Origin: Spirochaetia bacterium
Lineage (GTDB): Bacteria > Spirochaetota > Spirochaetia > SZUA-6 > Bin103
NCBI GenBank assembly: GCA_965203905.1
Contig: CBDBDQ010000005.1
Location: forward strand, 4,960,001-5,024,000
Direction of reading: 5' to 3'
Length of the DNA: 64,000 nucleotides
Positions within the stretch are counted from its first letter, which is position 1; the number at the start of each line of letters is the position of its first letter. The position numbers and the translations under genes are program-made. Below the pieces are notes generated by a model. That model saw only the letters and a list, made by a program, of their open reading frames with translations. It ran no database searches and was not told where the DNA came from. Shown here piece after piece: positions 1 through 64,000 of this stretch.

Positions 1-2
1 GC

Positions 3-350
3 TCTATCAACTTCGCCGGCGGGATAGGCGCCGGCGTGGAGTGGATCAAGTGGCGGGACACCCAGGGACAATCCGGCGAGGAGCCTCCTGAGGAAGTAAA
101 GGAGTGGTTCGAGGGCACCGATAAGTTCGTGGTCCTCCCGCAGGGCTCGCCCGAGTACATCGAACTGGGGCAGGAGCTGTTCGACTGGTTCATCGATCAG
201 GTCAACCTGATCGGCACTGTCACGGACATCCGGCAACCCATAGTTCTGAACAAGGATCTGAGGAACGTCGCCCTGGACCAGGGTGTGTACACGTGGGACA
301 GTCTGTACGTGTATTCTTACCTTCCAGAGGTGTGGTTTTTCGATAATTGA
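3..350 (+). CDS. ABC transporter family-5 substrate-binding protein, C-terminal part (runs off window start)
   Basis: Frame is open from the window edge. C-terminal 'IGTV...PIVLNKDLRNV...YLPEVWFF' matches the ends of the SBPs at 30005 and 41106. Followed by DppB/DppC genes. Confidence 0.85.
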   Translation, partial: SINFAGGIGAGVEWIKWRDTQGQSGEEPPEEVKEWFEGTDKFVVLPQGSPEYIELGQELFDWFIDQVNLIGTVTDIRQPIVLNKDLRNVALDQGVYTWDSLYVYSYLPEVWFFDN

Positions 351-354
351 GCAA

Positions 355-384
355 CAGGGGCCGCCCGCAAGAGGGCGGCCCCTG
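355..384 (+). terminator. GC-rich stem-loop after SBP gene (terminator or mRNA-stabilising hairpin)
   Basis: CAGGGGCCGCCC-gcaaga-GGGCGGCCCCTG, perfect 12-bp stem with no U-tract. Confidence 0.6.
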
Positions 385-404
385 CTAGCACAGGGAATCC
401 GCGT

Positions 405-1391
405 TTGCTGCCCTACATCGTTCGGCGGATGAGCTATATGGTGGTTGTGCTCTTGGCCACGGCCACCGTGTCGTTCATGCTGATCGAGCTTCCTCCCGGC
501 GACTACCTCACTTCCTACATCGTGCAGCTCCGCGAGAGCGGGAACGTTGTCTCCAAGGCGGAGATCGCCGCGCTGGAGCAGCAGTACGGTCTGAACCTGC
601 CACTGCATCGCCGCTACCTGAAGTGGTTGGGCGACATGCTGCGAGGGAATTTTGGCAGATCCTTCGAATGGAACAGACCCGTGGGCGAGCTACTTGTCGA
701 GCGCTTGCCCCTGACGATCATCATCTCCAGCTTCTCGATGGTATTCATCTACGGGGTAGGCGTGCCCATAGGCATGTATTCGGCCCTCCACCAGTATTCC
801 GTTCGTGACTATGCATTCACCTTTCTCGGTGTCATCGGCCTCGCCACGCCGAACTTTCTTCTGGCCTTGATTCTGATGTTCGGCTTCTATTCCTGGTTCG
901 GCTGGAGTCCGGGAGGCCTCTTCTCTCCTGAGTACGAGGTCGCCGCCTGGAGCATCGCCAAGTTTCTGGACATGCTGAAACACCTGCCCGTGCCCGTCAT
1001 TGTTATCGGTACGGCCGGCACCGCGGGAGTGATCCGGGTCATGCGGGGCGTCTTGCTGGACGAGCTGACAAAGCAATACGTCATTACTGCACGCGCCAAA
1101 GGGGTCGTCGAAAGAAAACTGCTGTTCAAGTATCCCGTGCGGGTTTCGATCAACCCCATCGTGAGCACCATAGGTTGGGTGCTGCCTGCCGTTGTCTCGG
1201 GGTCCACCATTACCGCGATCGTGCTGAGTCTGCCCACCACCGGGGCCTTGCTGTTTGGCGCTCTGATGAGCCAGGACAGCTATCTGGCGGGAAGCGCCGT
1301 GCTGTTTCTGAGCGTTCTGACGGTCCTCGGCACGTTCATCTCCGATATGCTGTTGCTGTGGCTTGATCCGCGGATTCGCTATGAAAAATAG
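405..1391 (+). CDS. Dpp/Opp-type ABC transporter permease (DppB-like)
   Basis: 'LPPGDY', 'YGLNLP...YLKW...GNFGRS', EAA loop 'YVITARAKG', terminal 'LDPRIRY'. Confidence 0.92.
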   Translation: MLPYIVRRMSYMVVVLLATATVSFMLIELPPGDYLTSYIVQLRESGNVVSKAEIAALEQQYGLNLPLHRRYLKWLGDMLRGNFGRSFEWNRPVGELLVERLPLTIIISSFSMVFIYGVGVPIGMYSALHQYSVRDYAFTFLGVIGLATPNFLLALILMFGFYSWFGWSPGGLFSPEYEVAAWSIAKFLDMLKHLPVPVIVIGTAGTAGVIRVMRGVLLDELTKQYVITARAKGVVERKLLFKYPVRVSINPIVSTIGWVLPAVVSGSTITAIVLSLPTTGALLFGALMSQDSYLAGSAVLFLSVLTVLGTFISDMLLLWLDPRIRYEK

Positions 1392-2514
1392 GCGAAGCAG
1401 CATGCCGGAAGGACGCGGCATCAGCGCCGAGGAGAGGTACTACATAGCGTCTCAGTGGCAGCTTGTGTGGCGGAAGTTCAGGAAGCATAAGCTGGCCGTT
1501 ACTGGTGGCGTGGTGCTCTTCATCTTCTACCTGCTGGCGGCCTTTGCCGAGTTTGTGGCTCCCTACGGCCCGCTGGATCGCACGGACTACCGGTATCATC
1601 CGCCCCAGAGGATTCGGCTGGTCGACGCGGCAGGCCGGTTCCATTTCGGCTTCTTCGTGTACGGCATCGAAAAGACGCGCAATGCGGAGACCTGGAGCTG
1701 GGAGTTCGCCGAAGACAACAGCAAGCGCTACGCGATTTCTTTCTTCGTGCGTGGCCGCCCGTACCGGCTCTGGGGCCTGTTCGAGACGAATCTCCATCTG
1801 TTCGGCCTGCAGGATCCCGCAGCGCCCTTGCTGCTGTTTGGCACCGACCGGTTGGGCAGAGACTTGTTCTCCCGGATCATTTACGGTACCCGCGTTTCCT
1901 TGAGCATCGGCCTGGTAGGCGTGGCAATCGCCTTCGCTCTGGGCTGCATACTGGGCGGCGTGTCGGGATACTTCGGCGGCACCATCGACGTCATCATCCA
2001 AAGGGTTATCGAGTTCTTCCTATCGCTGCCATATATTCCGCTGTGGATGGCCCTCGCCGCTGCCGTTCCCGCGGATTGGCCGATTATCAGGACCTACTTC
2101 GCCATTACGATAATTGTCTCGTTCATGGGCTGGTGCCAGCTCGCAAGGGTGGTGCGGGGCAAGCTCATCAGCGTGCGCGAAGAGGACTACATCCTGGCGG
2201 CTGGAATCGCCGGCGCCAAGGACCGGGTGATCATCATCAAGCATCTTCTGCCGTCGTTCTTGAGCTATCTGATCGTGAGCCTGACGCTGTCCATACCCAA
2301 CATGATCATTGGCGAGACGGCTCTGAGCTTTCTCGGCCTTGGAATCCGTCCCCCGGCCATCAGCTGGGGCGCGCTGCTCAAAGGAGCGCAGCAAGTGAAC
2401 GTCGTAGCTCTCTACCCCTGGCTTCTCATGCCGGGCCTGTTCGTCATCACTGCCGTCATCGCTTTCAGCTTTCTGGGAGACGGACTGCGCGACGCATCCG
2501 ATCCGTACAAGTAG
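1381..2514 (+). CDS. Dpp/Opp-type ABC transporter permease (DppC-like)
   Basis: 'FGTDRLGRDLFSR', 'ETALSFLGLG..PP..SWG', terminal 'GDGLRDASDPY'. Start codon uncertain (1363/1381/1402). Confidence 0.92.
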   Translation: MKNRRSSMPEGRGISAEERYYIASQWQLVWRKFRKHKLAVTGGVVLFIFYLLAAFAEFVAPYGPLDRTDYRYHPPQRIRLVDAAGRFHFGFFVYGIEKTRNAETWSWEFAEDNSKRYAISFFVRGRPYRLWGLFETNLHLFGLQDPAAPLLLFGTDRLGRDLFSRIIYGTRVSLSIGLVGVAIAFALGCILGGVSGYFGGTIDVIIQRVIEFFLSLPYIPLWMALAAAVPADWPIIRTYFAITIIVSFMGWCQLARVVRGKLISVREEDYILAAGIAGAKDRVIIIKHLLPSFLSYLIVSLTLSIPNMIIGETALSFLGLGIRPPAISWGALLKGAQQVNVVALYPWLLMPGLFVITAVIAFSFLGDGLRDASDPYK

Positions 2515-2536
2515 CAGCGGGTACAATGGTTCGAGT

Positions 2537-4012
2537 ATGAATTGCCGAATTGCCGTCATCACGGACATCCACTACTGCGTCACGCCGCCGATCATCACGG
2601 CCCGACAAGGCCAGTGGGGTGCGCTGCTGCTGCGCCGCACGATCGAGCGGTTGAACCGTTATGTCAAGCCGGATGTCACCGTCGTCCTGGGCGATCTGCT
2701 AGATGACCCGCACGCTGCCGACGCGTCGGCTCTGCTGGTGGCACTGCGTGACCTCCTGGAGCGACTCGACTGCCCATGGCTGGCGCTGCCCGGCAATCAC
2801 GATCCGAGTCCGGCCGTATTCTACGACGTCTTCGAGCGCGTCGAGCATCTGGATGTCAACAATGTGCGCCTGGCGAGCTTCGTGGATGCCGAGGAACCGG
2901 GCTACAACGCGTCGCGGAGCGCGGCGGACCTGAACCGGATGGCCGCCGTGGCCCACGGCCATCGCGGGCCGCTGGTGGCGCTGCAGCACGTGCCCGTCGA
3001 CGAACCCGGCGGCGAGGCCAGCTACGGCTACACCAACTGCGCCGAAGTCACCGCCGCGATGCGCGCCCATGGGTACACGCTGGCAGTGGGCGGTCACTAT
3101 CACCCCGGTGTCGGGCTGCGGCAGCAGGACGGGGTGACGACGCTGGTCGTGCCGGCGCTGTGTGAGGCGCCGTTCTCGTTCGCCGTTGTGACGATTGACG
3201 ATGACGACATCGGCGTCGAAGTGCTGGAGCATCGGCTGCAGGGTTCGCTGGCATTGCACGACTACCACTCGCATACCCAGTTTGCCTACTGCGGCGAAGA
3301 TGTAGACATGGCGCAGAGTGCGGGTTTCGCGGCGATGATCGGGCTCCAGCAGTTGGCGTTCACCGAACACAGCGGCCAGCTCTACTTCGACAGCCCGACG
3401 TACTGGAGCGGCAGGATCGGAGAGAGCGGCATCGACGGCAGGACCGGGCGGGCAGAGCGGATGGCCGACTACTGGCAAGCCGCCGCCGAGCATCGCAGCG
3501 ACTCCGTGTTGGTCGGGCTCGAGGTCGACGCCGACTTCGCCGGTAACCCGGTGGCCGCGCCTGCCGACCTGGAGCGGGCCGATATCGTCGTCGGCGCCGT
3601 TCACTGGCTGCCGGAGTTGCGAACCCCCGTACCTGACACCGCGCGTGCGGCCGACGAGTTCCTCCGCATCGTAGATCGGCTCTGCCGCCACGGCATCGAC
3701 GTGCTGGCACATCCTTTCCGCGTCTTCCGGCGCGCGGGCATTGCGGTGCCGACGTCGCTGTTCGCCCCCACGGTGGCGCTGTTGCGGGAGCACGGGGTGG
3801 CAGCGGAGATCAACTTCCACACCAACGAGCCGCCACCATCGTTCTTCGCCGACTGCATCAGGGCGGGCGTTCGCATCAGCTTTGGGAGTGACGCCCATGC
3901 GCTGTACGAGATCGGGGAGTTCCACCCCCACCTGGCGCTGCTTGCCGACATCGGCTTCGACGGCGATTTGACCGACATTCTGCTGCCCAAAGTGTCGATC
4001 CCCGGTTGCTGA
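2537..4012 (+). CDS. Calcineurin-like metallophosphoesterase fused to PHP domain
   Basis: N-half: DIH, GDLLD, GNHD, H, GHYH. C-half: HSHT, TEH, GLEVD, AVH, AHP, GSDAH. Confidence 0.85.
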   Translation: MNCRIAVITDIHYCVTPPIITARQGQWGALLLRRTIERLNRYVKPDVTVVLGDLLDDPHAADASALLVALRDLLERLDCPWLALPGNHDPSPAVFYDVFERVEHLDVNNVRLASFVDAEEPGYNASRSAADLNRMAAVAHGHRGPLVALQHVPVDEPGGEASYGYTNCAEVTAAMRAHGYTLAVGGHYHPGVGLRQQDGVTTLVVPALCEAPFSFAVVTIDDDDIGVEVLEHRLQGSLALHDYHSHTQFAYCGEDVDMAQSAGFAAMIGLQQLAFTEHSGQLYFDSPTYWSGRIGESGIDGRTGRAERMADYWQAAAEHRSDSVLVGLEVDADFAGNPVAAPADLERADIVVGAVHWLPELRTPVPDTARAADEFLRIVDRLCRHGIDVLAHPFRVFRRAGIAVPTSLFAPTVALLREHGVAAEINFHTNEPPPSFFADCIRAGVRISFGSDAHALYEIGEFHPHLALLADIGFDGDLTDILLPKVSIPGC

Positions 4013-4134
4013 CGAACCCAAAATGCGGACATGACTACTTCAGTTTCCTGTCGTCTTTAGCAAGCCGGCTGTTCGAGAACTTGAACTTCTGGCCCTGCGC
4101 CCTCGTGATGTAAAGTCGCAGAGGGCCTTAGCGG

Positions 4135-6804
4135 ATGACAAACACGAATTTGCCTGGCAATCAGATCAGCGTAGACAGATCACCGACCGATTTCCAGCCG
4201 GGCGACAGCCTGCTCGTGGCGATGCTGCGCGCGGGCCTTCACCCGACGGGCGGCGGTTGCCTTTGCCTGGCCGGTGACTGCCCGCACTGCATAGCCACGG
4301 TGGACGGCGTGGGCTACACGCGCACGTGCCAGGTCGCGGCCAAGCGCGGCGTGGTGGTGGAGCGCCATCACGCGCAAGGCGGTCGTCCGCCCTTGATTGA
4401 CCCTGAGCAGCGCGAATCGCACGTCGACGCACGGCACATTCACTGCGATGTTGTGGTGATCGGGGGAGGCGATGCAGGTAGGGAGGAGGTGGATCGTGCC
4501 GGGGCCGCCGGCAAGGATGTCGTGACGCTGGATGCACGCGACGGCCGGGAGGTCGCGGGGATCTATCATGGACCGCTGGTCGTCGCGAGGAGCGGGGGAG
4601 GAACGCTCTGCGTCCATCCGCGCGAAGCGATCGTGGTCGCGACCGGCGCGGCCGAGATCCAACCGGTGGCGCCGGGCGCCGAGCTGGCGGGGCTGGTGAC
4701 GGCCCGTGCAGTACGCGCTCTGGCGGAGGCGGGGATCGACCTGGGGCGGGTCGTCGCGGTGGGGATGCCGCCCGAAGGGGTGGACGCCGAGCGAGTCGAA
4801 GGACGCGTCGTTCGCTTCGAAGGCGCAGGGCGTGTAGAGGCCGTGGTGGTCGCCGCGCCCGACGAGAGCGAAACTCGTCACGCGTGCGACACGGTCTCGC
4901 TGGGTCTGGGCTTTCAGCCGCGAGACGCACTGGCGAGGATGGGCCGCGGCCTGCCGGTCCGAGTGGTCGGCGCGGCAGCCGGTGCGTCGGACATCCCGCC
5001 GTGCCCGCGGGAAGGAACGGTCTGCCCATGCTCTGGTGTGACCGTGGCCGACCTGGAGCACGTCTGGGCACGAGGGTTCCACGAGCTGGAGATGGTCAAG
5101 CGGGCGACACTCGCCGGGACCGGGACGTGTCAGGGCTCGGCCTGTCTGCCTCACGTGCGCAGCTTCCTGGCCGAGAAGGGCCGCGAGCTTCAGCCGCCGT
5201 TCACGGCGCGCCCGCTCACGCGACAGCTCACGGTCGGCGAGATCGCGGCCGGTGCCTGTCACCACTCAACGCCGCGCACGCCGCTGCACGACGAGCACCT
5301 CCGTCTCGGTGCGCGGATGGACCGGACAGGAGGGTGGTGGCGTCCCTGGACCTACGGCGATTCGATTGCCGAGTATCGGGCCGTGCGCGAGGCGGTCTCG
5401 GTTATGGATGTGAGTACGCTGGGAAAATTTCTCGTATCCGGGCCGGACACGCTCCCGTTCCTGGAGTTGCTGTATCCGACGAAAGTCTCGACGCTTCGCC
5501 CCGGTCGCTCCCGATATGTGCTGCTGCTGGACGAGCGCGGCTACGTCCTGGACGACGGCCTGATCTGCAGAGAGGGCGATGACCGGTTCTATCTTACGCT
5601 GACGAGCGCCGGATCCACGTTCGGCGAGATGTGGATCCGCGACTGGGCGGAGTCCGGGGGCTTCGACGTCCACCTGTTGAACCAGACCCAGTCGCTGGGC
5701 GCCATCAACGTGACCGGTCCGCGGGCGGCGGAGCTGCTGGCGAAGACCCGCGTGGAGAAGCTGCCCGGGTTCGCGCGCCACGGCGTCGGCGAAGTGGCAG
5801 GCGTGACCTGCCGGATCCTGCGCCTGAGCTTCACCGGAGAGCTGTCGTACGAGCTCCACCACGCGGCCGGCGATTCGGTCCACCTCTGGCGGACGCTGCT
5901 CGAGCACGGCGAGGATATGGGCATCCATCCTCACGGGATGGATGCCCTGCTTCAGCTTCGGCTGGAGAAGGGGCACATCGTCGTCGGTCAGGACACGGAC
6001 TTCGATTCTACGCCGCGCCGGATCCACCACGAGTGGGCGGTGAAGCTGGACAAGCGGGAGTTCCTCGGCCGCCAGGCGCTCGTACGCACCGGCAAGGTGC
6101 CTCTGGACCGCCGGCTGGTCGGTCTGGAGATGGACCTGCCGGCGCCGATGGAGGGTGCGGTCCTCTGGAACGGGCAGGACTACGCAGGCTACGTGACCTC
6201 GAGCGGCACCTCGCACAGCCTCGGCAAGACGGTGATGCTGGCCTGGCTGTGGCTGACGAACGGGAAGCTCCCGGAGACTGTCACGATTGAGGGCCGGACG
6301 GCGCGCCTGGCCGAGCTGCCGTTCTACGATTCGGAAAACGAGCGGTCGCGGGTCAAGGTTGCACTCGACGTCACCAGGTCTGTGGACGGAATCTCGGCGA
6401 AGGCAGGGGATGACCAGGACCTGGGACGGTTCGAGCGGCTCGAGGCGACCCGAATCGTGGCGTCGCCTGAGACGCTGGATCGGTTGAGCCTGCCGGCCGG
6501 AGCCTTCGCCCTGAGGACCGCCCCCGACGAGCTTCTTGTCGAAGGTGAGATGCCGCACGACGCTCTGGACGACAACCACGCGATCGTTGAGCGTGAGACA
6601 AGCTTCGCATCGGCCTGGGTGGAGAGGGAGGAGGCGACACGGTTTCTGCAGCGGGCGTGTCCGTGGGCGCTGCCGACCGAGCGTCCGGCCTTCGCCCAGG
6701 GATCGGTGGCCGAGATTCCGGTCAAGCTGTGGTTCGAGGAGGCGACCGTGCGGTTCGTCGTGCCGGCCGCGTATGCCGCCGACCTCGAGGAGCAGATGAC
6801 GTGA
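4135..6804 (+). CDS. Sarcosine oxidase alpha-like subunit (2Fe-2S, flavin-binding, BFD-like, GcvT folate-binding) with C-terminal gamma-like domain
   Basis: CLCLAGDCPHC..TC; DVVVIGGG; ATGA; CPC..KRAT..GTGTCQG..C; 'DVSTLGK', 'SFTGELSYE', 'LRLEKG'. Confidence 0.82.
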   Translation: MTNTNLPGNQISVDRSPTDFQPGDSLLVAMLRAGLHPTGGGCLCLAGDCPHCIATVDGVGYTRTCQVAAKRGVVVERHHAQGGRPPLIDPEQRESHVDARHIHCDVVVIGGGDAGREEVDRAGAAGKDVVTLDARDGREVAGIYHGPLVVARSGGGTLCVHPREAIVVATGAAEIQPVAPGAELAGLVTARAVRALAEAGIDLGRVVAVGMPPEGVDAERVEGRVVRFEGAGRVEAVVVAAPDESETRHACDTVSLGLGFQPRDALARMGRGLPVRVVGAAAGASDIPPCPREGTVCPCSGVTVADLEHVWARGFHELEMVKRATLAGTGTCQGSACLPHVRSFLAEKGRELQPPFTARPLTRQLTVGEIAAGACHHSTPRTPLHDEHLRLGARMDRTGGWWRPWTYGDSIAEYRAVREAVSVMDVSTLGKFLVSGPDTLPFLELLYPTKVSTLRPGRSRYVLLLDERGYVLDDGLICREGDDRFYLTLTSAGSTFGEMWIRDWAESGGFDVHLLNQTQSLGAINVTGPRAAELLAKTRVEKLPGFARHGVGEVAGVTCRILRLSFTGELSYELHHAAGDSVHLWRTLLEHGEDMGIHPHGMDALLQLRLEKGHIVVGQDTDFDSTPRRIHHEWAVKLDKREFLGRQALVRTGKVPLDRRLVGLEMDLPAPMEGAVLWNGQDYAGYVTSSGTSHSLGKTVMLAWLWLTNGKLPETVTIEGRTARLAELPFYDSENERSRVKVALDVTRSVDGISAKAGDDQDLGRFERLEATRIVASPETLDRLSLPAGAFALRTAPDELLVEGEMPHDALDDNHAIVERETSFASAWVEREEATRFLQRACPWALPTERPAFAQGSVAEIPVKLWFEEATVRFVVPAAYAADLEEQMT

Positions 6805-8009
6805 ACGAATTTGTAGAGCGCCGCATTTCACTGCGCTGGGGAGATCCGAAGCGCGCCTACGACGTCGTGATCGTGGGCGGCGGCGGTCACGGCCTGGCGA
6901 CCGCATACTACCTGGCGACGCGTCACGGGATCCACAACGTGGCAGTGCTCGAGCGCGGCTACATCGGGAGCGGCAACTCGGGCCGCAACACGACCGTGAT
7001 CCGGTCCAACTACGGGATTCCGGAAGCGGTCCGCTTTTACCAGCACAGCCTGGATCTCTACCAGTCCCTGGAAGAGGAAACCGAGCGCTGGGTGATGCAT
7101 CAGCAGAAAGGGATGCTTTGGCTCGCTCACAGCGAGATGGGAGTTCGGGCGGAGCGCGCACGCGCCGAGGTGAACACGGCCTTCGGCGCCAAGACCGATT
7201 TTGTCGAACCTGAGCAGATTCGCGAGATCTGCCCACAGCTCGACATGAGCGGCGGAGGCGTCTGGCCGATCCTGGGCGCGAGCTATCACGCCGCAGCGGC
7301 GACCGCCCGGCACGACCGGGTCGTGTGGGCCTACGCCGAAGGGGCGATGGCACGCGGGGTCGACGTCATTCAGCGCACGCCGGCCACAGGGCTGCTCACG
7401 GACGGGGATCGAGTCGTCGGCGTGGAGACGCCGAACGGGTCGATCTCTGCCGGCCTGGTCGTCTCCGCGGTCGGGGGCCACGTAACGACACTCGCCTCGA
7501 TGGCCGGTCTGCGGCTGCCGATCCGCACGCATCCGCTGCAGGCCTTCGTCACGAACCATTATCGGAACGAGTTTCACCCGATCGTGTTGTCGGCGGACCT
7601 CCTCTTCTACGTGTCGCAGACCGCCCGGGGCGAGATGCTCCTGGGGGCCGAGATCGACCGCCAGCCGAGCTACTCCTACCGCGCTGGACATCCGTTCATA
7701 CAGTCGCTTGCGCAGCGGGCGATGACGCTCCTGCCCTTTCTGGGCAACCTGAAGGTGCTGCGCCAATGGGCAGGGGTCTGCGACATGAGCCCGGACTATT
7801 CGCCCATCATGGGCAAAACAGGCATGGATGGCTTCTATCTCACGACCGGCTGGGGCACGTGGGGCTTCAAGGCGATCCCGGCCGGCGGGGAACAGATGGC
7901 GAGACTGATCGGAGAGGGAGAGACGCCAGAGTTGATGGCGCCCTTCTCGCTCGACCGGTTTGCGCGCGATCGTACGATGGCCGATCGCGGGTCCGCTGGC
8001 ACACACTAA
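6801..8009 (+). CDS. soxB: Sarcosine oxidase subunit beta-like FAD oxidoreductase
   Basis: 'YDVVIVGGGGHGLATAYYLA', 'GNSGRNTTVIRSNY', 'GWGTWGFKA'. GTG start overlaps the upstream TGA. Confidence 0.88.
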   Translation: MNEFVERRISLRWGDPKRAYDVVIVGGGGHGLATAYYLATRHGIHNVAVLERGYIGSGNSGRNTTVIRSNYGIPEAVRFYQHSLDLYQSLEEETERWVMHQQKGMLWLAHSEMGVRAERARAEVNTAFGAKTDFVEPEQIREICPQLDMSGGGVWPILGASYHAAAATARHDRVVWAYAEGAMARGVDVIQRTPATGLLTDGDRVVGVETPNGSISAGLVVSAVGGHVTTLASMAGLRLPIRTHPLQAFVTNHYRNEFHPIVLSADLLFYVSQTARGEMLLGAEIDRQPSYSYRAGHPFIQSLAQRAMTLLPFLGNLKVLRQWAGVCDMSPDYSPIMGKTGMDGFYLTTGWGTWGFKAIPAGGEQMARLIGEGETPELMAPFSLDRFARDRTMADRGSAGTH

Positions 8010-8018
8010 GAGTTTGAT

Positions 8019-8261
8019 ATGAGCCTGCAAATCGAGTGTCCTCATTGCGGCCGAAGGCCTGTCGAGGAGTTCTCCTACGGGGAGATCCCAACCGTACCTG
8101 ACAGCGTGACGGGCGAGGATGCGCGTGACCTGGACCGGGCCTTTATGCTCGACAACCCGGAAGGGCCCTCTACAGAGCGCTGGTTCCACGCCTTCGGCTG
8201 CCGCAGGTGGCTCACCGTGACGAGGGACACGCGGACGGACGAGATTTTGGGCTATGAGTAA
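8019..8261 (+). CDS. soxD: Sarcosine oxidase subunit delta
   Basis: 'IECPHCGRRPVEEFSYG', 'ERWFHAFGCRRWL..TRDT' Zn-binding pattern. Confidence 0.88.
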   Translation: MSLQIECPHCGRRPVEEFSYGEIPTVPDSVTGEDARDLDRAFMLDNPEGPSTERWFHAFGCRRWLTVTRDTRTDEILGYE

Positions 8262-8280
8262 GAGACGTGAGGAGGTCGCC

Positions 8281-9264
8281 ATGCTACTGGGCCTGGAAAC
8301 ATTCAGCTATCATCTGGCTTTTGCCTACGGCAAGATGGATATCTTCGACTTCATCAAGAGAACCGCCGAGTTTGAGCTGGATGGTGTCGAGATCAATATA
8401 GAAGGCGCCGACCTGGCTCATCTTGGAAGCGACGATCCCGGATTTCTCCGTGACGTTCGTGCGATGACCGACGAACTCGGATTGTACGTCGAACTCGACA
8501 CCTGTGATACGAATCCGCAGAACCTTACCCGGGCGCTTGATATTTGCAAGGCGCTCGGGGCTGACAGGTTGCGGGTCTACTCGAGTGTCGGCGGCGATGT
8601 GCAGGAAGAGCTCGCGCATGCCGCAGAGGATTTTCGCCAGGTCATACCTCTCTGCGCGGACTATGGGGTGAGAATTGCCTATGAGAATCACGAATATGAG
8701 ACGTCCCACGATGTACTGAAAGTCGTCCGCGAGGTGAACAGCGAGTACGTGGGAACGCACGTCGACACCGGAAACTCGATGTTAATGTGGGAGGAGCCCA
8801 TTGAAGCGATCGAGAACATGGCCCCGTATGCGATGAGCACGCACTTCAAGGATCACGTGGTCATAATGGCCGGCGGGCAGCCGGTGGTGGTAGGCGTTCC
8901 CCTCGGCAAAGGCAGCATAGACTGTGCGGAGGCGTTCAGGATCCTTGCCGAACAGTCGCCGCTCGAGCGCATCAATATCGAGGTTTGTTACGGCTACGTC
9001 GCACCTTTTCGGGTTCCCGAAGGTGAAGGCCATGGTGGAAAACTGGGCCAGGGAAGCTTCCGCGTCCAACCACCTCCCCATGACCCCGGTGTGATCGCTC
9101 CCTATACATCGCGCTCTTTGGACACGGATGCAGAGCTGCAAGCCTGGGCGTGGCAGGACCTGGCGAAGCTTGCTCGTTCCGAGGAGGAACGCGAGGAGTT
9201 GCTCGCCTTGCAGGAGCAAGCGGTCATCGACAGCGTTGAATACGTAAAAGGACTGAACCCTTGA
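8281..9264 (+). CDS. Sugar phosphate isomerase/epimerase (xylose-isomerase-like TIM barrel)
   Basis: 'IAYENH', 'DTGN', 'THFKD', 'PLGKGSID', 'INIE'. GGAGG RBS before ATG 8281. Confidence 0.8.
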   Translation: MLLGLETFSYHLAFAYGKMDIFDFIKRTAEFELDGVEINIEGADLAHLGSDDPGFLRDVRAMTDELGLYVELDTCDTNPQNLTRALDICKALGADRLRVYSSVGGDVQEELAHAAEDFRQVIPLCADYGVRIAYENHEYETSHDVLKVVREVNSEYVGTHVDTGNSMLMWEEPIEAIENMAPYAMSTHFKDHVVIMAGGQPVVVGVPLGKGSIDCAEAFRILAEQSPLERINIEVCYGYVAPFRVPEGEGHGGKLGQGSFRVQPPPHDPGVIAPYTSRSLDTDAELQAWAWQDLAKLARSEEEREELLALQEQAVIDSVEYVKGLNP

Positions 9265-9290
9265 GGCCGTCGTCCTTGAATGAGGCGGCC
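9265..9290. terminator. Hairpin between convergent genes
   Basis: GGCCGTC-N12-GGCGGCC immediately after stop 9264. Confidence 0.35.
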
Positions 9291-9324
9291 GAAGTCTATC
9301 TTTGGAGACGGAGGGATGGAGTAG

Positions 9325-11271
9325 CTATTCCTCGCCCGTGGGAATGATCGGCACGACCACACGTGACGGAAAGCGGGTGCTGGTGTGCACGGTGTTGTCG
9401 GCCGTTACCATCCGCGTGTGCCTGCCCACCGGCTCGCCGGTATTCGGGTTCACGTCGAAGCGCGGGAAGTTCGAGCTCGAGACGTCCACCCGAATGCGGT
9501 GGCCTTGCTTGAAGACATTCGATGTCGGCCAGAGTGTGACCGTCAGCTCGTACGGCTTGCCCGGGACCATCGGCTCAGGCCTGGTCCAGGAATTGCGATA
9601 ACGAACGCGTTGGATCGTATCGACCAGATTGAGGTGATAGCCCTCCGGGTATTCCCCACTCGCCGGGTAGACATCGATGAGCTTGACCGTGAAGTCGGTG
9701 TCGACGGCAGTCGATGACACCCACAGCTTCACCGTCACGGTACCGGTAATCTCGGTGTCGGCTGCCAATGGCGCGGTCTCGAACGTCAGCACGTCCGACC
9801 GGTCTCTCAGCAGTTGGTACGGCTCATGGGCGCCGATCCACTGCGGTCCCTCCTGCTGGTGAAAACCACCACTCTCGATCACCTCGCGGAGGTTGTTGCG
9901 GGCGAGCGTCCACTGGTCCATGTGGCGTGGCACCTCGTCGCGCGCCGGCCCGCCCTCTGCAGGAGGAATGATCTCGAACATGCCCACGAGCGGACCGCCT
10001 ACCGTGGGGACCGGACTCCGCGGATCGAACGTGTAGGTGAGCGAACTGTCCGCGTCATCCGGAGCTGACTCGTCGAGCGATCCATCTTGGTGCAGGTAAA
10101 AGGTCTGCAGCCTGGCACGGGCCAGCGGCCACTCGGCCTCGTTGCGCCAGTATCCGCCGTGGTTCAGATTGCCGCGCCCGGTCCGGGTTCCGTCTCCGGT
10201 ACCCATGACGAAGATGCGGACCGGCGCGCTCTCCTGGGCGCGCGCCATCCCCTTGAGGTGCTCGTCGAAGAACCTCAGCCGTTCGGGGTTGTAGACCGCG
10301 TTGGACCACACGCTCTGGTGGCCGGTGTCGACATCGCCGTGCCAGGAGTGCGAGGTGCGCGTCCCGCCGTGACACCAGGGACCGAGGATCAGCCGCGTCG
10401 GTGATGCGTTGCGGCGGCTCATCTCGATGAAGTAGTTGCACGTCGCGCCCACGAAGTTGTCATACCAGCCGCAGAAAACGGTCATCGGCACATCGGCGTG
10501 CTCGTCGAAATGTGGCTCCTGGTTGCAGCACTCGCGGTCCCACCACGCGTCGTAGTCGCCGCGGTAGTAGTAGTCCAACGCCGTCCGCTCCAGACTCGGC
10601 GCCACGCGCAACGCCGTCTCACCCGGCCCGAGCGGGAGTTTTTTCAGCCATGCGCGCATGTTGCGCATTGCATCCAGGATCGTCCGGGCCTTGCCCGGAT
10701 CGTCACCCACCTCGTGGCAGTCCAGGGCATGCAGATGCGCTGCCGCGAACATCTGCAGGGACGCCGCTCCGCCTTCGCGGGCCTCATGGCGGTAGATGTC
10801 GGTCGGGCCCGCCTCGACCCACATCGCGGCGAGGTGGGGCGGCCTGCGCAACGCCAGCAGGGTCTGGGTTATCGCGCGGTGCGATGAGCCGAGGGTGCCG
10901 ATCCTGCCGGAGCACCAGTCGCACGCCGCCAGCCATTCGACGGTGTCGTAGCCATCGTCTCCCTCCCACGGATTGGCCGTGTGGAAGTAGCTGCCGTCAC
11001 CCTCGGAGCGGAAGCGTGAGCGCAAGTCCTGCACCACGAAGGCGTAGCCGCGGCGCACGTAGTAGGGGATGACGTCATCCCACTCCGAGGAGGTCTTGTC
11101 GTATGACGTACGCACCAGCAGGGCCGGTACTTCGTCCTCAAGCAGGCTGCCATCGCCGTGGCACGGCAAGTGGATGTCGGTGGCGAGACGGACCCCGTCG
11201 CGCATCGGGATCATGGTGTCACGCTCGACGTGCACGCCGTGGCGGGGTGGGGAGGGAACGTAAGACGGCAT
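9325..11271 (-). CDS. CocE/NonD family serine hydrolase
   Basis: 'IPMRDGVRLATDI', nucleophile elbow 'GTLGSSH', 'GWYD', 'GPWCH', 'RIRVDVSSSNFPRF'. ATG overlaps the upstream stop (TGATG). Confidence 0.9.
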   Translation of the reverse strand: MPSYVPSPPRHGVHVERDTMIPMRDGVRLATDIHLPCHGDGSLLEDEVPALLVRTSYDKTSSEWDDVIPYYVRRGYAFVVQDLRSRFRSEGDGSYFHTANPWEGDDGYDTVEWLAACDWCSGRIGTLGSSHRAITQTLLALRRPPHLAAMWVEAGPTDIYRHEAREGGAASLQMFAAAHLHALDCHEVGDDPGKARTILDAMRNMRAWLKKLPLGPGETALRVAPSLERTALDYYYRGDYDAWWDRECCNQEPHFDEHADVPMTVFCGWYDNFVGATCNYFIEMSRRNASPTRLILGPWCHGGTRTSHSWHGDVDTGHQSVWSNAVYNPERLRFFDEHLKGMARAQESAPVRIFVMGTGDGTRTGRGNLNHGGYWRNEAEWPLARARLQTFYLHQDGSLDESAPDDADSSLTYTFDPRSPVPTVGGPLVGMFEIIPPAEGGPARDEVPRHMDQWTLARNNLREVIESGGFHQQEGPQWIGAHEPYQLLRDRSDVLTFETAPLAADTEITGTVTVKLWVSSTAVDTDFTVKLIDVYPASGEYPEGYHLNLVDTIQRVRYRNSWTRPEPMVPGKPYELTVTLWPTSNVFKQGHRIRVDVSSSNFPRFDVNPNTGEPVGRHTRMVTADNTVHTSTRFPSRVVVPIIPTGEE

Positions 11272-13055
11272 CAAGCTTCGCGCGCCTCCCCGCTGCGGGA
11301 GCCGCAACCCCCGTATGGAACGGGTGATGTTGGTATGACGGGCAACGTGACGTGCGTCGGATGGTCGGCGTCGTGGTAGATGGTCTGGTTGGCGATGGTG
11401 ATCTGGGTGTCGGTCTCGATGCGATTGCCGCTGTTCAGATTGCGGTTGTAGCGCGGGAAATTCGACGAGGAGATTTCGACGCGAATCCTGTGCCCTTCCT
11501 GGAACAGGTTCGAGGTGTCCCACAGGTCGATCTCGAACCGGTAGATCTCACCCGGCGTCATGAGCTCAGGATTGTCGGTGCCGCTTCTGAATCTCGCCCG
11601 CACGATTCCCTCGCAGAGTGCGATCGCTCTTTCCGGTGAGTCGTCCGTGGCCGGCTCGACGTCCACAAGTGCGGCGGTGAAGTCGGTGTCGAGTGCGTCG
11701 GAGCTGGCAAAGATCGTCGCCGAAACGGGTCCCGTCACCTCGACCGGTTCGTGCAGAACGTCCGTGGTGAAGACCAGCACGTCCGCGCGCCGTTCGATCT
11801 CGGAGCGATCACGTGGACCGCACCGATCCAGGCTCTGGTATTGGGCGCCCCACGACGGCACCGGGTCGGCAGGGTCGTAAGTAAAGCGGTCGGGAGCTTC
11901 ATCGGCGGCGGCAGGACTCGTCGAGATCCATCCACCCTTGCCGGCCGCATCGCCGGCGCTGTGCAGGTAGAACCTGGTCCATTCGGTCCGCGCCAGCGGC
12001 CATTCGGTTTCGTATCGCCACGCATTCCTGCCCATCACGAACAGCTTGATGGGAGGGTCCTGGTCGATTCCGGTAGCGACGCCCTTCAAGCGCTGATCAT
12101 ACCAGCGGGTGTGCATGTCGATGACGTCCCACAAAGCCGGCTCGCCAAAGGTCCGGTCCTGGTACTCGCCGTTATCGCCGAGAGGCAATCGTCCCCACGG
12201 AGAGACCTGGTGACTCCAGGGCCCGACGATCAACTTCGTTTTCCCGCGGGCGTCACCGGTTCGCGCCTGCCCGGTCCAGCCCTTGAACAGCTTGAAGTTC
12301 TCGTGCAGCAGCGAGTCGTACCAGCCGGTGACGAACAGCGCCGGCACTGCCATCTCGCCATACTTGTTGCGCAAGCTGTAGCTGTCCCACCAGGCGTCGT
12401 ATTGCTCGTGATCGATGACGCCCCGGTAGTACGGATGCGTGGGTGTGATCGCCTCCATCGCGGTGTCGATCGGCAGCCGCTTGAACAGTTCCTGCTGATC
12501 GTAGTGCTTGAGCGATTCGCTCTGCATCGAGCGGCCGAGCATGTTGAGGAACGTGAGCGAGACGCTGTGGTGGATCACGCCATCGATCCGGTGGTGGCCG
12601 TAGTTGTCCTGCTGAGAAGCGATCGGCGCGACCGCTTTCAGGTATTGCGAACGAAGTGAAGCGGGAAGCGTCTGGGTGAAGCCGGGATAGGACAGGCCGA
12701 ACGTGCCGAGGTTGCCGTCGCACCAGGGTTGCCGGCCGATCCACTCGTGGGTGTCGTAGCCGTCGTGCAACTCGCATACGTAGGGTTCCCACTCGCCGTC
12801 GGAGTCACCCCGGCCCCGGCAGTCCTGCATGACCACCGCGTAGCCCCGCGCAGTGAATCCTCGTGCCCAGCCGATGTAGCGCGGCTCCTGGTTGTCGTAG
12901 ATCGTGCGCAGCAGCAGCGTTGGCCAGGGCCCGTCGCCTTGAGAAGAGTCCGGCAACCAGATGTCGGCGGAGAGATTCACTCCGTCGCGCATCGGCACCG
13001 GGATGTTGATGAGCAGTCGACCGGGTTCAACGAGCGGCTCGTGCTGTGTCATCAA
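11271..13055 (-). CDS. CocE/NonD family serine hydrolase
   Basis: 'VPMRDGVNLSAD', 'GTFGLSYPG', 'GWYD', 'GPWSH', 'SSSNFPRY'. Confidence 0.9.
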   Translation of the reverse strand: MMTQHEPLVEPGRLLINIPVPMRDGVNLSADIWLPDSSQGDGPWPTLLLRTIYDNQEPRYIGWARGFTARGYAVVMQDCRGRGDSDGEWEPYVCELHDGYDTHEWIGRQPWCDGNLGTFGLSYPGFTQTLPASLRSQYLKAVAPIASQQDNYGHHRIDGVIHHSVSLTFLNMLGRSMQSESLKHYDQQELFKRLPIDTAMEAITPTHPYYRGVIDHEQYDAWWDSYSLRNKYGEMAVPALFVTGWYDSLLHENFKLFKGWTGQARTGDARGKTKLIVGPWSHQVSPWGRLPLGDNGEYQDRTFGEPALWDVIDMHTRWYDQRLKGVATGIDQDPPIKLFVMGRNAWRYETEWPLARTEWTRFYLHSAGDAAGKGGWISTSPAAADEAPDRFTYDPADPVPSWGAQYQSLDRCGPRDRSEIERRADVLVFTTDVLHEPVEVTGPVSATIFASSDALDTDFTAALVDVEPATDDSPERAIALCEGIVRARFRSGTDNPELMTPGEIYRFEIDLWDTSNLFQEGHRIRVEISSSNFPRYNRNLNSGNRIETDTQITIANQTIYHDADHPTHVTLPVIPTSPVPYGGCGSRSGEAREA

Positions 13056-13085
13056 AAACCACCACGCTGCGGAGCGAGCGCCGAG

Positions 13086-13682
13086 TCAGCGCAGACAGCT
13101 CTGCACCGCCTCCCGATAGCGCTCCAGCCCCGGGGTCCGCAGGCCCTCCACCTTGGCCAGGTCGTCCCACCGCCTGAGCCGCAGCGCATCCTGCGCATGC
13201 GGGTTGCGCTCGAACTCCGCTCGCTCGGCGGCCGACAGCGGCCCGCCTTGGAGCCGGAAGCTGCGTTTCGAGGCGCGGGACAGGGCGTCGTAGTAGGCGG
13301 CATCGGTGGTGCACAGGTAGCGCTTGGCAGGCACGTGCAGCCGCATCGGCTCGGTGAGCCGCTCGATGAAGTACGGCTGCAGGTAGCTGGCGCCGACCTC
13401 CTCGTGGAGCAGGTCCTCGGTCAGGTAGTCGGCCTGCTCGTCATTCTCATCGACCAGGAAATGGCCGAGGTCGTGCAGCAGGGCAGCCGCCACCTGCACC
13501 GGGTCAGCCTCTGCGAGCTCGGCCTGGCGCGCGCACTGCAGCGCATGCTGGAGCTGCGTGACCGACTCGTCGTAGAAGGACCGGCCGCGCCGGCGCATGT
13601 AGGCGAACAGCGCATCCACCTTCTGCGACGGCGTGCCGCGGGCCAGGTCGGCTGCCAACGTCGGGTCCACCAGCGCACTCAT
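13086..13682 (-). CDS. HD-domain protein, PhnZ/TmpB-like phosphonate-degradation diiron oxygenase
   Basis: 'Y.ESVTQLQHALQCA', 'LLHDLGH', 'HEEVGA', 'LHVPAKRYL', 'S..S..LQGG', 'LRRWDDLAK'. Confidence 0.82.
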   Translation of the reverse strand: MSALVDPTLAADLARGTPSQKVDALFAYMRRRGRSFYDESVTQLQHALQCARQAELAEADPVQVAAALLHDLGHFLVDENDEQADYLTEDLLHEEVGASYLQPYFIERLTEPMRLHVPAKRYLCTTDAAYYDALSRASKRSFRLQGGPLSAAERAEFERNPHAQDALRLRRWDDLAKVEGLRTPGLERYREAVQSCLR

Positions 13683-13688
13683 CGCCCC

Positions 13689-13694
13689 ATGATA
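13689..13694 (-). promoter_or_regulatory. Putative -10 box for leaderless transcript of the HD gene
   Basis: TATCAT lies 6 nt upstream of ATG 13682; no SD sequence. Confidence 0.4.
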
Positions 13695-13838
13695 CGCCGG
13701 AACCGAACGTCGTCGCCACGATGGCGACGGCGCATTGCCACGCGAACAGTCCACGCACAGCGGCCTGGCCTCGATAAGGCCGGAGGTCGAAGCCCACAGC
13801 GCGTACCGCGACGGCGCGGCCGACCGGTCATGATCGTG

Positions 13839-13873
13839 CTCGGCACTCGGCACTCGGCACTCGGCACTCGGCG
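13839..13873. repeat. 7-bp tandem repeat (CTCGGCA)x4 plus CTCGGCG
   Basis: Read directly from sequence; intergenic. Confidence 0.9.
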
Positions 13874-14018
13874 CCCGCGGCTCGGCGACCAGGAGATGGT
13901 GTCGCGCGCTGAGGCGATCCGCGGGATCGAGCAGGATCTCGGCGTCCGTTCCGGCGCCGCCACCCTGCAATATCCGCACGCCGCGGTGAGCGGCGCGCTC
14001 AACAGGCGTACAACATGC

Positions 14019-14633
14019 TCACGTCACCAAGTCTCGCGGCGCGGAGCGCTGCCGGCGACCGTGCCGGTAGCGGTGATGAAGCCGCGCAGCGTAGCCTCAA
14101 GTTTTTCGGCTCCGCACCGCCGCCCCGCGCGACCGGAACGATGTGGTCGATCTCCAGGAAGAAGCGCGAGCCGCAGCGCCGCCCGGTGTGCCGGTCGACG
14201 TAGGTGCAGCAGCTAAGTCGCGCCGCCAAACCTCGCGCTTGACCTCAGCGGGAATCGATCTGCCGGATGACTTTATGGGCTTCGCCGCGGCAGTCCGCCC
14301 GACCGATCGGCCGCCGCCAGCGCTGCGACCCGGAATCGATCTGCCGGCCGGTTTGCCGGACTTCGCCGCCGAAGTTTGCACCGCCAATCCCGCGCCGCCG
14401 GTTGCCACGCGAGGCTTCGGCGCCGAAGTCAGCTCCGCCGATCCTGCACCGTCGGAGCTCGGAACCGGAATCGAACTGCCGGCAGCCACGCGAGGCTTCG
14501 CCGTGAAAGTCCGTCCCGCCGAAATCGAATCGCCGGCTGCGTTTGCCGCGGCATTCTGCGCGGGGGTGTTCGCCCTGCCGTGATTACTCGGTGTCGGGCT
14601 CGTGGATGCGGCTTGCGCGTGGCTCGAAGAATC
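14019..14633 (-). pseudogene. Truncated, frameshifted HNH endonuclease gene (paralog of 43678-45213)
   Basis: 'SIPAEVKREVWRRD' and 'CCTYVD..GRRCGSRFFLEIDHIVP..RGG' lie in different frames; two indels relative to the intact copy; N-terminal half missing. Confidence 0.85.
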
Positions 14634-14763
14634 CGTCGTCGATACCGTTCGCGGCCAAGGCCCCCAGGACCCAATCGAGGATGCGCTTGCCCTGTACCTC
14701 GGCAAAGCACTTCGGGCGTCCGCGGTGGTCGGCATGAGTCGCTGTCCGCGACCGGCACCGATG
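14634..14763 (-). pseudogene. Fragment of nucleotidyltransferase gene (copy of 23146-23276)
   Basis: Near-identical DNA with a 1-bp deletion. Confidence 0.85.
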
Positions 14764-14818
14764 TCGCTTCAATCTTGCCTGGCTCGAGGACCCGGCTGAC
14801 GGGGACGCATGAAGCTGT

Positions 14819-15059
14819 CTACTTGGAGGGATCGGCGGCGTCGCGCAGCCCGTCACCCAGGAAATTGATGCCAGAACCGTCACTACCACCAAGGTTCCCG
14901 GAATGAGCAGCCACGGGGTGATGGCGACCATGCGGACGTTCTGCGCCTGCTGCAGCATCACGCCCCAGCTCACGACCGGCGCACGCAGGCCGATGCCGAT
15001 GAAGCTGAGAGCCGTTTCGCCCAGGATCATGCCGGGCACCGCCAGGGTAAGGAAGACGA
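14819..15059 (-). pseudogene. 3' fragment of DppC permease (copy of 24676-24917)
   Basis: Near-identical DNA; 1-bp deletion shifts the GDGLRDAADP end out of frame. Confidence 0.85.
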
Positions 15060-15096
15060 GAGTTTCGTGCTCGGCAACACTGCCGCTCGAAACGAG

Positions 15097-15125
15097 TTGC
15101 CGGCGCTGAGCGGCAGTGGTACGCT
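15097..15125 (+). promoter_or_regulatory. sigma70-like promoter, leaderless start
   Basis: TTGCCG-17bp-TACGCT with extended TG, 6 nt before ATG 15132. Confidence 0.55.
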
Positions 15126-15131
15126 AGCGCC

Positions 15132-16070
15132 ATGCGCATCGCCAACCCCATGTACGACGCTGCATTCAAGTACCTGATGGATGACGATGCGTCGGCGCGG
15201 CTGCTGGTGGGCGCGGTGCTGGGCGAGGAGGTCGAAAGCCTGCAGCCGCTGCCGCAGGAGCGGGCGGTGCGGCTGGAGCCGGCGCCCGGTGAGCCTGCGT
15301 CCGGCGAGTTGCTGACCGTGCGGCGGGTGGACTTCGCGGCCACCGTGCGGACCGCTTCCGGCGACCGCTTGCGGGTGCTGGTGGAGGTGCAGAAGGCGCG
15401 CTTCACCGACGAAGTGATGCGCTTCCGGGAGTACCTGGGCCGCCACTATGCGGACCGGGAGAACTACGACACGGGGCCGGACGGGAGGCGCCGCCACCGA
15501 CCGTTGCGGGCGATCTACATCCTGGGCGAGTGTCTGCCGCGCACCGAGGCGACGGTGCTGAAGGTGTCTCGGGAGTACCTGGACGCGGTCACCGGCCAGC
15601 GGCTGGCGGAGCAGGAGGAGTTCGTGGAGGCGCTGAGCCACGACTGCTGGGTAGTGCAGGTGCCGCTGCTGGCGTCGCGGCGGCACAGCGACCTGGAGCG
15701 GCTGCTGAGCGTGTTCGACCAAGCGTTGCAGGTGCCCGGCAACCGCAAGCTGCTGGAGGTGGGCGAGCGGCAAGTGCCGGAGCGCTACGCGCCGGTGTTG
15801 CGGCGCTTGGAGGGCGCCGCGGCGAGCGTGGAGGTGGCGGACTCGATGGCGCTGGAGGACGAGGTATTGGAGACCTGGGGGCGCATGAAGCGGGAGATCG
15901 CTGCGAAGGATGCGACCCTGACGCGGGAACGGGCGGAGCATAACGCGGCGCTGGCAGAGAAGGATGCGGCCCTGGCGCGGGAACGGGCGGAGCGCGAGGC
16001 GGCCCAGGAGCGCGCGGCCGAGATGGCGCGGCGGCTGGCGGATCTCGGTCGCGAGTCGGGCAATTCATAG
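15132..16070 (+). CDS. Rpn-like PD-(D/E)XK nuclease-family protein with coiled-coil tail (copy 1)
   Basis: 'NP.YD.AFKYL', 'RVDF', 'LVEVQK', 'MRF..YL', 'IYIL'; repetitive helical C-terminus. Confidence 0.7.
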   Translation: MRIANPMYDAAFKYLMDDDASARLLVGAVLGEEVESLQPLPQERAVRLEPAPGEPASGELLTVRRVDFAATVRTASGDRLRVLVEVQKARFTDEVMRFREYLGRHYADRENYDTGPDGRRRHRPLRAIYILGECLPRTEATVLKVSREYLDAVTGQRLAEQEEFVEALSHDCWVVQVPLLASRRHSDLERLLSVFDQALQVPGNRKLLEVGERQVPERYAPVLRRLEGAAASVEVADSMALEDEVLETWGRMKREIAAKDATLTRERAEHNAALAEKDAALARERAEREAAQERAAEMARRLADLGRESGNS

Positions 16071-16102
16071 GGATACCGTCCGCATCCACCTCGTTTCGAA
16101 GC

Positions 16103-16155
16103 GGAATCAAAGGGGCAGCGGGTGGTTATGGATGGCAGGCCCACCCGCTGCACCC
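16103..16155. repeat. Hairpin element shared with 31942-31988
   Basis: GGAATCA..GGGGCAGCGGGTGG-N15-CCACCCGCTGC, 11-bp perfect stem. Confidence 0.55.
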
Positions 16156-16208
16156 GTACCGTCAAGATTGCCGACCGCGGTCTGCCCTGGAGCTGGAAGC
16201 TGCGCGGG

Positions 16209-16420
16209 CCTCTTTCCGTAGACAGGAAGTTGTTCTGATGGGCGTCTCCGTGCAGTAACGACGGGGTGACCTCTTTGCCGCAGAGTGAGGGCAGGCGAGA
16301 CCTAAGTCGTTCCACCTCATGCGCCAGCTCCACGGGTAGCCGTCCCGAGTCTACCGTCGCCTCCAGCCGTGGCGCTATGCGGTGCTCCCAGTAGAACTCG
16401 GTCCAATCATCCGAACGTCG
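16209..16420 (-). pseudogene. Internal fragment of fructosamine kinase/APH-family gene
   Basis: 'DWTEFYWEHRIAPRL...PSLLHGDAHQNNFL'; both ends missing. Confidence 0.65.
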
Positions 16421-16450
16421 AGTTGCTACTACCAATGTATCCGGGCCGTA

Positions 16451-17290
16451 TCAGCTCTTGATCCCGACCATCGCCATTCCCGTGATCAGCCGCCCTCGCA
16501 GCACCGCGAAGAAAACCACCGTTGGCACTACAGCAGCAACCGACATCGCAAACAATTCGCCGTAGGCGGTCGAGAATTCGCTTTCGAACAGCACCAGGCC
16601 AACGGGTATCGTCCTCAGGTGAGACCTGCTGGCCACGATCAGGGGCCAGATCAGGCTGTTCCAATTGCCCATGAACGTGAAGATGGCCAGGGCGCCCAAC
16701 GCCGGCTGGCACATCGGCATGATCAGGCTGCGGAAGATCCTGAACTCGCCAACTCCGTCGATGCGCCCGGCCTCACTGTAGTCCTTGGGAATGGTGATCA
16801 TGAACTGGCGCATCCAGAAGATGGCGAACGGGCTGACGATCACCGGGACGATCAGTCCCAGGTACGTGTTTGTCCAGCCGAGGTTGCGGACGATGATAGC
16901 CAACGGAACGATGAGGACCTCGATCGGCACCATCATCGTCACCAGGACCAACAGGAACAGGGCCTGGTTGCCGCGATAGTCGAACTTGGCCAGGCTGTAT
17001 CCGGCCATCGAGCACAGCAGCAGCGTGCCACCGGTAACGGCGACTGCGACCACCGTGCTGTTGACGAAGTAGACACCGAAGTTCAATTCAGCGAAGGGAC
17101 GCGTGAAGTTGCTGAGCTGCACGCGCCTGGGAATCCACTCCAGCGGCACCGTGAAGATATCGGCGGCCGGCTTCAGCGCCGACACGAAGGTGTAAAGCAT
17201 CGGCACCAGGAAGAGGATCGCCAGTGCCGCCGCCACCGCGAACAGTCCGGCCTTCTCGAGATTCGCGCGGGAGATGAGCGCCCTGGTCAT
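16451..17290 (-). CDS. Carbohydrate ABC transporter permease (MalG/UgpE-like)
   Basis: 'AGYSLAK..Y.G', 'IPKDYSEAGRIDG', 'WNSLIWPLI'. Confidence 0.92.
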   Translation of the reverse strand: MTRALISRANLEKAGLFAVAAALAILFLVPMLYTFVSALKPAADIFTVPLEWIPRRVQLSNFTRPFAELNFGVYFVNSTVVAVAVTGGTLLLCSMAGYSLAKFDYRGNQALFLLVLVTMMVPIEVLIVPLAIIVRNLGWTNTYLGLIVPVIVSPFAIFWMRQFMITIPKDYSEAGRIDGVGEFRIFRSLIMPMCQPALGALAIFTFMGNWNSLIWPLIVASRSHLRTIPVGLVLFESEFSTAYGELFAMSVAAVVPTVVFFAVLRGRLITGMAMVGIKS

Positions 17291-18174
17291 GCGCTGTCGT
17301 ACCGGTACAGACGCATCTGCACGAGGGTGAAGATCAGGATGATCGCCAACACGACGACCGACATCGCGGATGCCACCCCCATCCGCAGCCGCGCGAACCC
17401 GAACTCGTAGATGATGAGTCCGACGACGCGGGTGGCCTCTCCGGGGCCGCCACCGGTCATGACCAGAAACGGCGGGAATCCGCGGATCGAATTGATCACG
17501 CCCACCACCACCATGTAGAACAGCGTAGGCTTGAGCAGCGGCAGTACCACGTGCAGGAATCGTCTGAATGCGCCGGCGCCATCGATGACGCTGGCCTCCA
17601 GTACGTCCCTGGGGATGGTCTGCAGACCGGCGAGGACTATGATCGCGTAGTAGCCCACTGCTGACCAGACCGTGGAGATCGTGATGGCGGTAAGCGCGTA
17701 GTCACCCGCCGTCAACCACGAAATCGGTCCGATGCCCAACGGCAACGTGAGCTGTTCGATCAGGCCGAAGGGCCGGTACAGGAGCTTCCAGACGACCGCG
17801 ACGACCGCTATCGGAAACACGTACGGGATGAAGTAGACGCCGGTGAAGAAGCCGCTGAATGCGATCCGCTGATTGATGACGGTGCCGATGAACAGGGCCA
17901 GGGCGATGAGCACCGCGACGCGGGCGAGGACGTAGACCGCCGTGACCTGCAGCGAATTGGCGAACGACGGCATGGTGAAGATGCGGGCATAGTTGGCAAG
18001 GCCCACGAACGTCGGTGGCGAGAGGATCGTGAACTTCGTGAAGCTGACGATGACGGCGACGAAGATCGGGGCAATGAGGAAGGCGGCCAGCAGCACCAGC
18101 GCCGGTGCGAAGAACAGCAGGCCGGTGGTCCTGAGCCGCCTGATGTACCCGGGGCCGCGGGGATCAGCAGACAT
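17287..18174 (-). CDS. Carbohydrate ABC transporter permease (MalF/UgpA-like)
   Basis: 'FVGLANY', 'LAGLQTIP..VLEASVIDGA', 'MTGGGPG'. Confidence 0.92.
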   Translation of the reverse strand: MSADPRGPGYIRRLRTTGLLFFAPALVLLAAFLIAPIFVAVIVSFTKFTILSPPTFVGLANYARIFTMPSFANSLQVTAVYVLARVAVLIALALFIGTVINQRIAFSGFFTGVYFIPYVFPIAVVAVVWKLLYRPFGLIEQLTLPLGIGPISWLTAGDYALTAITISTVWSAVGYYAIIVLAGLQTIPRDVLEASVIDGAGAFRRFLHVVLPLLKPTLFYMVVVGVINSIRGFPPFLVMTGGGPGEATRVVGLIIYEFGFARLRMGVASAMSVVVLAIILIFTLVQMRLYRYDSA

Positions 18175-18231
18175 CGCCAGCCGGCCGTTGGTTGCCCTCT
18201 GAGCCGCCGGTCCTCCGCCCCGGTCTGCTTC

Positions 18232-19542
18232 CTATTCGGCGAGCGAGCGGTCTATCTCTTCCTTGGCCCGCGCCAGGGTGTCCCGAATGTCGCCATCGGA
18301 GAGCAGGATCTCCTGCATAGCCCTCTTGAGCGGCTCGGACACGTCCGCGTATTTCTGGTAGTTGGCCAGCGGTATCGAATACCCCAGCAGCTCTTCCCAG
18401 AGCGCGGACTGCGGAATGGTCTTCGCGCCTTCGGTTTCCGACCACCCGGCACGGGGAATGGTGTCGCCAGTTTCCAGGAGATTGCGCGACGGGAACGAGG
18501 TGAGGAAATCAGCCAGCTTCCACGCCTCTGCCTTGTGCTCGCTGGTGCTCGAGACCACCCATGCCCAGCTCGTGGTCGAGATCGGCGGGTCGGCCCCCTG
18601 ATAGGTGGGGTAGGGTATCGCGTGGAAGGTCCCGGGCGCGACATCGTGTTGCCTGGTCCAGCGCGGCGGTCCCCACTGCCCCGTGACTGCCATCGAGATG
18701 TTGCCGGTGGGAATCGTCGACACGTGGAAGTCCGAAGCCGAGGCCAAGTCCTTGTCGGCCAGGCCATCGTCGAAGCGGCGCTTTATCTCCTCCATGGCGC
18801 CCACTACGGCGTCGCTGGTGATCAGAGACTCGCTCTGATCGGCGTTGAGGATGGAGCCGCCGCGGGCACGTACGATGGGCTCCAGCTCCAGCAGGTACCA
18901 GGCAGCGGACAGCGCGAAGGGAAACGACAGCGCCTCGCGCGTGATCCTGCCGCTGGCGTCCTTCTGCACCAGCTTCTGCCCGACCTCGTACACGTCCTCC
19001 CAGTACCGGGGGGCATCTCCCTCGGGATCCAGGCCCGCGTCCCGGAAGTGCTCGGTGTTGATCGAGTACGAGTAGATGTTGAACTGCCAGGGTATGCCAT
19101 AGTAATTGTCGCCGATCTGATACGCCTCCAGCACGCCTCCCGCCCACTGCTGCTTCAGCCCGTCGAGCGACGAGACGCCAAACTGCTCCAGCGCCGCGCC
19201 GTCTATCGGTGCCATGGCGCCGTTCTCGTGGTACGTGAACAACTGGCGATAGGTCATGGCGAACAGATCGGGCGCGTCGCCGGTGGCGATGGCGGTGGGC
19301 AGCTTCTGATTCATGTAGATCTCGTGCTGCGAGTTGTCCATCTGCACCCTGATGTTGGGGTTCTCGGCTTCGAACTCGCTGAGATACTCCTTGAAGAGAA
19401 CGTTCTGCGGACCGCCCTCCTCCATGTGGTTCCACCACACCAGCGACACCTGCTGAGCCGCTGCCTCTTCCTGTGCTGCGCCAAACACCGAGGCCGCAGC
19501 CGAGAACAAGGCCAGCCCTGCCAGTACACACAAGAGTCTCAT
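18232..19542 (-). CDS. Sugar ABC transporter substrate-binding protein
   Basis: Signal peptide, 'FEAENPNI.V', 'G.APDL', 'YYGIP'; AGGAGG RBS; upstream of two CUT1 permeases. Confidence 0.9.
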   Translation of the reverse strand: MRLLCVLAGLALFSAAASVFGAAQEEAAAQQVSLVWWNHMEEGGPQNVLFKEYLSEFEAENPNIRVQMDNSQHEIYMNQKLPTAIATGDAPDLFAMTYRQLFTYHENGAMAPIDGAALEQFGVSSLDGLKQQWAGGVLEAYQIGDNYYGIPWQFNIYSYSINTEHFRDAGLDPEGDAPRYWEDVYEVGQKLVQKDASGRITREALSFPFALSAAWYLLELEPIVRARGGSILNADQSESLITSDAVVGAMEEIKRRFDDGLADKDLASASDFHVSTIPTGNISMAVTGQWGPPRWTRQHDVAPGTFHAIPYPTYQGADPPISTTSWAWVVSSTSEHKAEAWKLADFLTSFPSRNLLETGDTIPRAGWSETEGAKTIPQSALWEELLGYSIPLANYQKYADVSEPLKRAMQEILLSDGDIRDTLARAKEEIDRSLAE

Positions 19543-19736
19543 AGCCCCTCCTGCACAATCGCAGCCGGCCACTGGGTCCGGCTGAACGACACGAAGCGAG
19601 TCACTCGCCCGAGCGACTTACGCCTTGGAACCTTCGACTATGGCTCCGAGGTGCGGACCTGTCAAGCTCACCCCCCGGGCCGGGACGGACCGGAGTTGGC
19701 ATGGGAGAAACAGGGCTGCAAGCCTATACTGGGGGT

Positions 19737-19925
19737 TAGTCTTCGAGGGAGCGCGAAGTAGGCCGGCGATGCACTGGTGTAGCGCCCTGCGGCGAACCCG
19801 TTGTCAAGCTTGGTCCCGAGGCCCGTGGCGTTGTCATTGGTGAGGCTCAGCCCGCGACCGGTTGCGGTGGTGATCCATCCCGATAAGGAGAATGCGCAGT
19901 TGCTTCACGCCTTGGCCGCTCCACT
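19737..19925 (+). ncRNA. Candidate IS110 bridge RNA
   Basis: -10 TATACT at 19725-19730; several hairpins; TAAGGAGAA (19884-19892) equals the predicted circle junction; GGTGATC (19869-19875) is complementary to the right target flank. Ends approximate. Confidence 0.6.
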
Positions 19926-19942
19926 CATTCCCAGGAGGAGTC

Positions 19943-21337
19943 ATGGCACGACGCAAACGCAGAAGCAAACGCAGCGGCAAGGGCAATCGCTCGGCGCAGC
20001 CGCAGGTGGTGCACCCCGAGGCGGCAGGCCTGGATGTGGGCGCCACCATGATCTACGCGGCGGTACGCGCTGAGCGCGCCGAGCAGCCGATCCAATCGTT
20101 CCCGACCTTTACCCGCGATCTGCATGCCTTGGCCGATTGGCTGAGTACCTGCCAGGTAACCACGGTGGCCATGGAGTCGACCGGCGTGTACTGGATCCCG
20201 GTGCACCAGATCCTGGAAGCACGCGGCTTCGAGGTGGTGCTGGTCAACGCTCGCCACGTGCGCTCGGTGCCCGGTCGCAAGAGCGACGTCGAGGACTGCG
20301 AATGGCTGCGTTGCCTGCACTCGGTAGGGTTTCTGCGCGGCTCGTTCCGACCGGCTGACGAGGTATGTGCGGTGCGCTCCTTGTTGCGCCATCGCGACAG
20401 CGTGATCAAGACCGCCTCCCGCAGCGTACTGCACATGCAGAAGGCGTTCGATCAGATGAACGTCCATCTGCACCACGCGATCTCCGATCTGACCGGGCTC
20501 AGCGGCCTGGCCATCACCGACGCCATCCTGGACGGAGAGCGCGACCCGACGCGCTTGGCGAAGCTGGCGCACCCGCGGATCAAGGCCAGCCGTGCCACCC
20601 TGATCAAGGCTCTGGAGGGTGATTGGCGCAGCGAACATCTGTTCACCTTGCGCCACGCACGCCAGACCTATGCGCACTACCAGCAGCTCATCAGTGAGTG
20701 TGACCAGGAGATCATGGCCCGCATCCGCGCGTTCGAGCAGACCCAGGAGCCGCCCGCCGCGACCGCTACCGACCAGCAACCGCCGGAATCCCCTGAACCG
20801 GGCCCGGAACCGCCTGCGTCGCCTCCGCAAGCGTGCAACATGAAAGCCCACCTGACGCGGTTGTTCGGCACCGACCTGACCCTCATTCCCGGTATCGGCG
20901 ACACTACCGCGCTGGTGCTGTTCAGCGAACTCGGCCCCGATCTGTCACGCTTTCCGAGCGCCGCGCAGTTCGCATCCTGGTTGAACCTCTGTCCGCAGAA
21001 CAAGATCACCGGCGGCAAGGTGATCAGCTCTCAGACGGGGCCCGGCGCCAACCGTGCGGCACAGGCGCTGCGCATGGCAACCCAGACCCTGTACCGCAGC
21101 CACTCCGCGCTCGGTGACTTCTTCCGCCGCAAGCGGGCCCGCGTCGGCTCCCCGCAGGCGATTACCGACACCGCCCACAAGCTGGCGCGCATCATCTACC
21201 ACCTGGTGACCCGCCACGTCCTCTACGATGACAACGTTCTGCTCCAGCAACAGCGCCAGGACCGTAAACGCCATGAACGGCGACTTCGAAATCAGGCCCG
21301 CGCTCTCGGCTTCAAACTCGTTCCGGAGGCTGCCTGA
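19943..21337 (+). CDS. IS110 family transposase/recombinase
   Basis: DEDD RuvC-like motifs 'GLDVG', 'AMESTGVYW', 'RKSDVED'; Tnp domain 'LIPGIG', 'FASWLNLCP...ITGGK'; AGGAGG RBS. Confidence 0.93.
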   Translation: MARRKRRSKRSGKGNRSAQPQVVHPEAAGLDVGATMIYAAVRAERAEQPIQSFPTFTRDLHALADWLSTCQVTTVAMESTGVYWIPVHQILEARGFEVVLVNARHVRSVPGRKSDVEDCEWLRCLHSVGFLRGSFRPADEVCAVRSLLRHRDSVIKTASRSVLHMQKAFDQMNVHLHHAISDLTGLSGLAITDAILDGERDPTRLAKLAHPRIKASRATLIKALEGDWRSEHLFTLRHARQTYAHYQQLISECDQEIMARIRAFEQTQEPPAATATDQQPPESPEPGPEPPASPPQACNMKAHLTRLFGTDLTLIPGIGDTTALVLFSELGPDLSRFPSAAQFASWLNLCPQNKITGGKVISSQTGPGANRAAQALRMATQTLYRSHSALGDFFRRKRARVGSPQAITDTAHKLARIIYHLVTRHVLYDDNVLLQQQRQDRKRHERRLRNQARALGFKLVPEAA

Positions 21338-21434
21338 ATGCTTGGTTTCTAAGGAGATCATCGGGCCGGAGCCGGACCTGGCCGGACCGGACGGTCCGGG
21401 CTGCCCCGCAGGCCCATACGCCAACTGATTGCAG

Positions 21435-22535
21435 TCAGGCGGACCCGCGGAGGAGCCGTGCTGCCGCCACCTCGTTCTTGAGCTTCGTGTAGACCTCGTC
21501 GATGCCGACCTCCGCCGCCGAGCCGGGGGCAAAGCCGCAGTCGGGGTTCAGGGTGATGCGCTCGGCGGGTACGTGGCGCAGGGCCTGCTCGACACGACTG
21601 ACGATCTCCTGAGGGGAGTCCACCTGCCCCGGGGCCACGCTGACACAGCCGAGGCCGATCTCCAGGTCCTCGCGCAGTTGGCGCAGCACCTCCACGTCAC
21701 CCGCCTGGGGTGCCGTGAACTCCATCGTCAGGTGCTGCACTCGTAGCCGGTTCAACTGGCCGACGATGGGCCCGTAGCCGCCGCTGAACGCCTCCTCTCC
21801 GCGCGCCCGTGCGCCCGCTCGCCGGCACAGGTGCACGGCGGTGCGGATCCCTGCGATGCCATCCACTACCTCGTTCACCGTGTCGACCGCGAAGTCCGCC
21901 GCGCGATCGGCGTCGTAGTACCCGGCGCGCACCCCGGGGTCCACGAACAGGCACAGATGTGGATCGTCGATCTGGGCGATGTCGGCACCGGCGTCGCGGA
22001 TCAGCTCCAGCTCGCGGCGGAGGATGGGAACGCAATCACGAACGAATGCCTCGCGCGTGGGGTACGCGGGCGCGGACAGCTCGGGGTCCCACATCCGTTC
22101 TCCCAGCAACGCGGGTGCCGGGAGCGTGGCCTTGACCTGGCGGTCGGTGATGCCGCGCAGGAACGAGATCTCTCTGGCGATGAACCCTGGTTCCCTGGGC
22201 GCCAGGCGGTCGACGACTACGGTCCAGGGACGCCCGTCGGCGGGGTTGGTGCCGAGCTCGAAGCCGTGAGCCAGCTCGGCAATCACGCCGATATACGAAC
22301 GGCGCCGCCACTCGCCGTCAGTCACCACGTCGAGACCGGCGTGCTCCTGCAGGCGCACGATGTAGCCGACGGCGGCGTCCATCGCCCGCCGGTACTCATC
22401 CGGGTCCAGAGCCTCCTCGGCGCCGAGCAGATCGCGTACGAACCCGGACCGTGGCATCGAACCGACCACTGAGGTCGTGAAGCGGCCGTGGCCGCTGCTC
22501 GGGCTGCCGGCGCCGGCGCCGGTGTCGCTGCTCAT
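21435..22535 (-). CDS. Cobalamin-independent methionine synthase II family (single catalytic domain)
   Basis: 'TSVVGSMPR', 'GLDVVTDGEWRR', Zn ligands 'HLC', 'MEF', 'NPDCGF'. Confidence 0.85.
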   Translation of the reverse strand: MSSDTGAGAGSPSSGHGRFTTSVVGSMPRSGFVRDLLGAEEALDPDEYRRAMDAAVGYIVRLQEHAGLDVVTDGEWRRRSYIGVIAELAHGFELGTNPADGRPWTVVVDRLAPREPGFIAREISFLRGITDRQVKATLPAPALLGERMWDPELSAPAYPTREAFVRDCVPILRRELELIRDAGADIAQIDDPHLCLFVDPGVRAGYYDADRAADFAVDTVNEVVDGIAGIRTAVHLCRRAGARARGEEAFSGGYGPIVGQLNRLRVQHLTMEFTAPQAGDVEVLRQLREDLEIGLGCVSVAPGQVDSPQEIVSRVEQALRHVPAERITLNPDCGFAPGSAAEVGIDEVYTKLKNEVAAARLLRGSA

Positions 22536-23290
22536 GGGTCGCCACGCCAGTGAGTCTGGGCCAGCTCGAAGTCCTGCTGCGTGTCGATCTCCAGGTACTC
22601 ACCGGCCGTGTCGACGTGCGCCACGTGCTCACCCGCTTCGATCATCTCCTGGAAGAGGTGGATGAGATACGCCTTCTCGAACACCGCCGCCTCGCGAAAC
22701 GGCCTGCCGGCATACCGCTCACGGGCGCGGTGATAGTGCTGCCGCAGCGCAGCCGCGCCGGCGGCGGAAAACCTCGCCACGCCTATGTACTCACCGTGCG
22801 CCTGGGTTGGTTCGATCGCGCGATGCACGCGCGTAATCCGCCCGTTGCGGGAGGTCACCTTCTCGGCGTCGTCCGGCGGATGCTCGGTGCGAAGTCGGTA
22901 CCGGGACAGCCAGTCGGTGTCGACGACCAGCGAGATGTCGGCCTCGCTTGCCAGCAGCTTCGCGACTACCCGTGGCGTGTAGAGGATATCCGCGTAGCTG
23001 CAGATGAACGGCCCATCCATCTGGTCCTCGGCATACATGAGTGAGGTGAGAATGTTGTTGCTTTGCCACTCGGTGTTGTGACGCAGCGTCAAGCTCGGGT
23101 AGGCGGCGCGCACGGCGGCAATCTGGTACCCGCCCACGAAGCAGACGTCGTCGATACCGTTCGCGGCCAAGGCCTCCAGGACCCAATCGAGGATGCGCTT
23201 GCCCTGCACCTCGGCAAAACACTTCGGGGCGTCCGCGGTGGTAGGCATGAGTCTTTGTCCGCGACCGGCACCGATGATGATAGCTCGCAC
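22532..23290 (-). CDS. NTP transferase, phosphocholine/phosphonate cytidylyltransferase-like
   Basis: 'AIIIGAGRGQRL.P.T...PKC', 'VGGY', 'NN..SL', 'YAD', 'GEYIG', 'EIDT..D'. Confidence 0.82.
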   Translation of the reverse strand: MRAIIIGAGRGQRLMPTTADAPKCFAEVQGKRILDWVLEALAANGIDDVCFVGGYQIAAVRAAYPSLTLRHNTEWQSNNILTSLMYAEDQMDGPFICSYADILYTPRVVAKLLASEADISLVVDTDWLSRYRLRTEHPPDDAEKVTSRNGRITRVHRAIEPTQAHGEYIGVARFSAAGAAALRQHYHRARERYAGRPFREAAVFEKAYLIHLFQEMIEAGEHVAHVDTAGEYLEIDTQQDFELAQTHWRGDP

Positions 23291-23350
23291 GACGATGGCT
23301 CACTGGACGGTGGCACGTCGGCCCTGGCGCGTCAAGCGAGCTGGCGCTCG

Positions 23351-23449
23351 CTCTGGCTTTTCATCCCCGGTCGGTCTATCGTGGTCACCGTGTTGGCTAA
23401 CAAATTCGTCGGCGACGGGTTGCGCGAGGCCGCGGATCCCCATGCCTGA
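23351..23449 (+). pseudogene. Degenerate 3' stub of a DppC permease
   Basis: 'LWLFIPGRSIVVTVLANKFVGDGLREAADPHA*'; overlaps the start of the sialidase-like gene. Confidence 0.7.
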
Positions 23450-24725
23450 GCATCGCGAGCGCAACGAGCGGCCGTTTTACGAACGCGTGCGGGTGTGGGA
23501 TGAGGATCCGGATGTCGCCGCCGAAGGGTGCTATCTCGAGTCGACGCCATCCGGTGACGTGCTGGCGTTTGGCCATAAGCTGGCCCGGGCGCGCATGCCT
23601 GGCGGCGCCGACCACGGCTTCCCGTGGCTGCATCTGCGGGCGCGCAGCCGGGATGGCGGTCGCACCTGGATTATGGAAGAGACCAAGTGGTGGGAGCCGG
23701 AAACCCGGGCAGCCCGGGCCAGCGTCGTGGACGCCGCAACCGGCGAGATCTTCCTGTTCAATCAAGGCACCTATCCCCTGCAGGACGACGCCGGCCACCC
23801 CATGTCCGAGTCGTGGCTGATACAAAACCATGAGCTGGCCCGCGCGCGCGGCTCGCGCATGGTCATGGAGCGCAGCCGGGATGGTGGCAGCACCTGGGAC
23901 ACGGTCGACATGACCGAGCAGTTCTTCACCTATCCGGGTGCCGGGCTGGCGTGGTTCATCGGCGGCGGCATCCAGCTTCGGCGCGGCCGCCACGCCGGCC
24001 GGCTGCTGGTGCCCGCCCGCTACTTCACGGGCGACTGGCAGGAGGTGGACCCCGACCAGCACCGGATCCTGTACTACCACCCGGCGCTGGGCCAGGTCTA
24101 CGACGACGGCGAAGGGCAGGTCGCCCAGGTCCTCGACAGCGAGGCCCACAATGCCGTGATCTACAGCGACGACCATGGCGAGACCTGGTGCTGGGGCGGC
24201 AGCTCCCAGGGCTACGTGGGTGAAGCCTGCATCGTGGAGCTGGCCGACGGCGCCGTCTACCTGAACAACCGCAACCACGACCCGCGCAGCCTCGGGTACC
24301 GGTCGTGGTGCATCAGCCGCGACGGCGGCGAGAGCTTCACCGAGTTTGGCGTCGACCGGACGCTTGTCGAGGGACGGTGCCACGCCGCGCTGACGCGTTA
24401 CCCGGCTGCTGCGCAGCAGGGCGACGGCCCGATTCTGTTCAGCAACCCCGCCTCGTTCGAAGGCGTTAACCAACTGCATACCCGCGAGATCGGCAGCGCC
24501 GCGCGGCGCGACCTCACGGTGCGGGTGAGCTACGACGAGTGCCGGACCTGGCCGGTGGCACGGCGTATCGACGAGTACGCCACCTACCCCTCGCTGGTGG
24601 TGCTCGACGACGGCACCATCCTGTGCGGTTACGGGCCCTGGGTGTGTCGCTTCAATCTTGCCTGGCTCGAGCTGTCTACTTGTAGGGATCGGCCGCGTCG
24701 CGCAGCCCGTCACCCAGGAAATTGA
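23442..24725 (+). CDS. Sialidase-family (BNR/Asp-box) beta-propeller protein
   Basis: Five Asp-boxes (SRDGGRTW, SRDGGSTW, SDDHGETW, SRDGGESF, SYDECRTW); 'GGGIQL..GRL', 'E..IVEL.DG', 'TYPSL'. Confidence 0.82.
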   Translation: MPEHRERNERPFYERVRVWDEDPDVAAEGCYLESTPSGDVLAFGHKLARARMPGGADHGFPWLHLRARSRDGGRTWIMEETKWWEPETRAARASVVDAATGEIFLFNQGTYPLQDDAGHPMSESWLIQNHELARARGSRMVMERSRDGGSTWDTVDMTEQFFTYPGAGLAWFIGGGIQLRRGRHAGRLLVPARYFTGDWQEVDPDQHRILYYHPALGQVYDDGEGQVAQVLDSEAHNAVIYSDDHGETWCWGGSSQGYVGEACIVELADGAVYLNNRNHDPRSLGYRSWCISRDGGESFTEFGVDRTLVEGRCHAALTRYPAAAQQGDGPILFSNPASFEGVNQLHTREIGSAARRDLTVRVSYDECRTWPVARRIDEYATYPSLVVLDDGTILCGYGPWVCRFNLAWLELSTCRDRPRRAARHPGN

Positions 24726-25845
24726 ACGCCAGCACCGTCACCACCACGAAGACTCCCGGAATGAGCAGCCACGGGGTGATGGCGATCACGCGGACGTTCT
24801 GCGCCTGCTGCAGCATCACGCCCCAGCTCACGACCGGCGCACGCAGGCCGATGCCGATGAAGCTGAGAGCCGTCTCGCCCAGGATCATGCCGGGCACCGC
24901 CAGGGTAAGGGAGACGATAAGGTAGCTCATGAATCCGGGCAGCAGGTGGCGGCCGATGATGCTCCCCTCGGTGGCGCCGGAGACAACGGCCGCCATCACG
25001 TAGTCTTCCGCACGGAGCTGCAGGACCTTACCCCGCACGATCCGGGCCAGACCGGTCCAGCCCTTGATCGACAGGATGACGGTAATCATGAAATAGATGC
25101 GAAGTGGAGGCCAGGTGACGGGGATTGCTGCGGCCAGCGCCATCCACATGGGGATGGCGGGCAAGGATTCGAGGAACTCGATTGCCCGTTGGATCACCAT
25201 GTCCACGGCGCCTCCGAAGTAACCCGAAATCCCGCCCATGATGCAGCCGAGAACGAAGCTGATCGCAACTCCGATGAGACCGATCGAGAGGGAGACCCGG
25301 GCGCCGGCGAGAACTCGGGAGAACATGTCTCGCCCCAGCACTTCAGTGCCGAACAGAAACAGCTTGCCGGGCTCTTCCACCCCCATGAGGTGCAGGTCGG
25401 TCTTGAACAGGCCCCAGAACCGGTACTCATCACCGCGCACCAAGAACCTGATCGGATACACCTGCGCCTCGTCCACCTCGTAGATCCGCGCCAGCGTGAC
25501 TGGATCCCTCGAAATCTCGAAGCCGTAGACGAAAGGCGCCCGCAACTTACCCTCGTGGAAAAGATGGACTGCCACCGGCGGGGCCAAAAGGTGTTCGGGG
25601 TGACGCTGAAAGCTCGCATACGGCGCCAGAAAGCCGGCGAAGATCGCGCACAGATAAATCAGGAGCAGGAACACGCCGCCGAATATCGCCACCCTGTGTT
25701 TGACGAACGCGCGCCGCATGAGCACCCAGCTAGAGGCCAGGTAGTAGGCTTCTTCAGCCGCAGTCTCCTGGTGCGATCGCGGACTCTCCTCGAGCTGTCG
25801 CGGCTGCCCCTCGTCGGTATCTCGGTACCTCGTCCTGTCGCTCAT
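24676..25845 (-). CDS. Dpp/Opp-type ABC permease (DppC-like)
   Basis: 'FGT..LGRDMFSR', 'ETALSFIG', 'GDGLRDAADPY'. Confidence 0.92.
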   Translation of the reverse strand: MSDRTRYRDTDEGQPRQLEESPRSHQETAAEEAYYLASSWVLMRRAFVKHRVAIFGGVFLLLIYLCAIFAGFLAPYASFQRHPEHLLAPPVAVHLFHEGKLRAPFVYGFEISRDPVTLARIYEVDEAQVYPIRFLVRGDEYRFWGLFKTDLHLMGVEEPGKLFLFGTEVLGRDMFSRVLAGARVSLSIGLIGVAISFVLGCIMGGISGYFGGAVDMVIQRAIEFLESLPAIPMWMALAAAIPVTWPPLRIYFMITVILSIKGWTGLARIVRGKVLQLRAEDYVMAAVVSGATEGSIIGRHLLPGFMSYLIVSLTLAVPGMILGETALSFIGIGLRAPVVSWGVMLQQAQNVRVIAITPWLLIPGVFVVVTVLAFNFLGDGLRDAADPYK

Positions 25846-26840
25846 CGCGCGGTCCGTGCTTCGAACCTGATTCGCGGATCGACGATTACCAGCAGGACGT
25901 CGGAGATCAGCGTCCCGATCATGGCAAGAGTGCTGAGCAGCATGATCATGCTCCCCGCAAGGTACATGTCCTGAGCCTGCAGGGCTTGCAGCAGCAGCGG
26001 GCCTACGGTCGGCAGATTGAGGACGATGGCGGTCAGTGTGGCGCCCGAGACGAGGGTGGGCAGCAGGGCGCCAATCCCGCTGATAATGGGATTGATGGCC
26101 ATCCGGATCGGGTACTTGAACAGCAGCCGTCTCTCAGCCACACCCTTGGCCCTGGCGGTAATCACGTACTGCTTGGTCAGCTCATCGAGCAGTCCACTGC
26201 GGAGCACGCGAATCAGGCCCGCGGTGCCGGAGGTGCCGATCACGATCAGTGGAATCGGCAGGTGCTTGATCAGGTCGATCACCTTGCCAATGCTCCAGGG
26301 AGCCAGTTGATACTCGAAGGTGAACAGACCGCCCACGCTCCAGCCGGTGTACTTGACGACCAGGAACATGAGCAGCAGGGCCAGCAGAAAATTCGGCGTG
26401 GCCAGGCCAAAGAAGCCGAACAGGGTCGCGATGTAGTCGCCGATTGAGTACTGATGCGTGGCGGAATAAATGCCTATCGGCAACGCCACGATATAGATGA
26501 AGATCAAGGTCGACAGCGTCAACGTAACCGTGAGCAGGAAGCGATCTCCGATCAGGCTGTTCACCGGGGCGTTCCAGCGCAGCGAATAGCCCATGTCCCC
26601 CTGCAGCAGGTTGAACAGCCACTTGAAGTAGCGATGATACATCGGTTTGTCCAGGCCGTAGAGTCTCTCCAGGTTTTCGATCTCTTCCTGGGACACGGTC
26701 AATCCTCTGTTCTTCATGTTCTGGATCATCGTCGAAAGATAGTCGCCGGGAGGCAGCTCGATGATCACGAACGCCACGAAGGAGAGCAGCAGGAGCAGGA
26801 TTATCATGTAATAAACCCTGCGCACCAGGTAACTCACCAT
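25842..26840 (-). CDS. Dpp/Opp-type ABC permease (DppB-like)
   Basis: 'LPPGDY', 'YGLDKP', 'YVITARAKG', 'VDPRIR'. Confidence 0.92.
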   Translation of the reverse strand: MVSYLVRRVYYMIILLLLLSFVAFVIIELPPGDYLSTMIQNMKNRGLTVSQEEIENLERLYGLDKPMYHRYFKWLFNLLQGDMGYSLRWNAPVNSLIGDRFLLTVTLTLSTLIFIYIVALPIGIYSATHQYSIGDYIATLFGFFGLATPNFLLALLLMFLVVKYTGWSVGGLFTFEYQLAPWSIGKVIDLIKHLPIPLIVIGTSGTAGLIRVLRSGLLDELTKQYVITARAKGVAERRLLFKYPIRMAINPIISGIGALLPTLVSGATLTAIVLNLPTVGPLLLQALQAQDMYLAGSMIMLLSTLAMIGTLISDVLLVIVDPRIRFEARTAR

Positions 26841-27027
26841 GGCCGGACTCCCGTGCGAGCCAGAGCCCTGGAGCGGCCTGGGGCAGCGGTGCCGGGGGGC
26901 GCGCTACGATCTCGACGCGCAGGCAACTGGAGCCTGGTCCGAAAATGGCGGCCACCGTGCACTGCCTTATGCGCCGTTTTCATGGTCTTCCATATCACGG
27001 AGTGACCGTGGTGACTCCTCGATGGGC

Positions 27028-28041
27028 CTACCGGTATTCCGTGGGACGCAGCCCGGGCACGGTCCCATGCGCGTTTCCCTTCCAGTAATACTGCAGCTCA
27101 TCGGACTCCCAGTTCTCGTAAACCTGCTCCCAGGTGAGCCGCCCGCCATGAACACGGAGGTTCTTCTCCATGATCGGGTCGGTCTTCTTCTGATAGCGGT
27201 AGTCGACGGAGAGCCGGACGCGGTCACCGGACACGTTCGGCAGGCCCTGGTGGGCCGTCTTGCTGTGGAAGAACAGCGCGTCGCCGAGCTCGAATGGGCT
27301 GGAGTGCCAGTCGCCGTTCAGGGCGTCGGGCTCGATGCTCAGCGCCCCGTCTGCATTCACTTCGAACACCGGCAGCACACCGCGCTGGTGCGAGCCACGC
27401 AGCACGGCCAGGCCGCCCATGGAGTGGGGGCACGCACCGAGCGGAATCCAACAGGTCCACACCTCGGGCGTCCCCTGAATGAAGATGAAATCCTGGTGTG
27501 GCGGAGTCGTGGCGGCGATGCCACTGGCGAACATCACGCGCGCACGAACGCCTGGCTGGGGCATTCCGGGCGCCCCGAGCAGGCTCGCGGCGATCTGCAG
27601 CAACGTTTTTTCGTGAGCCATGGTGTGAAACGACTCCAGCCGCTGCATCGCATCGTAGACCGGGTCGAACTCCGGCGTGCCCATGATCTTCGCATCTCGC
27701 GTGGAGATGGCGTCCATGGGGTCGGTGCCGTCGTCGAGCCACCCGGCGTTCCGGAGAATGGCGGTTACGTCACGGCGGAGCCGAAGGACGGAGTCGTGGC
27801 TCACCGCATCGTGCACGAACAGATAGCCGTCGCGCTGTGCCCGTTCTCGCAATCGATCCGGTGCGGCAAGGAGGTCTTTGCTGTCCAGGAACGGATACCC
27901 GGTGCGCTGGACGCGCCGCGGCACGTGCGCGGCGAGCTCTTCCTGCGTCATCGGCCGGCGGGGATCAACGTCGGTGTTCGACCAATCCATCTGCAGCATC
28001 GGCTTTGGTGCGACACGGTGGATGTCAGCGTCGGCGGCCAT
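27028..28041 (-). CDS. Phytanoyl-CoA dioxygenase (PhyH) family Fe(II)/2OG oxygenase
   Basis: 'RDGYLF', 'TPPHQD', 'TCWIPLG', 'GGLAVLRGSH', 'GDALFFH..TAH..LPN....RLSVDYRY'. Confidence 0.85.
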   Translation of the reverse strand: MAADADIHRVAPKPMLQMDWSNTDVDPRRPMTQEELAAHVPRRVQRTGYPFLDSKDLLAAPDRLRERAQRDGYLFVHDAVSHDSVLRLRRDVTAILRNAGWLDDGTDPMDAISTRDAKIMGTPEFDPVYDAMQRLESFHTMAHEKTLLQIAASLLGAPGMPQPGVRARVMFASGIAATTPPHQDFIFIQGTPEVWTCWIPLGACPHSMGGLAVLRGSHQRGVLPVFEVNADGALSIEPDALNGDWHSSPFELGDALFFHSKTAHQGLPNVSGDRVRLSVDYRYQKKTDPIMEKNLRVHGGRLTWEQVYENWESDELQYYWKGNAHGTVPGLRPTEYR

Positions 28042-28393
28042 GCCTGAACTCCGAATCACACATCGCCACGCAATACCTCATCTCTTTCCCTCCTGGCCTT
28101 CCCGAATCCATTGCGCTCGTCCATTACTGGTTGTCAAACAGGTGATGCGTCGTGCAATAGCTGGCCATGTGGCCTTCGTCCCGGCCCCATAGTAGCGTAT
28201 GCAGTGCGCCGCTGCACGCCCAGGCCGCCAAGGCGCATGGTAGTCCGGCGGACGCTCATGGGCGACAAGTCGTTTTCGAAACACAGACTGGACCCGCTGA
28301 AATACCACCTGGAAGGTCTGCTTCATTCACCGCGCTTGGAACCGCAGTTTCGTGCTCGGCAACAATGCTGCCGTTCCTGCCGCTCGAAACGAG

Positions 28394-28422
28394 TTGCCGG
28401 CGCTGAGCGGCAGTGGTACGCT
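28394..28422 (+). promoter_or_regulatory. sigma70-like promoter, leaderless start (copy 2)
   Basis: TTGCCG-17bp-TACGCT, 6 nt before ATG 28429. Confidence 0.55.
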
Positions 28423-28428
28423 GGCGCC

Positions 28429-29442
28429 ATGCGCATCGCCAACCCCATGTACGACGCCGCATTCAAGTACCTGATGGATGACGATGCGTCGGCGCGGCTG
28501 CTGGTGGGCGCGGTGCTGGGCGAGGAGGTCGAGAGCCTGCAGCCGCTGCCGCAGGAGCGGGCGGTGCGGCTGGAGCCGGCGCCCGGTGAGCCTGCGTCCG
28601 GCGGGTTGCTGACCGTGCGGCGGGTGGACTTCGCGGCCACCGTGCGGACCGCTTCCGGCGACCGCTTGCGGGTGCTGGTGGAGGTGCAGAAGGCGCGCTT
28701 CACCGACGAAGTGATGCGCTTCCGGGAGTACCTGGGCCGCCACTATGCGGACCGGGAGAACTACGACACGGGGCCGGACGGGAGGCGCCGCCACCGACCG
28801 TTGCGGGCGATCTACATCCTGGGCGAGTGTCTGCCGCGCACGGAGGCGACGGTGCTGAAGGTGTCGCGGGAGTACCTGGACGCGGTCACCGGGGAGCGGG
28901 AGGAGTTCGCGGAGGCGCTGAGCCACGACTGCTGGGTGGTGCAGGTGCCGCTGCTGGCGTCGCGGCGGCACAGCGACCTGGAGCGGCTGCTGAGCGTGTT
29001 CGACCAGGCGTTGCAGGTGCCCGGGAACCGCAAGCTGCTGGAGGTGGGCGAGCGGCAAGTGCCGGAGCGCTACGCGCCGGTGTTGCGGCGCTTGGAGGGC
29101 GCCGCGGCGAGCGTGGAGGTGGCGGACTCGATGGCGCTGGAGGACGAGGTATTGGAGACCTGGGGCCGCATGAAGCGGGAGATCGCTGCGAAGGATGCGA
29201 CCCTGACGCGGGAACGGGCGGAGCATGACGCGGCCTTGGCGCGGGAACGGGCGGAGCGCGAAACGGCGCTGGCAGAGAAGGATGCGGCCCTGGCGCGGGA
29301 ACGGGCGGAGCGCGAGGCGGCGCTGTCAGAGAAGGATGTAGCCCTGGCGCGGGAACGGGCGGAGCGCGAGGCGGCCCAGGAGCGCGCTGCCGAGATGGCC
29401 CGGCGGCTGGCGGATCTCGGTCGCGAGTCGGGCAATTCATAG
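28429..29442 (+). CDS. Rpn-like PD-(D/E)XK nuclease-family protein with coiled-coil tail (copy 2)
   Basis: Near-identical to 15132-16070; 4 aa shorter internally and 29 aa longer in the tail. Confidence 0.7.
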   Translation: MRIANPMYDAAFKYLMDDDASARLLVGAVLGEEVESLQPLPQERAVRLEPAPGEPASGGLLTVRRVDFAATVRTASGDRLRVLVEVQKARFTDEVMRFREYLGRHYADRENYDTGPDGRRRHRPLRAIYILGECLPRTEATVLKVSREYLDAVTGEREEFAEALSHDCWVVQVPLLASRRHSDLERLLSVFDQALQVPGNRKLLEVGERQVPERYAPVLRRLEGAAASVEVADSMALEDEVLETWGRMKREIAAKDATLTRERAEHDAALARERAERETALAEKDAALARERAEREAALSEKDVALARERAEREAAQERAAEMARRLADLGRESGNS

Positions 29443-29880
29443 GGATAGCCGTTCGACTGGTCGCAACCGGAACGGTAACTGCGCCCGGCCGCGCAGTTGC
29501 AGGGACCGTTGCCGCACTCAGAAGCGCGCGTCGAACGTGAGCCCGACCTCGTGCTCCGGCGTGACGGCGGCGGCGGCCGCTCTGTCATCCGCGGCTTGGC
29601 GCGGCATCGTGTCGGAGAGGAACGGACGTGTTGTTCTCAGGGCTGGCAACGTGCTCGACAAGTTTCCGCAGTCGGTGCAGAGTAGGGCGATGACGATGCT
29701 CGGCGAGATGTGGCAGGCGCCGTCGCTGATCCGCTTGTGGAGCAGGCGGACCATCTCCTTCGTGATGAAGGGGCGAGCACTCGCGGGTCGTGAGCTGCCG
29801 GAGGCAGCCGCATAGCCCGAAGGATCGGAATCGATGGGTTCTCGCTCGCACCGATCCACCACATCTGACAGCGTTTCCTG

Positions 29881-29920
29881 GCGAACAATCCTCTGTCGAA
29901 CAGTCCCCCGTCGAACATCC
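29881..29920. repeat. Three CGAACA motifs at 15-bp period upstream of SBP gene
   Basis: gCGAACAatcctctg tCGAACAgtcccccg tCGAACAtcc. Confidence 0.65.
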
Positions 29921-30004
29921 TTACTTAAAAGAATCCGCGCCCCTCCTCCATTTGGCAGACCATATTCAGAAGAATCCAACAGGAATTCATAGGGAGAAGA
30001 ACGA

Positions 30005-31927
30005 ATGAATAGAAAGGTATGGGTAACCATAACCGTTGCATTGCTGGCAAGCCTTGTGCTTGGATTCAATGCGTGGGCGTATAACGAATCGCCGATGCTG
30101 GCTGCTTTGGTAGCCAAGGGAGAGCTGCCGCCCGTCGACGAACGGCTGCCAATCGAGCCCCTGGTGAAAGTCGCGCCGGAGATCGGTCGCTACGGGGGCA
30201 CCGCCAGCAGCTTGTCGAGGAACTCCTGGCACGAAGGTGACCTTTTCGGATGGTGGCAGCAAGCCTCTACCCTGGAGGTCACACCAGACAGTCAAGTAGG
30301 TCCAGGCGTAGCGAAAGATTTTGAGCTGTCGGACGACCAGATGACGTTCACTCTCTTTCTGCGAGAAGGAATGAAGTGGTCGGACGGTGCGCCGTTTACC
30401 GCGGATGCCTACGTCTTCCGTTACCAGGATCTCGGTGTGAATCCAGACATGCCATGGGGGTATCGTAGCAACGAACCGATCGAGTCGATGACGGCCGTCG
30501 ATGACTACACGCTGCAGATCACGTTCAGCAAGCCTTATCCGAGGATTGTCATCAGCATGGCCAACGAGGATGGTGCCGACTGGAACCGGATACGGCCCAA
30601 GCACTACCTGAAAAAATGGCACCCGGATTACAACCCGGATGCCGACAAGATTTCCAAGGAAGAAGGGTTCGACAACTGGGGTCAGGCGATGGCCCACCAT
30701 GGCAACTGGAATTACGTCGTGGATCCGGATGTCCCGACGCTCCGACCTTGGGTGCTGCGCCAGGAGAGTGCCACTACCCGTCTCTACGAACGAAACGCAT
30801 TCTGGTATTGCGTCGACACTGCAGACAACCAGCTTCCCTACATCGACCGGGTGCAAGCCACGCTCGCGGATGGCGAAACGTACAAGCTGAAGGTCCTCAG
30901 TGGAGAGGTAACGTGGGCCAAGTTCCCCGCTTTCGAGGATTTTACGCTCTACAAGCAAAACGAGGCCAGCGGAGACTACAAGGTGCTGGTGCTGTCGGGA
31001 CTGTTTGGCGGTATGCACACCTATCACGTCAACCAGAACCATGAAGAGCCGGTTCTGGCCGAAGTCTTGCGTGATCTGCGATTTCGCAGGGCTTTGTCCC
31101 TGGCCATCGACCGCGATCAGATGAACGAAACTCTCTATAGCGGCATGGGTGTGCCACGACAGATTACGGTAAACCCGGATGTAAGCTACTACAAGCCTGA
31201 ATGGGGAGAGGAACATCCCTATGCCCGGTACGATCCGGATCAGGCTAACCAATTGCTCGACGAAATGGGTCTTACGGAGAGGGACAGAGACGGCTTCCGC
31301 AAGCTCCCGAACGGCGAAACCCTCAATATCACCGTGGTCTCCTACGGTATCTGGATAGCACCGGAAGGGGAGGAGCTGGTAAAGGAATATTGGGGAGATG
31401 TGGGTATCAAGAGCACCCTGAGACTCGTCGAACCCGGTTTCTTCTGGGATTACCGCGGGACCAACGAGTGGGTGATTTTCTCGGAACGGGCCACCGGTAC
31501 TGACGAGTTCTACACGGACGGTGATGCCGGCCGGATCGGCAATCCGCTGGGCGAGAACTGGGGCGCCAGTTGGAGTCAATACCTGCAAGCCAAGAGGGCG
31601 ATTGACGCGGGTATCAAGACCCTTGACGACTATGAAGGCGGGGTAATGCCCGGCGAGATGCCATCACCGCTGGTGATGGAGCTTTGGGACAATCTCATGA
31701 CCGCATACTCGTCGGTATTCGGTTCCGAGGAATACCGAATGGGTTACGAGAGGGCGTTCGAGATTTTCGCAGAGCAGTTGTGGGTAATCGGCACGGTGGG
31801 ACTGGTGCCCGACCTCAGAATTGCGAAGAACAACCTGGGGAACGCTACCCAGGAATGGTTCAATAGCCCGGGTACGGCAATCAACCGGTGGGGCCAGTAC
31901 GACTGGGCCCTTTACTTCAAGGAGTAA
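30005..31927 (+). CDS. ABC transporter family-5 substrate-binding protein
   Basis: Signal peptide; 'ESPMLA..V..GELPPVDERLP', 'LREGMKWSDGAPFTAD', 'NQLPYIDR', 'RFRRALSLAIDR'. Confidence 0.92.
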   Translation: MNRKVWVTITVALLASLVLGFNAWAYNESPMLAALVAKGELPPVDERLPIEPLVKVAPEIGRYGGTASSLSRNSWHEGDLFGWWQQASTLEVTPDSQVGPGVAKDFELSDDQMTFTLFLREGMKWSDGAPFTADAYVFRYQDLGVNPDMPWGYRSNEPIESMTAVDDYTLQITFSKPYPRIVISMANEDGADWNRIRPKHYLKKWHPDYNPDADKISKEEGFDNWGQAMAHHGNWNYVVDPDVPTLRPWVLRQESATTRLYERNAFWYCVDTADNQLPYIDRVQATLADGETYKLKVLSGEVTWAKFPAFEDFTLYKQNEASGDYKVLVLSGLFGGMHTYHVNQNHEEPVLAEVLRDLRFRRALSLAIDRDQMNETLYSGMGVPRQITVNPDVSYYKPEWGEEHPYARYDPDQANQLLDEMGLTERDRDGFRKLPNGETLNITVVSYGIWIAPEGEELVKEYWGDVGIKSTLRLVEPGFFWDYRGTNEWVIFSERATGTDEFYTDGDAGRIGNPLGENWGASWSQYLQAKRAIDAGIKTLDDYEGGVMPGEMPSPLVMELWDNLMTAYSSVFGSEEYRMGYERAFEIFAEQLWVIGTVGLVPDLRIAKNNLGNATQEWFNSPGTAINRWGQYDWALYFKE

Positions 31928-31941
31928 GACTCGGGGATCGA

Positions 31942-31988
31942 GGAATCATGGGGCAGCGGGTGGCTGTGTGCAGCCACTCGCTGCGTCC
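31942..31988. terminator. Hairpin after SBP gene, overlapping MFS 3' end; related to 16103-16155
   Basis: GCAGCGGGTGGCTG-tgtg-CAGCCACTCGCTGC. Confidence 0.55.
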
Positions 31989-33211
31989 GCACCCTGCTGG
32001 CCAGCGAGCTGACGGCGAGGGGTAAGCGCCCGCTTGCGCGACAGCATGAGCGCCGTCAGGGCTGACAGCCAGATGAGCACGGCGGCGAATACGTAGTTGG
32101 CGGTCATGCCGGACCCCTGCGCCAGCCAGCCCCCGATCGCGGGAGCGATGAAGCCGAGACCGTTCAACGTGTAGATGAATCCCACCGCTGAGGCCAGGGA
32201 CTCCTTGGCCGACCTGTCCGCGGCGGCGGTAAGGATGATCGGGCTGATCGGCATCGCCAGCCCCGCCACGGCCATCAGCAGGAGCAAGGCGGATGGCCAC
32301 GGGACGAGACCGATGAGGAGCGCAATCACGCCGGAGATGGCGAGTGGCACGAACAGGGCCGTCCGTGCTCCCCAACGGCTGTAGATGAGTCCCATCAGAG
32401 GCTTCGCGCCGACTCCCATCAGGAAATACAGGGTCAGCGCGATGCCGATGAGGGAGGTCTGCATGCCGAACCGATCGCTTGCCAGGAGAGGGAAGAAGCC
32501 GATCAAGGTCTTGGTCGCCATGCCCTTCAGGGCGTACACGAGCGCGAGCAGGACGATGTCCCGATTCCCGATCACCATGGAGGTGAGCATCCGGACACTC
32601 GACAGCGTGCGGCCGGTGGCGACGTTGGCCCGCTCGCCGCGGGGGAAGCGGATTCCGACCAGGGGCAGGATCAGCAGCGCCGGCAGCGTGCATACGGCGA
32701 GGGCCAGTCGCCATCCCGCGGCCGTGGCAACCACCGCCTGCACCACCGGCATGACAGCGGCACCCAGGTTGCCCATCAGACTGTGCAACGAGATGGCGAA
32801 GGCTCGACGGTGCCGAAACCGCTCCGCCGTGAGGGCGGTGCCGCACGGGTGATAGGCAGCGTTGCCGGCACCGGCCAGGAACGCCAGGACGGCGAGGGCG
32901 GTGAATCCGCCCGCCCACTGCATGGCGAAATAGGAGGCGGAGGCGAGGGCCAGCCCGACGATGAGAATGGTCCTCTTGTTGCCGCTGTGATCGGCGGCGA
33001 CCGAGAGCGGGTAGAGGAACAAGAACGTCGCCAGGCTGAAGATGCTGAGCAGTGTTCCCGTGCGCAGGGTCGAGAGACCGAGTTCGGCAACGATGAGGGC
33101 CAGTACCGGAACCAGCAGGTTCGAGTATCCGTCGCTGAGCCCATGGGCGGAGCCGATGAGCCCGAGGTCGAGCCAGTCGCCCCGGCGGCTCTTCGAGCCC
33201 GATTCGTTCAA
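31946..33211 (-). CDS. MFS transporter (Fsr-like)
   Basis: About 12 hydrophobic segments; 'AHGLSD', 'GAGNAAYHP', 'GNLG'. Confidence 0.88.
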   Translation of the reverse strand: MNESGSKSRRGDWLDLGLIGSAHGLSDGYSNLLVPVLALIVAELGLSTLRTGTLLSIFSLATFLFLYPLSVAADHSGNKRTILIVGLALASASYFAMQWAGGFTALAVLAFLAGAGNAAYHPCGTALTAERFRHRRAFAISLHSLMGNLGAAVMPVVQAVVATAAGWRLALAVCTLPALLILPLVGIRFPRGERANVATGRTLSSVRMLTSMVIGNRDIVLLALVYALKGMATKTLIGFFPLLASDRFGMQTSLIGIALTLYFLMGVGAKPLMGLIYSRWGARTALFVPLAISGVIALLIGLVPWPSALLLLMAVAGLAMPISPIILTAAADRSAKESLASAVGFIYTLNGLGFIAPAIGGWLAQGSGMTANYVFAAVLIWLSALTALMLSRKRALTPRRQLAGQQGADAASGCTQPPAAP

Positions 33212-33234
33212 CCGGCTATCCCCGGTTCAACCGA

Positions 33235-35544
33235 CTATCCCCGGCTGGGCCAGTTCAGGTGGCGGTGGAGGAAGTCGAAGGTGCCGACGCCGTGGATCGA
33301 GTGGGGGCCGTTGAACACCTCCATCTCGGTGCGGTCGCCGAGGCCCAGCAGGTCGTAGCGGCGGCGGGTCCGCGCGTACTCGTAGGCCACCCACTCGTCG
33401 GGAGCCACGCCGTCGTGGTGTCCGCGCTCGACCATGAAGGGACGCGGGCAGATCAGCCAGCTCATCTCCGCGTAGTTGAAGGTGTTGGCGAGGTCGAACT
33501 CGTACATGTCGTACTCGCCCGTGGTCAGATAGCCGCAGGGGTGACGCGCCGAGACGTTCTTCCAGACCCACTCGTTGTAGTCGGCGGAGCAGATGGACAG
33601 GCAGTAGCCGTCCAGCACCGCGGGGATTCTCATGGCCGTCTTGCCGCCGTAGCTGAGTCCGTAGAACGCGATGCGCGCGGGATCCACGAAGGCCAGCCCG
33701 GCGAGCCAGCGGAGCACACACTCGTGCTGGCGGACGATCACGGAATAGAGGGACTGCTGCAGGGGGTGTGACTTGCGCACCAGGACCCGGAACCGGTCTT
33801 CGCCGATGTAGGGATTCTGCGGCGCGAAGGTGATGAATCCGCGTTCGGCGAGGCGGCAGGCGAACTGGTGGTAGGTGTCGTTCTCGACGTTCGGGTCCGC
33901 GGTGTCCTGGGGGCGGCCTTCCAGTCCGTGCTGGCACACCACCACCGGCCGGCGCTCGCCGCGCCGGATCCCCTCGGGAACCAGGAGAATGCCGTACGCG
34001 AACACCTCGGGATAGAGATCCAGGACCACTTCGTAACCCTTGAATCGGGAGGTCTCGTAGACCAGGCGGGTGCGCGGATGGGGCGCCGACTCGGCATCCG
34101 GCGAGCGCCCCAGGAGTTCCTCTTCCATGTAGGCGCGGTACCAGGCGCAGCTTCTGCGCCATGCCTCGGGGTCGGATTCGTCGGCGCGGGACCAGAACTC
34201 TTCGCGCCGGTACTGCGACTCGCGCATGAGATGCTGAGTGTCGTCCATGAGCTGCCTGAGCTGCCGCTTCATCCGCGCCGCGGCGTCCGTGGACGAGCGC
34301 ATGCGGCCGGGCGCGGGCGCGGCCACCGCCAGGGAGCGGGCAGTGCCGAGCGCCCGCAGGAACGACGCCAGCGCCGGTTCGCTGCCGGGCAGACCCTGTC
34401 CGTCGCCGCTTCTCACGCAGCGGAAGTCAGGGGCGGGGTCAAGCCCGGCCACGAGCCCCCGAGCGCGCTCGAATTCCCGCTCCACCGCCGTGACCTCCGG
34501 CGTGTCGATGACTCCGGGCGCCGCGCTGGCTTCCCGGTCCGGTGTGGGAGCGGGCGGCCCTGCCACCTCCGGGTGCCGGCAAGCCTCCACCACCAGGGCG
34601 CGGGGCGCTATCAGGCCGGCGAGCTCGGCGTCGCCGAACTCGATGAGCAGCGACCAGACGTTGCGGTAGATGGGCTGCCGCCATAGCGTGTCCCGGGGGC
34701 CGAAGTACCCGGCGACTCCGGCAGCCCGGATCCTTCGATCCACCGCCGCGGCGAACAGCGCGACGAGCCCGCCCTCGCCGTAGCCGAACACGCCGAGCGG
34801 CTGCCGGCCGTGCTCCCGGATGAGCCAGTCCGCGGCCGCCAGCAGCTTCTGGACTTCGTAGCCGATGATGTGCCGGCCCAGCTCGTAGGCGGCGCGATAC
34901 ACGAACTCGCGGTGCGGCTGGTTGGTCATGCGGAAGCCCTCGACACCGGACCACGTGTCGCGGCGGTCGATCAGCACGGGGACCACCACGCGGCATCCGT
35001 TCTCGGCCAGGCGCCGGGGAAACTGCGCGTCCGCGGGCACGCCGGGCTCCAGGCCGCAGGCGGCCTCCGGGGTCCAGTCGCAGTCCGGCAGCGCCACCAC
35101 GTTGGCCACGGCCGGCCCCGACGGCTGCAGCAGGAGGCCTTCCCCCTCGATCCCCCGAAACACGTTCCAGCGCACCCGCTCGACCCGGTATCCCGCGCCT
35201 TCCGCGACCAGCACCGGCTGCCGGTGGGTTGCCAGCAGGTGCATCTCCACCTCGTCGCGCCGGTCCACGAGGCCGATGATATTGCGCAAGCGCTGCCGTC
35301 TGGCCGCGACCGACGACTCGTAGGCCTCGGGGCTCGTGACGTCGCGCTGCCACCGACCAGGCCGGCGGTCCACCACGGCCTGGAGCTGGCGCGCGAGGAA
35401 GCGATCGATCCCGGCAACCATCTGCGCGGCCAGGTCGCCGGGCAGCGCCAGCGGGGCGGTGCCCGGCAGAGGCCGGGCATCGGCGCCGGCTCCCGCTTCG
35501 GTGGCCGGTCCGTCGCGGCGGTCTGGTGCACTCCCGTCGTCCAT
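33235..35544 (-). CDS. Two-domain alpha/beta hydrolase (dienelactone hydrolase/esterase-like)
   Basis: C-domain 'VVCQHG', 'VDPARIAFYGLSYGG', 'ERGHHD', 'FNGPH'; N-domain 'GVFGYGEGG' lacks the Ser. Confidence 0.75.
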   Translation of the reverse strand: MDDGSAPDRRDGPATEAGAGADARPLPGTAPLALPGDLAAQMVAGIDRFLARQLQAVVDRRPGRWQRDVTSPEAYESSVAARRQRLRNIIGLVDRRDEVEMHLLATHRQPVLVAEGAGYRVERVRWNVFRGIEGEGLLLQPSGPAVANVVALPDCDWTPEAACGLEPGVPADAQFPRRLAENGCRVVVPVLIDRRDTWSGVEGFRMTNQPHREFVYRAAYELGRHIIGYEVQKLLAAADWLIREHGRQPLGVFGYGEGGLVALFAAAVDRRIRAAGVAGYFGPRDTLWRQPIYRNVWSLLIEFGDAELAGLIAPRALVVEACRHPEVAGPPAPTPDREASAAPGVIDTPEVTAVEREFERARGLVAGLDPAPDFRCVRSGDGQGLPGSEPALASFLRALGTARSLAVAAPAPGRMRSSTDAAARMKRQLRQLMDDTQHLMRESQYRREEFWSRADESDPEAWRRSCAWYRAYMEEELLGRSPDAESAPHPRTRLVYETSRFKGYEVVLDLYPEVFAYGILLVPEGIRRGERRPVVVCQHGLEGRPQDTADPNVENDTYHQFACRLAERGFITFAPQNPYIGEDRFRVLVRKSHPLQQSLYSVIVRQHECVLRWLAGLAFVDPARIAFYGLSYGGKTAMRIPAVLDGYCLSICSADYNEWVWKNVSARHPCGYLTTGEYDMYEFDLANTFNYAEMSWLICPRPFMVERGHHDGVAPDEWVAYEYARTRRRYDLLGLGDRTEMEVFNGPHSIHGVGTFDFLHRHLNWPSRG

Positions 35545-35546
35545 CG

Positions 35547-38500
35547 TTACTCCTCGCCCACCGTGAGCTGCCCCACGCTCGACTTGCCGAACTCCGGCCG
35601 CGCCACCCACCACGGCCCGTCCGCCTCCAGGCGGAGCCGCTCACCGCGGAACTCGGCCCTGGCAATCGCCTTGCCGTCAGCGCCGCGGAGACGGAGCTCC
35701 ACCTGGCCGAACCCGTGCAGATCCAGGCTCCGGCCGGCGTCCGCCGCGGAGGGCTCGACGTGCACCCGCGGGTCCGCGACCAGGACGGTCAGTCCCGGCG
35801 TGGACAGCACCGTGCTCAGCCGGCCTTCCTCCACGGTGAGCGGCAGCCACTCCCCACCCAGCCGCAGCCGGCACCCGCGCCGGCCCCGGGCCTCCGTCCA
35901 GTCGGTGTTCAGCAGGTGCACGGTCGTGACCTCGCTGTCGGGCTCCTGGCGCACGGTGTAGTAGACGTCGCCGCTCGGGTCTTCCAGCTCCACCGGCGCC
36001 TCCACCTGCCCGGCCAGGCCGTGGATGAGGTCGGTCATCAGCGGCGCGAGGAAGGAGTTGCCGGGGTAGTCGTGGGTCAGCAGGACGTACACCACGCCGC
36101 GTCCCACGCGGTGGCGGACGACGACCGGCTCGCCCGTGGCCTCGTCGCAGGCGAGCACTTCCGCACCGGCCAGCTCGACCGCCTCCCGGCACACCAGCGG
36201 GTGCCGCGGCTGCACCGGCGGGCCGTCCTCGCCGGCGTAGCGGTACACCTTTCCGGCGGCGAGCGGGTTGTCGCGGGCGGCGAGCACCCGCACCGCGGAC
36301 AGCCGCTCGGCCTTGCCCCTGGCGCGCACCCCCAGGAGATCGGCGAAGTCGCCGTCCCGCAGCAGGTTCAGCGACTCCAGGTCTTCCAGCAGGAACGTGC
36401 GCGACTCGTTGGTGGTGAGGTGAGGGATGCCGAGGAACAGGGTGCCGCCGCCCTTCACGTATTGCACCATGCGCCGGTAGCTCTCCTCGTCGGCGGTGTT
36501 CCACCCCAGCAGCATGAGGAGCTGGAACTCCGACCACACTTCCGCCGGGGCTGCGATCGGAATCAGCTCCAGCTCGCCGTAGGGAGTGCCGGAGTACCAG
36601 CGCCGCACCCGCTGCGGACTCTGCTCCAGCGTGTGCAGCCAGACCCCGGGAAAGAACACGTCCAGGTAGCGCAGCCCGTACTCCGGTGTTGAGGGCCGCC
36701 ATTCCGGAGTGTTCGCGCCGCAGAAGCGCCAGACCATCGGGGGAATGCCCTGCCGGCGGCTGTCGGCGAGGCCGTCCGCCAGGTCGCAGGCGAAGCGGCC
36801 CGTCAGCAGCGCCTGCCTGACCCGCGGCTGACCGCGGCGCGGATGGCTGCGCACGAAGCGGTGGAACTCCCGCAGGATCTCCTGCCGCCGGCGCGGGAAC
36901 CGGTCGCCCAGGCTGTACAGCCGCTCGTGGTAGTTTCGCAGCAGGGACTCCTCGTCGTTGACGAAGGAGGAGCCCGCGATGTAGGCGAGGTAGATGGAGA
37001 GCCACCACATGCGCAGGGTGTCGTCGCCCTCCGGGTGCTTGTGGGCGCCCTCGGCGATGTAGGTGCCCCACACCGGCCGCCGCCAGGCCCGCGCCGCGCC
37101 GCGCGCGTCGGCCAGCAGCAGCACGTTGTGCATCTTGTTGAACTGCGCCGAGCACAGGTCCGCGCCTGCCGCGTAGGAGTGGCCGTGGCACAGCACCGTG
37201 ATCATGTCCACGACGTCGGTGCCGGGATCGCGCTCCTTGACCAGTGCCAGGAGGCCCTTGCGGAAGGCCACGTAGGCCTCGTGCGCGGTGCGCATGGTGC
37301 GTTCGGCCTCCGGGGTCTCCTGCTTCACCGGGGCGATCTCGTAGCCGAACAGCGGGCCGTCGAGCTCGGTGAGCATCCAGCCGGCGAAGAACGGCCCGCC
37401 CTCGCGCTTGGCCGCGATGGTCCACCGCGGCGGCACCACGTGCGCCATCATGAAGTGGATGCCCAGTTTCCGGCACAGCCGGGCGAGGGAAACGGCGTGC
37501 GCCTCGTCCCGCACCTTGCGGAACACGCAGTAGTTGCCCAGCCCGGTCTCCGCCAGGAGCCGCAGGCAGCGCTCCAGGTATCCCGGCGGGCGCCACGGCA
37601 GCGCGCAGGTCTCCATGCCCACCCGCATCGGAAACGCCTCGGCCTCGGTGCCCACCACCTGCGCGATGCCCGCTTCGCTGCTCACCTGGTCGGCGCAGAA
37701 GCGGAGCCTGGCGTCGGCCAGGGGCTGCTCGGCGCGCACCCGGAGCCGGTGGTCGCCGGCGCCCAGTTCCGCGGGCAGCTCGGTGAGCGCACGCAGGCCG
37801 TCCGGAAGCTGCGCGCGCACGCCGCGCAGCGTGCGCCTGGCCGACAGCTCGATCGCGAACTCTTCGCCGAGCCGGACCCAGGACGGGCACCGGCTGACCT
37901 CCAGGTCGCGCCGCTCCGTCTCCTCCAGAAACACCCTGCCCAGCAGGAGGTAGTCCCGCTGCCCGCCGTCGCTGTGCAACCGCAACGTGTTGCTCCCGGC
38001 CTGGAACAAGTCCCGCGGCAGGTCGACGACGATCTCCTCCATCATGGGATGCCGGTACTGTTCCCAGAAGGGCTGCCAGCCCTCGCTGATGTGGTGCTCG
38101 TTGAAGGAGACCCGGTACTGCAGGCAGGTGTTCCTGCCGTCCTCGCCGACCTGCTGCGGCGGGTCCCCGGCCCGGTCCGGCACGGCCGCGTTGCAGCGGA
38201 AGGTGGCGCGTACCACCCGGCTCACGCCCGGCTCGTCCGCGCCCCAGTCGGGCTGCTGGAACGAAACCTCGGCGCCGCGGCCGGGAGCGATCCAGACCCA
38301 GTCGGTCCGGTTCCAGCGGTGCACGGGACCCCTGATGGAAGCCGCCTCCATGAAGTCGCGCCAGCGCCCGTCGCCCCGGGTCATCGCGGCGATCTCCTCG
38401 GGAGTGTCGAGGTTCGTGTCATGCCCATCGAGCAGGGCCGTGAGGTCGACATTGCTGTAACGGAACCCGACGTGCCGGCTGATCTGCCTGCGGGCGGTGA

Positions 38501-38825
38501 TCTCGGCGATGCTGAAGCGCAGCGTGGCGGCCTTGGTGCGCACCTCCACCACCGTCTCCGGCCCGCCTTCCACCTCGAACAGCACCCCGCCGAAGCGGTA
38601 GCGCGCCGAATCGGCGTGCCAGTGCCAGAACGGCCGCTCCAGGGGGATCTGCTTCTCCCAGCACGGCGTCCCGGGCCCGTGCAGGCGCAGCAGGGAGCAG
38701 CGCACGACCCTGCCGCCGGTGACGAACACGCCGCCGTCCCAGCAGTAGTCCTCGTGGTGGAACGGCTGCTGTGCGTACATCATGTAGTAGCCCCAGTGCA
38801 CTCTCAGGGCGTGGTTCTCGGGCAC
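35547..38825 (-). CDS. Large hypothetical protein (1092 aa), putative glycoside-hydrolase-like; paralog of 50380-53787
   Basis: Long ORF with coding-like codon bias, co-oriented in an operon, conserved blocks shared with the paralog. 'YVKGGGTLF' and 'PVVVRHRVGRGVVYVL' resemble the GH42 trimerisation domain. Confidence 0.75.
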   Translation of the reverse strand: MPENHALRVHWGYYMMYAQQPFHHEDYCWDGGVFVTGGRVVRCSLLRLHGPGTPCWEKQIPLERPFWHWHADSARYRFGGVLFEVEGGPETVVEVRTKAATLRFSIAEITARRQISRHVGFRYSNVDLTALLDGHDTNLDTPEEIAAMTRGDGRWRDFMEAASIRGPVHRWNRTDWVWIAPGRGAEVSFQQPDWGADEPGVSRVVRATFRCNAAVPDRAGDPPQQVGEDGRNTCLQYRVSFNEHHISEGWQPFWEQYRHPMMEEIVVDLPRDLFQAGSNTLRLHSDGGQRDYLLLGRVFLEETERRDLEVSRCPSWVRLGEEFAIELSARRTLRGVRAQLPDGLRALTELPAELGAGDHRLRVRAEQPLADARLRFCADQVSSEAGIAQVVGTEAEAFPMRVGMETCALPWRPPGYLERCLRLLAETGLGNYCVFRKVRDEAHAVSLARLCRKLGIHFMMAHVVPPRWTIAAKREGGPFFAGWMLTELDGPLFGYEIAPVKQETPEAERTMRTAHEAYVAFRKGLLALVKERDPGTDVVDMITVLCHGHSYAAGADLCSAQFNKMHNVLLLADARGAARAWRRPVWGTYIAEGAHKHPEGDDTLRMWWLSIYLAYIAGSSFVNDEESLLRNYHERLYSLGDRFPRRRQEILREFHRFVRSHPRRGQPRVRQALLTGRFACDLADGLADSRRQGIPPMVWRFCGANTPEWRPSTPEYGLRYLDVFFPGVWLHTLEQSPQRVRRWYSGTPYGELELIPIAAPAEVWSEFQLLMLLGWNTADEESYRRMVQYVKGGGTLFLGIPHLTTNESRTFLLEDLESLNLLRDGDFADLLGVRARGKAERLSAVRVLAARDNPLAAGKVYRYAGEDGPPVQPRHPLVCREAVELAGAEVLACDEATGEPVVVRHRVGRGVVYVLLTHDYPGNSFLAPLMTDLIHGLAGQVEAPVELEDPSGDVYYTVRQEPDSEVTTVHLLNTDWTEARGRRGCRLRLGGEWLPLTVEEGRLSTVLSTPGLTVLVADPRVHVEPSAADAGRSLDLHGFGQVELRLRGADGKAIARAEFRGERLRLEADGPWWVARPEFGKSSVGQLTVGEE

Positions 38826-38840
38826 GAGGTTATGGCTCCG

Positions 38841-39971
38841 TCAGCGCTGGTACGGGTCCGCGGCATCGCGCAGCCCGTCACCCAGAAAGTTGAAGCTCAG
38901 CACCACCACGATGACGAGCAGGCCCGGCAGCAGCAGCCACGGCGTGTGGTACAGCGTGCGTATGTTCTGCGCGTCCTGCAGCAGCACCCCCCAGCTCACG
39001 GTGGGCGGCCGCAGCCCCAGCCCGATGAAGCTCAGCGCCGTCTCCCCCAGGATCATCCCGGGTATGGACAGGGTGACGTTGACGATCAGGTAGCTGAGGA
39101 ACGACGGCAGCAGGTGGCTCACGATGGTCTTGAGCTCGCCGGTGCCGGCGATCCGCGCCGCCATCACGAAGTCCTCCTCGCGGGAGGCGATCAGCTTGCT
39201 GCGCACCGTCCGCGCCAGCCCGGGCCAGCCGAACAGGGACAGGATCACGGTGATGCCGAAGTAGACTCTGAGCTGGGGCCATTCCGGCGGCAGTGCCGCG
39301 CTCAGGGCCATCCACAGGGGCAGCGTGGGAATCGACACCAGGAAGTCGATGACGCGCTGGATGGCCATGTCCACGGGCCCCCCGAAGAATCCCGAGATGC
39401 CTCCCAGCAGACAGCCGAGAATGAAGCTCAGCGCGACACCGATCAGCCCGATCGAGAGGGAGATCCGCATCGCCGAGACGGTCCGCGACATCAGGTCGCG
39501 CCCCAGCGGGTCGGTACCGAACAGGTGCAGCGTGCCGTCAGCGATGCCGACCAGGTGCAGGTCGCTCTGGACCAGGCCCCACATCTTGTATTTGTCGCCG
39601 CGCACCAGGAAGCGGATGGGATGCACCTTCTCGGGATCGGGCGTGTAGATCCTGCGCCACGTGACCGGATCCTCGCTCACCTGCAGGCCGTAGACGAAGG
39701 GTGCGCGCAGCCTGCCCTGGTCGAAGAACCGGACTCTCTGCGGCGGCGCGTTGATGAGGTCCTCGTCGCGCCTGGTGACACTCTGCGTCGCGAAGAACTC
39801 GGCGAAGAGTGCAATGAGGTACAGGCAGAGCAGCAGGATGCCCCCGCCCATGGCGAAGCGGTGCCGCTTGAGCTTGCGCCACATGAGCTGCCACTGCGAG
39901 GCGATGAAGAGCGCCTCGGCCGCTGTCGTGGTCGTTTCGTCCGGGTGTTCGGTCGGCAGGGTTTCGTTCAC
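38841..39971 (-). CDS. Dpp/Opp-type ABC permease (DppC-like)
   Basis: 'FGTDPLGRDL', 'ETALSFIGLG', 'GDGLRDAADPY'. Confidence 0.92.
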   Translation of the reverse strand: MNETLPTEHPDETTTTAAEALFIASQWQLMWRKLKRHRFAMGGGILLLCLYLIALFAEFFATQSVTRRDEDLINAPPQRVRFFDQGRLRAPFVYGLQVSEDPVTWRRIYTPDPEKVHPIRFLVRGDKYKMWGLVQSDLHLVGIADGTLHLFGTDPLGRDLMSRTVSAMRISLSIGLIGVALSFILGCLLGGISGFFGGPVDMAIQRVIDFLVSIPTLPLWMALSAALPPEWPQLRVYFGITVILSLFGWPGLARTVRSKLIASREEDFVMAARIAGTGELKTIVSHLLPSFLSYLIVNVTLSIPGMILGETALSFIGLGLRPPTVSWGVLLQDAQNIRTLYHTPWLLLPGLLVIVVVLSFNFLGDGLRDAADPYQR

Positions 39972-39974
39972 GGC

Positions 39975-40967
39975 TCAGTTCGTCTTCTCGTAGCGGATGC
40001 GGGGGTCCACGATCACGAGCAGTATGTCGGATACGAAGGACCCGATGATGGTAAGAAATGCGAGCACCATCACGGCGCTCCCGGCCAGGTACATGTCCAG
40101 GCTGGTGAGCGCCGACAGGATCAGCGGCCCGATGGTCGGCAGGCTCAGCACGATCTCCACGATGGCACCGCCTGAGACGATTCCCGGCAGCATCCAGCCG
40201 ATGGTGCTGACGATGGGGTTGATGGCAATCCGTATCGGGTACTTGAAGAGCAGCTTCTGCTCGTCCAGGCCCTTGGAGCGGGCGGTCACGACGTAGGGTT
40301 TGCTCAGCTCGTCCAGCAGGCATCCCCGCATCACCCGGATCAGGCCCGCGGTGCCGGCCAGGGCCTCTACCACGATGGCAACCACGAGGTGCTTCATCAT
40401 GTCCAGGACCTTGTCGACGCTCCACTCCGCCAACTGGTATTGGGGCGAGAACAGCCCGCCGGCGCCGAACCCCAGCGTGTTCTCGAGCAGCAGCATGAGC
40501 GCCAGGGCCAGCAGGAACCCGGGGGTGGCGATTCCCATGAACCCGACCACCGTGAACGCGTAGTCACCGATGGAGTACTGGTGCGTCGCCGAGTAGATCC
40601 CGATGGGGACGGCGATGGCGTACACCAGGACGGTGGCGAGAAGGTTGATGGCCAGGGTGAGGGGCAGCCGCTCCATGATCAGGTCCGCCACCGGCTGTTC
40701 GAACTTGAAGGATCTTCCCAGGTCGCCCTGCAGCATGCGCCACACCCAGCCCAGGAACTGCTGCACCGGTGGCTGGTCCAGGCCGTAGAGCCGCTTCAGG
40801 GACTCGATCTCGGCCTCTGCCACGACCTGTCCCTGCGCCATGAGCTGGGCGACCTTGATGTCGACGTAGTCCGAGGGCGGGAGCTGGATGATGATGAAGG
40901 AAACGATCGAGATCACCACCATGAGAATGATCATGTAGAAGAAGCGCCTTATGGCGTATCCGACCAT
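39975..40967 (-). CDS. Dpp/Opp-type ABC permease (DppB-like)
   Basis: 'YGLDQP', 'GDLGRS', 'YVVTARSKG', 'VDPRIRY'. Confidence 0.92.
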   Translation of the reverse strand: MVGYAIRRFFYMIILMVVISIVSFIIIQLPPSDYVDIKVAQLMAQGQVVAEAEIESLKRLYGLDQPPVQQFLGWVWRMLQGDLGRSFKFEQPVADLIMERLPLTLAINLLATVLVYAIAVPIGIYSATHQYSIGDYAFTVVGFMGIATPGFLLALALMLLLENTLGFGAGGLFSPQYQLAEWSVDKVLDMMKHLVVAIVVEALAGTAGLIRVMRGCLLDELSKPYVVTARSKGLDEQKLLFKYPIRIAINPIVSTIGWMLPGIVSGGAIVEIVLSLPTIGPLILSALTSLDMYLAGSAVMVLAFLTIIGSFVSDILLVIVDPRIRYEKTN

Positions 40968-41070
40968 CTATCCGGCGTCCCTCCCTGCGTATCGCCTCGA
41001 AACCGCCGCCTCGCGGCACCGCCTTCGGCCCAGCCCCACCCACCGTACGGAGCCCTGCTCCTGTGCCGCC

Positions 41071-41101
41071 GCCCGGGCGGCGCAACGGCCGCCGCCCGGG
41101 C
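41071..41101 (-). terminator. Stem-loop after SBP gene
   Basis: GCCCGGGCGGCG-N7-CGCCGCCCGGGC, 12-bp stem. Confidence 0.6.
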
Positions 41102-41105
41102 AACG

Positions 41106-43094
41106 TCAGGTTATTGCATCAGGTAGAGCTGCTCGGGATGGGAACGCGGTCATCTGCTTGAGACCGTCGCCCCAGACCCCGACCTCCGGATGGTTCCCGA
41201 GCCGGTTGCTGACCAGGATCGGCTTCTTGCCGACCACGGTGCCGATGATCCAGAGATTCTCCGCCTGGGAGCGGAAGACTTCCCTGAGGATCTCCGTCCG
41301 CCGGTCCTCGTCGAAGGTCTGCTGCAACTCCCCGGCCAGCTCTTGCAGCCGCACGATCTCAGTGAAGGGATACTCGTCCGGCGAGAATTCCGGGGGCCAC
41401 TCGCCACCCGAGTTTGCCGGCGGCAGCAGCGGGGTGTCGAAGTAGCGCGCGCCGTCGGTGAAGGCATACCACGAGAGACCGTTGCCGCCGCTGGTCAGCC
41501 CGAAGGCGTCGGACTTGTCGACAAAGAGCGCGAACATGTGCGACTCGCCGCTCTGGTGCAGCGGATGGGTGATGCCCCAGTCCTGGACCTTGAAGTTCAC
41601 CTTGATGCCGATGGCCTTCCAGTCCTCGATCACCAGCTCCGTGACCTTGTTGGACAGGCCTACCGGCCCGCTGATCACGAGGTACTCGAACGGATTCCCG
41701 TCCGGTCGCAGCCGCCACTCGTTGTTGGCGTCCCACTTCATTCCCATCTCGTCCAGGAGACGATTGGCCTCCGCAACATCGTGCTCGGCGTAGGCGTCGC
41801 GGAACGACTCGTCGAACCAGGGAGCGCCGGGCAGGGCGGTCGGCTGGCCGACGACGCCGCGGCCGAAGAACAGGGTCTTGTTGATGGACTCGCGGTTGAT
41901 CGCCAGCGACAGCGCCATGCGGAACCGCTTGTCGTGGTTGATGCTCGCGATCACCGGATCCTTCGGGGTCAGGTTCGGGAAGTAGGCGGCGTCGGACGAG
42001 CCGTCCTGGTCCCACAGCAGGACCCGGTAGTTGCCCCCCTGCGCGCCCTCCTGGTACACGGAGTAGTTCGACAGGTCGGAGCCTTCGCCGTGCCAGTCCG
42101 CCTCGCCGGCCAGCATCTTGGCCGTGAGCAGCTCCGTGTTCTCCACGCTGTTGACCTGGATCTGGTCGATGTACGGAAGCTGGTTGCCGGCCGGGTCGAC
42201 CTTCCAGTAGAAGGGATTCCGCTCGTACAGCGTGGTGCCGGTTGCCACCTGCTTGGTGATGAAGGAGTCCAGCGAGGGCATGTCCGGGTTGATGTAGGGG
42301 TTACGGGAGCTGGCCCGTTGTCTCTGATCCCCGAGCAGCTGAGTCCAGTTGTCGAACCCGCCGTCCTTTACCATCTCGTCGAGCTTGCCCTTGTCCGCGT
42401 AGTCGGCGTGGAACTGCTTGAGGTAATGGGCCGGAGCGAACATGTTGCCGTCCAGCAGGGACATGTAGGAGAGCACGGGCTGGAACGGGACCGCAAAGTC
42501 CATCTGGATCGTGTGGTCGTCCACCTTGGTCCACTTCATGACCTCGCCGCCCGGCATCAGGCGGTTGTTGATCCGGGACGTGACTTCCTCGTTCAGCAGG
42601 AGATCATCGTACCAGAACATCATGTCGTCCGCGCTGAACGGGGCGCCGTCCGACCACTTCATGCCGTTGCGCAGCGTCACGGTAAGGGCCTTGCCGTCCG
42701 GCGCGAACACGTAGCCCTCGACCACGTTCGGTATCAGCGTCTTCAGGTCCTCGGCCACGGCGAAGAGGCCCTCGGTGCCCTTCAGGCTGTAGCCTTCGCC
42801 GATGCCCACCATGGCAAGGGCCATGGCGTAGGCCGTCCCGCCGTACTGCCCGATGCCATCCACCGGAACCACCACTACACCGTCAGTGGGCAGCCGGTCC
42901 TCCACCGCGGGCAAGTCCCCCGCGGCCACGCGCGCCGCCAGCATGGGCGACTCCTGGAAGCTCGAGATCATGTTCCCCGACATCCTCTCGTACTCGTCCA
43001 GGTTGTGCTGCTCGGCCAGTCCGGTGGGGGCGGCGAAGGCCGCCATGCCTCCCAGCAGGCCGAAACACGCACAGACAACCAGTATCCTTTTCAT
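41106..43094 (-). CDS. ABC transporter family-5 substrate-binding protein (probable +1 indel near 3' end)
   Basis: Signal peptide MKRILVV..; 'ESPMLA', 'GMKWSDGAPF', 'GNQLPYID', 'RFRMALSLAINR'. Confidence 0.9.
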   Translation of the reverse strand: MKRILVVCACFGLLGGMAAFAAPTGLAEQHNLDEYERMSGNMISSFQESPMLAARVAAGDLPAVEDRLPTDGVVVVPVDGIGQYGGTAYAMALAMVGIGEGYSLKGTEGLFAVAEDLKTLIPNVVEGYVFAPDGKALTVTLRNGMKWSDGAPFSADDMMFWYDDLLLNEEVTSRINNRLMPGGEVMKWTKVDDHTIQMDFAVPFQPVLSYMSLLDGNMFAPAHYLKQFHADYADKGKLDEMVKDGGFDNWTQLLGDQRQRASSRNPYINPDMPSLDSFITKQVATGTTLYERNPFYWKVDPAGNQLPYIDQIQVNSVENTELLTAKMLAGEADWHGEGSDLSNYSVYQEGAQGGNYRVLLWDQDGSSDAAYFPNLTPKDPVIASINHDKRFRMALSLAINRESINKTLFFGRGVVGQPTALPGAPWFDESFRDAYAEHDVAEANRLLDEMGMKWDANNEWRLRPDGNPFEYLVISGPVGLSNKVTELVIEDWKAIGIKVNFKVQDWGITHPLHQSGESHMFALFVDKSDAFGLTSGGNGLSWYAFTDGARYFDTPLLPPANSGGEWPPEFSPDEYPFTEIVRLQELAGELQQTFDEDRRTEILREVFRSQAENLWIIGTVVGKKPILVSNRLGNHPEVGVWGDGLKQMTAFPSRAALPDAIT

Positions 43095-43269
43095 TCGATC
43101 TTCTCCATTTTTATTCTTCTGACCCGACTGGGGCCAGAGCACGCTACCCAGATCGTAAGCTCTCTATCCCGCTCACCTCCTCGAACCTCTCGATAGAGAA
43201 CAGGTTAGACCATAACCATGTCACGCGCACTTGTGGGCTGTCAATTCACCAGGCGCCGGGGGCCGGGAT

Positions 43270-43560
43270 CTAGCGTCCGTGGTAGGGGTCGGCGGCGGCG
43301 CGCAGCCCGTCGCCCAGGAAGTTGAAGGCCAGCACCGCCAGGATCACGCACAGGCCGGGGATCATGAGCCAGGGGTGCAGGGCCACCGAGCGAATGTTCT
43401 GGGCCTGCTGCAGCAGCACTCCCCAGCTCACCGCGGGCGGCCGCAGGCCGATTCCGAGAAAGCTCAGGACGGTCTCGCCGAGGATGGTCGCGGGCACCGC
43501 CAGCGTGACGTTCACGATCAGGTAGCTCATGAAGGAGGGCAGCAGGCGGCGGCGAATGGT
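43270..43560 (-). pseudogene. 3' fragment of a DppC permease
   Basis: 'LLPSFMSYLIVNVTL...GDGLRAAADPY'; 5' three quarters of the gene are absent. Confidence 0.85.
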
Positions 43561-43677
43561 ATGCGCCGCACTCCTGCCGGCCGGGCTGACACGCACGCCT
43601 CGGGCGCAGGGATCGGTCTCCGCAGTGCGCGAGCGTGTAGTCCCTCTGCGATGTCCGCTCCGGAGACGCCACTGCGC

Positions 43678-45213
43678 TCACGTCACCGAATCCCGCGGTG
43701 CGGCATGCTGCCGGCGCTGGTGGCGGTAACGGTGGTGAGCTGCGCAGCGCAAGACCAGGTTCCCGGGCTCCGCACCACCGCCCACCGCGACCGGAACGAT
43801 GTGGTCCATCTCGAGAAAGAAGCGCGAGCCGCAGCGCCGCCCGCTGTCCCGGTCGACGAAGGTGCAGCAGCTCTGGTCGCGCCGCCAAACCTCTCGTTTC
43901 ACCGCCGCCGGAATCGATCTGCCCGACGAGCCGCGGGACTTCTTCACCGAAGGAAGCTCCCCTGCGCCGCCGGCCCTCGGCTCCGGTATCGAGCTGCCGG
44001 TTGCCACATGGGACTTCGCCGCCGAAGTCGGCTCCGCCGATTCTGCACCGTCGGTGGTCCGCTCCGGAATCGAATCGCTAGCTGCCACCCGCGGCTTCGC
44101 CGCCGAAGTCGGCTCGTTCGCCTCCGCGCCGCCGGCGGTGCGGCCGTGATGTGCCGGCGGCGCAACCCACTTCGGCGCCGAAGCACGGCTACCCGGCGGC
44201 GGCCCGAGGCGTCTCTTGGGCGAAGCTTCCCCCGAGCCTCCGCCTGCTGGCGTGGCCGGCGAAGTGCCGGCTGCCGTCGGCTTCGCGGACCGCTTCGTGG
44301 CGGACGGAGACGTCGTCGGCGCCGCGGACTCCTCGGCCCGGCGCGGGTTCTCCACCGCAGCCGCAACGCGATCCGCCGTCTCCCGCCCCGCTGTCCCGGA
44401 CGGACGCTCGCCACCCGCCGAGTCGGACTCCCGCTTCCGGCGCCGCGGCCGGCTCGGGTCGTAGCGCTCCAGTCCCTCCCGCACCAGCCGCCCGACGAGT
44501 TGCCCGACCGTCAGGTGCGGATCCACGTGCGACAGCAGCTCCCGCAACTGCTGCAGTCCCTGCTGGCACTCGGCGTCGATCACCGCCTTCAGCTCCCAGC
44601 GCCCGTCCCCCAGCGCGCGCAGCCGGTCGCCGGGCACCGCCGCCTCGGGATCCACCTCGGCCAGCATCTGCTGCACCTGCCGCGTGCTCTTGCCCACCGC
44701 CTGCTCCACCAGTTGCTGCCGGGCGTGCGCATCCAGCACCGGCGATGGCGCACCCTGCGCCTCGCCCGGCGTCGCGGATGGAGCCGAGCCGGCACGCGGC
44801 GCGGCGCTGGTGCCGGCTCCCGGCGACCCGGTGGCGGTCCGTCCGCCTGCGCTGCGGTCCCAGCGCTCGAAGGAGTTCTGCAACAGGGCCGCGTTGCTCA
44901 GGTTCAGCGAGCCGTCCTGCAGCCACTCGCGGACGCCGCGGGTCTCGCGGCACAGGCGCATGGCCTTGATACGCCGCCAAGCGGCTGCCTCGGTATAGTG
45001 CAACTCGCGCACGGTGTAGTCGAACAAGCTGGAGTAGCCGAGGCGCAGATACAGGCGCCGGGCCTCGATCTCGCGCAGGTGGTCGAGGACGCTGAGCTGC
45101 AACGCCTGCTCGTGGCGGGCGAGCATTCTGGTCCGCTCCAGCAGGACTTGGTCGGGTAGCACGGCAACGGTGGAGAGGAGCTCTTCGGAGGCTGCTTCGG
45201 TCACGTTCGTCAT
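43678..45213 (-). CDS. HNH endonuclease with N-terminal helical (DUF222-like) domain and repetitive linker
   Basis: 'RLYLRLGYSSLFDY..REL.YTE..A.RRI'; C-terminal 'IP..VKREVWRRD..CC...C......DHIVP...GG.....NL.L.C..HH'. Confidence 0.88.
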   Translation of the reverse strand: MTNVTEAASEELLSTVAVLPDQVLLERTRMLARHEQALQLSVLDHLREIEARRLYLRLGYSSLFDYTVRELHYTEAAAWRRIKAMRLCRETRGVREWLQDGSLNLSNAALLQNSFERWDRSAGGRTATGSPGAGTSAAPRAGSAPSATPGEAQGAPSPVLDAHARQQLVEQAVGKSTRQVQQMLAEVDPEAAVPGDRLRALGDGRWELKAVIDAECQQGLQQLRELLSHVDPHLTVGQLVGRLVREGLERYDPSRPRRRKRESDSAGGERPSGTAGRETADRVAAAVENPRRAEESAAPTTSPSATKRSAKPTAAGTSPATPAGGGSGEASPKRRLGPPPGSRASAPKWVAPPAHHGRTAGGAEANEPTSAAKPRVAASDSIPERTTDGAESAEPTSAAKSHVATGSSIPEPRAGGAGELPSVKKSRGSSGRSIPAAVKREVWRRDQSCCTFVDRDSGRRCGSRFFLEMDHIVPVAVGGGAEPGNLVLRCAAHHRYRHQRRQHAAPRDSVT

Positions 45214-45219
45214 GACGTA

Positions 45220-45225
45220 AATATA
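45220..45225 (-). promoter_or_regulatory. Putative -10 box for leaderless HNH transcript
   Basis: TATATT 6 nt upstream of ATG 45213 in an AT-rich patch; no SD sequence. Confidence 0.45.
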
Positions 45226-45757
45226 CTACTGAATTGAAAATACCACGACCTTCCAGGTCTCGGACGGGCTTCGGAGATGGCTCAGGACGGGCGTAGCAGG
45301 GCGCTATCGAGCCAGCGGGCGCGAAGTGTTCTCTGGAGAGTCGGAAGCGCCACCACGGCCCGTAGAGGGCCGTCATGAGCGCGTCAGAGTGCGTCAAGCG
45401 TTTTCTTTGTTTTCTTGCGAATTTCTGGGATTCTTTCGGATCGTCAGCCTGCAGCACCGGCCGGGACATCTGCCGCACCGCCGCCTGCTGCGATGCCGTC
45501 AGAGCCGCCTGGACGTTCACGGCAAAGACCTCCCGCCACGTCCGAAACGAAAAGGGTGCGGCTCTTTTAGGACGACCTCTATCTTCAGTTTGATGCGTTA
45601 ATTGGGGGTTCTGTCGGACGCCCGGCGCTGGTTCAGCGGCATACGCTTGGGGAACGGGGCCATAGGCTGCCACGTATCGTGCTGGCGGGCATAGCAAGGG
45701 CTGGACAAAACCCACCACGACTCGGTACGGTGCCTCCGTTGTCAGCGGAGGGTGCCG

Positions 45758-46657
45758 ATGAATGCCAACAGCGAGGGCGTGCGCAGCGCCGGCAGAACGT
45801 TCAGTGAGGCTGAACTGCGGATCGTCTGCCAGATCGTTGCCGCCGGTGGCCGCCTCAGTCGTACGCAGTTGATGGTGCAGGTGTGTCGGCGGCTGCGCTG
45901 GCAGCGCCCGAACGGTGCGCTGAAGGTCCGCGAATGTCGTGATCTGTTTGCAATGCTGCAGCGCAGCGGTCGCCTGCGCCTGCCGCCGAAGCGCAGCACC
46001 GGGCGCCCGCTGGGCTCGCACACCGAGGTGCCGTGCACGCCGGCTGGCGAGCCGGGACGGCCAGTATGCGGCACCGTCGGGCAGTTCGGCAGCGTACACC
46101 TGGAGCCGGTCACGACCGCCGGCGAGCAGCGCTGGTGGCGGGAGCTGGTGGGCCGCTATCACTACCTGGGCTACCGGGTGCCGTTCGGTGCCCAACTGCG
46201 CTACCTGGCGTTCGTCAGCGAGCCCACCACGACGCTGGTGGCGGCGTTGCAACTGTCCTCGCCGGCGTGGCGGCTGGCGGCGCGCGAGCGCTGGATCGGC
46301 TGGGACGAACCGACTCGGACACGCAATCTGCAACGGGTGGTCAACAACAGTCGCTTCCTGGTGCTGCCGTGGGTCCGGGTGAAGAACTTGGCCAGCCGCC
46401 TGCTGGCGCTGCTGGCCGGGCGGCTGGCTGCCGATTGGCAGCAGCGGTTCGCGGTCGAGCCGCTGCTGCTGGAGACGCTGGTGGATAGCGGTCGCTTTGC
46501 CGGCACCTGCTACCGGGCTGCCAACTGGATCGAGTTGGGCGCCACGGCAGGTCGGGGACGCATGGACCGCGCCCATACCCGTCATGGGCAAGCGCCGAAG
46601 CGGGTTCTGGTGTATCCTCTGGTGGCCGACGCGCAACGCCGGCTGGCGCAGGGCTGA
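45758..46657 (+). CDS. DUF4338 (DruA-like) domain protein, IS passenger
   Basis: 'SRTQL...VC..L.W..PNG.LK...C', 'RYHYLGY...GAQLRYL', 'RERWIGW', 'NNSRFLVLPW...NLAS', 'ETLVD..RF.GTCYRAANW..LG.T.GRGR'. Confidence 0.85.
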   Translation: MNANSEGVRSAGRTFSEAELRIVCQIVAAGGRLSRTQLMVQVCRRLRWQRPNGALKVRECRDLFAMLQRSGRLRLPPKRSTGRPLGSHTEVPCTPAGEPGRPVCGTVGQFGSVHLEPVTTAGEQRWWRELVGRYHYLGYRVPFGAQLRYLAFVSEPTTTLVAALQLSSPAWRLAARERWIGWDEPTRTRNLQRVVNNSRFLVLPWVRVKNLASRLLALLAGRLAADWQQRFAVEPLLLETLVDSGRFAGTCYRAANWIELGATAGRGRMDRAHTRHGQAPKRVLVYPLVADAQRRLAQG

Positions 46658-48271
46658 GTGATGGGCGCTCCTCAGGCGTGGGCGAGTGAGCCGGCCGCCG
46701 ACCCCTTCGCTGCCACGCGGGCGCGGTTCGAGCACCTGCTGCGAATAGCCAACGACGTAGAGACGCGACAGATGAAGCACAGTGACCTGGAGCGACTGCT
46801 GACCAGCGAAGGTCAGGAACTGTTACGGCAACTCTACCAGAACTGTCTTGACCAGCAGGCCGAGGCGCAGGTCAGCGCAGAGGTGGTGGATGCGCAAGGC
46901 CAGCCGCGCACGCGCCAGCGGACCCAGCAGCGCCAGTTGGAGACGATCTTCGGCACCGTCCAGGTAGCGCGCACCGGCTACGGGGCGGAGGGGCAAGCGA
47001 GCCTGCATCCGCTGGATGCGCAGTTGAACCTTCCCGCCGAGCGCTACTCGCTGGAGGTGCGGCGGCGAGTAGCGCTGGAAGCAGCGAAGAACTCGTTTGA
47101 CGAGACGGTGGAGACGCTCAATCGCTGCACCGGTGCCAAGATCGGCAAGCGGCAGGTGGAAGAACTGGTCAGTCGGGCGGCGCAGGACTTCGACGCCTTC
47201 TACCAGCAGCGGCGCCAGCAAGCGTCTGCGGAGCAGACGGTCGCCGACCACGGAGCGGTCGAGCCGCAGGCGACTGAGGATGCCCTGCTGGTGATCACCA
47301 GCGACGCCAAGGGCGTGGTCATGCACCAGCAGGACCTGCGACCTGCCACGCGCGCGGCCAGCGAGCGCACGGCGCGTGGCAAGCTGGCCACGCGCCTGAG
47401 CAAGGGCGAGAAACGCAACCGCAAGCGCATGGCCACGGTGGCGGTCGTCTACTCGGTGGCCGCCCACGTGCGCACGCCGCAGCAGATGCTGGCGCTGCTG
47501 GCGCGCGCTGAGGACGCCGAGCAGCAACGCTCGCCGCCGCGACCGCGACCGCAGCACAAGCGCGTGTGGGCGAGTCTGAAGCAGGAACCTCGGCAGATGT
47601 TGCAGGAGGCGTTCCGAGAAGCGCGCGAGCGCGATCCGCAGCAGCAGCAGACCTGGGTCGCGGTGGTCGACGGCAACCGGACGCAGTTGGACCTCCTGGC
47701 AGAGCTGGCCGCGCACCACGGGGTGCAGGTGACCATCGTGCTGGACATCTTTCACGTGCTCGAATACCTGTGGAAAGCCGGCCACGCCCTGGAGGCCGAA
47801 GGCAGCCAACGGTTGGAGCAGTGGGTCTTGCAGCGCCTGGGACGTATCCTGGAAGGCCGCGCCCGCTCGGTGGCTGCCGGCATGCGCCGGAGCGCCACCA
47901 GGCGCCGCCTGACGAAGCGGCAGCGGCGACCGATCGACCAGTGCGCCAACTACCTGCTGAAGTACCAGGGCTACCTGGCCTACGACCGCTACCTGGCCGC
48001 TGGGCTGCCGATTGGCTCGGGCGTCGTCGAAGGCGCCTGCCGGCACTTGGTCAACGACCGCCTTGGCATTACCGGTGCGCGCTGGCGACTACGCTCGGCC
48101 GAAGCGGTACTGCGCCTCAGGGCGCTGCGCAGCAGCGGCGATTTCGACGCCTACTGGACGTTCCACGAGCAGCAGGAGTGGGAGCGTACCCACCGCCAAC
48201 GTTACGCTGAAGGCAACGTGCCGTCGCTGGAACACCCGAACCCCGTGCCGCACCTGAGACTCGTCCGGTAG
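46658..48271 (+). CDS. ISKra4 family DDE transposase
   Basis: 'TIFG.V...R..Y', 'PLDAQLNLP...YS', 'DAKGVVM', 'VVDG', 'LDIFHVLEYLW', 'PIGSGVVEGACRHLV..RL..TGARW'. Confidence 0.9.
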   Translation: MMGAPQAWASEPAADPFAATRARFEHLLRIANDVETRQMKHSDLERLLTSEGQELLRQLYQNCLDQQAEAQVSAEVVDAQGQPRTRQRTQQRQLETIFGTVQVARTGYGAEGQASLHPLDAQLNLPAERYSLEVRRRVALEAAKNSFDETVETLNRCTGAKIGKRQVEELVSRAAQDFDAFYQQRRQQASAEQTVADHGAVEPQATEDALLVITSDAKGVVMHQQDLRPATRAASERTARGKLATRLSKGEKRNRKRMATVAVVYSVAAHVRTPQQMLALLARAEDAEQQRSPPRPRPQHKRVWASLKQEPRQMLQEAFREARERDPQQQQTWVAVVDGNRTQLDLLAELAAHHGVQVTIVLDIFHVLEYLWKAGHALEAEGSQRLEQWVLQRLGRILEGRARSVAAGMRRSATRRRLTKRQRRPIDQCANYLLKYQGYLAYDRYLAAGLPIGSGVVEGACRHLVNDRLGITGARWRLRSAEAVLRLRALRSSGDFDAYWTFHEQQEWERTHRQRYAEGNVPSLEHPNPVPHLRLVR

Positions 48272-48629
48272 CGCCCCAGCTTTCCACCGCTCACCCGCGC
48301 CCGCCAGCCGCCGCCTGCGTACCGGCTCATCTGCGTCCGTCACGCTCCTGACTTAACTTGCCGTCCGCAGCCCCCATCGCAACGCGGAATCCCCGCCGTA
48401 GCCATGAGTAATACATGCTCTCCCCACCACGCCTATGCCCTCCCCCGCGTCGTCGCAAAAGAGCCGCACCCAAACGAAAAGGCAGACACGTTGACCAGCA
48501 TGTCCAACCGCTGCCACCGAAAGCGCCTGTGGTGCGGGTGACGGCCGACCCTGGTCCCGTAGCGTGCTCCCGCAGCGGCTCGCCGCTCGGCCCCCGAAGC
48601 GCCCAGCGTCGCCCATCGCCCATCGCGGG

Positions 48630-49424
48630 TCAGCGCTCCGGCAGCAGCGCCGTCAGGCCGCCGTCGATCACGAAGCTGGCGCCGGTGATGTTGCCGGCGC
48701 GGGCGGAGCACAGGAACAGCGTCAGTTCGGCCACCTCCTTCGGCCGCGAGAAGCGGCCAGTCGGATACTGCGACTCCCAGTCGCTGCGGGTCACCTCGTA
48801 CGAACGGTCCGTGTCTGCGGCCATGAGGTGGATCGCCTGCTCCACCAGGGGCGTCTCCACGGAGCCTGGACAGATCGCGTTCGCCCGAATGCCGTGCCGT
48901 GCCAGGTCGATCGCCTCGCTCCGGGTGAGCGCAAGCATACCCGCCTTGGTCACCGAATAGGCCATGGCGCGCGCCTGGTTGGCCAGACCGGAGACCGACG
49001 CAATGTTGACGATGGAGCCGCCGCCGGCGTCGACCATGAAGGGAACGGAATGGCGTGCCAGCAGATAGGCCGACGTGAGGTTGACGCTGAGCGTGCGCTC
49101 CCACACCTCCGGCGCCAGGTCCACGACGTCGCCCATGTTGTCGACGACCCCCACGGTGTTGACGAGCTGATTGACCCCGTCGAGAGCGCCTGCGGCCGAC
49201 CGGCAGAACGCCTGCACCGCCGCGTCCTCGGTCACGTCGACCGCTTCGTGGTACACGGTCGCGCCCTGCCCCGTGAGGACCGAGGCAAGGTGTGCCAGCT
49301 CCGCGGCGCGGATGTCGGCCAGCGCGACCGCGGCTCCGGCGCCGGCGAAGGCGCGCGCGATCGCCTCACCGATACCGCCGCAGGCGCCCGTAACGATGAC
49401 CTTCGATGCGTTGTGATCTTCCAC
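48630..49424 (-). CDS. SDR family oxidoreductase
   Basis: 'VTGACGGIG', 'IVNIAS', 'YSVTK', 'NAICPG', 'IDGG'; AGGAG RBS before GTG. Confidence 0.9.
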   Translation of the reverse strand: MEDHNASKVIVTGACGGIGEAIARAFAGAGAAVALADIRAAELAHLASVLTGQGATVYHEAVDVTEDAAVQAFCRSAAGALDGVNQLVNTVGVVDNMGDVVDLAPEVWERTLSVNLTSAYLLARHSVPFMVDAGGGSIVNIASVSGLANQARAMAYSVTKAGMLALTRSEAIDLARHGIRANAICPGSVETPLVEQAIHLMAADTDRSYEVTRSDWESQYPTGRFSRPKEVAELTLFLCSARAGNITGASFVIDGGLTALLPER

Positions 49425-49537
49425 GGCATGCTCCTGTCTTGGACCGGTATAGCCTATGACATCTTGGCCGGAGAAGGGGAGCTGCATTACCATGGAACGA
49501 TGGTCCGACGACCTCTGTCTCCGGGGCAGCCCGCGCC

Positions 49538-50383
49538 ATGATCGGCGGCTGGCTCCTGCTCGGGACCTGGCTCTCGCTCTGGTCGTTCCTCCACGCGGAG
49601 CCCTTCGGGACCTTGCCCCAGCCGGATCTCGCCGGGCCCGTGGAGTCCGTGACGATCTCCCGCGCGGCGGCAACCGAGGGCGCATCGCCGGTGACCCTTG
49701 CCAAGCTACGCTTCACTCCCGAGGGGAACCTCGCAGAACGCGAGACCTACGCGGATGGTGCGCTGGAGTACCGCTGTCGCTACCGCTACGACGAGCGCGG
49801 GCGGCTGCGGGAGCGTACCTGCCGCCACCCCGACGGATCGGTCCGCGAACGGCGGGTCACCAGCTACCTCGGCGACCGGGTCCGGCGCCACGAGTACTAC
49901 TACCAATGGAACATTCTCAGGTGGGAGGAGCAGTTCGACCACACGGGGGCAGGTGACGCGGCAGGCGACACGGCTGGCGAGGTGAGGGTAGTGACCATCG
50001 CCTACACCCTGGACGACTTCGTGGGAAACAAGGTGATCCAGCGCTACGTGTCGCGCTACGCGCGCTACGAGGAGCACCGGGAAGTGGTCGAAGTCGCGGA
50101 GTACACCGACGCCGGCCACGCTCGCCTGCGGTGGCGGAGCGCCGCTGGGCGAGAGGTGTTCGAGACCTACACCGGCAAGGGCGAACGGGTAGCAAGCATC
50201 GAGCGCATCCGGGACGGCTCCGTAGCGGTCCGGGAGCTCCGTTACGACGCCGCCGGCGAGCCCACCCTGGAACTCCGCTCAGCCTATGAGTACGACGCCC
50301 ACGGCAACTGGGTGAAGCAGGTCGTCCACGGCCCCGCGGGTCTCTTCGCCGTCTACACGCGGCAGATCGAGTACTACCAGTGA
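49538..50383 (+). CDS. Secreted hypothetical protein with YD-repeat-like motifs
   Basis: Hydrophobic N-terminus; 'YRYDERGRL', 'RYDAAGE', 'YEYDAHGNWVKQ', terminal 'RQIEYY'. Confidence 0.6.
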   Translation: MIGGWLLLGTWLSLWSFLHAEPFGTLPQPDLAGPVESVTISRAAATEGASPVTLAKLRFTPEGNLAERETYADGALEYRCRYRYDERGRLRERTCRHPDGSVRERRVTSYLGDRVRRHEYYYQWNILRWEEQFDHTGAGDAAGDTAGEVRVVTIAYTLDDFVGNKVIQRYVSRYARYEEHREVVEVAEYTDAGHARLRWRSAAGREVFETYTGKGERVASIERIRDGSVAVRELRYDAAGEPTLELRSAYEYDAHGNWVKQVVHGPAGLFAVYTRQIEYYQ

Positions 50384-53300
50384 AGGCCGACGCCACAACC
50401 GGCCGTGCCGGCGCGCCGCATCCGATCGCGACTCACCTCGTCAGGATCCAGTGGGGCTACTGGATGCTGTACGGCAACTACGGCGTCCAGCACGCGGACC
50501 ATAGCTGGGACGGCACGCTGACGGCCCGGGACGGAGAGATCCTGCGCTGCTGGCTGCTGGAGTTCAGCGGTTACGCGGGGCCCGGCCGCGAGAGCCTCCT
50601 GTCGCTGCCCGAACCGCGCTGGCACTGGCAGCCGGCGAACGCCAACAACCGGATGGGCGGCGTGGTGTTCGAGCTGCGCGGCGGCGCCGACTCGGTGGTG
50701 TCCTTCTGCACCAGGACCATCGACTTGAGCTTCTCCGTGGAGCAGCTCGTGGCACGCAAAGAACTACGCTTCCACGTGGGGCCGCGCTACAGCAACGTCG
50801 ACGTGATCGTGACGCTCGACGGCCACGATCCGGAACTGGATCAGGACCGCGACCTGGCGGTGCTGACGCGGGCCGACGGCCGCTTCCGGGCTCTGCTCCA
50901 GGCCGGGGCCATGCGCGCTCCCCTGCGCCGCTGGTTCCGGACCGACTGGGCGTGGGTCGTGCCGCGGGCCGCGGCGGAAGTCGAGATCCCGGCTCCCCGG
51001 TGGGGTCTCGCCAAGTCCTCCGGGGAGCGCTTCCTCAGCGTCACCATCCGCTGCGCCGCGGCATTCCCGGTGCGCCCGGGGGAGTCCCTGGAAGAGATCG
51101 TTGCGCGCGGCGGTGCCCGCAACCTGGCGGTTCCGCCGGACATCCACCGCGAGATCATCCTGCCATGGGAGGCATTCTTCGGCGATGAGCTGGTCGCCGA
51201 GGGGCGGCAGTTCTTCGCCTACCTGGGCAACGTGCCCCTGATGGAGGAGCTGACCGTCGCCCTTCCCGAGCCCCGCTTCGGATCGGGCCCCGACACCCTC
51301 ACCATCCGCAATGGCAGCGACGAAGCCCACCTGCTGGTCGCCCGCGCCTACCTGGAGGAGCAAGCCGCGGCCGAGCTTTCGGTCCACTGTCCGCGCTGGG
51401 TCAGGAAGGACGCGGAGTTCGAGGCGACCGTGACCTGCCGCGCGGAGCAGCAAAGCGCACGCATCCTCGCGCCAGGGTCGGTTCGCGTGCTCATGCCACT
51501 ACCCGAGCGGCTGCCCGCGGGAGAGCACCGGGTGAAGCTGAAAATCGACCAGCCGCTGGCCGAAGTGCGCATCGCGGTGGCCACGGAGTCCACCCGCGCC
51601 GAGTCCCGGATCGAGCAGGTGGTGGCCGCCGAGCCCGAGGCGCACCCGATGTTGGTGGGCCTGGAGGACAAGACCCTCCCCGCCAACTCACCCGGACACC
51701 GGGAGGAGGTGATCCGCCACATGGCCAGGACGCAGATGGCGGATCTGCTGATCTTCCGCCGCGGCCGCAACGTCGCGGCCACCGCGCAGCTCGCACGTCT
51801 CTGCCGCGAGCACGGGATCCACTGCCGGTGCACCCAGCCCATGGGCATCGACCGGTTCCACGCCATGCAGCGGGAGGCGGGGCCGTTGCTGCTGGGGTGG
51901 GAGTGGACGGAGCACGACGGTCCGCTCTGGGGATACATCCAGACGCCGCTGCCCTCCCGGCAGCCGGTCGCAAAGGCCACCATGCGCACGGCGTACGAGG
52001 CCTACCTCGATTACGTCCGCAGCCTGGTCGCGCGCGTCCGCCGCGCGGCACCCGAGACCAAGGTGTGGCTCATGGTCTCGGCCATCGGCCACAGCCTGGC
52101 CTACGCCGGCGGCATGGACGTCTGTGTCTCCCAGCTCAACAAGAGCCACAACGTGGCCCTGCTCTCCGACGCGCGCGGCGCGGCGCGGGCCCATGGCAGG
52201 GAGTTCTGGGGCAGCTACCAGGCTGAAGGTGCCCACGTCAACCCCGACGGGCCGCAACAACTCCGCATGTGGTGGCTGTCGCTGTACCTGGCCTACGCGG
52301 CCGGCGCGGGCACCGCGAACGACGAGGAGTGCCTCTACCGCACTTGGCACGAGCGCCTGTACGCCAGCGGCGAACGCGTGCCGCGTGAGCGGCGCCGGAT
52401 CCTGCGGGAGTTCAACCGCTACGTGAAGACACACCCCCGCCGAGGAGCGGTGCGCGTGCGCCAGGCGCTGCTGATCGGCAGGTACGCCTGCGACGTGGCC
52501 GACGGCATCGGCGCGGCGGACGCGCACGGGACCACGGCGCAGACCATGGTGTGGCGCAACTTCGGTGAGTGGACGCCGGCCTGGCGTCCCTCCCAGGCGG
52601 AATACGGCATGCGGCACCTCGACGTGTTCCTTCCCGGCGTGTGGCTGCAGACCCTGGTGCAGTCACCCGGCGACGTGCGCCGCTGGTATTCCGGCACTCC
52701 CTACGGAGAGATCGACTTCATCCCCGTGGACTGCGATCCCGGCGTGCTCGGCGAATACGCTCTGCTGTTCATGCTCGGCTGGAATACCGCGGACGACGCC
52801 CAGTACGGCAGGCTCAAGTCCTACGTCGAGGGCGGCGGCACGCTGTTCCTGAGCGTGCCCCACCTGACGCGGAACGAGGAACGGGGGTTTCTGTGGGACG
52901 GCCTGGAGCCGCTGAACCTGATCCGGGACGGGGACTTCGCCGATCTGTTCGGCGTGCGGGTCGCCGGTCGCGGGCCCGCCGTGGGCAACGTCGTGGCTGA
53001 AGCCGGCACCCGGGACAACCCGCTGGCCGGGTACGCCCAGTCCGCCTCGTTCTTCCGCCTCCCGCCGGTGCACCCGCTCCACGATCCCGCGTGTCTCGCG
53101 GAGGTCACGCTGGCCGGAGCCGAGGTGCTGGCTCGCGACGCGCAGAGCGGCAGGCCGGTGCTGGTCCGGCGCCGGCTGGGCCACGGCGAAGCGTACCTGC
53201 TGTGCACCTGGGCCTATCCCGGCAACTCGTGGCTCAAGCCCCTGGTCGACGACTTCCTGCGCGCCCTGGCCGAGACGGTGCCCGCGCCGGTGGCGCTGGA

Positions 53301-53787
53301 GGACGGCACCGGCGACGTGTACTACACGGTCCGGGTGGAGCCGGCGCGGTCCGGCACGGGGACATCGTCGGATCAGGCTCCGGCCCCGGGCCATCAGGTT
53401 TACCGTGTCCACCTCCTGAACACCGATTGGACAGCGGCCGGAAACGAGAAGGCGTGCCGGCTTCGCCTCGGCGCAGACCGCGTCGAAGTCAAGATCGGTG
53501 AAGGTCGACTGAGCGAAATCGTGTGGGCCGGTCCGCTGGCGTTCCTGGTCGAGGACCCCAAGGTCCACGTGGCCGGGCTGGCACGGACGGCCGGCGGTTA
53601 CACGGCCGCGGTGCACGGATACGGGCGCGCCGAGATCGCCGTGCAGGCCCTGGGCGAGCACCGCCTCGGCGCGGTTACCTGGCGTGGACTCCCCGTGACC
53701 CTGGAGCCCGAGGCCGGCTGGACTCGCGCTCGATTCGACTTCGCGGACCGCAGCACGGGAGAACTCGCAGTCGGGGTCTTGTTGTGA
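50380..53787 (+). CDS. Large hypothetical protein (1135 aa), paralog of 35547-38825
   Basis: Collinear similarity over its whole length; GTG start overlaps the upstream stop. Confidence 0.75.
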   Translation: MKADATTGRAGAPHPIATHLVRIQWGYWMLYGNYGVQHADHSWDGTLTARDGEILRCWLLEFSGYAGPGRESLLSLPEPRWHWQPANANNRMGGVVFELRGGADSVVSFCTRTIDLSFSVEQLVARKELRFHVGPRYSNVDVIVTLDGHDPELDQDRDLAVLTRADGRFRALLQAGAMRAPLRRWFRTDWAWVVPRAAAEVEIPAPRWGLAKSSGERFLSVTIRCAAAFPVRPGESLEEIVARGGARNLAVPPDIHREIILPWEAFFGDELVAEGRQFFAYLGNVPLMEELTVALPEPRFGSGPDTLTIRNGSDEAHLLVARAYLEEQAAAELSVHCPRWVRKDAEFEATVTCRAEQQSARILAPGSVRVLMPLPERLPAGEHRVKLKIDQPLAEVRIAVATESTRAESRIEQVVAAEPEAHPMLVGLEDKTLPANSPGHREEVIRHMARTQMADLLIFRRGRNVAATAQLARLCREHGIHCRCTQPMGIDRFHAMQREAGPLLLGWEWTEHDGPLWGYIQTPLPSRQPVAKATMRTAYEAYLDYVRSLVARVRRAAPETKVWLMVSAIGHSLAYAGGMDVCVSQLNKSHNVALLSDARGAARAHGREFWGSYQAEGAHVNPDGPQQLRMWWLSLYLAYAAGAGTANDEECLYRTWHERLYASGERVPRERRRILREFNRYVKTHPRRGAVRVRQALLIGRYACDVADGIGAADAHGTTAQTMVWRNFGEWTPAWRPSQAEYGMRHLDVFLPGVWLQTLVQSPGDVRRWYSGTPYGEIDFIPVDCDPGVLGEYALLFMLGWNTADDAQYGRLKSYVEGGGTLFLSVPHLTRNEERGFLWDGLEPLNLIRDGDFADLFGVRVAGRGPAVGNVVAEAGTRDNPLAGYAQSASFFRLPPVHPLHDPACLAEVTLAGAEVLARDAQSGRPVLVRRRLGHGEAYLLCTWAYPGNSWLKPLVDDFLRALAETVPAPVALEDGTGDVYYTVRVEPARSGTGTSSDQAPAPGHQVYRVHLLNTDWTAAGNEKACRLRLGADRVEVKIGEGRLSEIVWAGPLAFLVEDPKVHVAGLARTAGGYTAAVHGYGRAEIAVQALGEHRLGAVTWRGLPVTLEPEAGWTRARFDFADRSTGELAVGVLL

Positions 53788-53993
53788 GCTGCTGAAGTCC
53801 GGACCCCGTGTCGGATCGTGCGGTGCCGTCGGCACCCGCCCATCGTATACGGCTGAGAGTGAACCCGGAGGACAGCGTCTGTTTCGCGGTCCATCTGGGG
53901 AGATGTCTCGAAGAAGAAAGAGACGGCGCGTCTGACCACCTCGCGGATTCTCCGAACCAACTCTTCAGGCAACTGGTTCTGGGTCCAGGTGCA

Positions 53994-54308
53994 TCATTCC
54001 GCAACTTCAATCAATACTTCTGGATGCCGTTCTACTATTTTAAGAAGTGTCTGCGCCGCGCCGGAGGGCCTGCGCCGTCCCTGTTCCCACTGCTCCAGCG
54101 TGCGCCGGGAAACACCCAGCGCGGCGGCAAACTGCGCCTGGGAAAGACCGCTGTTGAGACGCACGCGGACCAGGCGGGACTTGAGCTGCACCTTCGTGCG
54201 TTTGCCCCCGCCTGCCTTGATCTCGCGCACGCCGTCCAGGACCTCCTGCCAAACATCGCGATCGGCCTCGAACTTGGCCAGATCCTTCCCAGAAAGCTTT
54301 TTACTCAT
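53994..54308 (-). CDS. Xre/HigA-type HTH antitoxin
   Basis: 'R..SGLSQAQFAAALGVS.RTLEQWEQGRR.PSGAA.TLL'. Confidence 0.85.
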   Translation of the reverse strand: MSKKLSGKDLAKFEADRDVWQEVLDGVREIKAGGGKRTKVQLKSRLVRVRLNSGLSQAQFAAALGVSRRTLEQWEQGRRRPSGAAQTLLKIVERHPEVLIEVAE

Positions 54309-54351
54309 TTTGGAGTGCCTCCAACAACTGCTTCAGAATATGCGCAGGAAC
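54301..54351 (-). pseudogene. C-terminal stub of RelE/HigB-type toxin
   Basis: 'VPAHILKQLLEALQNE*' overlaps the antitoxin start; the rest is replaced by the duplicated segment. Confidence 0.55.
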
Positions 54352-54357
54352 CGTGTG

Positions 54358-54985
54358 GGGCCAGGGCGAAGCGTACCTGCTGTGCACCTGGGCCTATCCC
54401 GGCAACTCGTGGCTCAAGCCCCTGGTCGACGACATCCTGCATGCCCTGGCCGAGACGGTGCCCGAGTCGGTGGCGCTGGAGGAGGGCACCGGCGACGTGT
54501 ACTACACGGTACGGATGGAATCGGCACGCTCTGGCACAGGGATGGTCCGCCCGCCGGACCAGGACCACGAGGTGTGCCGGGTCCATCTCCTGAACACGGA
54601 TTGGACGGCGGCCGGAAACGAGAAGGCGTGCCGCCTTCGCCTTGGCACAAACCGCGTCGACATCAAGATCGGTGAAGGTCGACTGAGCGAGATCGTGTGG
54701 GCCGGTCCGCTGGCGTTCCTGGTCGAGGACCCCAAGGTCCACGTGGCCGGGCTGGCACGGACGGCCGGCGGGTACACGGCCGCGGTGCACGGATACGGGC
54801 GCGCCGAGATCGCCCTGCAGGCCCTGGACGAGCATCGCCTCGGCGCGGTTACCTGGCGCGGGCGCCCCGTGAGCCTGGAGCCCGAGGCCGGCTGGACGCG
54901 CGCTCGATTCGACTTCGCGGACCGCAGCACGGGACAGCTCGCAGTCGGGGTCTTGTTGTGACCTGCTGAAATCCAAGACCCCGTG
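54358..54985 (+). pseudogene. Diverged duplicate of the 3' end of the 1135-aa gene (53178-53810)
   Basis: About 630 bp direct repeat, in frame to its stop at 54961 and extending ~24 bp beyond. Confidence 0.88.
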
Positions 54986-55125
54986 AGAGGCCTTGGCGCA
55001 CGCCTATGCTGGCGATTCGGGGAGCGTTATGCTGTGACGGCAAGATCAGACCGACCGGCCGCCGCCGGCTTCGTGGCGGTCGTGTCAATAACCGTGCTCG
55101 CGTGCCGTACGTAAGGAGCAAAACC

Positions 55126-56091
55126 ATGCCTGGTCTCACCGAGAGTCAGATCGCTCAGTTCACCGATGAGGGGTATCTGGTGCTCGATGACGTGCTTGAC
55201 CCTCGACAGGATCTCGATCCGGTGGTCGAAGAATACTCGGTCATCATGGATCGGCTGGCAAGAGATCTGTTCGCTGCCGGCCGGATCTCCTCCACGTACT
55301 CGGAGCTGCCGTTTGCCGAACGGCTCACCAGGATCCAGTTCGAGACCGGCGACAGCTACCACCAGCATTTCGATATCGCGCTACCCAAACGGGGTGTTGC
55401 GGAACGGACGCCGATTTCCGTCGGTCCGGCGGTTTTCAGGCTGCTCCGCAACGATACGCTGCTCGACCTCGTCGAGTCGCTCATCGGACCCGAGATCTTC
55501 GCCAACCCCATTCAACATGTCCGGCTCAGGCAGCCGGTCGCCAGCGCGCCCGGCGCTCCGGTGGCTGAGAGCACCGAGGCTGCTCCCGACTGGTTTCATC
55601 AGGACAACGCATTCATGATGCCCGAGGCTGACGCTACCGAAATGGTCACCGTGTGGCTTCCCTTGGTGGACGCAAGTGTGGAGAACGGCTGCCTCGCGGT
55701 GGTTCCGTTCAGCCACCGTGACGGGCTCATGCTGCACTGTAGTCCCGGCGTGACGATCCCGGCACAACTCACCCGTGGCGGCGAAGCCGTGCCGGTGCCG
55801 TTGCGGCGGGGTGGTGTGCTGCTGATGCATCGCCTGATGCACCATGGCCCGCTGCCCAACCACAGTGACACGGTTCGCTGGAGTTTCGATCTGCGCTACA
55901 ACCCCGCCGGCCAGCCGAGCGGCCGCGAGGTGCAGCCGGGCTTCATTGCACGCAGCCGGGCGCGGCCGAAAACCGAGATCCGCGACCCCGAAGAGTGGGC
56001 GGCGCTCTGGCACCGGACCCGTGCCACCCTGGCCGGGCAGCCTGATCCCGTCTACGAACGCTGGTCCTCCGATGACCCAGGATGCGCTTGA
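55126..56091 (+). CDS. Phytanoyl-CoA dioxygenase (PhyH) family protein
   Basis: 'LTESQIAQF.DEGYL', 'FHQD', 'TVWLPL.DA..ENGCL...P.SH', 'H...PN.SD.VRWS.DLRY'; AAGGAG RBS. Confidence 0.88.
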   Translation: MPGLTESQIAQFTDEGYLVLDDVLDPRQDLDPVVEEYSVIMDRLARDLFAAGRISSTYSELPFAERLTRIQFETGDSYHQHFDIALPKRGVAERTPISVGPAVFRLLRNDTLLDLVESLIGPEIFANPIQHVRLRQPVASAPGAPVAESTEAAPDWFHQDNAFMMPEADATEMVTVWLPLVDASVENGCLAVVPFSHRDGLMLHCSPGVTIPAQLTRGGEAVPVPLRRGGVLLMHRLMHHGPLPNHSDTVRWSFDLRYNPAGQPSGREVQPGFIARSRARPKTEIRDPEEWAALWHRTRATLAGQPDPVYERWSSDDPGCA

Positions 56092-56126
56092 GCTAGCGCA
56101 CACCGGACGCCGCTATTCCATTATTA

Positions 56127-56477
56127 CTATCGAGCGGGATGCGGGCTCGGAGCCGGGGTGACTGCTTGTTTTTCGTCGCCAGGATCAGCGCCGATTGTTA
56201 TTCGCAGGTCCATTCCCAGTGCCCGGGTGATTCGCATGACGGTGGCAAACGACGGGTTGCCCTCCGTAGACAGAGCTTTATAAAGCCCTTGGCGGGTCAT
56301 GCCGACTTTACGGGCTAGGCTGCTCATGTTCCGCACTCGGGCGATGTCGCTGAGGGCGACGCGGATGAGGCTGCCGTCGCCCGGATCCTGCTCGGCGCAC
56401 GCTTCGAGATACAGGCGCGCCTCCTCTTCGTTACGGATGTACTCTGCCGCGTCCCATCGTCGGTACTCTCCACCCAT
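56127..56477 (-). CDS. Putative addiction module antidote protein (HI1420-like HTH)
   Basis: 'WDAAEY...E....YL', 'AL.DIAR..NMS.LAR..GM.RQGLYKALS.EGNPSFATV.....ALG'. Confidence 0.88.
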   Translation of the reverse strand: MGGEYRRWDAAEYIRNEEEARLYLEACAEQDPGDGSLIRVALSDIARVRNMSSLARKVGMTRQGLYKALSTEGNPSFATVMRITRALGMDLRITIGADPGDEKQAVTPAPSPHPAR

Positions 56478-56479
56478 GG

Positions 56480-56584
56480 TTACCTCCAGTCTTCTACCAG
56501 TCGCCTGGCGCGCCTGATGTCTCGTTGCTGGCTTCCCTTATCGCCGCCGCAGAGCAGCACAACCACAGCCGCCCCGTCCTCGAT
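56480..56584 (-). pseudogene. C-terminal stub of addiction module killer (RelE/ParE-like) toxin
   Basis: 'VVVLLCGGDKGSQQRDIRRARRLVEDWR*'; no N-terminal part or start codon. Confidence 0.75.
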
Positions 56585-56625
56585 GGGAGGCTGAGTGACT
56601 CGACTGATCGTATTACCACGCCGGG

Positions 56626-58359
56626 TCACAAGCACTCATCAAGCCAATCCAAAGACTTCGTGCCATTGTACTGATGGACGCCATGGAACAGGTCTACCTT
56701 CACTTTCTCGGGGCATTCGGCGATCTCGTACATCCCTCTGATATGGCGGTAGACGTCATTCTCAGCGATCCCCCGGTGATTCTTGACACCACGCTCCATG
56801 AGCAGATGTCGGGGAGCGATCAGCGAGCAGATCTCGTGGTTGTCCAGGTGCTCCAACAAGCCCGGTACGACGAGCGAGCCGCATTCGTATTGATGAAGCT
56901 GCGTGAATCGATAGTTGACGACGAAACAGGAAGCCACCGTCGCCTTGATCCGGGTATCCACGGCGGCGAAATACGGCGTGATCGAGCCGGCCAGCGAGAT
57001 GCCGGAGGTGCCGATCCGGTCCTTGTCGGCAGCCGAGTGTTCGATCAGGAAGTCCACGGAGCGCATGAGGTCGTACACCGTCATCGCCATAGTGTTGCGG
57101 CCAAAGGCGATAGCCCGTCTTGCCGTGAAATCGCACATGTGCTGGCCGAGATGAACATCCTGCTCCTGGACCCGAAACGAATCGCGCAGCAATGACGTAC
57201 TGAACTCGACCGGGTCGCTGCGCCGGTGATACCACCTGCTCTCAACGCTGAGCACTAGGTACCCGCGCCGCACACAGTCGAGAATGTACTCGCCGTGCGA
57301 GCCATCGATGCCCCCGTGCCCGCCGACGTATACGACCGCGGCCCCGCCCTTGAGCGGATTCCTGGGAGTGAACAGGAACACCGGCATCCACAGGTCCGGT
57401 TCGACCTGCAGCTCCAGGAGCTCCCTGGTGTAGCTGCCTTCATCCACGGTCATGATCGACTGCGGATCCAGGTCGCATGGCTCCGGCAGTTTACCCAGGA
57501 TGTCGAGTAGCGCCTGGCGTGTCCGCTGCTGCCAACGCTGGAACTCCGCCGGCGTGGTGCCGTGGAACTCGCACAAGCGAGGTTGGCTGTAGATTCGATT
57601 GAAGTAGTTGTACGACGACGTCCGCGGGTAGTAGTTGCTGACGAAGTGCCTGACCTGATCTATCTCGTTCGGACGTTTCCCGATCACTATCTCCTGTTCG
57701 CGGGGGTCTTCCGGAGCAGCCGCGGAGAGGGCGACCTTGATGCTCGAAAGCTGCGCCATTTCCGGACTGGTCAGTCGCAGGCTGTGCCTGTCCTTGGCGG
57801 TATGCCCTTCCTGTGCCAAGCATATTTTCCACGCGAGCAGATTCGGCCCCGATTCGAGGCCCACGCGGAAGATGTTCTCGTCTACGCCGTACGAGACCTT
57901 TGGCGCTGCCTGCATCCTGTCTACGACAGGTTGCCCATTCATCGAGATTGTAAATGCATAGTAATGGTCCGTCTCCAGCAACACGTCCTGGTCACCCTCG
58001 ACCCAGAGATAGGTAGCCGCATGCACGAACCCGACCTCCCGAGAAACGTTGGCCACCGCCCGCACCTCGTCGCCAGGGGTGCCTGCCACCAGCATTCTGG
58101 GGCGCAGGGCGTAGTCGTTCTCGATACGGTGGTACTTCCATTTCTGTGGGGCTTGTTCAGGGGAGTCGGGAGCGTCGATGTCATCCCGACGCAGCGATGG
58201 CTCGTAGATGAGCCAGTCGACGATGAAGCCGGGAATGCCGGCGATCGTCTTCAACGGGTAGGGTGGGCGGGGGAGAACCCTGTCGGCGAGCGCCTTGACA
58301 TTGATGGTGCCGGTTTCAGATTTGTAAGTAACGAGTTCCTGATCCACTGAGATTTCCAA
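56626..58359 (-). CDS. Alpha/beta hydrolase (dienelactone hydrolase/acetyl esterase-like) with N-terminal accessory domain
   Basis: 'YVGGHG', 'DKDRIGTSGISLAG', 'SLIAPR.L', 'FHGVH'. Confidence 0.75.
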   Translation of the reverse strand: MEISVDQELVTYKSETGTINVKALADRVLPRPPYPLKTIAGIPGFIVDWLIYEPSLRRDDIDAPDSPEQAPQKWKYHRIENDYALRPRMLVAGTPGDEVRAVANVSREVGFVHAATYLWVEGDQDVLLETDHYYAFTISMNGQPVVDRMQAAPKVSYGVDENIFRVGLESGPNLLAWKICLAQEGHTAKDRHSLRLTSPEMAQLSSIKVALSAAAPEDPREQEIVIGKRPNEIDQVRHFVSNYYPRTSSYNYFNRIYSQPRLCEFHGTTPAEFQRWQQRTRQALLDILGKLPEPCDLDPQSIMTVDEGSYTRELLELQVEPDLWMPVFLFTPRNPLKGGAAVVYVGGHGGIDGSHGEYILDCVRRGYLVLSVESRWYHRRSDPVEFSTSLLRDSFRVQEQDVHLGQHMCDFTARRAIAFGRNTMAMTVYDLMRSVDFLIEHSAADKDRIGTSGISLAGSITPYFAAVDTRIKATVASCFVVNYRFTQLHQYECGSLVVPGLLEHLDNHEICSLIAPRHLLMERGVKNHRGIAENDVYRHIRGMYEIAECPEKVKVDLFHGVHQYNGTKSLDWLDECL

Positions 58360-58367
58360 GAAAGGCA

Positions 58368-58454
58368 GGCCGGGCTCGCGCTCAGCACGAACCCGGCCGA
58401 GGTGTTGATGGATGTGTCGGCAGTACGGACAAGTGGTACCCGTCCGCCTGCCGA
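58368..58454 (-). terminator. Two tandem hairpins after SBP gene
   Basis: GGCCGGG..CCCGGCC (58368-58398) and TCGGCAG..CTGCCGA (58417-58454). Confidence 0.5.
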
Positions 58455-58476
58455 GCTCTACCGTCCAGCCGGGCTG

Positions 58477-60057
58477 CTAGCTGTTGGCATCGTAGTACGC
58501 CTGGGCTTCGGCGAGAATCCTGTCGAGACCCGCGTTCAGCACCTCCTTGACGTAGCTGTCCCAGGTGGCATCGATGTCGACCGAGCCGGTTATCGCTTGC
58601 AGGCGATACTCCGTGATCTTCGAACTGACATCGGCGCCGTAGGTTACTTGTGACGGGAAGCTCAGGAAGTTGTGCAGCACTACGTCCTTGTACTTGTAGT
58701 CATTGTGGAGGTCGTGCAGTGCCAGAATGCCGTCTCCGTAGCGCAGCAGGTACTTCCACATGGGTTGGGCATGATACCAGAAGCTGCCGTATCCAATTCG
58801 TAGCTGTTCCTCTTTCGTGTTGTACGGCTCCTGCAACACCGCACGCCCGTCGATGACCTCGAAGTGGGTGCCCTCGAGCCCCCAGTAGATCAGCTTCGTG
58901 GCCTCTTCGTCGGCGACGTTGAGCTCCAGGTACTGCAGTATCTTGGCCGCCTTCTCGTCGGAGACGTGGGCGCCGACCCCGTAGCAATACCAGGTGCCGG
59001 CATAGCGCACGAATTCAGGCTCCTTGCCATCGTACCGGGTGATGGGCATGATGATTTCCATCTCCGCTCCCGGGATCGACGACAGCGTCAGGCCCCAGTC
59101 CCGGTCCGGACGATGCGGATACAGCCGGAAGTCGTTGCCGCCGGCCACGCCGATTGATCCGTTCGGCAGTACGCGCGTGAAGTTCTCGGTGTAGTGAGGC
59201 AGGACCTCGGGGTAGATGTATCCCTCCTCCCACAGCATCGCCAGGTACTTTATGTACTGCTTGTAGTCCTCGGTGATCTCCTGATAGGTCACCTTGCCGT
59301 CGGGTCCGACCGGAAAGCGTTCATCGTCGACGACAAACGCCTGCTTGACGGTCATGAACGTATAGTCGAAGGCCCCGCCGCCCATGGCGTTGAAGGCGAA
59401 CGCCCAGGTGTCGTTCTCGCCGTTGCCGTCCGGGTCCTCTTCCGTGAATCTGCGAAACACCTCGGTAAGCTCGTCGAGGGTGGTAGGCATCTCCAGGCCG
59501 ACGTTGTCGAGCCAGTCCTTTCTCAGCGCGGCCATCCTGGTCCACGTCTGAGTCGGAATGGGAGAGATGAACGCATAGACGCCATCGTCGTCGGTGATTC
59601 CCGGCACCTCCCGCCACATCCCGAATGAGTCTTCATCGAGGACTCTTACCAGATCCGGAGCATGCGTCGAGATGAAGTCGAAGGGTAGGTGCTTGTAGAT
59701 CCCTTGCTCGACCCAGGTACGGGTGTGTCCCAAGCCCATCGCAAGGTAGTCAGGAACCTCCCCGGCTGCAATCATCGCGGCGAAAGCCTCGGATGAGCCG
59801 CGCGCGGCCGGATCGGGTTGCACCCACGCCGACGTCAGCCGGATTCCGTAGCGCTTTTCAATCTCCTGCGCGACGATGCTGTCGGTGCTTGGGTAGTTCG
59901 GCTGGCCGCCGACCTGCACCGGGAAGTTCATCATAGTGATTTCTACGATGCCTTCGTCTGCCGCAGCCGTTCCTTCCTCCGCACCGGCCGCCAGCAGCGG
60001 CGTGCTCAGCAGCACGGACAACCCGCACGCTGCGATGAGTCGTTTTGTCATCCTCAC
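58477..60057 (-). CDS. Extracellular solute-binding protein (LplA/aldouronate-type)
   Basis: Signal peptide; 'RKDWLDNVGL..PTTLDEL..V...F.E.DPDGNG.NDT'; AGGAGG RBS. Confidence 0.9.
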   Translation of the reverse strand: MRMTKRLIAACGLSVLLSTPLLAAGAEEGTAAADEGIVEITMMNFPVQVGGQPNYPSTDSIVAQEIEKRYGIRLTSAWVQPDPAARGSSEAFAAMIAAGEVPDYLAMGLGHTRTWVEQGIYKHLPFDFISTHAPDLVRVLDEDSFGMWREVPGITDDDGVYAFISPIPTQTWTRMAALRKDWLDNVGLEMPTTLDELTEVFRRFTEEDPDGNGENDTWAFAFNAMGGGAFDYTFMTVKQAFVVDDERFPVGPDGKVTYQEITEDYKQYIKYLAMLWEEGYIYPEVLPHYTENFTRVLPNGSIGVAGGNDFRLYPHRPDRDWGLTLSSIPGAEMEIIMPITRYDGKEPEFVRYAGTWYCYGVGAHVSDEKAAKILQYLELNVADEEATKLIYWGLEGTHFEVIDGRAVLQEPYNTKEEQLRIGYGSFWYHAQPMWKYLLRYGDGILALHDLHNDYKYKDVVLHNFLSFPSQVTYGADVSSKITEYRLQAITGSVDIDATWDSYVKEVLNAGLDRILAEAQAYYDANS

Positions 60058-60131
60058 AACAAAACCTCCTGATGGATTTCCTGCCCTCCTACGAGGGCGC
60101 GGTCTCAAAACTCGCCAGACGACCCGTTCGT

Positions 60132-60998
60132 CTAGCCCTTGATCGATCCGGCAAAGACACCCTTGATGAAATACTTCTGCACCCAGGGATACACCAGCAC
60201 TATCGGTCCAATCGTCAGTATGATGTTCACCGCGATGATCGACTCCAGCAATACCGGCTCCTGGAAATCCAGGAGCAGCTCATCCACCGCCGACACTTGA
60301 TGCTGCAGAAGGATATTTCGCAGATACATCTGCAGCGTCACCAGGGCCGGCGTCGGAGTATAAATCATCGCGTCGAACCAGGCGTTCCAGTGCATTACGG
60401 CGATCCACAAGCCCAACGTGGCCACGATCGGCTTGCACACCGGCACTATGATCCTCGACAGAATGGTCAGGTACGTCGCGCCATCGATTTTCGCCGATTC
60501 CTCCAGCGAGTCGGGAACACCTCTGATGTAGTTTCGCACCAGAAATATGTAGAACGGAGAGAGCAGATTCACGAATATCAAGGCGATGATATTGTTGTAC
60601 ATGCCGAGACTTCGTACCAGCAGATACGTGGGAATCAATCCCCCTGAAAAAAACATGGTGAAGGTGAGCAGCATGGTCAGCGGCTTGTTCAGGGGCAACG
60701 TCTTGTGGGCGAGTGGATAAGCCGTCATGAAGGTCAGGGTTATCGACACGGTGACCCCGAGCACGGTACGAATAACCGTGTTTCGATAAGCGAGGAATAT
60801 GACGTCGTTCTCCAGCACGTGCAGGTAGTTGTCGAAGATGAACTTCTTGGGCCAGATCTTGAACCCGTACCGTCTCGCCTCGTGGTGTTCCATGAATGAC
60901 AGCACGAAGAGCTCCCAGAACGGATACAGCATGGTGAATGCAACGAACACCAGGAACAGGTAAAGCGTAACGTCGAATATCCCCAGCCTCCTGACCAT
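60132..60998 (-). CDS. Carbohydrate ABC permease (LplC-like)
   Basis: 'TMFFSGGLIPTYL', 'SLEESAKIDGA', 'VYPWVQKYFIKG...GSIKG'. Confidence 0.92.
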   Translation of the reverse strand: MVRRLGIFDVTLYLFLVFVAFTMLYPFWELFVLSFMEHHEARRYGFKIWPKKFIFDNYLHVLENDVIFLAYRNTVIRTVLGVTVSITLTFMTAYPLAHKTLPLNKPLTMLLTFTMFFSGGLIPTYLLVRSLGMYNNIIALIFVNLLSPFYIFLVRNYIRGVPDSLEESAKIDGATYLTILSRIIVPVCKPIVATLGLWIAVMHWNAWFDAMIYTPTPALVTLQMYLRNILLQHQVSAVDELLLDFQEPVLLESIIAVNIILTIGPIVLVYPWVQKYFIKGVFAGSIKG

Positions 60999-61005
60999 CG
61001 GGAGC

Positions 61006-61962
61006 CTACCAGAGGGCGCTGTCAGCGTCGATCCGCCGCGCCACCCAGTTGGTGGTAGCCAGCATGATGAAGGCGATGATGTTCATGAACAGGCCGATGG
61101 CGGTAGCATAGGCATAGTTGAACTCCACCAGCCCTACGCGATAGGTGTACGTGCTGACAATGTCGGCGACCCGATACACCGCGGGATTGTAGAGATTCAT
61201 GATCTGGTCGAATCCGACCGTGATGAGATCGCCGGTGCGCAGGACGTATATCATCAGCACCATCGGCAGGATGCCGGGCAGCGTGATGTGGCGGGCCTGA
61301 ACGCGTCGGTTCCCGCCATCAATTTCGCAGGCAGCGTAGAGGTCCGGATCGATGTTGGCGATCGCCGCCAGAATCACGATGCTGCCCCAGCCGCTTTCCC
61401 GCCATATCGAGGAGATGATGACGATCGGTCTGAAGAACTCGGGCTGGAGCAGAAAATTGATCGGTTTGTCGCCAAGCGCCACGATGAAGTAGTTGAAGAG
61501 GCCATTGACCGGTGACAGAAGGTTGCGCACGATGCCGGCGACGACCACCCAGGAGAGGAAGTAGGGGAGGTAGGTCACGGTCTGCATGCCCTTCTTGAAT
61601 CGCAGGATGCGGACCTCGTTCAACAGCAGGGCAAAGATAATGGGGCAGGGCATGAAGAAGATGAGTCTGAGAAACGCGAGGACGAACGTATTGCCAAGCA
61701 CCTGGTAGAACTTGGAGCTGCCCATGAGGCGCTCGAAATGCTCGATACCGACCCACGGACTGCCCACGATACCCTGCAGAACCATGTACCTCTTGAAGGC
61801 GAGAGTGATGCCGTATATGGGTACGTAACTGTAGGTGATGAACCAGGCGATCGGGATGGCGAGCATCGCGAGGAGTTCCCAGTGCTGTTTCACCGCGCGC
61901 CAGAATTCGAAGAGATTCGATCGGCGTAGCGCAGTGTCAGGAAACTCCGTTGTGGATCTCAT
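61006..61962 (-). CDS. ABC permease (LplB-like polysaccharide transport)
   Basis: 'YVPIYG..LAFK.Y', 'SPWVG', 'YLPYFLSWVV', 'IDPDLY.A..IDG'. Confidence 0.92.
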   Translation of the reverse strand: MRSTTEFPDTALRRSNLFEFWRAVKQHWELLAMLAIPIAWFITYSYVPIYGITLAFKRYMVLQGIVGSPWVGIEHFERLMGSSKFYQVLGNTFVLAFLRLIFFMPCPIIFALLLNEVRILRFKKGMQTVTYLPYFLSWVVVAGIVRNLLSPVNGLFNYFIVALGDKPINFLLQPEFFRPIVIISSIWRESGWGSIVILAAIANIDPDLYAACEIDGGNRRVQARHITLPGILPMVLMIYVLRTGDLITVGFDQIMNLYNPAVYRVADIVSTYTYRVGLVEFNYAYATAIGLFMNIIAFIMLATTNWVARRIDADSALW

Positions 61963-62156
61963 GCGGATCCGCCGGCTCCGCGCTTCCCGGTTGGACTCTC
62001 GAAAGTGATCGATCGCGATTCCGGGCCGGTGCCCAATAGATACGGATGTTTGACCGGGTTATACGTAAGCCGCCCCTAATTACTGCCCGAGTCGAAAGTA
62101 TGCCAACGTAGCTCCGATGCATCACTGCGTCAAGCACGTGCCGCGCCTGGCGCGCC

Positions 62157-62930
62157 TCAACAGGCGAGGAAGCCGCCGTCGGCCACCAGGGTGGAGCCGG
62201 TCAGGAACGAGCTCTGGTCCGAGGCCAGGAAGACTGCGGCATCGCCGATGTCGCGCGGTTGGCCGGCGCCGAGCGGGGTGCGGCGGGTGTACCGGTACGG
62301 ACTGTCCGCGCTGCTCATCAGGTCGATGATCGGCTGCACGGTATCGGTTCGGATGAAACCCGGGGCGATGCAGTTGACGTTGATGCCGAAGTGCGCGAGC
62401 TCCAGCGCCATCACCCTGGTGAGACCGATCAGTCCCGCCTTCGACGCACAGTACACGGCGGCGAACTCCTCGCCCGTGAGGCCCATGACCGAGGAGATGT
62501 GAATGATCCTTCCGGAGCGCCGCTCGATCATCGGCCGCGCCGCTTCCTGCGAGCACAGAAACGCGCCCTTGAGATTCACGGCCATGACCGAGTCCCAGAG
62601 CTCGTCGCCCAGCTCCATGAACGAGCTGAACTTGGCCATGCCGGAGATGCCCGCGTTGTTGACCAGGATGTCGAGGCCACCGCCCCACTCCAGGGCGGCG
62701 GCCACCAGTTCCTGCACGCGCCCGCGCTCGGTGACGTCGGTGGCCACGCCGAGGCAGGTTGCTCCCTGGGCGGTGAGCTCGGCGGCGGCCTGCTCCGCGC
62801 GCTCAGCGCGGCGTTGGGCAATCACGACTTTGGCGCCCTCCTCGGCCAGCCGTTGCGCAATGCCGTAGCCGATGCCCACGCCACCCCCGGTAACGATCGC
62901 GACCTTCCCCTGCAGGCTCTTGTTCGGCAT
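62157..62930 (-). CDS. SDR family oxidoreductase
   Basis: 'VTGGGVGIG', 'DILVNNAG', 'YCASK', 'NCIAPG'. Confidence 0.92.
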   Translation of the reverse strand: MPNKSLQGKVAIVTGGGVGIGYGIAQRLAEEGAKVVIAQRRAERAEQAAAELTAQGATCLGVATDVTERGRVQELVAAALEWGGGLDILVNNAGISGMAKFSSFMELGDELWDSVMAVNLKGAFLCSQEAARPMIERRSGRIIHISSVMGLTGEEFAAVYCASKAGLIGLTRVMALELAHFGINVNCIAPGFIRTDTVQPIIDLMSSADSPYRYTRRTPLGAGQPRDIGDAAVFLASDQSSFLTGSTLVADGGFLAC

Positions 62931-62941
62931 CTCTAACCTCT

Positions 62942-63742
62942 TTACCTCGCCAGGTAGCCGCCGTCCACCACGATGACGGCGCCGGTCACGTACGACGACT
63001 CGTCGGAGGCCAGCCACAACGCCGTCTGGGCGACGTCGTCCGCGGCGCCGACATGGCCGAGCGCGGTGCGGGTGTGCCAGAACTCCCGCACCGTGGGATC
63101 GGCGTAGGAGCCGGCGGTCATCGGGGTGTCGATCGACCCGGGACAGATCACGTTGGCGCGGATCTTGTGCGGTCCCCAGGTGCTCGCAACACTGTACGTG
63201 AGGGAGATGATGCCGCCCTTGCTTGCGGCGTACGCGTCGAAGATGTCCTTGCCGGCGCGCAGCGCGGACACCGACGAGACGTTGATGATGGAGCCGCCGC
63301 CGGTCGCGCACAGGTGCGGGATGGCGTACTTGCAGCCGAGAAACGTGCCCTTGAGGTTGACGTCGATGATGCGGTCCCACGTCGCTTCGTCCAGGTCGGG
63401 GGCGGGGCCATCGGCGGGCAGCCACACGCCGGCGTTGTTGTACAGCACGTCGAGCCGGCCGTAGGAATCCACCGCCAACTGGACGGCGTCCGCCACCTCC
63501 GCTGCCCGTGACACGTCTGCCACGGTGCCCACCGCCTCGCCGTCCGCGCTGCGGATGGCGTCCACCGTGGCGGCCACGGCAGGCTCCCGGTTGTCGCACA
63601 GCGCGACGCGCGCCCCCTCGCGCGCAAACAGCAGCGCGGCGCTGCGTCCCATGCCGCTGCCGGCGCCAGAGATGAGGACCGCCTTGCCGCCGAGGCGCCC
63701 ACCCCGCGCATCACGCCCACCGCGGCCGTGCTCAGGCGCCAT
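62942..63742 (-). CDS. SDR family oxidoreductase
   Basis: 'ISGAGSGMG', 'NNAG', 'YAASK', 'NVICPG', 'VDGG'. Confidence 0.92.
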   Translation of the reverse strand: MAPEHGRGGRDARGGRLGGKAVLISGAGSGMGRSAALLFAREGARVALCDNREPAVAATVDAIRSADGEAVGTVADVSRAAEVADAVQLAVDSYGRLDVLYNNAGVWLPADGPAPDLDEATWDRIIDVNLKGTFLGCKYAIPHLCATGGGSIINVSSVSALRAGKDIFDAYAASKGGIISLTYSVASTWGPHKIRANVICPGSIDTPMTAGSYADPTVREFWHTRTALGHVGAADDVAQTALWLASDESSYVTGAVIVVDGGYLAR

Positions 63743-64000
63743 CTCGCCCCCTTCGCTCACCGTCGCCTGGCAGCGATCTGCCGCGCACCGTGCCCGCCAG
63801 CCCCACGGCACCGTGGCCGTCCACGGTCACGCGCACGCCATAGCGCCGCTCGGCCGCGGCAAGCGAGACGAGCCCCTGCGCCACGTCGCGCACCACCAGC
63901 CGCGGGTCGCGTTCGCGCGGATCGCCGTAGCCGCCGCCACCGGCGCTGTCGATGCGGATCTCGTCGCCGTGGGCAAGCGCCACGTTGGCGAACTTGGACG
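63732..64000 (-). CDS. Hydantoinase B/oxoprolinase family, C-terminal part (runs off window end)
   Basis: 'GGGGYGDPRERDP..V..DV..G.VS...A...YGV'. Confidence 0.8.
   Translation of the reverse strand, partial: SKFANVALAHGDEIRIDSAGGGGYGDPRERDPRLVVRDVAQGLVSLAAAERRYGVRVTVDGHGAVGLAGTVRGRSLPGDGERRGRDGA

What the first reader, a model, noticed from the sequence alone, without database searches (positions are those of the whole stretch)
19704..21362. IS110 element with a readable candidate bridge RNA: guides match its own junction and its insertion site
Seen: GGAGA flanks both ends, so the predicted circle junction is GTTTCTAAGGAGAAAC and the empty site is ..CATGGGAGATCATC.. . The ~235-bp left end has a -10 box (TATACT 19725) followed by about 190 nt of hairpin-rich sequence. 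In it, TAAGGAGAA (19884-19892) is identical to the junction, TTGCTTC (19900-19906) can pair with the right donor arm GAAACAG (one mismatch, one wobble), and GGTGATC (19869-19875) can pair with the right target flank GATCATC (one wobble). TTGGTGAG (19837-19844) ends in the same GAG core, one hairpin upstream. Known: IS110 recombinases such as IS621 use a bridge RNA with target- and donor-binding loops. Inference: this is a programmable recombinase of a different subfamily with a GAG-type core. The left target guide matches the current site poorly.
Basis: partly seen in the sequence, partly recalled or inferred. Interest (0 to 1): 0.8.

Follow-up and report, generated by a model that had tools for sequence, protein, structure and literature searches.

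The report
IS110 element with permuted bridge RNA
This is an active IS110-family insertion sequence whose upstream non-coding RNA carries two short guides, one copying its 7-base insertion site and one copying its own right end, so it is a real RNA-guided recombinase, but with different ends and guides from those first proposed.

Summary
There is a real IS110-family element here, but its ends are 19667-21356, not 19704-21362. Five identical copies lie in this genome. The seven bases before it, TGTCAAG (19660-19666), are host target, not element. They vary among near-identical copies in relatives, are missing from RE-LE tandem junctions, and stand in IS-free orthologous loci.

The left end encodes a two-module RNA (19748-19922) whose helices covary. 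UGUCAAG (19802-19808) copies the target. UAAGGAG (19884-19890) copies the right end. Both end in a shared AG core. Across 16 distinct guides, 73 of 80 non-core positions match the element's own target; shuffled pairings give 26.1 ± 5.5, and 0 of 100,000 shuffles reach 73.

The GGAGA "repeat", circle junction, empty site and GAG core are wrong.

Both left guides sit on the 3' strand of their loops, opposite to IS621. Right flanks are unconstrained, and I found no right guides.

The same architecture recurs in Acidobacteriota, Bacteroidota and proteobacterial plasmids. No direct RNA or circle evidence exists. I class it as a new variant of a known kind, of moderate interest.

The parts
19660..19666 (+). 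Host target half-site TGTCAAG (5 nt plus AG core). It is the reverse complement of C+TTGACA.
   Evidence: It is shared by all 5 copies. It varies among near-identical copies in G014, G020 and G004. It is absent from the RE|LE tandem junctions L105, L066, L070 and L014. It is present at the same place in the IS-free orthologous loci L087-L089.
19667..21356 (+). IS110-family insertion sequence proper (1690 bp), with no target duplication and no terminal inverted repeat beyond about CTC/GAG.
19667..19942 (+). Left end (276 nt non-coding).
   Evidence: The ORF starts at ATG 19943 behind GGAGGAG. Homologues start with MARR.
19675..19693 (+). Conserved palindrome or hairpin near the left terminus (CC.GG...CC.GG).
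   Evidence: The RNAalifold pairs are invariant in 11 sequences. Its function is unknown.
19706..19711 (+). AGAAAC, the left arm of a sub-terminal inverted repeat.
   Evidence: It is the inverse of GTTTCT at 21345-21350. By eye the pair is conserved and extends to 7-9 bp in relatives.
19725..19730 (+). TATACT, a -10-like box. It is conserved as TAnnnT in 11 relatives.
   Evidence: alignment. No -35 lies at 16-18 nt, and the scan did not call it.
19748..19922 (+). Structured core of the candidate bridge RNA, closed by helix P1 (19748-55 with 19916-22).
   Evidence: All 7 P1 pairs change on both sides in 23 sequences. Model R1 gives 182.9 bits here.
19761..19815 (+). Module 1, the target-binding loop. 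It comprises P2 (19761-65 with 19811-15), the 5' loop strand GAUGCAC (19768-74) and the P3 hairpin (19775-19800).
   Evidence: In one search, P2 has 4 pairs and P3 has 1 pair with changes on both sides.
19802..19808 (+). Left target guide UGUCAAG. It has the same sense as the target top strand and lies on the 3' strand of loop 1.
   Evidence: It is identical to 19660-66. It covaries with the target in 16 distinct guides.
19816..19915 (+). Module 2, the donor-binding loop. It comprises P4 (19816-22 with 19909-15, plus 19825-27 with 19906-08), the 5' loop strand GCGUUGUCAU (19828-37), P6 (19838-45 with 19875-82) and a variable hairpin.
   Evidence: P4 has 10 of 10 pairs and P6 has 3 of 7 pairs with changes on both sides.
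19884..19890 (+). Left donor guide UAAGGAG. It has the same sense as the right-end top strand and lies on the 3' strand of loop 2.
   Evidence: It is identical to 21350-56. It equals the right end 7/7 in 14 of 16 lineages, across the variants TAAGGAG, TTAGGAG, TCAGGAG and TTAAGAG.
19943..21337 (+). DEDD recombinase gene (464 aa).
   Evidence: D31, E78, D115 and D118 are invariant in 18 homologues.
21338..21356 (+). Right end (19 nt). It holds GTTTCT (21345-50) and the donor left arm plus core TAAGGAG (21350-56).

Best explanation
Window 19667-21356 is a recently active IS110-family insertion sequence. Its 276-nt left end encodes a bridge-type guide RNA of about 175 nt (structured core 19748-19922), built of two homologous stem-loop modules.

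In module 1 the 3' strand of the internal loop is UGUCAAG (19802-08). [quoted passage not shown] In module 2 the 3' strand is UAAGGAG (19884-90). [quoted passage not shown]

The DEDD recombinase would then exchange strands just after the shared AG. This joins target-AG to the left end (CTCACC...) and right end-AG to whatever follows the target.

What is shown:
- the ends;
- the target;
- the guide/target and guide/end covariation;
- the conserved, covarying RNA fold;
- recombination at AG|.

What is inferred by analogy with IS621:
- that the guides act as RNA;
- that the RNA is bound by the recombinase;
- a circular intermediate;
- the chemistry.
For: 1. Ends and activity. There are 5 identical 1697-bp copies with no target duplication and unrelated flanks.

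2. TGTCAAG is target, not element.
- Of 20 G020 copies, 17 carry TGTCAAG, 1 AGTCAAG and 2 TGCCAAG.
- All 14 G004 sites carry TCAAGAG, which matches that lineage's guide.
- The G014 copies carry AGTAAAG, TGCAAAG and TGTAAAG twice.
- The natural RE|LE junctions read GGAG|CT... without these bases.
- The IS-free orthologous loci in G003, G014 and G013 read ...TGTCAAG at the insertion point.

3. Guide covariation.
- I compared 22 lineages with 16 distinct target guides.
- 73 of 80 non-core positions match the lineage's own target, against a shuffled mean of 26.1 (sd 5.5). 0 of 100,000 shuffles reach 73.
- 49 of 62 sites match 7/7, 10 have one mismatch and 3 have more.
- The donor guide equals the right end in 14 of 16 lineages.

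4. RNA fold.
- On 23 sequences from four phyla, 92.2% of cells pair, against 76.0% when shuffled.
- 31 of 44 pairs change on both sides, against 9-16 of 44 when the partners are slid by 1-3 columns.

5. The guide-coding DNA is itself used as a target. The right end GGAG is joined to CTTGGTCCC..., the bases just after the internal guide, in L065 (G014), in L096 (G020) and in one contig of run X19.

6. The protein passes the NCBIfam model named 'IS110 family RNA-guided transposase' and keeps the DEDD residues.
Against: - There is no direct evidence of the RNA. Contigs from two RNA libraries cover 19773-20050 of a close relative, but such libraries can hold DNA and contigs show no ends.
- The whole left end does not fold better than shuffled sequence (z +1.93).
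- Nothing in Rfam matches it.
- No sigma-70-like promoter was called on the + strand.
- No circle junction was seen. The one raw-read run laid no reads.
- No right target or right donor guides were found, although IS621 has them.
- L013 and L014b each have one donor-guide mismatch. L066 has three target mismatches and L017 two.
- The residue aligned to the IS621 nucleophile Ser is Thr here.
- The alignments used for pair counts were fitted to the model, which favours the structure.
Confidence: 0.85

Rival explanations
1. The element runs 19704-21362 and is flanked by GGAGA. It has a GAG core and the guides TAAGGAGAA, TTGCTTC, GGTGATC and TTGGTGAG.
For: The quoted strings are in the sequence. 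TAAGGAG does match the right end.
Against: All five copies share 19660-19703 as well. Relatives show the left end at 19667. The right flanks of the other copies do not fit GGTGATC. TTGGTGAG is invariant while the ends vary.
Confidence: 0.01
2. A canonical IS621-like bridge RNA with four guides. Under this reading, right target and right donor guides exist (for example the 5' loop strands 19768-74 and 19828-37) and I failed to see them because they are short or tolerate mismatches.
For: - The 5' loop strands sit where a right guide would be if the loop is read as a circular permutation of the IS621 loop.
- GGCGAUGC (19765-72) is perfectly complementary to the 8 bases right of copy L003.
- In G020 the first two right-flank bases are G in 9 of 16 and A in 7 of 16. 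This fits the complement of UC in that lineage's strand GCGUCAC (by-eye count).
Against: - The other 4 copies with the same RNA have unrelated right flanks.
- G004 has the same 5' strand as G020 but prefers C at +1 (9 of 14).
- Neither 5' strand contains CU to pair with the AG core.
- The module-2 strand does not change with the left-end sequence across lineages.
- One 8-mer hit among about 6 x 270 comparisons is expected about 0.025 times, so it is suggestive only.
Confidence: 0.25
3. The internal copies of the target and of the right end act as DNA or protein-binding sites (relics of nested insertions, or recombinase-binding sites), not as RNA guides.
For: There are no RNA data. The internal TGTCAAG DNA is demonstrably a recombination site (L065, L096, X19).
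Against: - Both segments sit in loops of a fold whose helices covary across four phyla.
- They change together with the target or the end while the surrounding sequence stays constant.
- A relic would not track the target in 16 lineages.
- The family's solved member, IS621, uses exactly such RNA guides (PMC11208160 and PMC11208158, passages read).
Confidence: 0.05

Closest known systems
IS621 / IS622 bridge RNA recombinases (IS110 group; Durrant et al. 2024, PMC11208160; Hiraizumi et al. 2024, PMC11208158; passages read)
   Same: - DEDD plus Tnp-domain recombinase.
- Long left end that encodes the RNA, and a short right end.
- Two internal loops, one for the target and one for the donor.
- Left guides with the sense of the top strand, 7-9 nt including a dinucleotide core shared by target and donor.
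- No target duplication.
   Different: - The recombinase is only remotely alike (E 1.5e-6, Tnp domain only; 464 against 326-328 aa).
- The core is AG, not CT.
- The left guides are on the 3' strand of each loop, whereas the papers place them on the 5' side.
- No right guides or handshake guides were found.
- The target is 7 bp, on the left only, against 11-14 bp.
- No promoter spans the RE-LE junction.
- The sub-terminal repeat is 6-9 bp, and its left arm lies 39 nt in from the end.
seekRNAs of IS1111-type elements (ISEc11, ISPa11, ISKpn4; Siddiquee et al. 2024, PMC11187229; passages read)
   Same: The bottom-strand match lies 3' within the RNA. The paper reports the order as top-strand complement first, then bottom-strand match. 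Sub-terminal inverted repeats are present.
   Different: - The non-coding region here lies upstream of the gene, which is the IS110-type position.
- No top-strand complement was identified.
- The inverted repeat is short and placed asymmetrically.
ISEc21 (IS110-type seekRNA, same paper)
   Same: The non-coding region lies upstream of the recombinase gene.
   Different: The paper reports the bottom-strand match 5' of the top-strand match in ISEc21. That is the opposite order to what the position of the guides implies here.

Membership tests
IS110 family (DEDD recombinase insertion sequences) | Recombinase with a DEDD_Tnp_IS110 domain and a Transposase_20 domain | tested here: met
   PF01548 E 5.5e-19 and PF02371 E 6.7e-14. 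NF033542 scores 240.3 bits against a cutoff of 140.
IS110 family (DEDD recombinase insertion sequences) | Catalytic D-E-D-D residues and a hydroxyl nucleophile in the Tnp domain | tested here: inconclusive
   D31, E78, D115 and D118 are invariant in 18 homologues. Assigning them to the catalytic residues is inference. The position aligned to the Ser of IS621 'YESG' is Thr here. Among the 18 homologues it is Thr in 8 and Ser in 10.
IS110 family (DEDD recombinase insertion sequences) | No terminal inverted repeats, no target duplication, sequence-specific insertion | tested here: met
   5 copies here, plus 20 in G020 and 14 in G004, show no duplication and a fixed 7-bp left target.
IS110 group (as opposed to IS1111 group) | Long left end, short right end, non-coding RNA upstream of the gene | tested here: met
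   The left end is 276 nt and the right end 19 nt. The RNA model hits lie upstream of the gene in all loci.
IS621-type bridge RNA | Two internal loops in a conserved, covarying fold | tested here: met
   31 of 44 pairs change on both sides, and 0 of 500 shuffles reach the observed values.
IS621-type bridge RNA | Left target guide and left donor guide match the target and the donor end, and share a core | tested here: met
   The core is AG in 20 lineages. By eye, it is AA in the two proteobacterial elements.
IS621-type bridge RNA | Left guides on the 5' strand of each loop and right guides on the 3' strand | tested here: not met
   The donor guide lies between P6 and the 3' strand of P4, and both helices covary. 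The target guide lies 6 nt before P4.
IS621-type bridge RNA | Right target and right donor guides and handshake guides complementary to the top strand | tested here: inconclusive
   None were found by inspecting. Right flanks are unconstrained in 16 (G020) and 14 (G004) sites. There is one 8-nt complement, at copy L003 only.
IS621-type bridge RNA | RNA is made and bound by the recombinase; a circular donor with abutted ends exists | not testable with these tools
   There are only contigs from RNA libraries, which are not proof of transcription, and tandem junctions in relatives.
IS1111 group | Non-coding region downstream of the gene; sub-terminal inverted repeats of 7-17 bp | tested here: not met
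   The RNA is upstream of the gene. An AGAAAC/GTTTCT repeat of 6-9 bp exists but is asymmetric, lying 39 nt in from the left end and 6 nt in from the right end.

The most novel reading that the evidence does not exclude
A large clade of about 450-aa IS110 recombinases uses a circularly permuted bridge RNA encoded in the left end. The clade was seen here in relatives from Acidobacteriota, Bacteroidota, Cyanobacteria and proteobacterial plasmids. This RNA reads only the left half of target and donor, 5 nt plus a 2-nt core. The result is a minimal 7-bp, one-sided specificity. Because the guide-coding DNA is itself a perfect target, these elements regularly recombine with their own guide region. 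That produces tandem arrays and 5'-truncated, guide-less copies, which is a built-in form of self-limitation.
Probability: 0.35. Interest if true: 0.65.

Novelty: new variant of a known kind. Interest (0 to 1): 0.5.

Why it matters
Bridge and seek RNAs were described in 2024 from a few enterobacterial and pseudomonad elements. This element adds a well-resolved natural example from a distant branch: 16 natural "reprogrammings" of the target guide and four or more of the donor guide.

It shows that the two-loop plan can be wired with the left guides on the other strand of each loop. It also suggests that a 7-bp, left-only target may suffice in nature.

That bears on how the RNA is held by the recombinase, on the evolution of the IS110 and IS1111 arrangements, and on off-target "half-match" behaviour.

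For annotation, it gives exact ends and a covariance model for a widespread, poorly annotated IS clade. It is not a new principle.

Tried and rejected
- Rfam at E <= 10 found only two chance hits.
- The single-sequence fold of the left end is not more stable than shuffles (z +1.93; 196 of 200 shuffles fold at least as well).
- I found no empty site for the window's own copy. Only the right-hand gene is conserved in G001, G004 and G006, with different upstream DNA.
- For copy L003 the left flank through TGTCAAG is conserved in three IS-free genomes. The sequence to the right diverges after 3 bases, so this is only a partial empty site.
- Model R1 found nothing in 150 other genomes of the class when the stricter filters were on.
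- Right guides:
  - I compared the 5' loop strands, the linker 19891-19905 and GGUGAG with right flanks and left-end starts across lineages.
  - No consistent register or covariation emerged.
  - The module-2 5' strand resembles the left-end motif TTGGCA (19696-19701) in several lineages, but not strictly. This is unexplained.
- The target resembles a -35 box. With a strict TAnnnT at spacer 16-18, 0 of 5 occupied sites pass, against 11.6% of 275 free sites. The scan tool calls one such promoter, at the window copy.
- The single-strand DNA fold of a natural RE|LE junction (L105) pairs the sub-terminal repeats but is not unusually stable (z -0.83).
- Raw-read run X22 laid 0 reads, so it gives no test of a circle junction.
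No earlier findings were used.
- Supplementary data of Durrant et al. 2024 could not be seen. They may already list this clade's RNA.
- Literature searches and passages read in six papers found no description of a left-end-encoded RNA with this guide order. That is not proof that none is in print.
-, a Pfam scan of flanking reading frames, failed because of stop codons. It was a side issue and I dropped it.
Full report
**What is at the coordinates.**
- The ORF 19943-21337 (464 aa) carries PF01548 (DEDD_Tnp_IS110) and PF02371.
- It scores 240 bits against NCBIfam NF033542, 'IS110 family RNA-guided transposase', whose cutoff is 140.
- It aligns to the solved IS621 recombinase only weakly, E 1.5e-6, mainly in the Tnp domain.
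- Homologues are very numerous: 7,999 of 8,000 scored candidates reach E <= 1e-10, many of 450-465 aa.
- In 18 aligned homologues D31, E78, D115 and D118 are invariant.
- The residue aligned to the Ser of IS621 'YESG' is Thr here. Among those 18 homologues it is Thr in 8 and Ser in 10. Equating it with the nucleophile S241 is my inference.

**True ends.**
- A DNA search of the window's own genome found five 100% identical copies plus a 525-bp 3' fragment.
- The shared stretch is 19660-21356, 1697 bp. The flanks are unrelated and there is no target duplication.
- In relatives at 75-90% identity, the first seven shared bases behave as target, not as element, on three grounds:
  - They vary among otherwise near-identical copies. 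G020 has 17 TGTCAAG, 1 AGTCAAG and 2 TGCCAAG of 20. G014 has AGTAAAG, TGCAAAG and TGTAAAG twice. G004 has 14 of 14 TCAAGAG.
  - Natural head-to-tail junctions read ...GGAG|CT... without them: L105 in G004, L066, L070 and L014.
  - The left flank of copy L003 is conserved in three genomes that lack the IS there, and each reads ...TGTCAAG exactly up to the insertion point.
- The element proper is therefore 19667-21356. The target is TGTCAAG. Recombination occurs just after AG.

**The guides.**
- TGTCAAG recurs inside the left end at 19802-19808, in the same sense.
- The right end's last seven bases, TAAGGAG, recur at 19884-19890.
- Both internal words change with their partners in relatives.
- The internal/target pairs are:
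  - AGTCAAG/AGTCAAG (L061);
  - TGTGAAG/TGTGAAG (L006);
  - AATCAAG/AATCAAG (L009);
  - TCAAGAG/TCAAGAG (G004);
  - TAAGAAG/TAAGAAG (L112);
  - GTCGTAG and ATCGTAG (Vicinamibacterales L023, L019, L022);
  - TGTTTAG and AACTCAG (Bacteroidota L015, L021).
- One-base misfits occur in L070, L070b, L014a, L014b and L016. L017 has two misfits and L066 three.
- The table covers 22 lineages with 16 distinct guides. In it, 73 of 80 non-core positions match the lineage's own target. Shuffled pairings give 26.1 ± 5.5, and 0 of 100,000 shuffles reach 73.
- Of 62 sites, 49 match 7/7, 10 have one mismatch and 3 have more.
- The donor guide equals the right end in 14 of 16 lineages. The exceptions are L013 and L014b.
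- I compiled the table by hand from the outputs named above.
- Both guides always end in the same dinucleotide. It is AG in these lineages. By eye, it is AA in the two proteobacterial plasmid elements, which I read but did not add to the test. That dinucleotide is the core.

**The RNA fold.**
- RNAalifold on 11 relatives gave two homologous modules inside a closing helix.
- Covariance models R1 and R2 were built.
- R2 also recognises elements of Vicinamibacterales, Bacteroidota, a Citrobacter freundii plasmid and Dinoroseobacter shibae pDSHI01.
- On 23 sequences:
  - 92.2% of cells pair, against 76.0% when shuffled;
  - 31 of 44 pairs change on both sides, against 9-16 of 44 when the partners are slid by 1-3 columns;
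  - 0 of 500 shuffles reach any of the five measures.
- Support differs by helix. P1, P4 and P6 are well supported. P2 has four supported pairs and P3 one. Two short helices inside loop 2 are weak (75-80% paired) and are probably not real.
- These alignments were fitted to the model, which favours the structure.
- Each module reads, 5' to 3':
  - closing helix;
  - a loop strand of 7-10 nt ending in CA(Y);
  - UGGUG...hairpin...CCCG;
  - the left guide ending in the core;
  - closing helix.
- P4 and P6 both covary, so the donor guide is firmly on the 3' strand of its loop. The target guide ends 7 nt before P4.
- Siddiquee et al. report the order seen here, with the bottom-strand match 3', for IS1111-type seekRNAs. 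They report the opposite order for the IS110-type ISEc21 (PMC11187229, passages).
- This element therefore combines the IS110-type position of the RNA with the IS1111-type order. Topologically it is a circular permutation of the IS621 loop.

**What was not found.**
- Right flanks are not conserved, by my by-eye counts.
  - Among the 5 identical copies here they are unrelated.
  - Among 16 G020 sites, +1 is G in 9 and +2 is A in 7.
  - Among 14 G004 sites, +1 is C in 9.
- No segment is consistently complementary to the core plus the right flank, or to the core plus the left-end start.
- GGCGAUGC (19765-72) is complementary to the 8 bases right of copy L003. No other copy fits, so I treat this as suggestive only.
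- GGUGAG (19839-44) could pair with CTCACC at the left end. However, it is invariant while the left end varies.
- The first base after the target guide's core equals the first base of the left end in every lineage read, including the one lineage with T. The second base does not follow this rule.

**Expression.**
- TATACT (19725-30) is conserved as TAnnnT in relatives. No -35 lies at 16-18 nt, and the scan called no + strand promoter.
- Two metatranscriptome runs hold contigs of a close relative (90-95% alike). One is a 287-nt contig over 19773-20050.
- Such libraries may hold DNA, and contigs show no ends. Transcription is therefore not shown.

**Self-targeting.**
- The DNA that encodes the target guide is a perfect target.
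- Three independent records join a right end ...GGAG to CTTGGTCCC..., the bases that follow the internal guide:
  - L065 in G014;
  - L096 in G020;
  - a contig of run X19, with the joint at 21337 to 19807 and 16 right-end letters between.
- L010 in this genome is a copy that begins exactly at that point.
- These junctions independently place the exchange after AG.

**Comparison and novelty.**
- The element works like IS621-type bridge recombinases and belongs to the IS110 family.
- It fails the IS621-specific features of guide strand order and demonstrable right guides.
- Three literature searches and passages from six papers showed no description of this arrangement.
- I could not see supplementary tables, and Durrant et al. 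state that they predicted RNAs for 85.7% of IS110s. The clade may therefore already be in their data.
- I rate it a new variant of a known kind, of moderate interest.

Noticed in passing
window 19637-19666, - strand: The 7-bp target is the reverse complement of C+TTGACA. The only promoter-like site the scan called in 19600-21450 uses it as the -35 box (TTGACA, spacer 17, CATAGT) and points at the leftward ORF 18232-19572. The IS therefore sits just upstream of a likely host promoter and leaves it intact. At copy L005 the other strand reads CTTGACA-N17-ATAATA, then AGGAGG, then ATG.
   Followed up: partly
L065 (G014), L096 (G020), L010 (G000:C5:5833537), contig of run X19: The right end, or a flank, is joined exactly after the internal guide word (..AG|CTTGG..). 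In other words, the element recombines with its own guide-coding DNA. This gives 5'-truncated copies that lack the promoter region and module 1.
   Followed up: partly
L105 (G004:C4), L066, L070, L014: These loci hold head-to-tail tandem elements with the junction GGAG|CT... In two unrelated genomes (L014b, L070b), a lineage whose target guide is CUAGGAG sits directly behind the TTAGGAG right end of another family member, as if it targets relatives' ends.
   Followed up: partly
L014, L019, L022, L023 (Vicinamibacterales), left flanks: Four related elements lie in near-identical contexts. Read on the other strand, the flank translates to YDVTALIGEGGMGQVYQA. By recall, that looks like the glycine-rich loop of Ser/Thr protein kinases. 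The target may be a repeated gene-family motif. I did not test this with a family search.
   Followed up: no
L113 (Citrobacter freundii plasmid NZ_CP086288.1), L114 (Dinoroseobacter shibae pDSHI01): These proteobacterial relatives (43-44% identity) have the same two-module RNA but an AA core. Their guides are UAAAAAA and their targets are ..ATATTAAAAAA and ..ATCCTAAAAAA. By recall, the flank resembles the end of IS3-family orfA with its slippery A-run. The Pfam test failed.
   Followed up: partly
window 19706-19711 and 21345-21350: There is a sub-terminal inverted repeat, AGAAAC/GTTTCT, extended to 7-9 bp with matching changes in several relatives. It is placed asymmetrically: the left arm lies 39 nt in from the left end, beyond a conserved palindrome at 19675-19693. 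A single-strand DNA fold of a natural junction pairs the arms but is not unusually stable.
   Followed up: partly
window 19696-19701 and 19831-19836: The left-end motif TTGGCA and the 5' strand of loop 2 (UUGUCA) are similar, in the same sense, in several lineages. This includes a shared one-base length change in Vicinamibacterales (TTTGATCA against UUUGGUCA). The match is not strict, and it is unexplained.
   Followed up: no
window 20996-21004 (protein residues about 352-354): The residue aligned to the catalytic Ser of IS621 is Thr in this element and its closest relatives, and Ser in more distant ones.
   Followed up: partly
G000 whole genome: TGTCAAG occurs 280 times on both strands, against about 471 expected from base composition. 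Five occurrences are occupied by this IS, and five are the internal guide-coding copies.
   Followed up: yes

What the first reader, a model, noticed from the sequence alone, without database searches (positions are those of the whole stretch)
31946..43094. Importer operon built around an unrecognised 1092-aa enzyme: candidate new catabolic system
Seen: a co-oriented run with short gaps: SBP, DppB, DppC, 1092-aa protein, two-domain alpha/beta hydrolase, MFS. The large protein has no signal peptide. It shares blocks with its paralog at 50380: WGY.M.Y..WDG, RTDW.W, TE(L/H)DGPL, Q(F/L)NK.HN, Y.AEGAH, MWWLS.YLAY, NDEE.L, RRWYSGTPYGE, LGWNTAD, HLLNTDWT. Known: GH42-like enzymes combine a TIM barrel with a GATase-like trimerisation domain, and family-5 SBPs can import oligosaccharides. 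Inference: an undescribed cytoplasmic glycoside-hydrolase-like family with beta-sandwich N-terminal domains. The Glu residues of TExDG and AEGAH/NDEE are candidate catalytic residues, acting with a de-acylating esterase on imported oligomers.
Basis: partly seen in the sequence, partly recalled or inferred. Interest (0 to 1): 0.72.

Follow-up and report, generated by a model that had tools for sequence, protein, structure and literature searches.

The report
Unclassified GH42-like sugar-cleaving enzyme operon
The 1092-residue protein is predicted to be a cytoplasmic sugar-cleaving enzyme with the shape of family-42 glycosidases, from a large family that nobody has named or tested, and it sits in an importer operon beside a carbohydrate-esterase-like enzyme.

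Summary
Six co-oriented minus-strand genes, 43094 to 31946, encode an SBP_bac_5 binding protein, two Dpp/Opp permeases, a 1092-aa protein, a two-domain alpha/beta hydrolase and an MFS transporter. A full-length paralog with 45% identity lies at 50380-53787.

The large protein matches no Pfam catalytic domain, no NCBIfam model and no PDB sequence. Its AlphaFold2 model (pLDDT 88.7) has about 395 all-beta N-terminal residues, a (beta/alpha)8 barrel, a GH42-type trimerisation domain and a beta-sandwich. The best structural matches are GH42 (Z 19.5) and GH164 (Z 19.4). A profile-profile comparison with GH42 gives 97% probability.

E487 (after strand 4) and E625 (after strand 8) are invariant. E592 (after strand 7) is kept in 29 of 33 close relatives.

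A profile search finds 912 representative clusters. Every source name seen in the three listings I read was "hypothetical protein". Most relatives carry Glu at 561 (strand 6) and His at 589 and have no Glu at 592. This protein's clade is monophyletic and has Gln561/Tyr589/Glu592, which suggests a relocated carboxylate.

The esterase's C-terminal domain resembles BF1801, BT1017 and CE15 uronate esterases (Z 23-28). Other paralogs lie beside GH78 and GH106 rhamnosidases.

Verdict: probably a new clan-GH-A-like glycosidase family. Activity, substrate and CAZy status are untested.

The parts
41106..43094 (-). Family-5 solute-binding protein, exported; 662 aa from the ATG at 43094. The longest ORF starts at a GTG at 43142.
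   Evidence: Pfam SBP_bac_5 E 1.1e-50. Signal-like N-terminus read. ATG verified.
39975..40967 (-). ABC permease, DppB/OppB type (330 aa)
   Evidence: BPD_transp_1 E 1.2e-23 and BPD_transp_1_N E 1.3e-11.
38841..39971 (-). ABC permease, DppC/OppC type (376 aa)
   Evidence: BPD_transp_1 E 7.3e-29 and OppC_N E 7.4e-15.
35547..38825 (-). 1092-aa GH42-like enzyme of an unclassified family (P0001), without a signal peptide
   Evidence: AF2 model pLDDT 88.7, pTM 0.90. Foldseek best match GH42 5xb7, E 4.5e-17. VIA-align: 1kwk Z 19.5 and 6t5o Z 19.4. hhalign against GH42: 97% probability.
37641..38825 (-). N-terminal all-beta region of P0001 (residues 1-395); fold class not assigned
   Evidence: DSSP on the model shows almost only strands. 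No Pfam family was found in this region in 33 members.
36756..37640 (-). (beta/alpha)8 barrel of P0001 (about residues 396-690). It carries R436 (37518-37520), E487 (37365-37367), Q561 (37143-37145), Y589 (37059-37061), E592 (37050-37052) and E625 (36951-36953).
   Evidence: Eight alternating strand-helix units. Conservation. Codons verified.
36000..36755 (-). GH42-type trimerisation (GATase-like) middle domain of P0001 (about residues 691-942)
   Evidence: PF08532 matches 25 of 33 family members at E <= 0.05. The family profile matches the 5xb7 sequence at E 0.002. The region lies inside the hhalign match.
35550..35999 (-). C-terminal beta-sandwich region of P0001 (residues 943-1092)
   Evidence: All-strand DSSP. 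The part up to about residue 1010 aligns with GH42/GH164 domain C.
33235..35544 (-). Two-domain alpha/beta hydrolase (769 aa). The N-terminal domain has Gly at the nucleophile position (GYGEGG). The C-terminal domain has Ser631 in GLSYGG (33652-33654) and resembles BF1801, BT1017 and CE15 esterases.
   Evidence: AF2 pLDDT 79.2. Foldseek. VIA-align: 3nuz Z 28.4, 6goc Z 24.4, 6syr Z 23.5.
31946..33211 (-). MFS transporter (421 aa), last gene of the run
   Evidence: MFS_1 E 2.6e-45.
50380..53787 (+). Full-length paralog (P0002, 1135 aa) with the same R/E/Q/Y/E/E constellation
   Evidence: 45% identity end to end. Residue check.

Best explanation
The 1092-aa protein is a cytoplasmic glycoside hydrolase, or a closely related glycosidase-type enzyme. 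It belongs to a large, unnamed family that shares common ancestry and domain architecture with GH42, GH164 and archaeal GH35 enzymes: barrel, trimerisation domain and beta-sandwich. It has an extra 395-residue all-beta N-terminal region. Inferred mechanism: an oligosaccharide is bound outside the cell by the family-5 binding protein and imported by the two Dpp/Opp-type permeases, powered by an ATPase encoded elsewhere. In the cytoplasm the C-terminal CE15/BT1017-like domain of the neighbouring hydrolase removes an ester, most plausibly on a uronic acid. The large enzyme then cleaves a glycosidic bond in its barrel, with Glu487 (end of strand 4) as general acid/base and Glu592 (loop after strand 7) as the second carboxylate (nucleophile or base). 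Arg436 (strand 2) and the invariant Glu625 (strand 8) would hold the sugar. Shown here: gene order, fold, remote homology to GH42, residue conservation, the clade-specific swap of the carboxylate position, and the carbohydrate context of paralogs. Inferred: hydrolysis itself, the residue roles, trimer formation, the order of the steps and the substrate. My lead for the substrate is a rhamnose- and uronate-containing, esterified oligosaccharide.
For: Fold: the AF2 model has pLDDT 88.7 and pTM 0.90, with eight strand-helix units at 401-675. The best Foldseek PDB matches listed are GH42, GH35 (GlmA, IaSGT) and GH164, with E 4.5e-17 to about 1e-13. The Foldseek-independent VIA-align search gives 1kwk (GH42) Z 19.5 over 475 residues (400-1008) and 6t5o (GH164) Z 19.4 over 515 residues. 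GH5 barrels score about Z 17. Homology: hhalign of the family alignment against 13 GH42 proteins gives 97% probability, E 8.9e-11, pairing residues 513-997 with GH42 224-653. Residues: E487 and E625 are each kept in 33 of 33 sequences, E592 in 29 of 33 and R436 in 33 of 33. In the best 150 representatives E487 is kept in 100 of 104 aligned and E625 in 113 of 122. All five paralogs in the genome keep R436/E487/Q561/Y589/E592/E625. Context: paralog 3 lies directly downstream of a GH106 rhamnosidase and a CUT1 ABC importer. Paralog 4 lies beside a GH78 rhamnosidase. Paralog 5 lies beside an FG-GAP protein. Among 117 neighbouring ORFs from 31 distant loci, the families counted include AraC 9, LacI-type 6, GntR 6, GFO_IDH_MocA 6, GH95 3 and DUF4838 3, with polysaccharide deacetylase, GDSL, BNR_2 and PhyH at 2 each. 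One distant relative carries CBM9. Esterase: the C-terminal domain (428-769) matches 3nuz at Z 28.4, BT1017 methylesterase at Z 24.4 and OtCE15A at Z 23.5, against Z 15-17 for generic alpha/beta hydrolases. Ser631, His748, Asp711 and Asp716 are invariant in 30 sequences. The only genomic paralog of that domain follows a true GH42 gene. RNA: contigs from four metatranscriptome runs (three studies) lie on every gene of the operon at 90-99% likeness.
Against: No enzyme assay exists for any member of the family. The first half of the barrel is not significantly alignable to GH42: the barrel-only hhalign gives 1.6% probability. The equivalence of E487 with the GH42 acid/base therefore rests on strand position plus that weak alignment. 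hhalign places the GH42 nucleophile on Tyr589, not Glu592, which lies three residues further on. The Asn that precedes the acid/base Glu in GH42 (seen in the A2 consensus) is Thr, Ser, Gln or His here. Most of the wider family has no Glu at 592, so the chemistry may differ from classical clan GH-A. I had no model coordinates and could not measure distances between the carboxylates. Unrelated TIM barrels also reach Z about 15. The operon is conserved only in one 90%-identical relative, and the hydrolase family has at least 8000 hits and occurs without the large protein. No ATPase gene lies in the operon. RNA-library contigs may contain DNA and come from related strains. dbCAN/CAZy could not be consulted.
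Confidence: 0.6

Rival explanations
1. The protein has the same fold but different chemistry. It would be a transglycosylase, a glycoside phosphorylase or an inverting enzyme, or it would use substrate-assisted catalysis, rather than being a classical retaining clan-GH-A hydrolase.
For: One of the best-matching structures is a GH35 beta-1,2-glucosyltransferase (7vkz/7vkw). The GH42 nucleophile position is Tyr589 here and His in 80 of 117 aligned representatives. The conserved carboxylates of the wider family sit after strands 4, 6 and 8, not 4 and 7. The Asn before the acid/base Glu is missing.
Against: In this clade a Glu (E592) does sit in the loop right after strand 7, where clan GH-A nucleophiles lie, and it is kept in 29 of 33 sequences. 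Neighbouring genes are hydrolases and esterases of catabolic loci. No phosphorylase-type or nucleotide-sugar signature was seen.
Confidence: 0.17
2. The family is already classified in CAZy, for example as a recently created GH family with no Pfam model and no structure. The finding would then be a new member of a known family.
For: CAZy/dbCAN could not be queried with these tools. New clan GH-A families with GH42-like architecture have been created recently, for example GH164 (PMC7105311, seen as a search listing and abstract only).
Against: There is no PDB sequence match outside the trimerisation domain, either for the family profile or for a profile of 25 shorter relatives. Neither Pfam nor NCBIfam has a catalytic-domain model for it. 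Every source name seen was 'hypothetical protein': none of 39 hits carried any name, and all names present among the 120 listed rows and were hypothetical. Two full-text searches found no paper describing such a family.
Confidence: 0.15
3. This is a peptide system. The Dpp-type transporter would import peptides, the 769-aa hydrolase would be an S9-type peptidase, and the large protein would serve a non-glycosidic role.
For: SBP_bac_5 and DppB/C are classical peptide or nickel transport families, and the NCBIfam best hits are Opp4A and NikA, although far below their cut-offs. The best PDB sequence hit of the hydrolase is a dipeptidyl aminopeptidase 4, E 3.9e-5, and the nucleophile motif is GLSYGG. 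Two S15 X-Pro dipeptidyl-peptidase genes lie at 9325-13085 in the window.
Against: By structure the hydrolase C-terminal domain is much closer to carbohydrate esterases (Z 23-28) than to DPP IV (Z 16.6). The large protein is homologous to GH42. Its paralogs sit beside rhamnosidases and sugar-type CUT1 importers. The genome has at least 135 SBP_bac_5 matches, more than peptide uptake alone would plausibly need. That last point is my inference.
Confidence: 0.05
4. The large protein is a non-catalytic scaffold or a binding protein (a pseudo-enzyme).
For: There is no assay. The classical nucleophile position is not a Glu.
Against: Charged residues at the barrel's C-terminal face are invariant across 25-90% identity. 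Five intact paralogs are kept in the genome. RNA-library contigs are present.
Confidence: 0.03

Closest known systems
GH42 beta-galactosidases and alpha-L-arabinopyranosidase (PDB 1kwk, 5xb7, 4oif, 3tts)
   Same: Both have the three-domain order of (beta/alpha)8 barrel, GATase-like trimerisation domain and beta-sandwich. VIA-align gives Z 17.6-19.5 over 475-509 residues. hhalign gives 97% probability across strands 5-8 of the barrel and both later domains. Both have a Glu after strand 4 and an Arg after strand 2. Both are cytoplasmic and found in importer loci (the last point is recalled knowledge about GH42).
   Different: Structure-based identity is 12-14%. There is no PF02449 match. This protein has an extra 395-residue all-beta N-terminus. 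The Asn-Glu motif becomes Thr/Ser-Glu. The GH42 nucleophile column holds Tyr589, and the candidate Glu592 lies three residues later.
GH164 beta-mannosidase Bs164 (PDB 6t5o) and archaeal GH35 exo-beta-glucosaminidase GlmA and IaSGT (5gsl/5gsm, 6jow, 8oug, 7vkw)
   Same: They share the GH42-type architecture. VIA-align gives Z 19.4 (6t5o, 515 residues), Z 15.4 (7vkw) and Z 14.8 (5gsm_B). Foldseek E-values are 1e-16 to 1e-13. The GLMA_2nd Pfam domain is weakly hit in relatives.
   Different: Identity is 9-12%. There is no sequence-level match outside the middle domain. The N-terminal extension is absent from those enzymes.
GH2 glycosidases
   Same: Beta-sandwich domains precede a clan GH-A barrel. 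GH2 beta-glucuronidases align from residue about 152 onward. One 639-aa relative carries a precomputed PF02837 hit.
   Different: The rmsd is 13.8-14.1 Å, so the domains do not superpose as a unit. No GH2 Pfam domain was found in the 33 members scanned.
CE15 glucuronoyl esterases, BT1017 methylesterase and BF1801 (for the 769-aa partner)
   Same: The C-terminal domain, residues 428-769, superposes at Z 28.4 (3nuz), 24.4 (6goc) and 23.5 (6syr) with rmsd 3.0-3.6 Å over 290-314 residues. It has a Ser nucleophile elbow and an invariant His.
   Different: Identity is 16-17%. The nucleophile motif is GLSYGG; that the CE15 motif is GCSRxG is recalled, not taken from a call. There is an additional N-terminal alpha/beta-hydrolase domain with Gly at the nucleophile position. 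The family is named only 'dienelactone hydrolase' by its sources.
Opp/Dpp-family ABC importers that carry oligosaccharides (described in Thermotoga; recalled, no paper read here)
   Same: Family-5 binding protein plus OppB/OppC-type permeases placed next to glycosidase genes.
   Different: No OppD/OppF ATPase genes lie in the operon. The genome has at least 135 SBP_bac_5 matches but only 63 oligo_HPY ATPase-domain matches.

Membership tests
GH42 (CAZy) / Pfam Glyco_hydro_42 | Significant match to the GH42 catalytic-domain model PF02449 | tested here: not met
   No PF02449 hit at E <= 0.01 for P0001 or P0002, and none at E <= 0.05 in any of the 33 family members. The same model finds two true GH42 genes in this genome.
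GH42 (CAZy) / Pfam Glyco_hydro_42 | Barrel, trimerisation domain and beta-sandwich architecture | tested here: met
   PF08532 matches 25 of 33 members at E <= 0.05, but P0001 itself scores 18.6 bits, below the 25.8-bit cut-off.
GH42 (CAZy) / Pfam Glyco_hydro_42 | Acid/base Glu preceded by Asn at the end of strand 4 | tested here: inconclusive
   Invariant E487 follows strand 4 and falls on the GH42 Asn-Glu Glu in a non-significant barrel-only alignment. The preceding residue is Thr 12, Ser 12, Gln 3, His 3 and other 3 of 33, not Asn.
GH42 (CAZy) / Pfam Glyco_hydro_42 | Nucleophile Glu at the end of strand 7 | tested here: inconclusive
   hhalign puts the GH42 Glu on Tyr589. Glu592 lies three residues downstream, two after the modelled strand 587-590. 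No coordinates were available to test spatial equivalence.
Clan GH-A | (beta/alpha)8 barrel with carboxylates after strands 4 and 7 | tested here: inconclusive
   This is met at the level of secondary structure and conservation for this clade (E487, E592). It does not hold for most of the wider family, which has Glu561 (strand 6) and no Glu592. Distances were not measurable.
Any existing CAZy GH family | dbCAN/CAZy HMM or CAZy listing | not testable with these tools
   No dbCAN library was available. Indirect evidence: no PDB, Pfam or NCBIfam catalytic match, only 'hypothetical protein' names, and no paper found.
CE15 glucuronoyl esterase (for the 769-aa protein) | CE15 fold with a Ser-His-acid triad | tested here: met
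   Z 19.4-23.5 to nine CE15 structures over 273-307 residues. Ser631, His748, Asp711 and Asp716 are invariant. Which acid completes the triad was not determined.
CE15 glucuronoyl esterase (for the 769-aa protein) | CE15 sequence signature around the nucleophile (recalled as GCSRxG) and the Pfam GCE model | tested here: not met
   The motif is GLSYGG. No PF22244 hit for P0003 at E <= 0.01. A few homologues carry a precomputed PF22244 hit. The motif definition is recalled, not taken from a tool.
Opp/Dpp-type ABC importer | SBP_bac_5 plus two BPD_transp_1 permeases plus two OppD/F ATPases | tested here: inconclusive
   The binding protein and both permeases are present. No ATPase gene lies between 31946 and 43094. 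The oligo_HPY match listed nearest the window, by my reading, is at C5:4951386, outside the window.

The most novel reading that the evidence does not exclude
This is the founding clade of a new glycoside hydrolase family related to GH42, in which the second catalytic carboxylate has moved during evolution. The ancestral-type state would be Glu on strand 6 with His on strand 7. The state in this monophyletic clade is Gln on strand 6, Tyr on strand 7 and Glu in the loop after strand 7. Together with a tandem CE15/BT1017-like esterase and a peptide-type ABC importer, it would form an intracellular route for esterified rhamnose- and uronate-containing oligosaccharides in a marine invertebrate-associated bacterium that has multiplied the enzyme five-fold.
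Probability: 0.25. Interest if true: 0.75.

Novelty: new variant of a known kind. Interest (0 to 1): 0.55.

Why it matters
If activity is shown, this would define a new glycoside hydrolase family of several hundred sequence clusters. The family is widespread in gut Lentisphaeria, Victivallales and Clostridia, and in marine symbionts, and its members are currently annotated only as hypothetical proteins. That would close an annotation gap in glycan-degradation maps of gut and marine microbiomes.

The clade-specific three-residue swap (E/H/x to Q/Y/E) is a natural experiment on how a catalytic carboxylate can migrate within a TIM barrel.

The pairing with a CE15/BT1017-like esterase, and the rhamnosidase neighbours of the paralogs, give a concrete and testable substrate hypothesis.

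The genome's very large set of family-5 binding proteins suggests that peptide-type importers are used broadly for sugars in this lineage.

Tried and rejected
- Direct sequence annotation gave nothing useful. Pfam, NCBIfam and PDB phmmer on P0001 and P0002 returned only a sub-threshold PF08532 hit.
- A Pfam scan of all 33 alignment members found no family for the N-terminal 395 residues or for the barrel.
- A PDB sequence search with a profile of 25 shorter relatives matched only trimerisation domains.
- Barrel-only hhalign against GH42 was not significant (1.6% probability). I use it only as a weak pointer for E487.
- The sigma-70 promoter scan found 0 sites. The 8 terminator-like sites (3.5 expected) were uninformative.
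- Neighbourhood conservation was weak. Operon partners of the window were found by tblastn only in L044 among 65 loci, so the idea that the large protein always travels with this importer and esterase was dropped.
- Genome searches found the family in 0 of 300 other sampled genomes of the phylum and in only 1 of 60 relatives at E <= 1e-10. This shows a patchy distribution among the genomes searched, not absence.
- Four literature searches found no description of this family. One search was badly chosen and uninformative.
- The Atlas search on homologue P0015 returned only hypothetical-protein clusters.
- I had no access to model coordinates, so I measured no inter-residue distances.
- I did not use complex prediction, because a trimer of this protein exceeds its size limit.
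- Supplementary files of papers were not consulted.
- In one search, parts of the operon were without cover in some RNA runs. I do not interpret this.

Full report
**1. Observation**

The minus strand between 43094 and 31946 carries six co-oriented genes.
- SBP_bac_5 binding protein at 41106-43094, Pfam E 1.1e-50.
- DppB-like permease at 39975-40967.
- DppC-like permease with an OppC_N domain at 38841-39971.
- A 1092-aa ORF at 35547-38825.
- A hydrolase at 33235-35544.
- An MFS_1 transporter at 31946-33211.

Third-position GC of these frames is 0.85-0.94, as expected for real genes in this 65-70% GC window. From the coordinates, the intergenic gaps are 138, 3, 15, 2 and 23 nt. The binding protein most likely starts at the ATG at 43094, which is followed by a signal-like sequence. 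The hydrolase most likely starts at the ATG at 35544, 2 nt after the stop of the large gene.

The large protein begins VPENHALRVHWGYY... and has no hydrophobic leader.

**2. What the large protein is**

Sequence libraries do not recognise it.
- Pfam gives one sub-threshold match, to the GH42 trimerisation domain (E 0.0014, 18.6 bits against a cut-off of 25.8).
- NCBIfam gives nothing.
- PDB phmmer gives nothing at E <= 1.

A word-indexed search of 5.8 billion proteins gave 39 hits. None carried a name given by a source. I aligned 33 full-length members as A1 and folded P0001 with that alignment. The model is confident: mean pLDDT 88.7, pTM 0.90. Its parts are:
- residues 1-395, almost entirely beta-strand;
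- residues 401-675, eight alternating strand-helix units, with strands at 401-405, 432-435, 457-461, 480-485, 538-542, 557-562, 587-590 and 621-624;
- residues about 740-940, an alpha/beta domain;
- residues 945-1091, all-beta again.

Foldseek against the PDB is headed by:
- GH42 (5xb7, E 4.5e-17; also 4oif, 3tts, 5e9a, 8ibr);
- the archaeal GH35 exo-beta-glucosaminidases (5gsm, 6jow, 8oug);
- the GH35 beta-1,2-glucosyltransferase (7vkz);
- the GH164 beta-mannosidase (6t5o).

All of these share 9-13% identity with P0001.

The Foldseek-independent VIA-align search gave:
- 1kwk (GH42): Z 19.5, rmsd 3.9 Å, 475 residues, model range 400-1008;
- 6t5o (GH164): Z 19.4, 515 residues;
- GH5 barrels: about Z 17, over the barrel only.

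Unrelated TIM barrels also reach about Z 15. The barrel alone therefore says little, and it is the three-domain match that carries the weight.

Homology, not just shape, is supported by a profile-profile comparison. A1 against an alignment of 13 GH42 proteins taken from genomes of the same order gives 97% probability, E 8.9e-11, pairing residues 513-997 with GH42 224-653. At plain profile-to-sequence level only the trimerisation domain is detectable (5xb7, E 0.002).

**3. The family is large and unnamed**

An exhaustive profile search of 1.84 billion representatives found 912 proteins at E <= 1e-3, 649 at E <= 1e-10 and 357 at E <= 1e-30. Many are 620-730 aa and cover only the barrel and the two later domains.

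I scanned nine of them against Pfam. All nine showed only the GH42M or GLMA_2nd middle domain, plus one CBM9 and one weak DUF4350. A profile of 25 such proteins again matched only trimerisation domains in the PDB.

A scan of one genome per species gave 65 loci:
- one at 90% identity (L044);
- five at 42-46%, comprising three in Kiritimatiellia, Verrucomicrobiota and Zixibacteria MAGs and two further contigs (L047, L048) of the MAG that holds L044;
- many full-length relatives at 24-36% in Lentisphaeria and Victivallales (including Victivallis vadensis DSM 14823, L056) and in Clostridia.

The naming evidence is as follows. A search seeded with the V. vadensis protein gave 371 hits, of which the best 120 were listed. 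In those 120 rows every name given by a source was "hypothetical protein", and none carried a precomputed Pfam domain. Cluster look-ups agreed. An Atlas look-up on homologue P0015 returned only hypothetical-protein clusters.

In the genome panels the family is patchy: 0 of 300 other sampled genomes of the phylum, and 1 of 60 relatives, a congener. The window's own genome holds five intact paralogs plus fragments.

**4. Candidate catalytic residues and a clade-specific swap**

In A1, R436, E487 and E625 are invariant (33 of 33 each) and E592 is present in 29 of 33. By the model's strands:
- R436 follows strand 2;
- E487 lies two residues after strand 4;
- E592 lies two residues after strand 7;
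- E625 lies one residue after strand 8.

An acid/base after strand 4 and a nucleophile after strand 7 is the clan GH-A pattern. That statement is established knowledge, recalled rather than taken from a call.

Two complications appear. First, hhalign places the GH42 nucleophile Glu on Tyr589, with Glu592 three residues later. Second, the barrel-only alignment that places E487 on the GH42 Asn-Glu motif is not significant (1.6% probability), and the preceding residue here is Thr, Ser, Gln or His rather than Asn.

I aligned the 150 best representatives to the family model.
- E487 is kept in 100 of 104 aligned sequences and E625 in 113 of 122.
- Position 561 (strand 6) is Glu in 106 of 116. It is Gln in P0001.
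- Position 589 is His in 80 of 117. It is Tyr in P0001.
- Position 592 is usually hydrophobic or small.

The states co-vary almost perfectly. In A1, 29 sequences read E-Q-Y-E-E at positions 487, 561, 589, 592 and 625. One reads E-Q-Y-G-E. The three most distant read E-E-H-V/T-E.

On a FastTree of 110 members (residues 400-999, at least 80% coverage, midpoint-rooted), the 41 Gln561 tips form one clade (support 0.96) with no exceptions. The 37 Glu592 tips are nested inside it (support 0.987), with one Gly592 exception. All five paralogs of this genome carry R/E/Q/Y/E/E.

My reading is an inference: a carboxylate needed at one point of the active site is supplied from strand 6 in most of the family and from the loop after strand 7 in this clade. 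I could not test this geometrically because I had no coordinates.

**5. The partner hydrolase**

The 769-aa protein belongs to a very large and strongly conserved family. At least 8000 hits were returned. Outside the 84-92% near relatives, the listed rows share 59-67% identity and carry labels from several phyla, among them Acidobacteriota, Poribacteria, Latescibacteria, Omnitrophota and Actinomycetota. Sources name it only "dienelactone hydrolase". It therefore occurs independently of the large protein.

Its model (pLDDT 79.2) has two alpha/beta-hydrolase domains.
- The N-terminal domain (about residues 100-404) matches generic hydrolases at Z 15-17.6. It has GYGEGG where the nucleophile elbow should be, so Gly replaces the nucleophile.
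- The C-terminal domain (428-769) matches BF1801 "putative acetyl xylan esterase" (3nuz, Z 28.4, rmsd 3.0 Å, 314 residues), the methylesterase BT1017 (6goc, Z 24.4) and CE15 glucuronoyl esterases (6syr Z 23.5, with eight more at Z 19.4-21.0). These scores stand clearly above DPP IV (Z 16.6) and other alpha/beta hydrolases. Foldseek agrees.
- Ser631 (in GLSYGG), His748, Asp711 and Asp716 are invariant in 30 sequences.

The only other copy of this C-terminal domain in the genome follows a true GH42 gene.

**6. Context and substrate lead**

The operon order is kept in L044 (binding protein, permeases, large protein and the start of the hydrolase, at about 80-94% amino-acid identity). It is not kept in the other 64 loci.

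The other paralogs in this genome have these neighbours:
- paralog 3 lies directly downstream of a GH106 alpha-L-rhamnosidase, with a CUT1 binding protein and two adjacent permease-sized ORFs that were not scanned;
- paralog 4 lies beside a GH78 rhamnosidase and an 811-aa protein with a 2OG-Fe(II) oxygenase domain;
- paralog 5 lies beside an FG-GAP repeat protein.

From 31 distant loci I picked the two nearest ORFs on each side, 120 in all, and dropped the three longest to fit the size limit. The remaining 117 gave this Pfam tally: AraC 9, LacI-type 6, GntR 6, GFO_IDH_MocA 6, GH95 3, DUF4838 3, and polysaccharide deacetylase, GDSL, BNR_2 and PhyH at 2 each. The context is carbohydrate catabolism, without a fixed partner.

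Rhamnosidase neighbours combined with a uronate-esterase-like partner suggest rhamnose- and uronate-containing, esterified oligosaccharides. This is a lead, not a result.

The operon has no ATPase gene. The genome has at least 135 SBP_bac_5 matches (133 of 203 candidates were scored) but only 63 Opp/Dpp ATPase-domain matches, so ATPases must be shared. That last step is an inference.

**7. Expression hint**

I laid four metatranscriptome runs from three studies (X15-X18). They gave contigs at 90-99% likeness on every gene of the operon: X15 covered 30 of 30 bins and the other three covered 22-27 of 30.

One 2232-nt contig (X16, record 15) bridges the junction between the binding-protein gene and the first permease gene. 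These are contigs from related strains in RNA libraries. They show presence, and they are compatible with transcription, but they prove neither a transcript unit nor expression levels.

**8. Comparison, novelty and verdict**

The protein works most like GH42, GH164 and archaeal GH35 enzymes, and it is a remote homologue of GH42. It fails the GH42 membership test at the catalytic-domain model, and the nucleophile position is unresolved. I therefore do not file it as GH42.

I found no evidence that it is already classified. CAZy/dbCAN could not be queried, and I give that rival 0.15.

I rate it a new variant of a known kind: a probable new clan-GH-A-like family with an unusual carboxylate arrangement and an N-terminal extension.
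- Confidence that it is a glycosidase-type enzyme acting on imported oligosaccharides together with the esterase: 0.6.
- Interest: 0.55.

Noticed in passing
whole genome G000; window examples 41106-43094 and 30005-31927: There is an extreme expansion of family-5 solute-binding proteins: at least 135 PF00496 matches, with 133 of 203 candidates scored. Only 63 Opp/Dpp ATPase C-terminal domain (PF08352) matches were found. Most binding-protein and permease sets, including this operon, have no ATPase genes of their own.
   Followed up: partly
window 45752-48271 (+): A DruA-like ORF (PF14236, E 6.6e-46, 301 aa) is immediately followed by a 537-aa ORF with no Pfam match. The pair occurs five times in the genome at 99-100% amino-acid identity, once with the DruA-like ORF interrupted, which suggests an IS-like mobile element. 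Six further DruA-like copies at 43% identity also exist.
   Followed up: partly
window 43270-45213 (-): A C-terminal fragment of a DppC-like permease (43270-43677) lies directly downstream of an ORF containing an HNH endonuclease domain (43678-45213). The region between the operon and the paralog looks disrupted by mobile DNA.
   Followed up: no
window 54359-54949 (+): A fragment resembling the C-terminal 183 residues of the large protein (47% identity, E 2.5e-38) lies just downstream of paralog P0002. Further fragments lie at C5:5665650-5666383, one with two TAG stops.
   Followed up: no
window 49538-50383 (+): A 281-aa protein has a signal-like N-terminus and weak RHS/YD-repeat matches. Its stop overlaps the start of paralog P0002 by 4 nt. 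The same pairing (81% identity) precedes the paralog in locus L047.
   Followed up: partly
G000:C5:2978250-2981422 (L019): A true GH42 gene (PF02449, E 1e-34, 707-aa ORF) is followed by the only other genomic copy of the CE15/BF1801-like C-terminal domain of the 769-aa hydrolase (26% identity). The pairing of a GH42-type enzyme with this esterase type therefore occurs twice.
   Followed up: partly
window 55006-61962: This is a second carbohydrate-type locus. It contains a PhyH dioxygenase (55006-56091), an Abhydrolase_7/AXE1-like hydrolase (56626-58359, minus strand), a binding protein with DUF3502 (58477-60108) and two weakly matching permeases (BPD_transp_1 below the Pfam cut-off; 60132-61962). 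PhyH also appears twice among the neighbours of distant family members.
   Followed up: no
window 2408-21337: The upstream part of the window holds the following genes. A Metallophos/PHP protein. A sarcosine-oxidase-like pair (GCV_T with 2Fe-2S domains, and DAO). Two S15 X-Pro dipeptidyl-peptidase-family genes (9325-13085). An HD-domain protein. A CUT1 binding protein and permease. An IS110-family transposase (19874-21337).
   Followed up: no
L017 12173-14608 (G000:C5:3587172-3589607): An 811-aa protein with a 2OG-Fe(II) oxygenase domain (E 1.4e-8) follows paralog 4 of the large protein. Its function is unknown and it is not homologous to the 769-aa hydrolase at E 1e-10.
   Followed up: no
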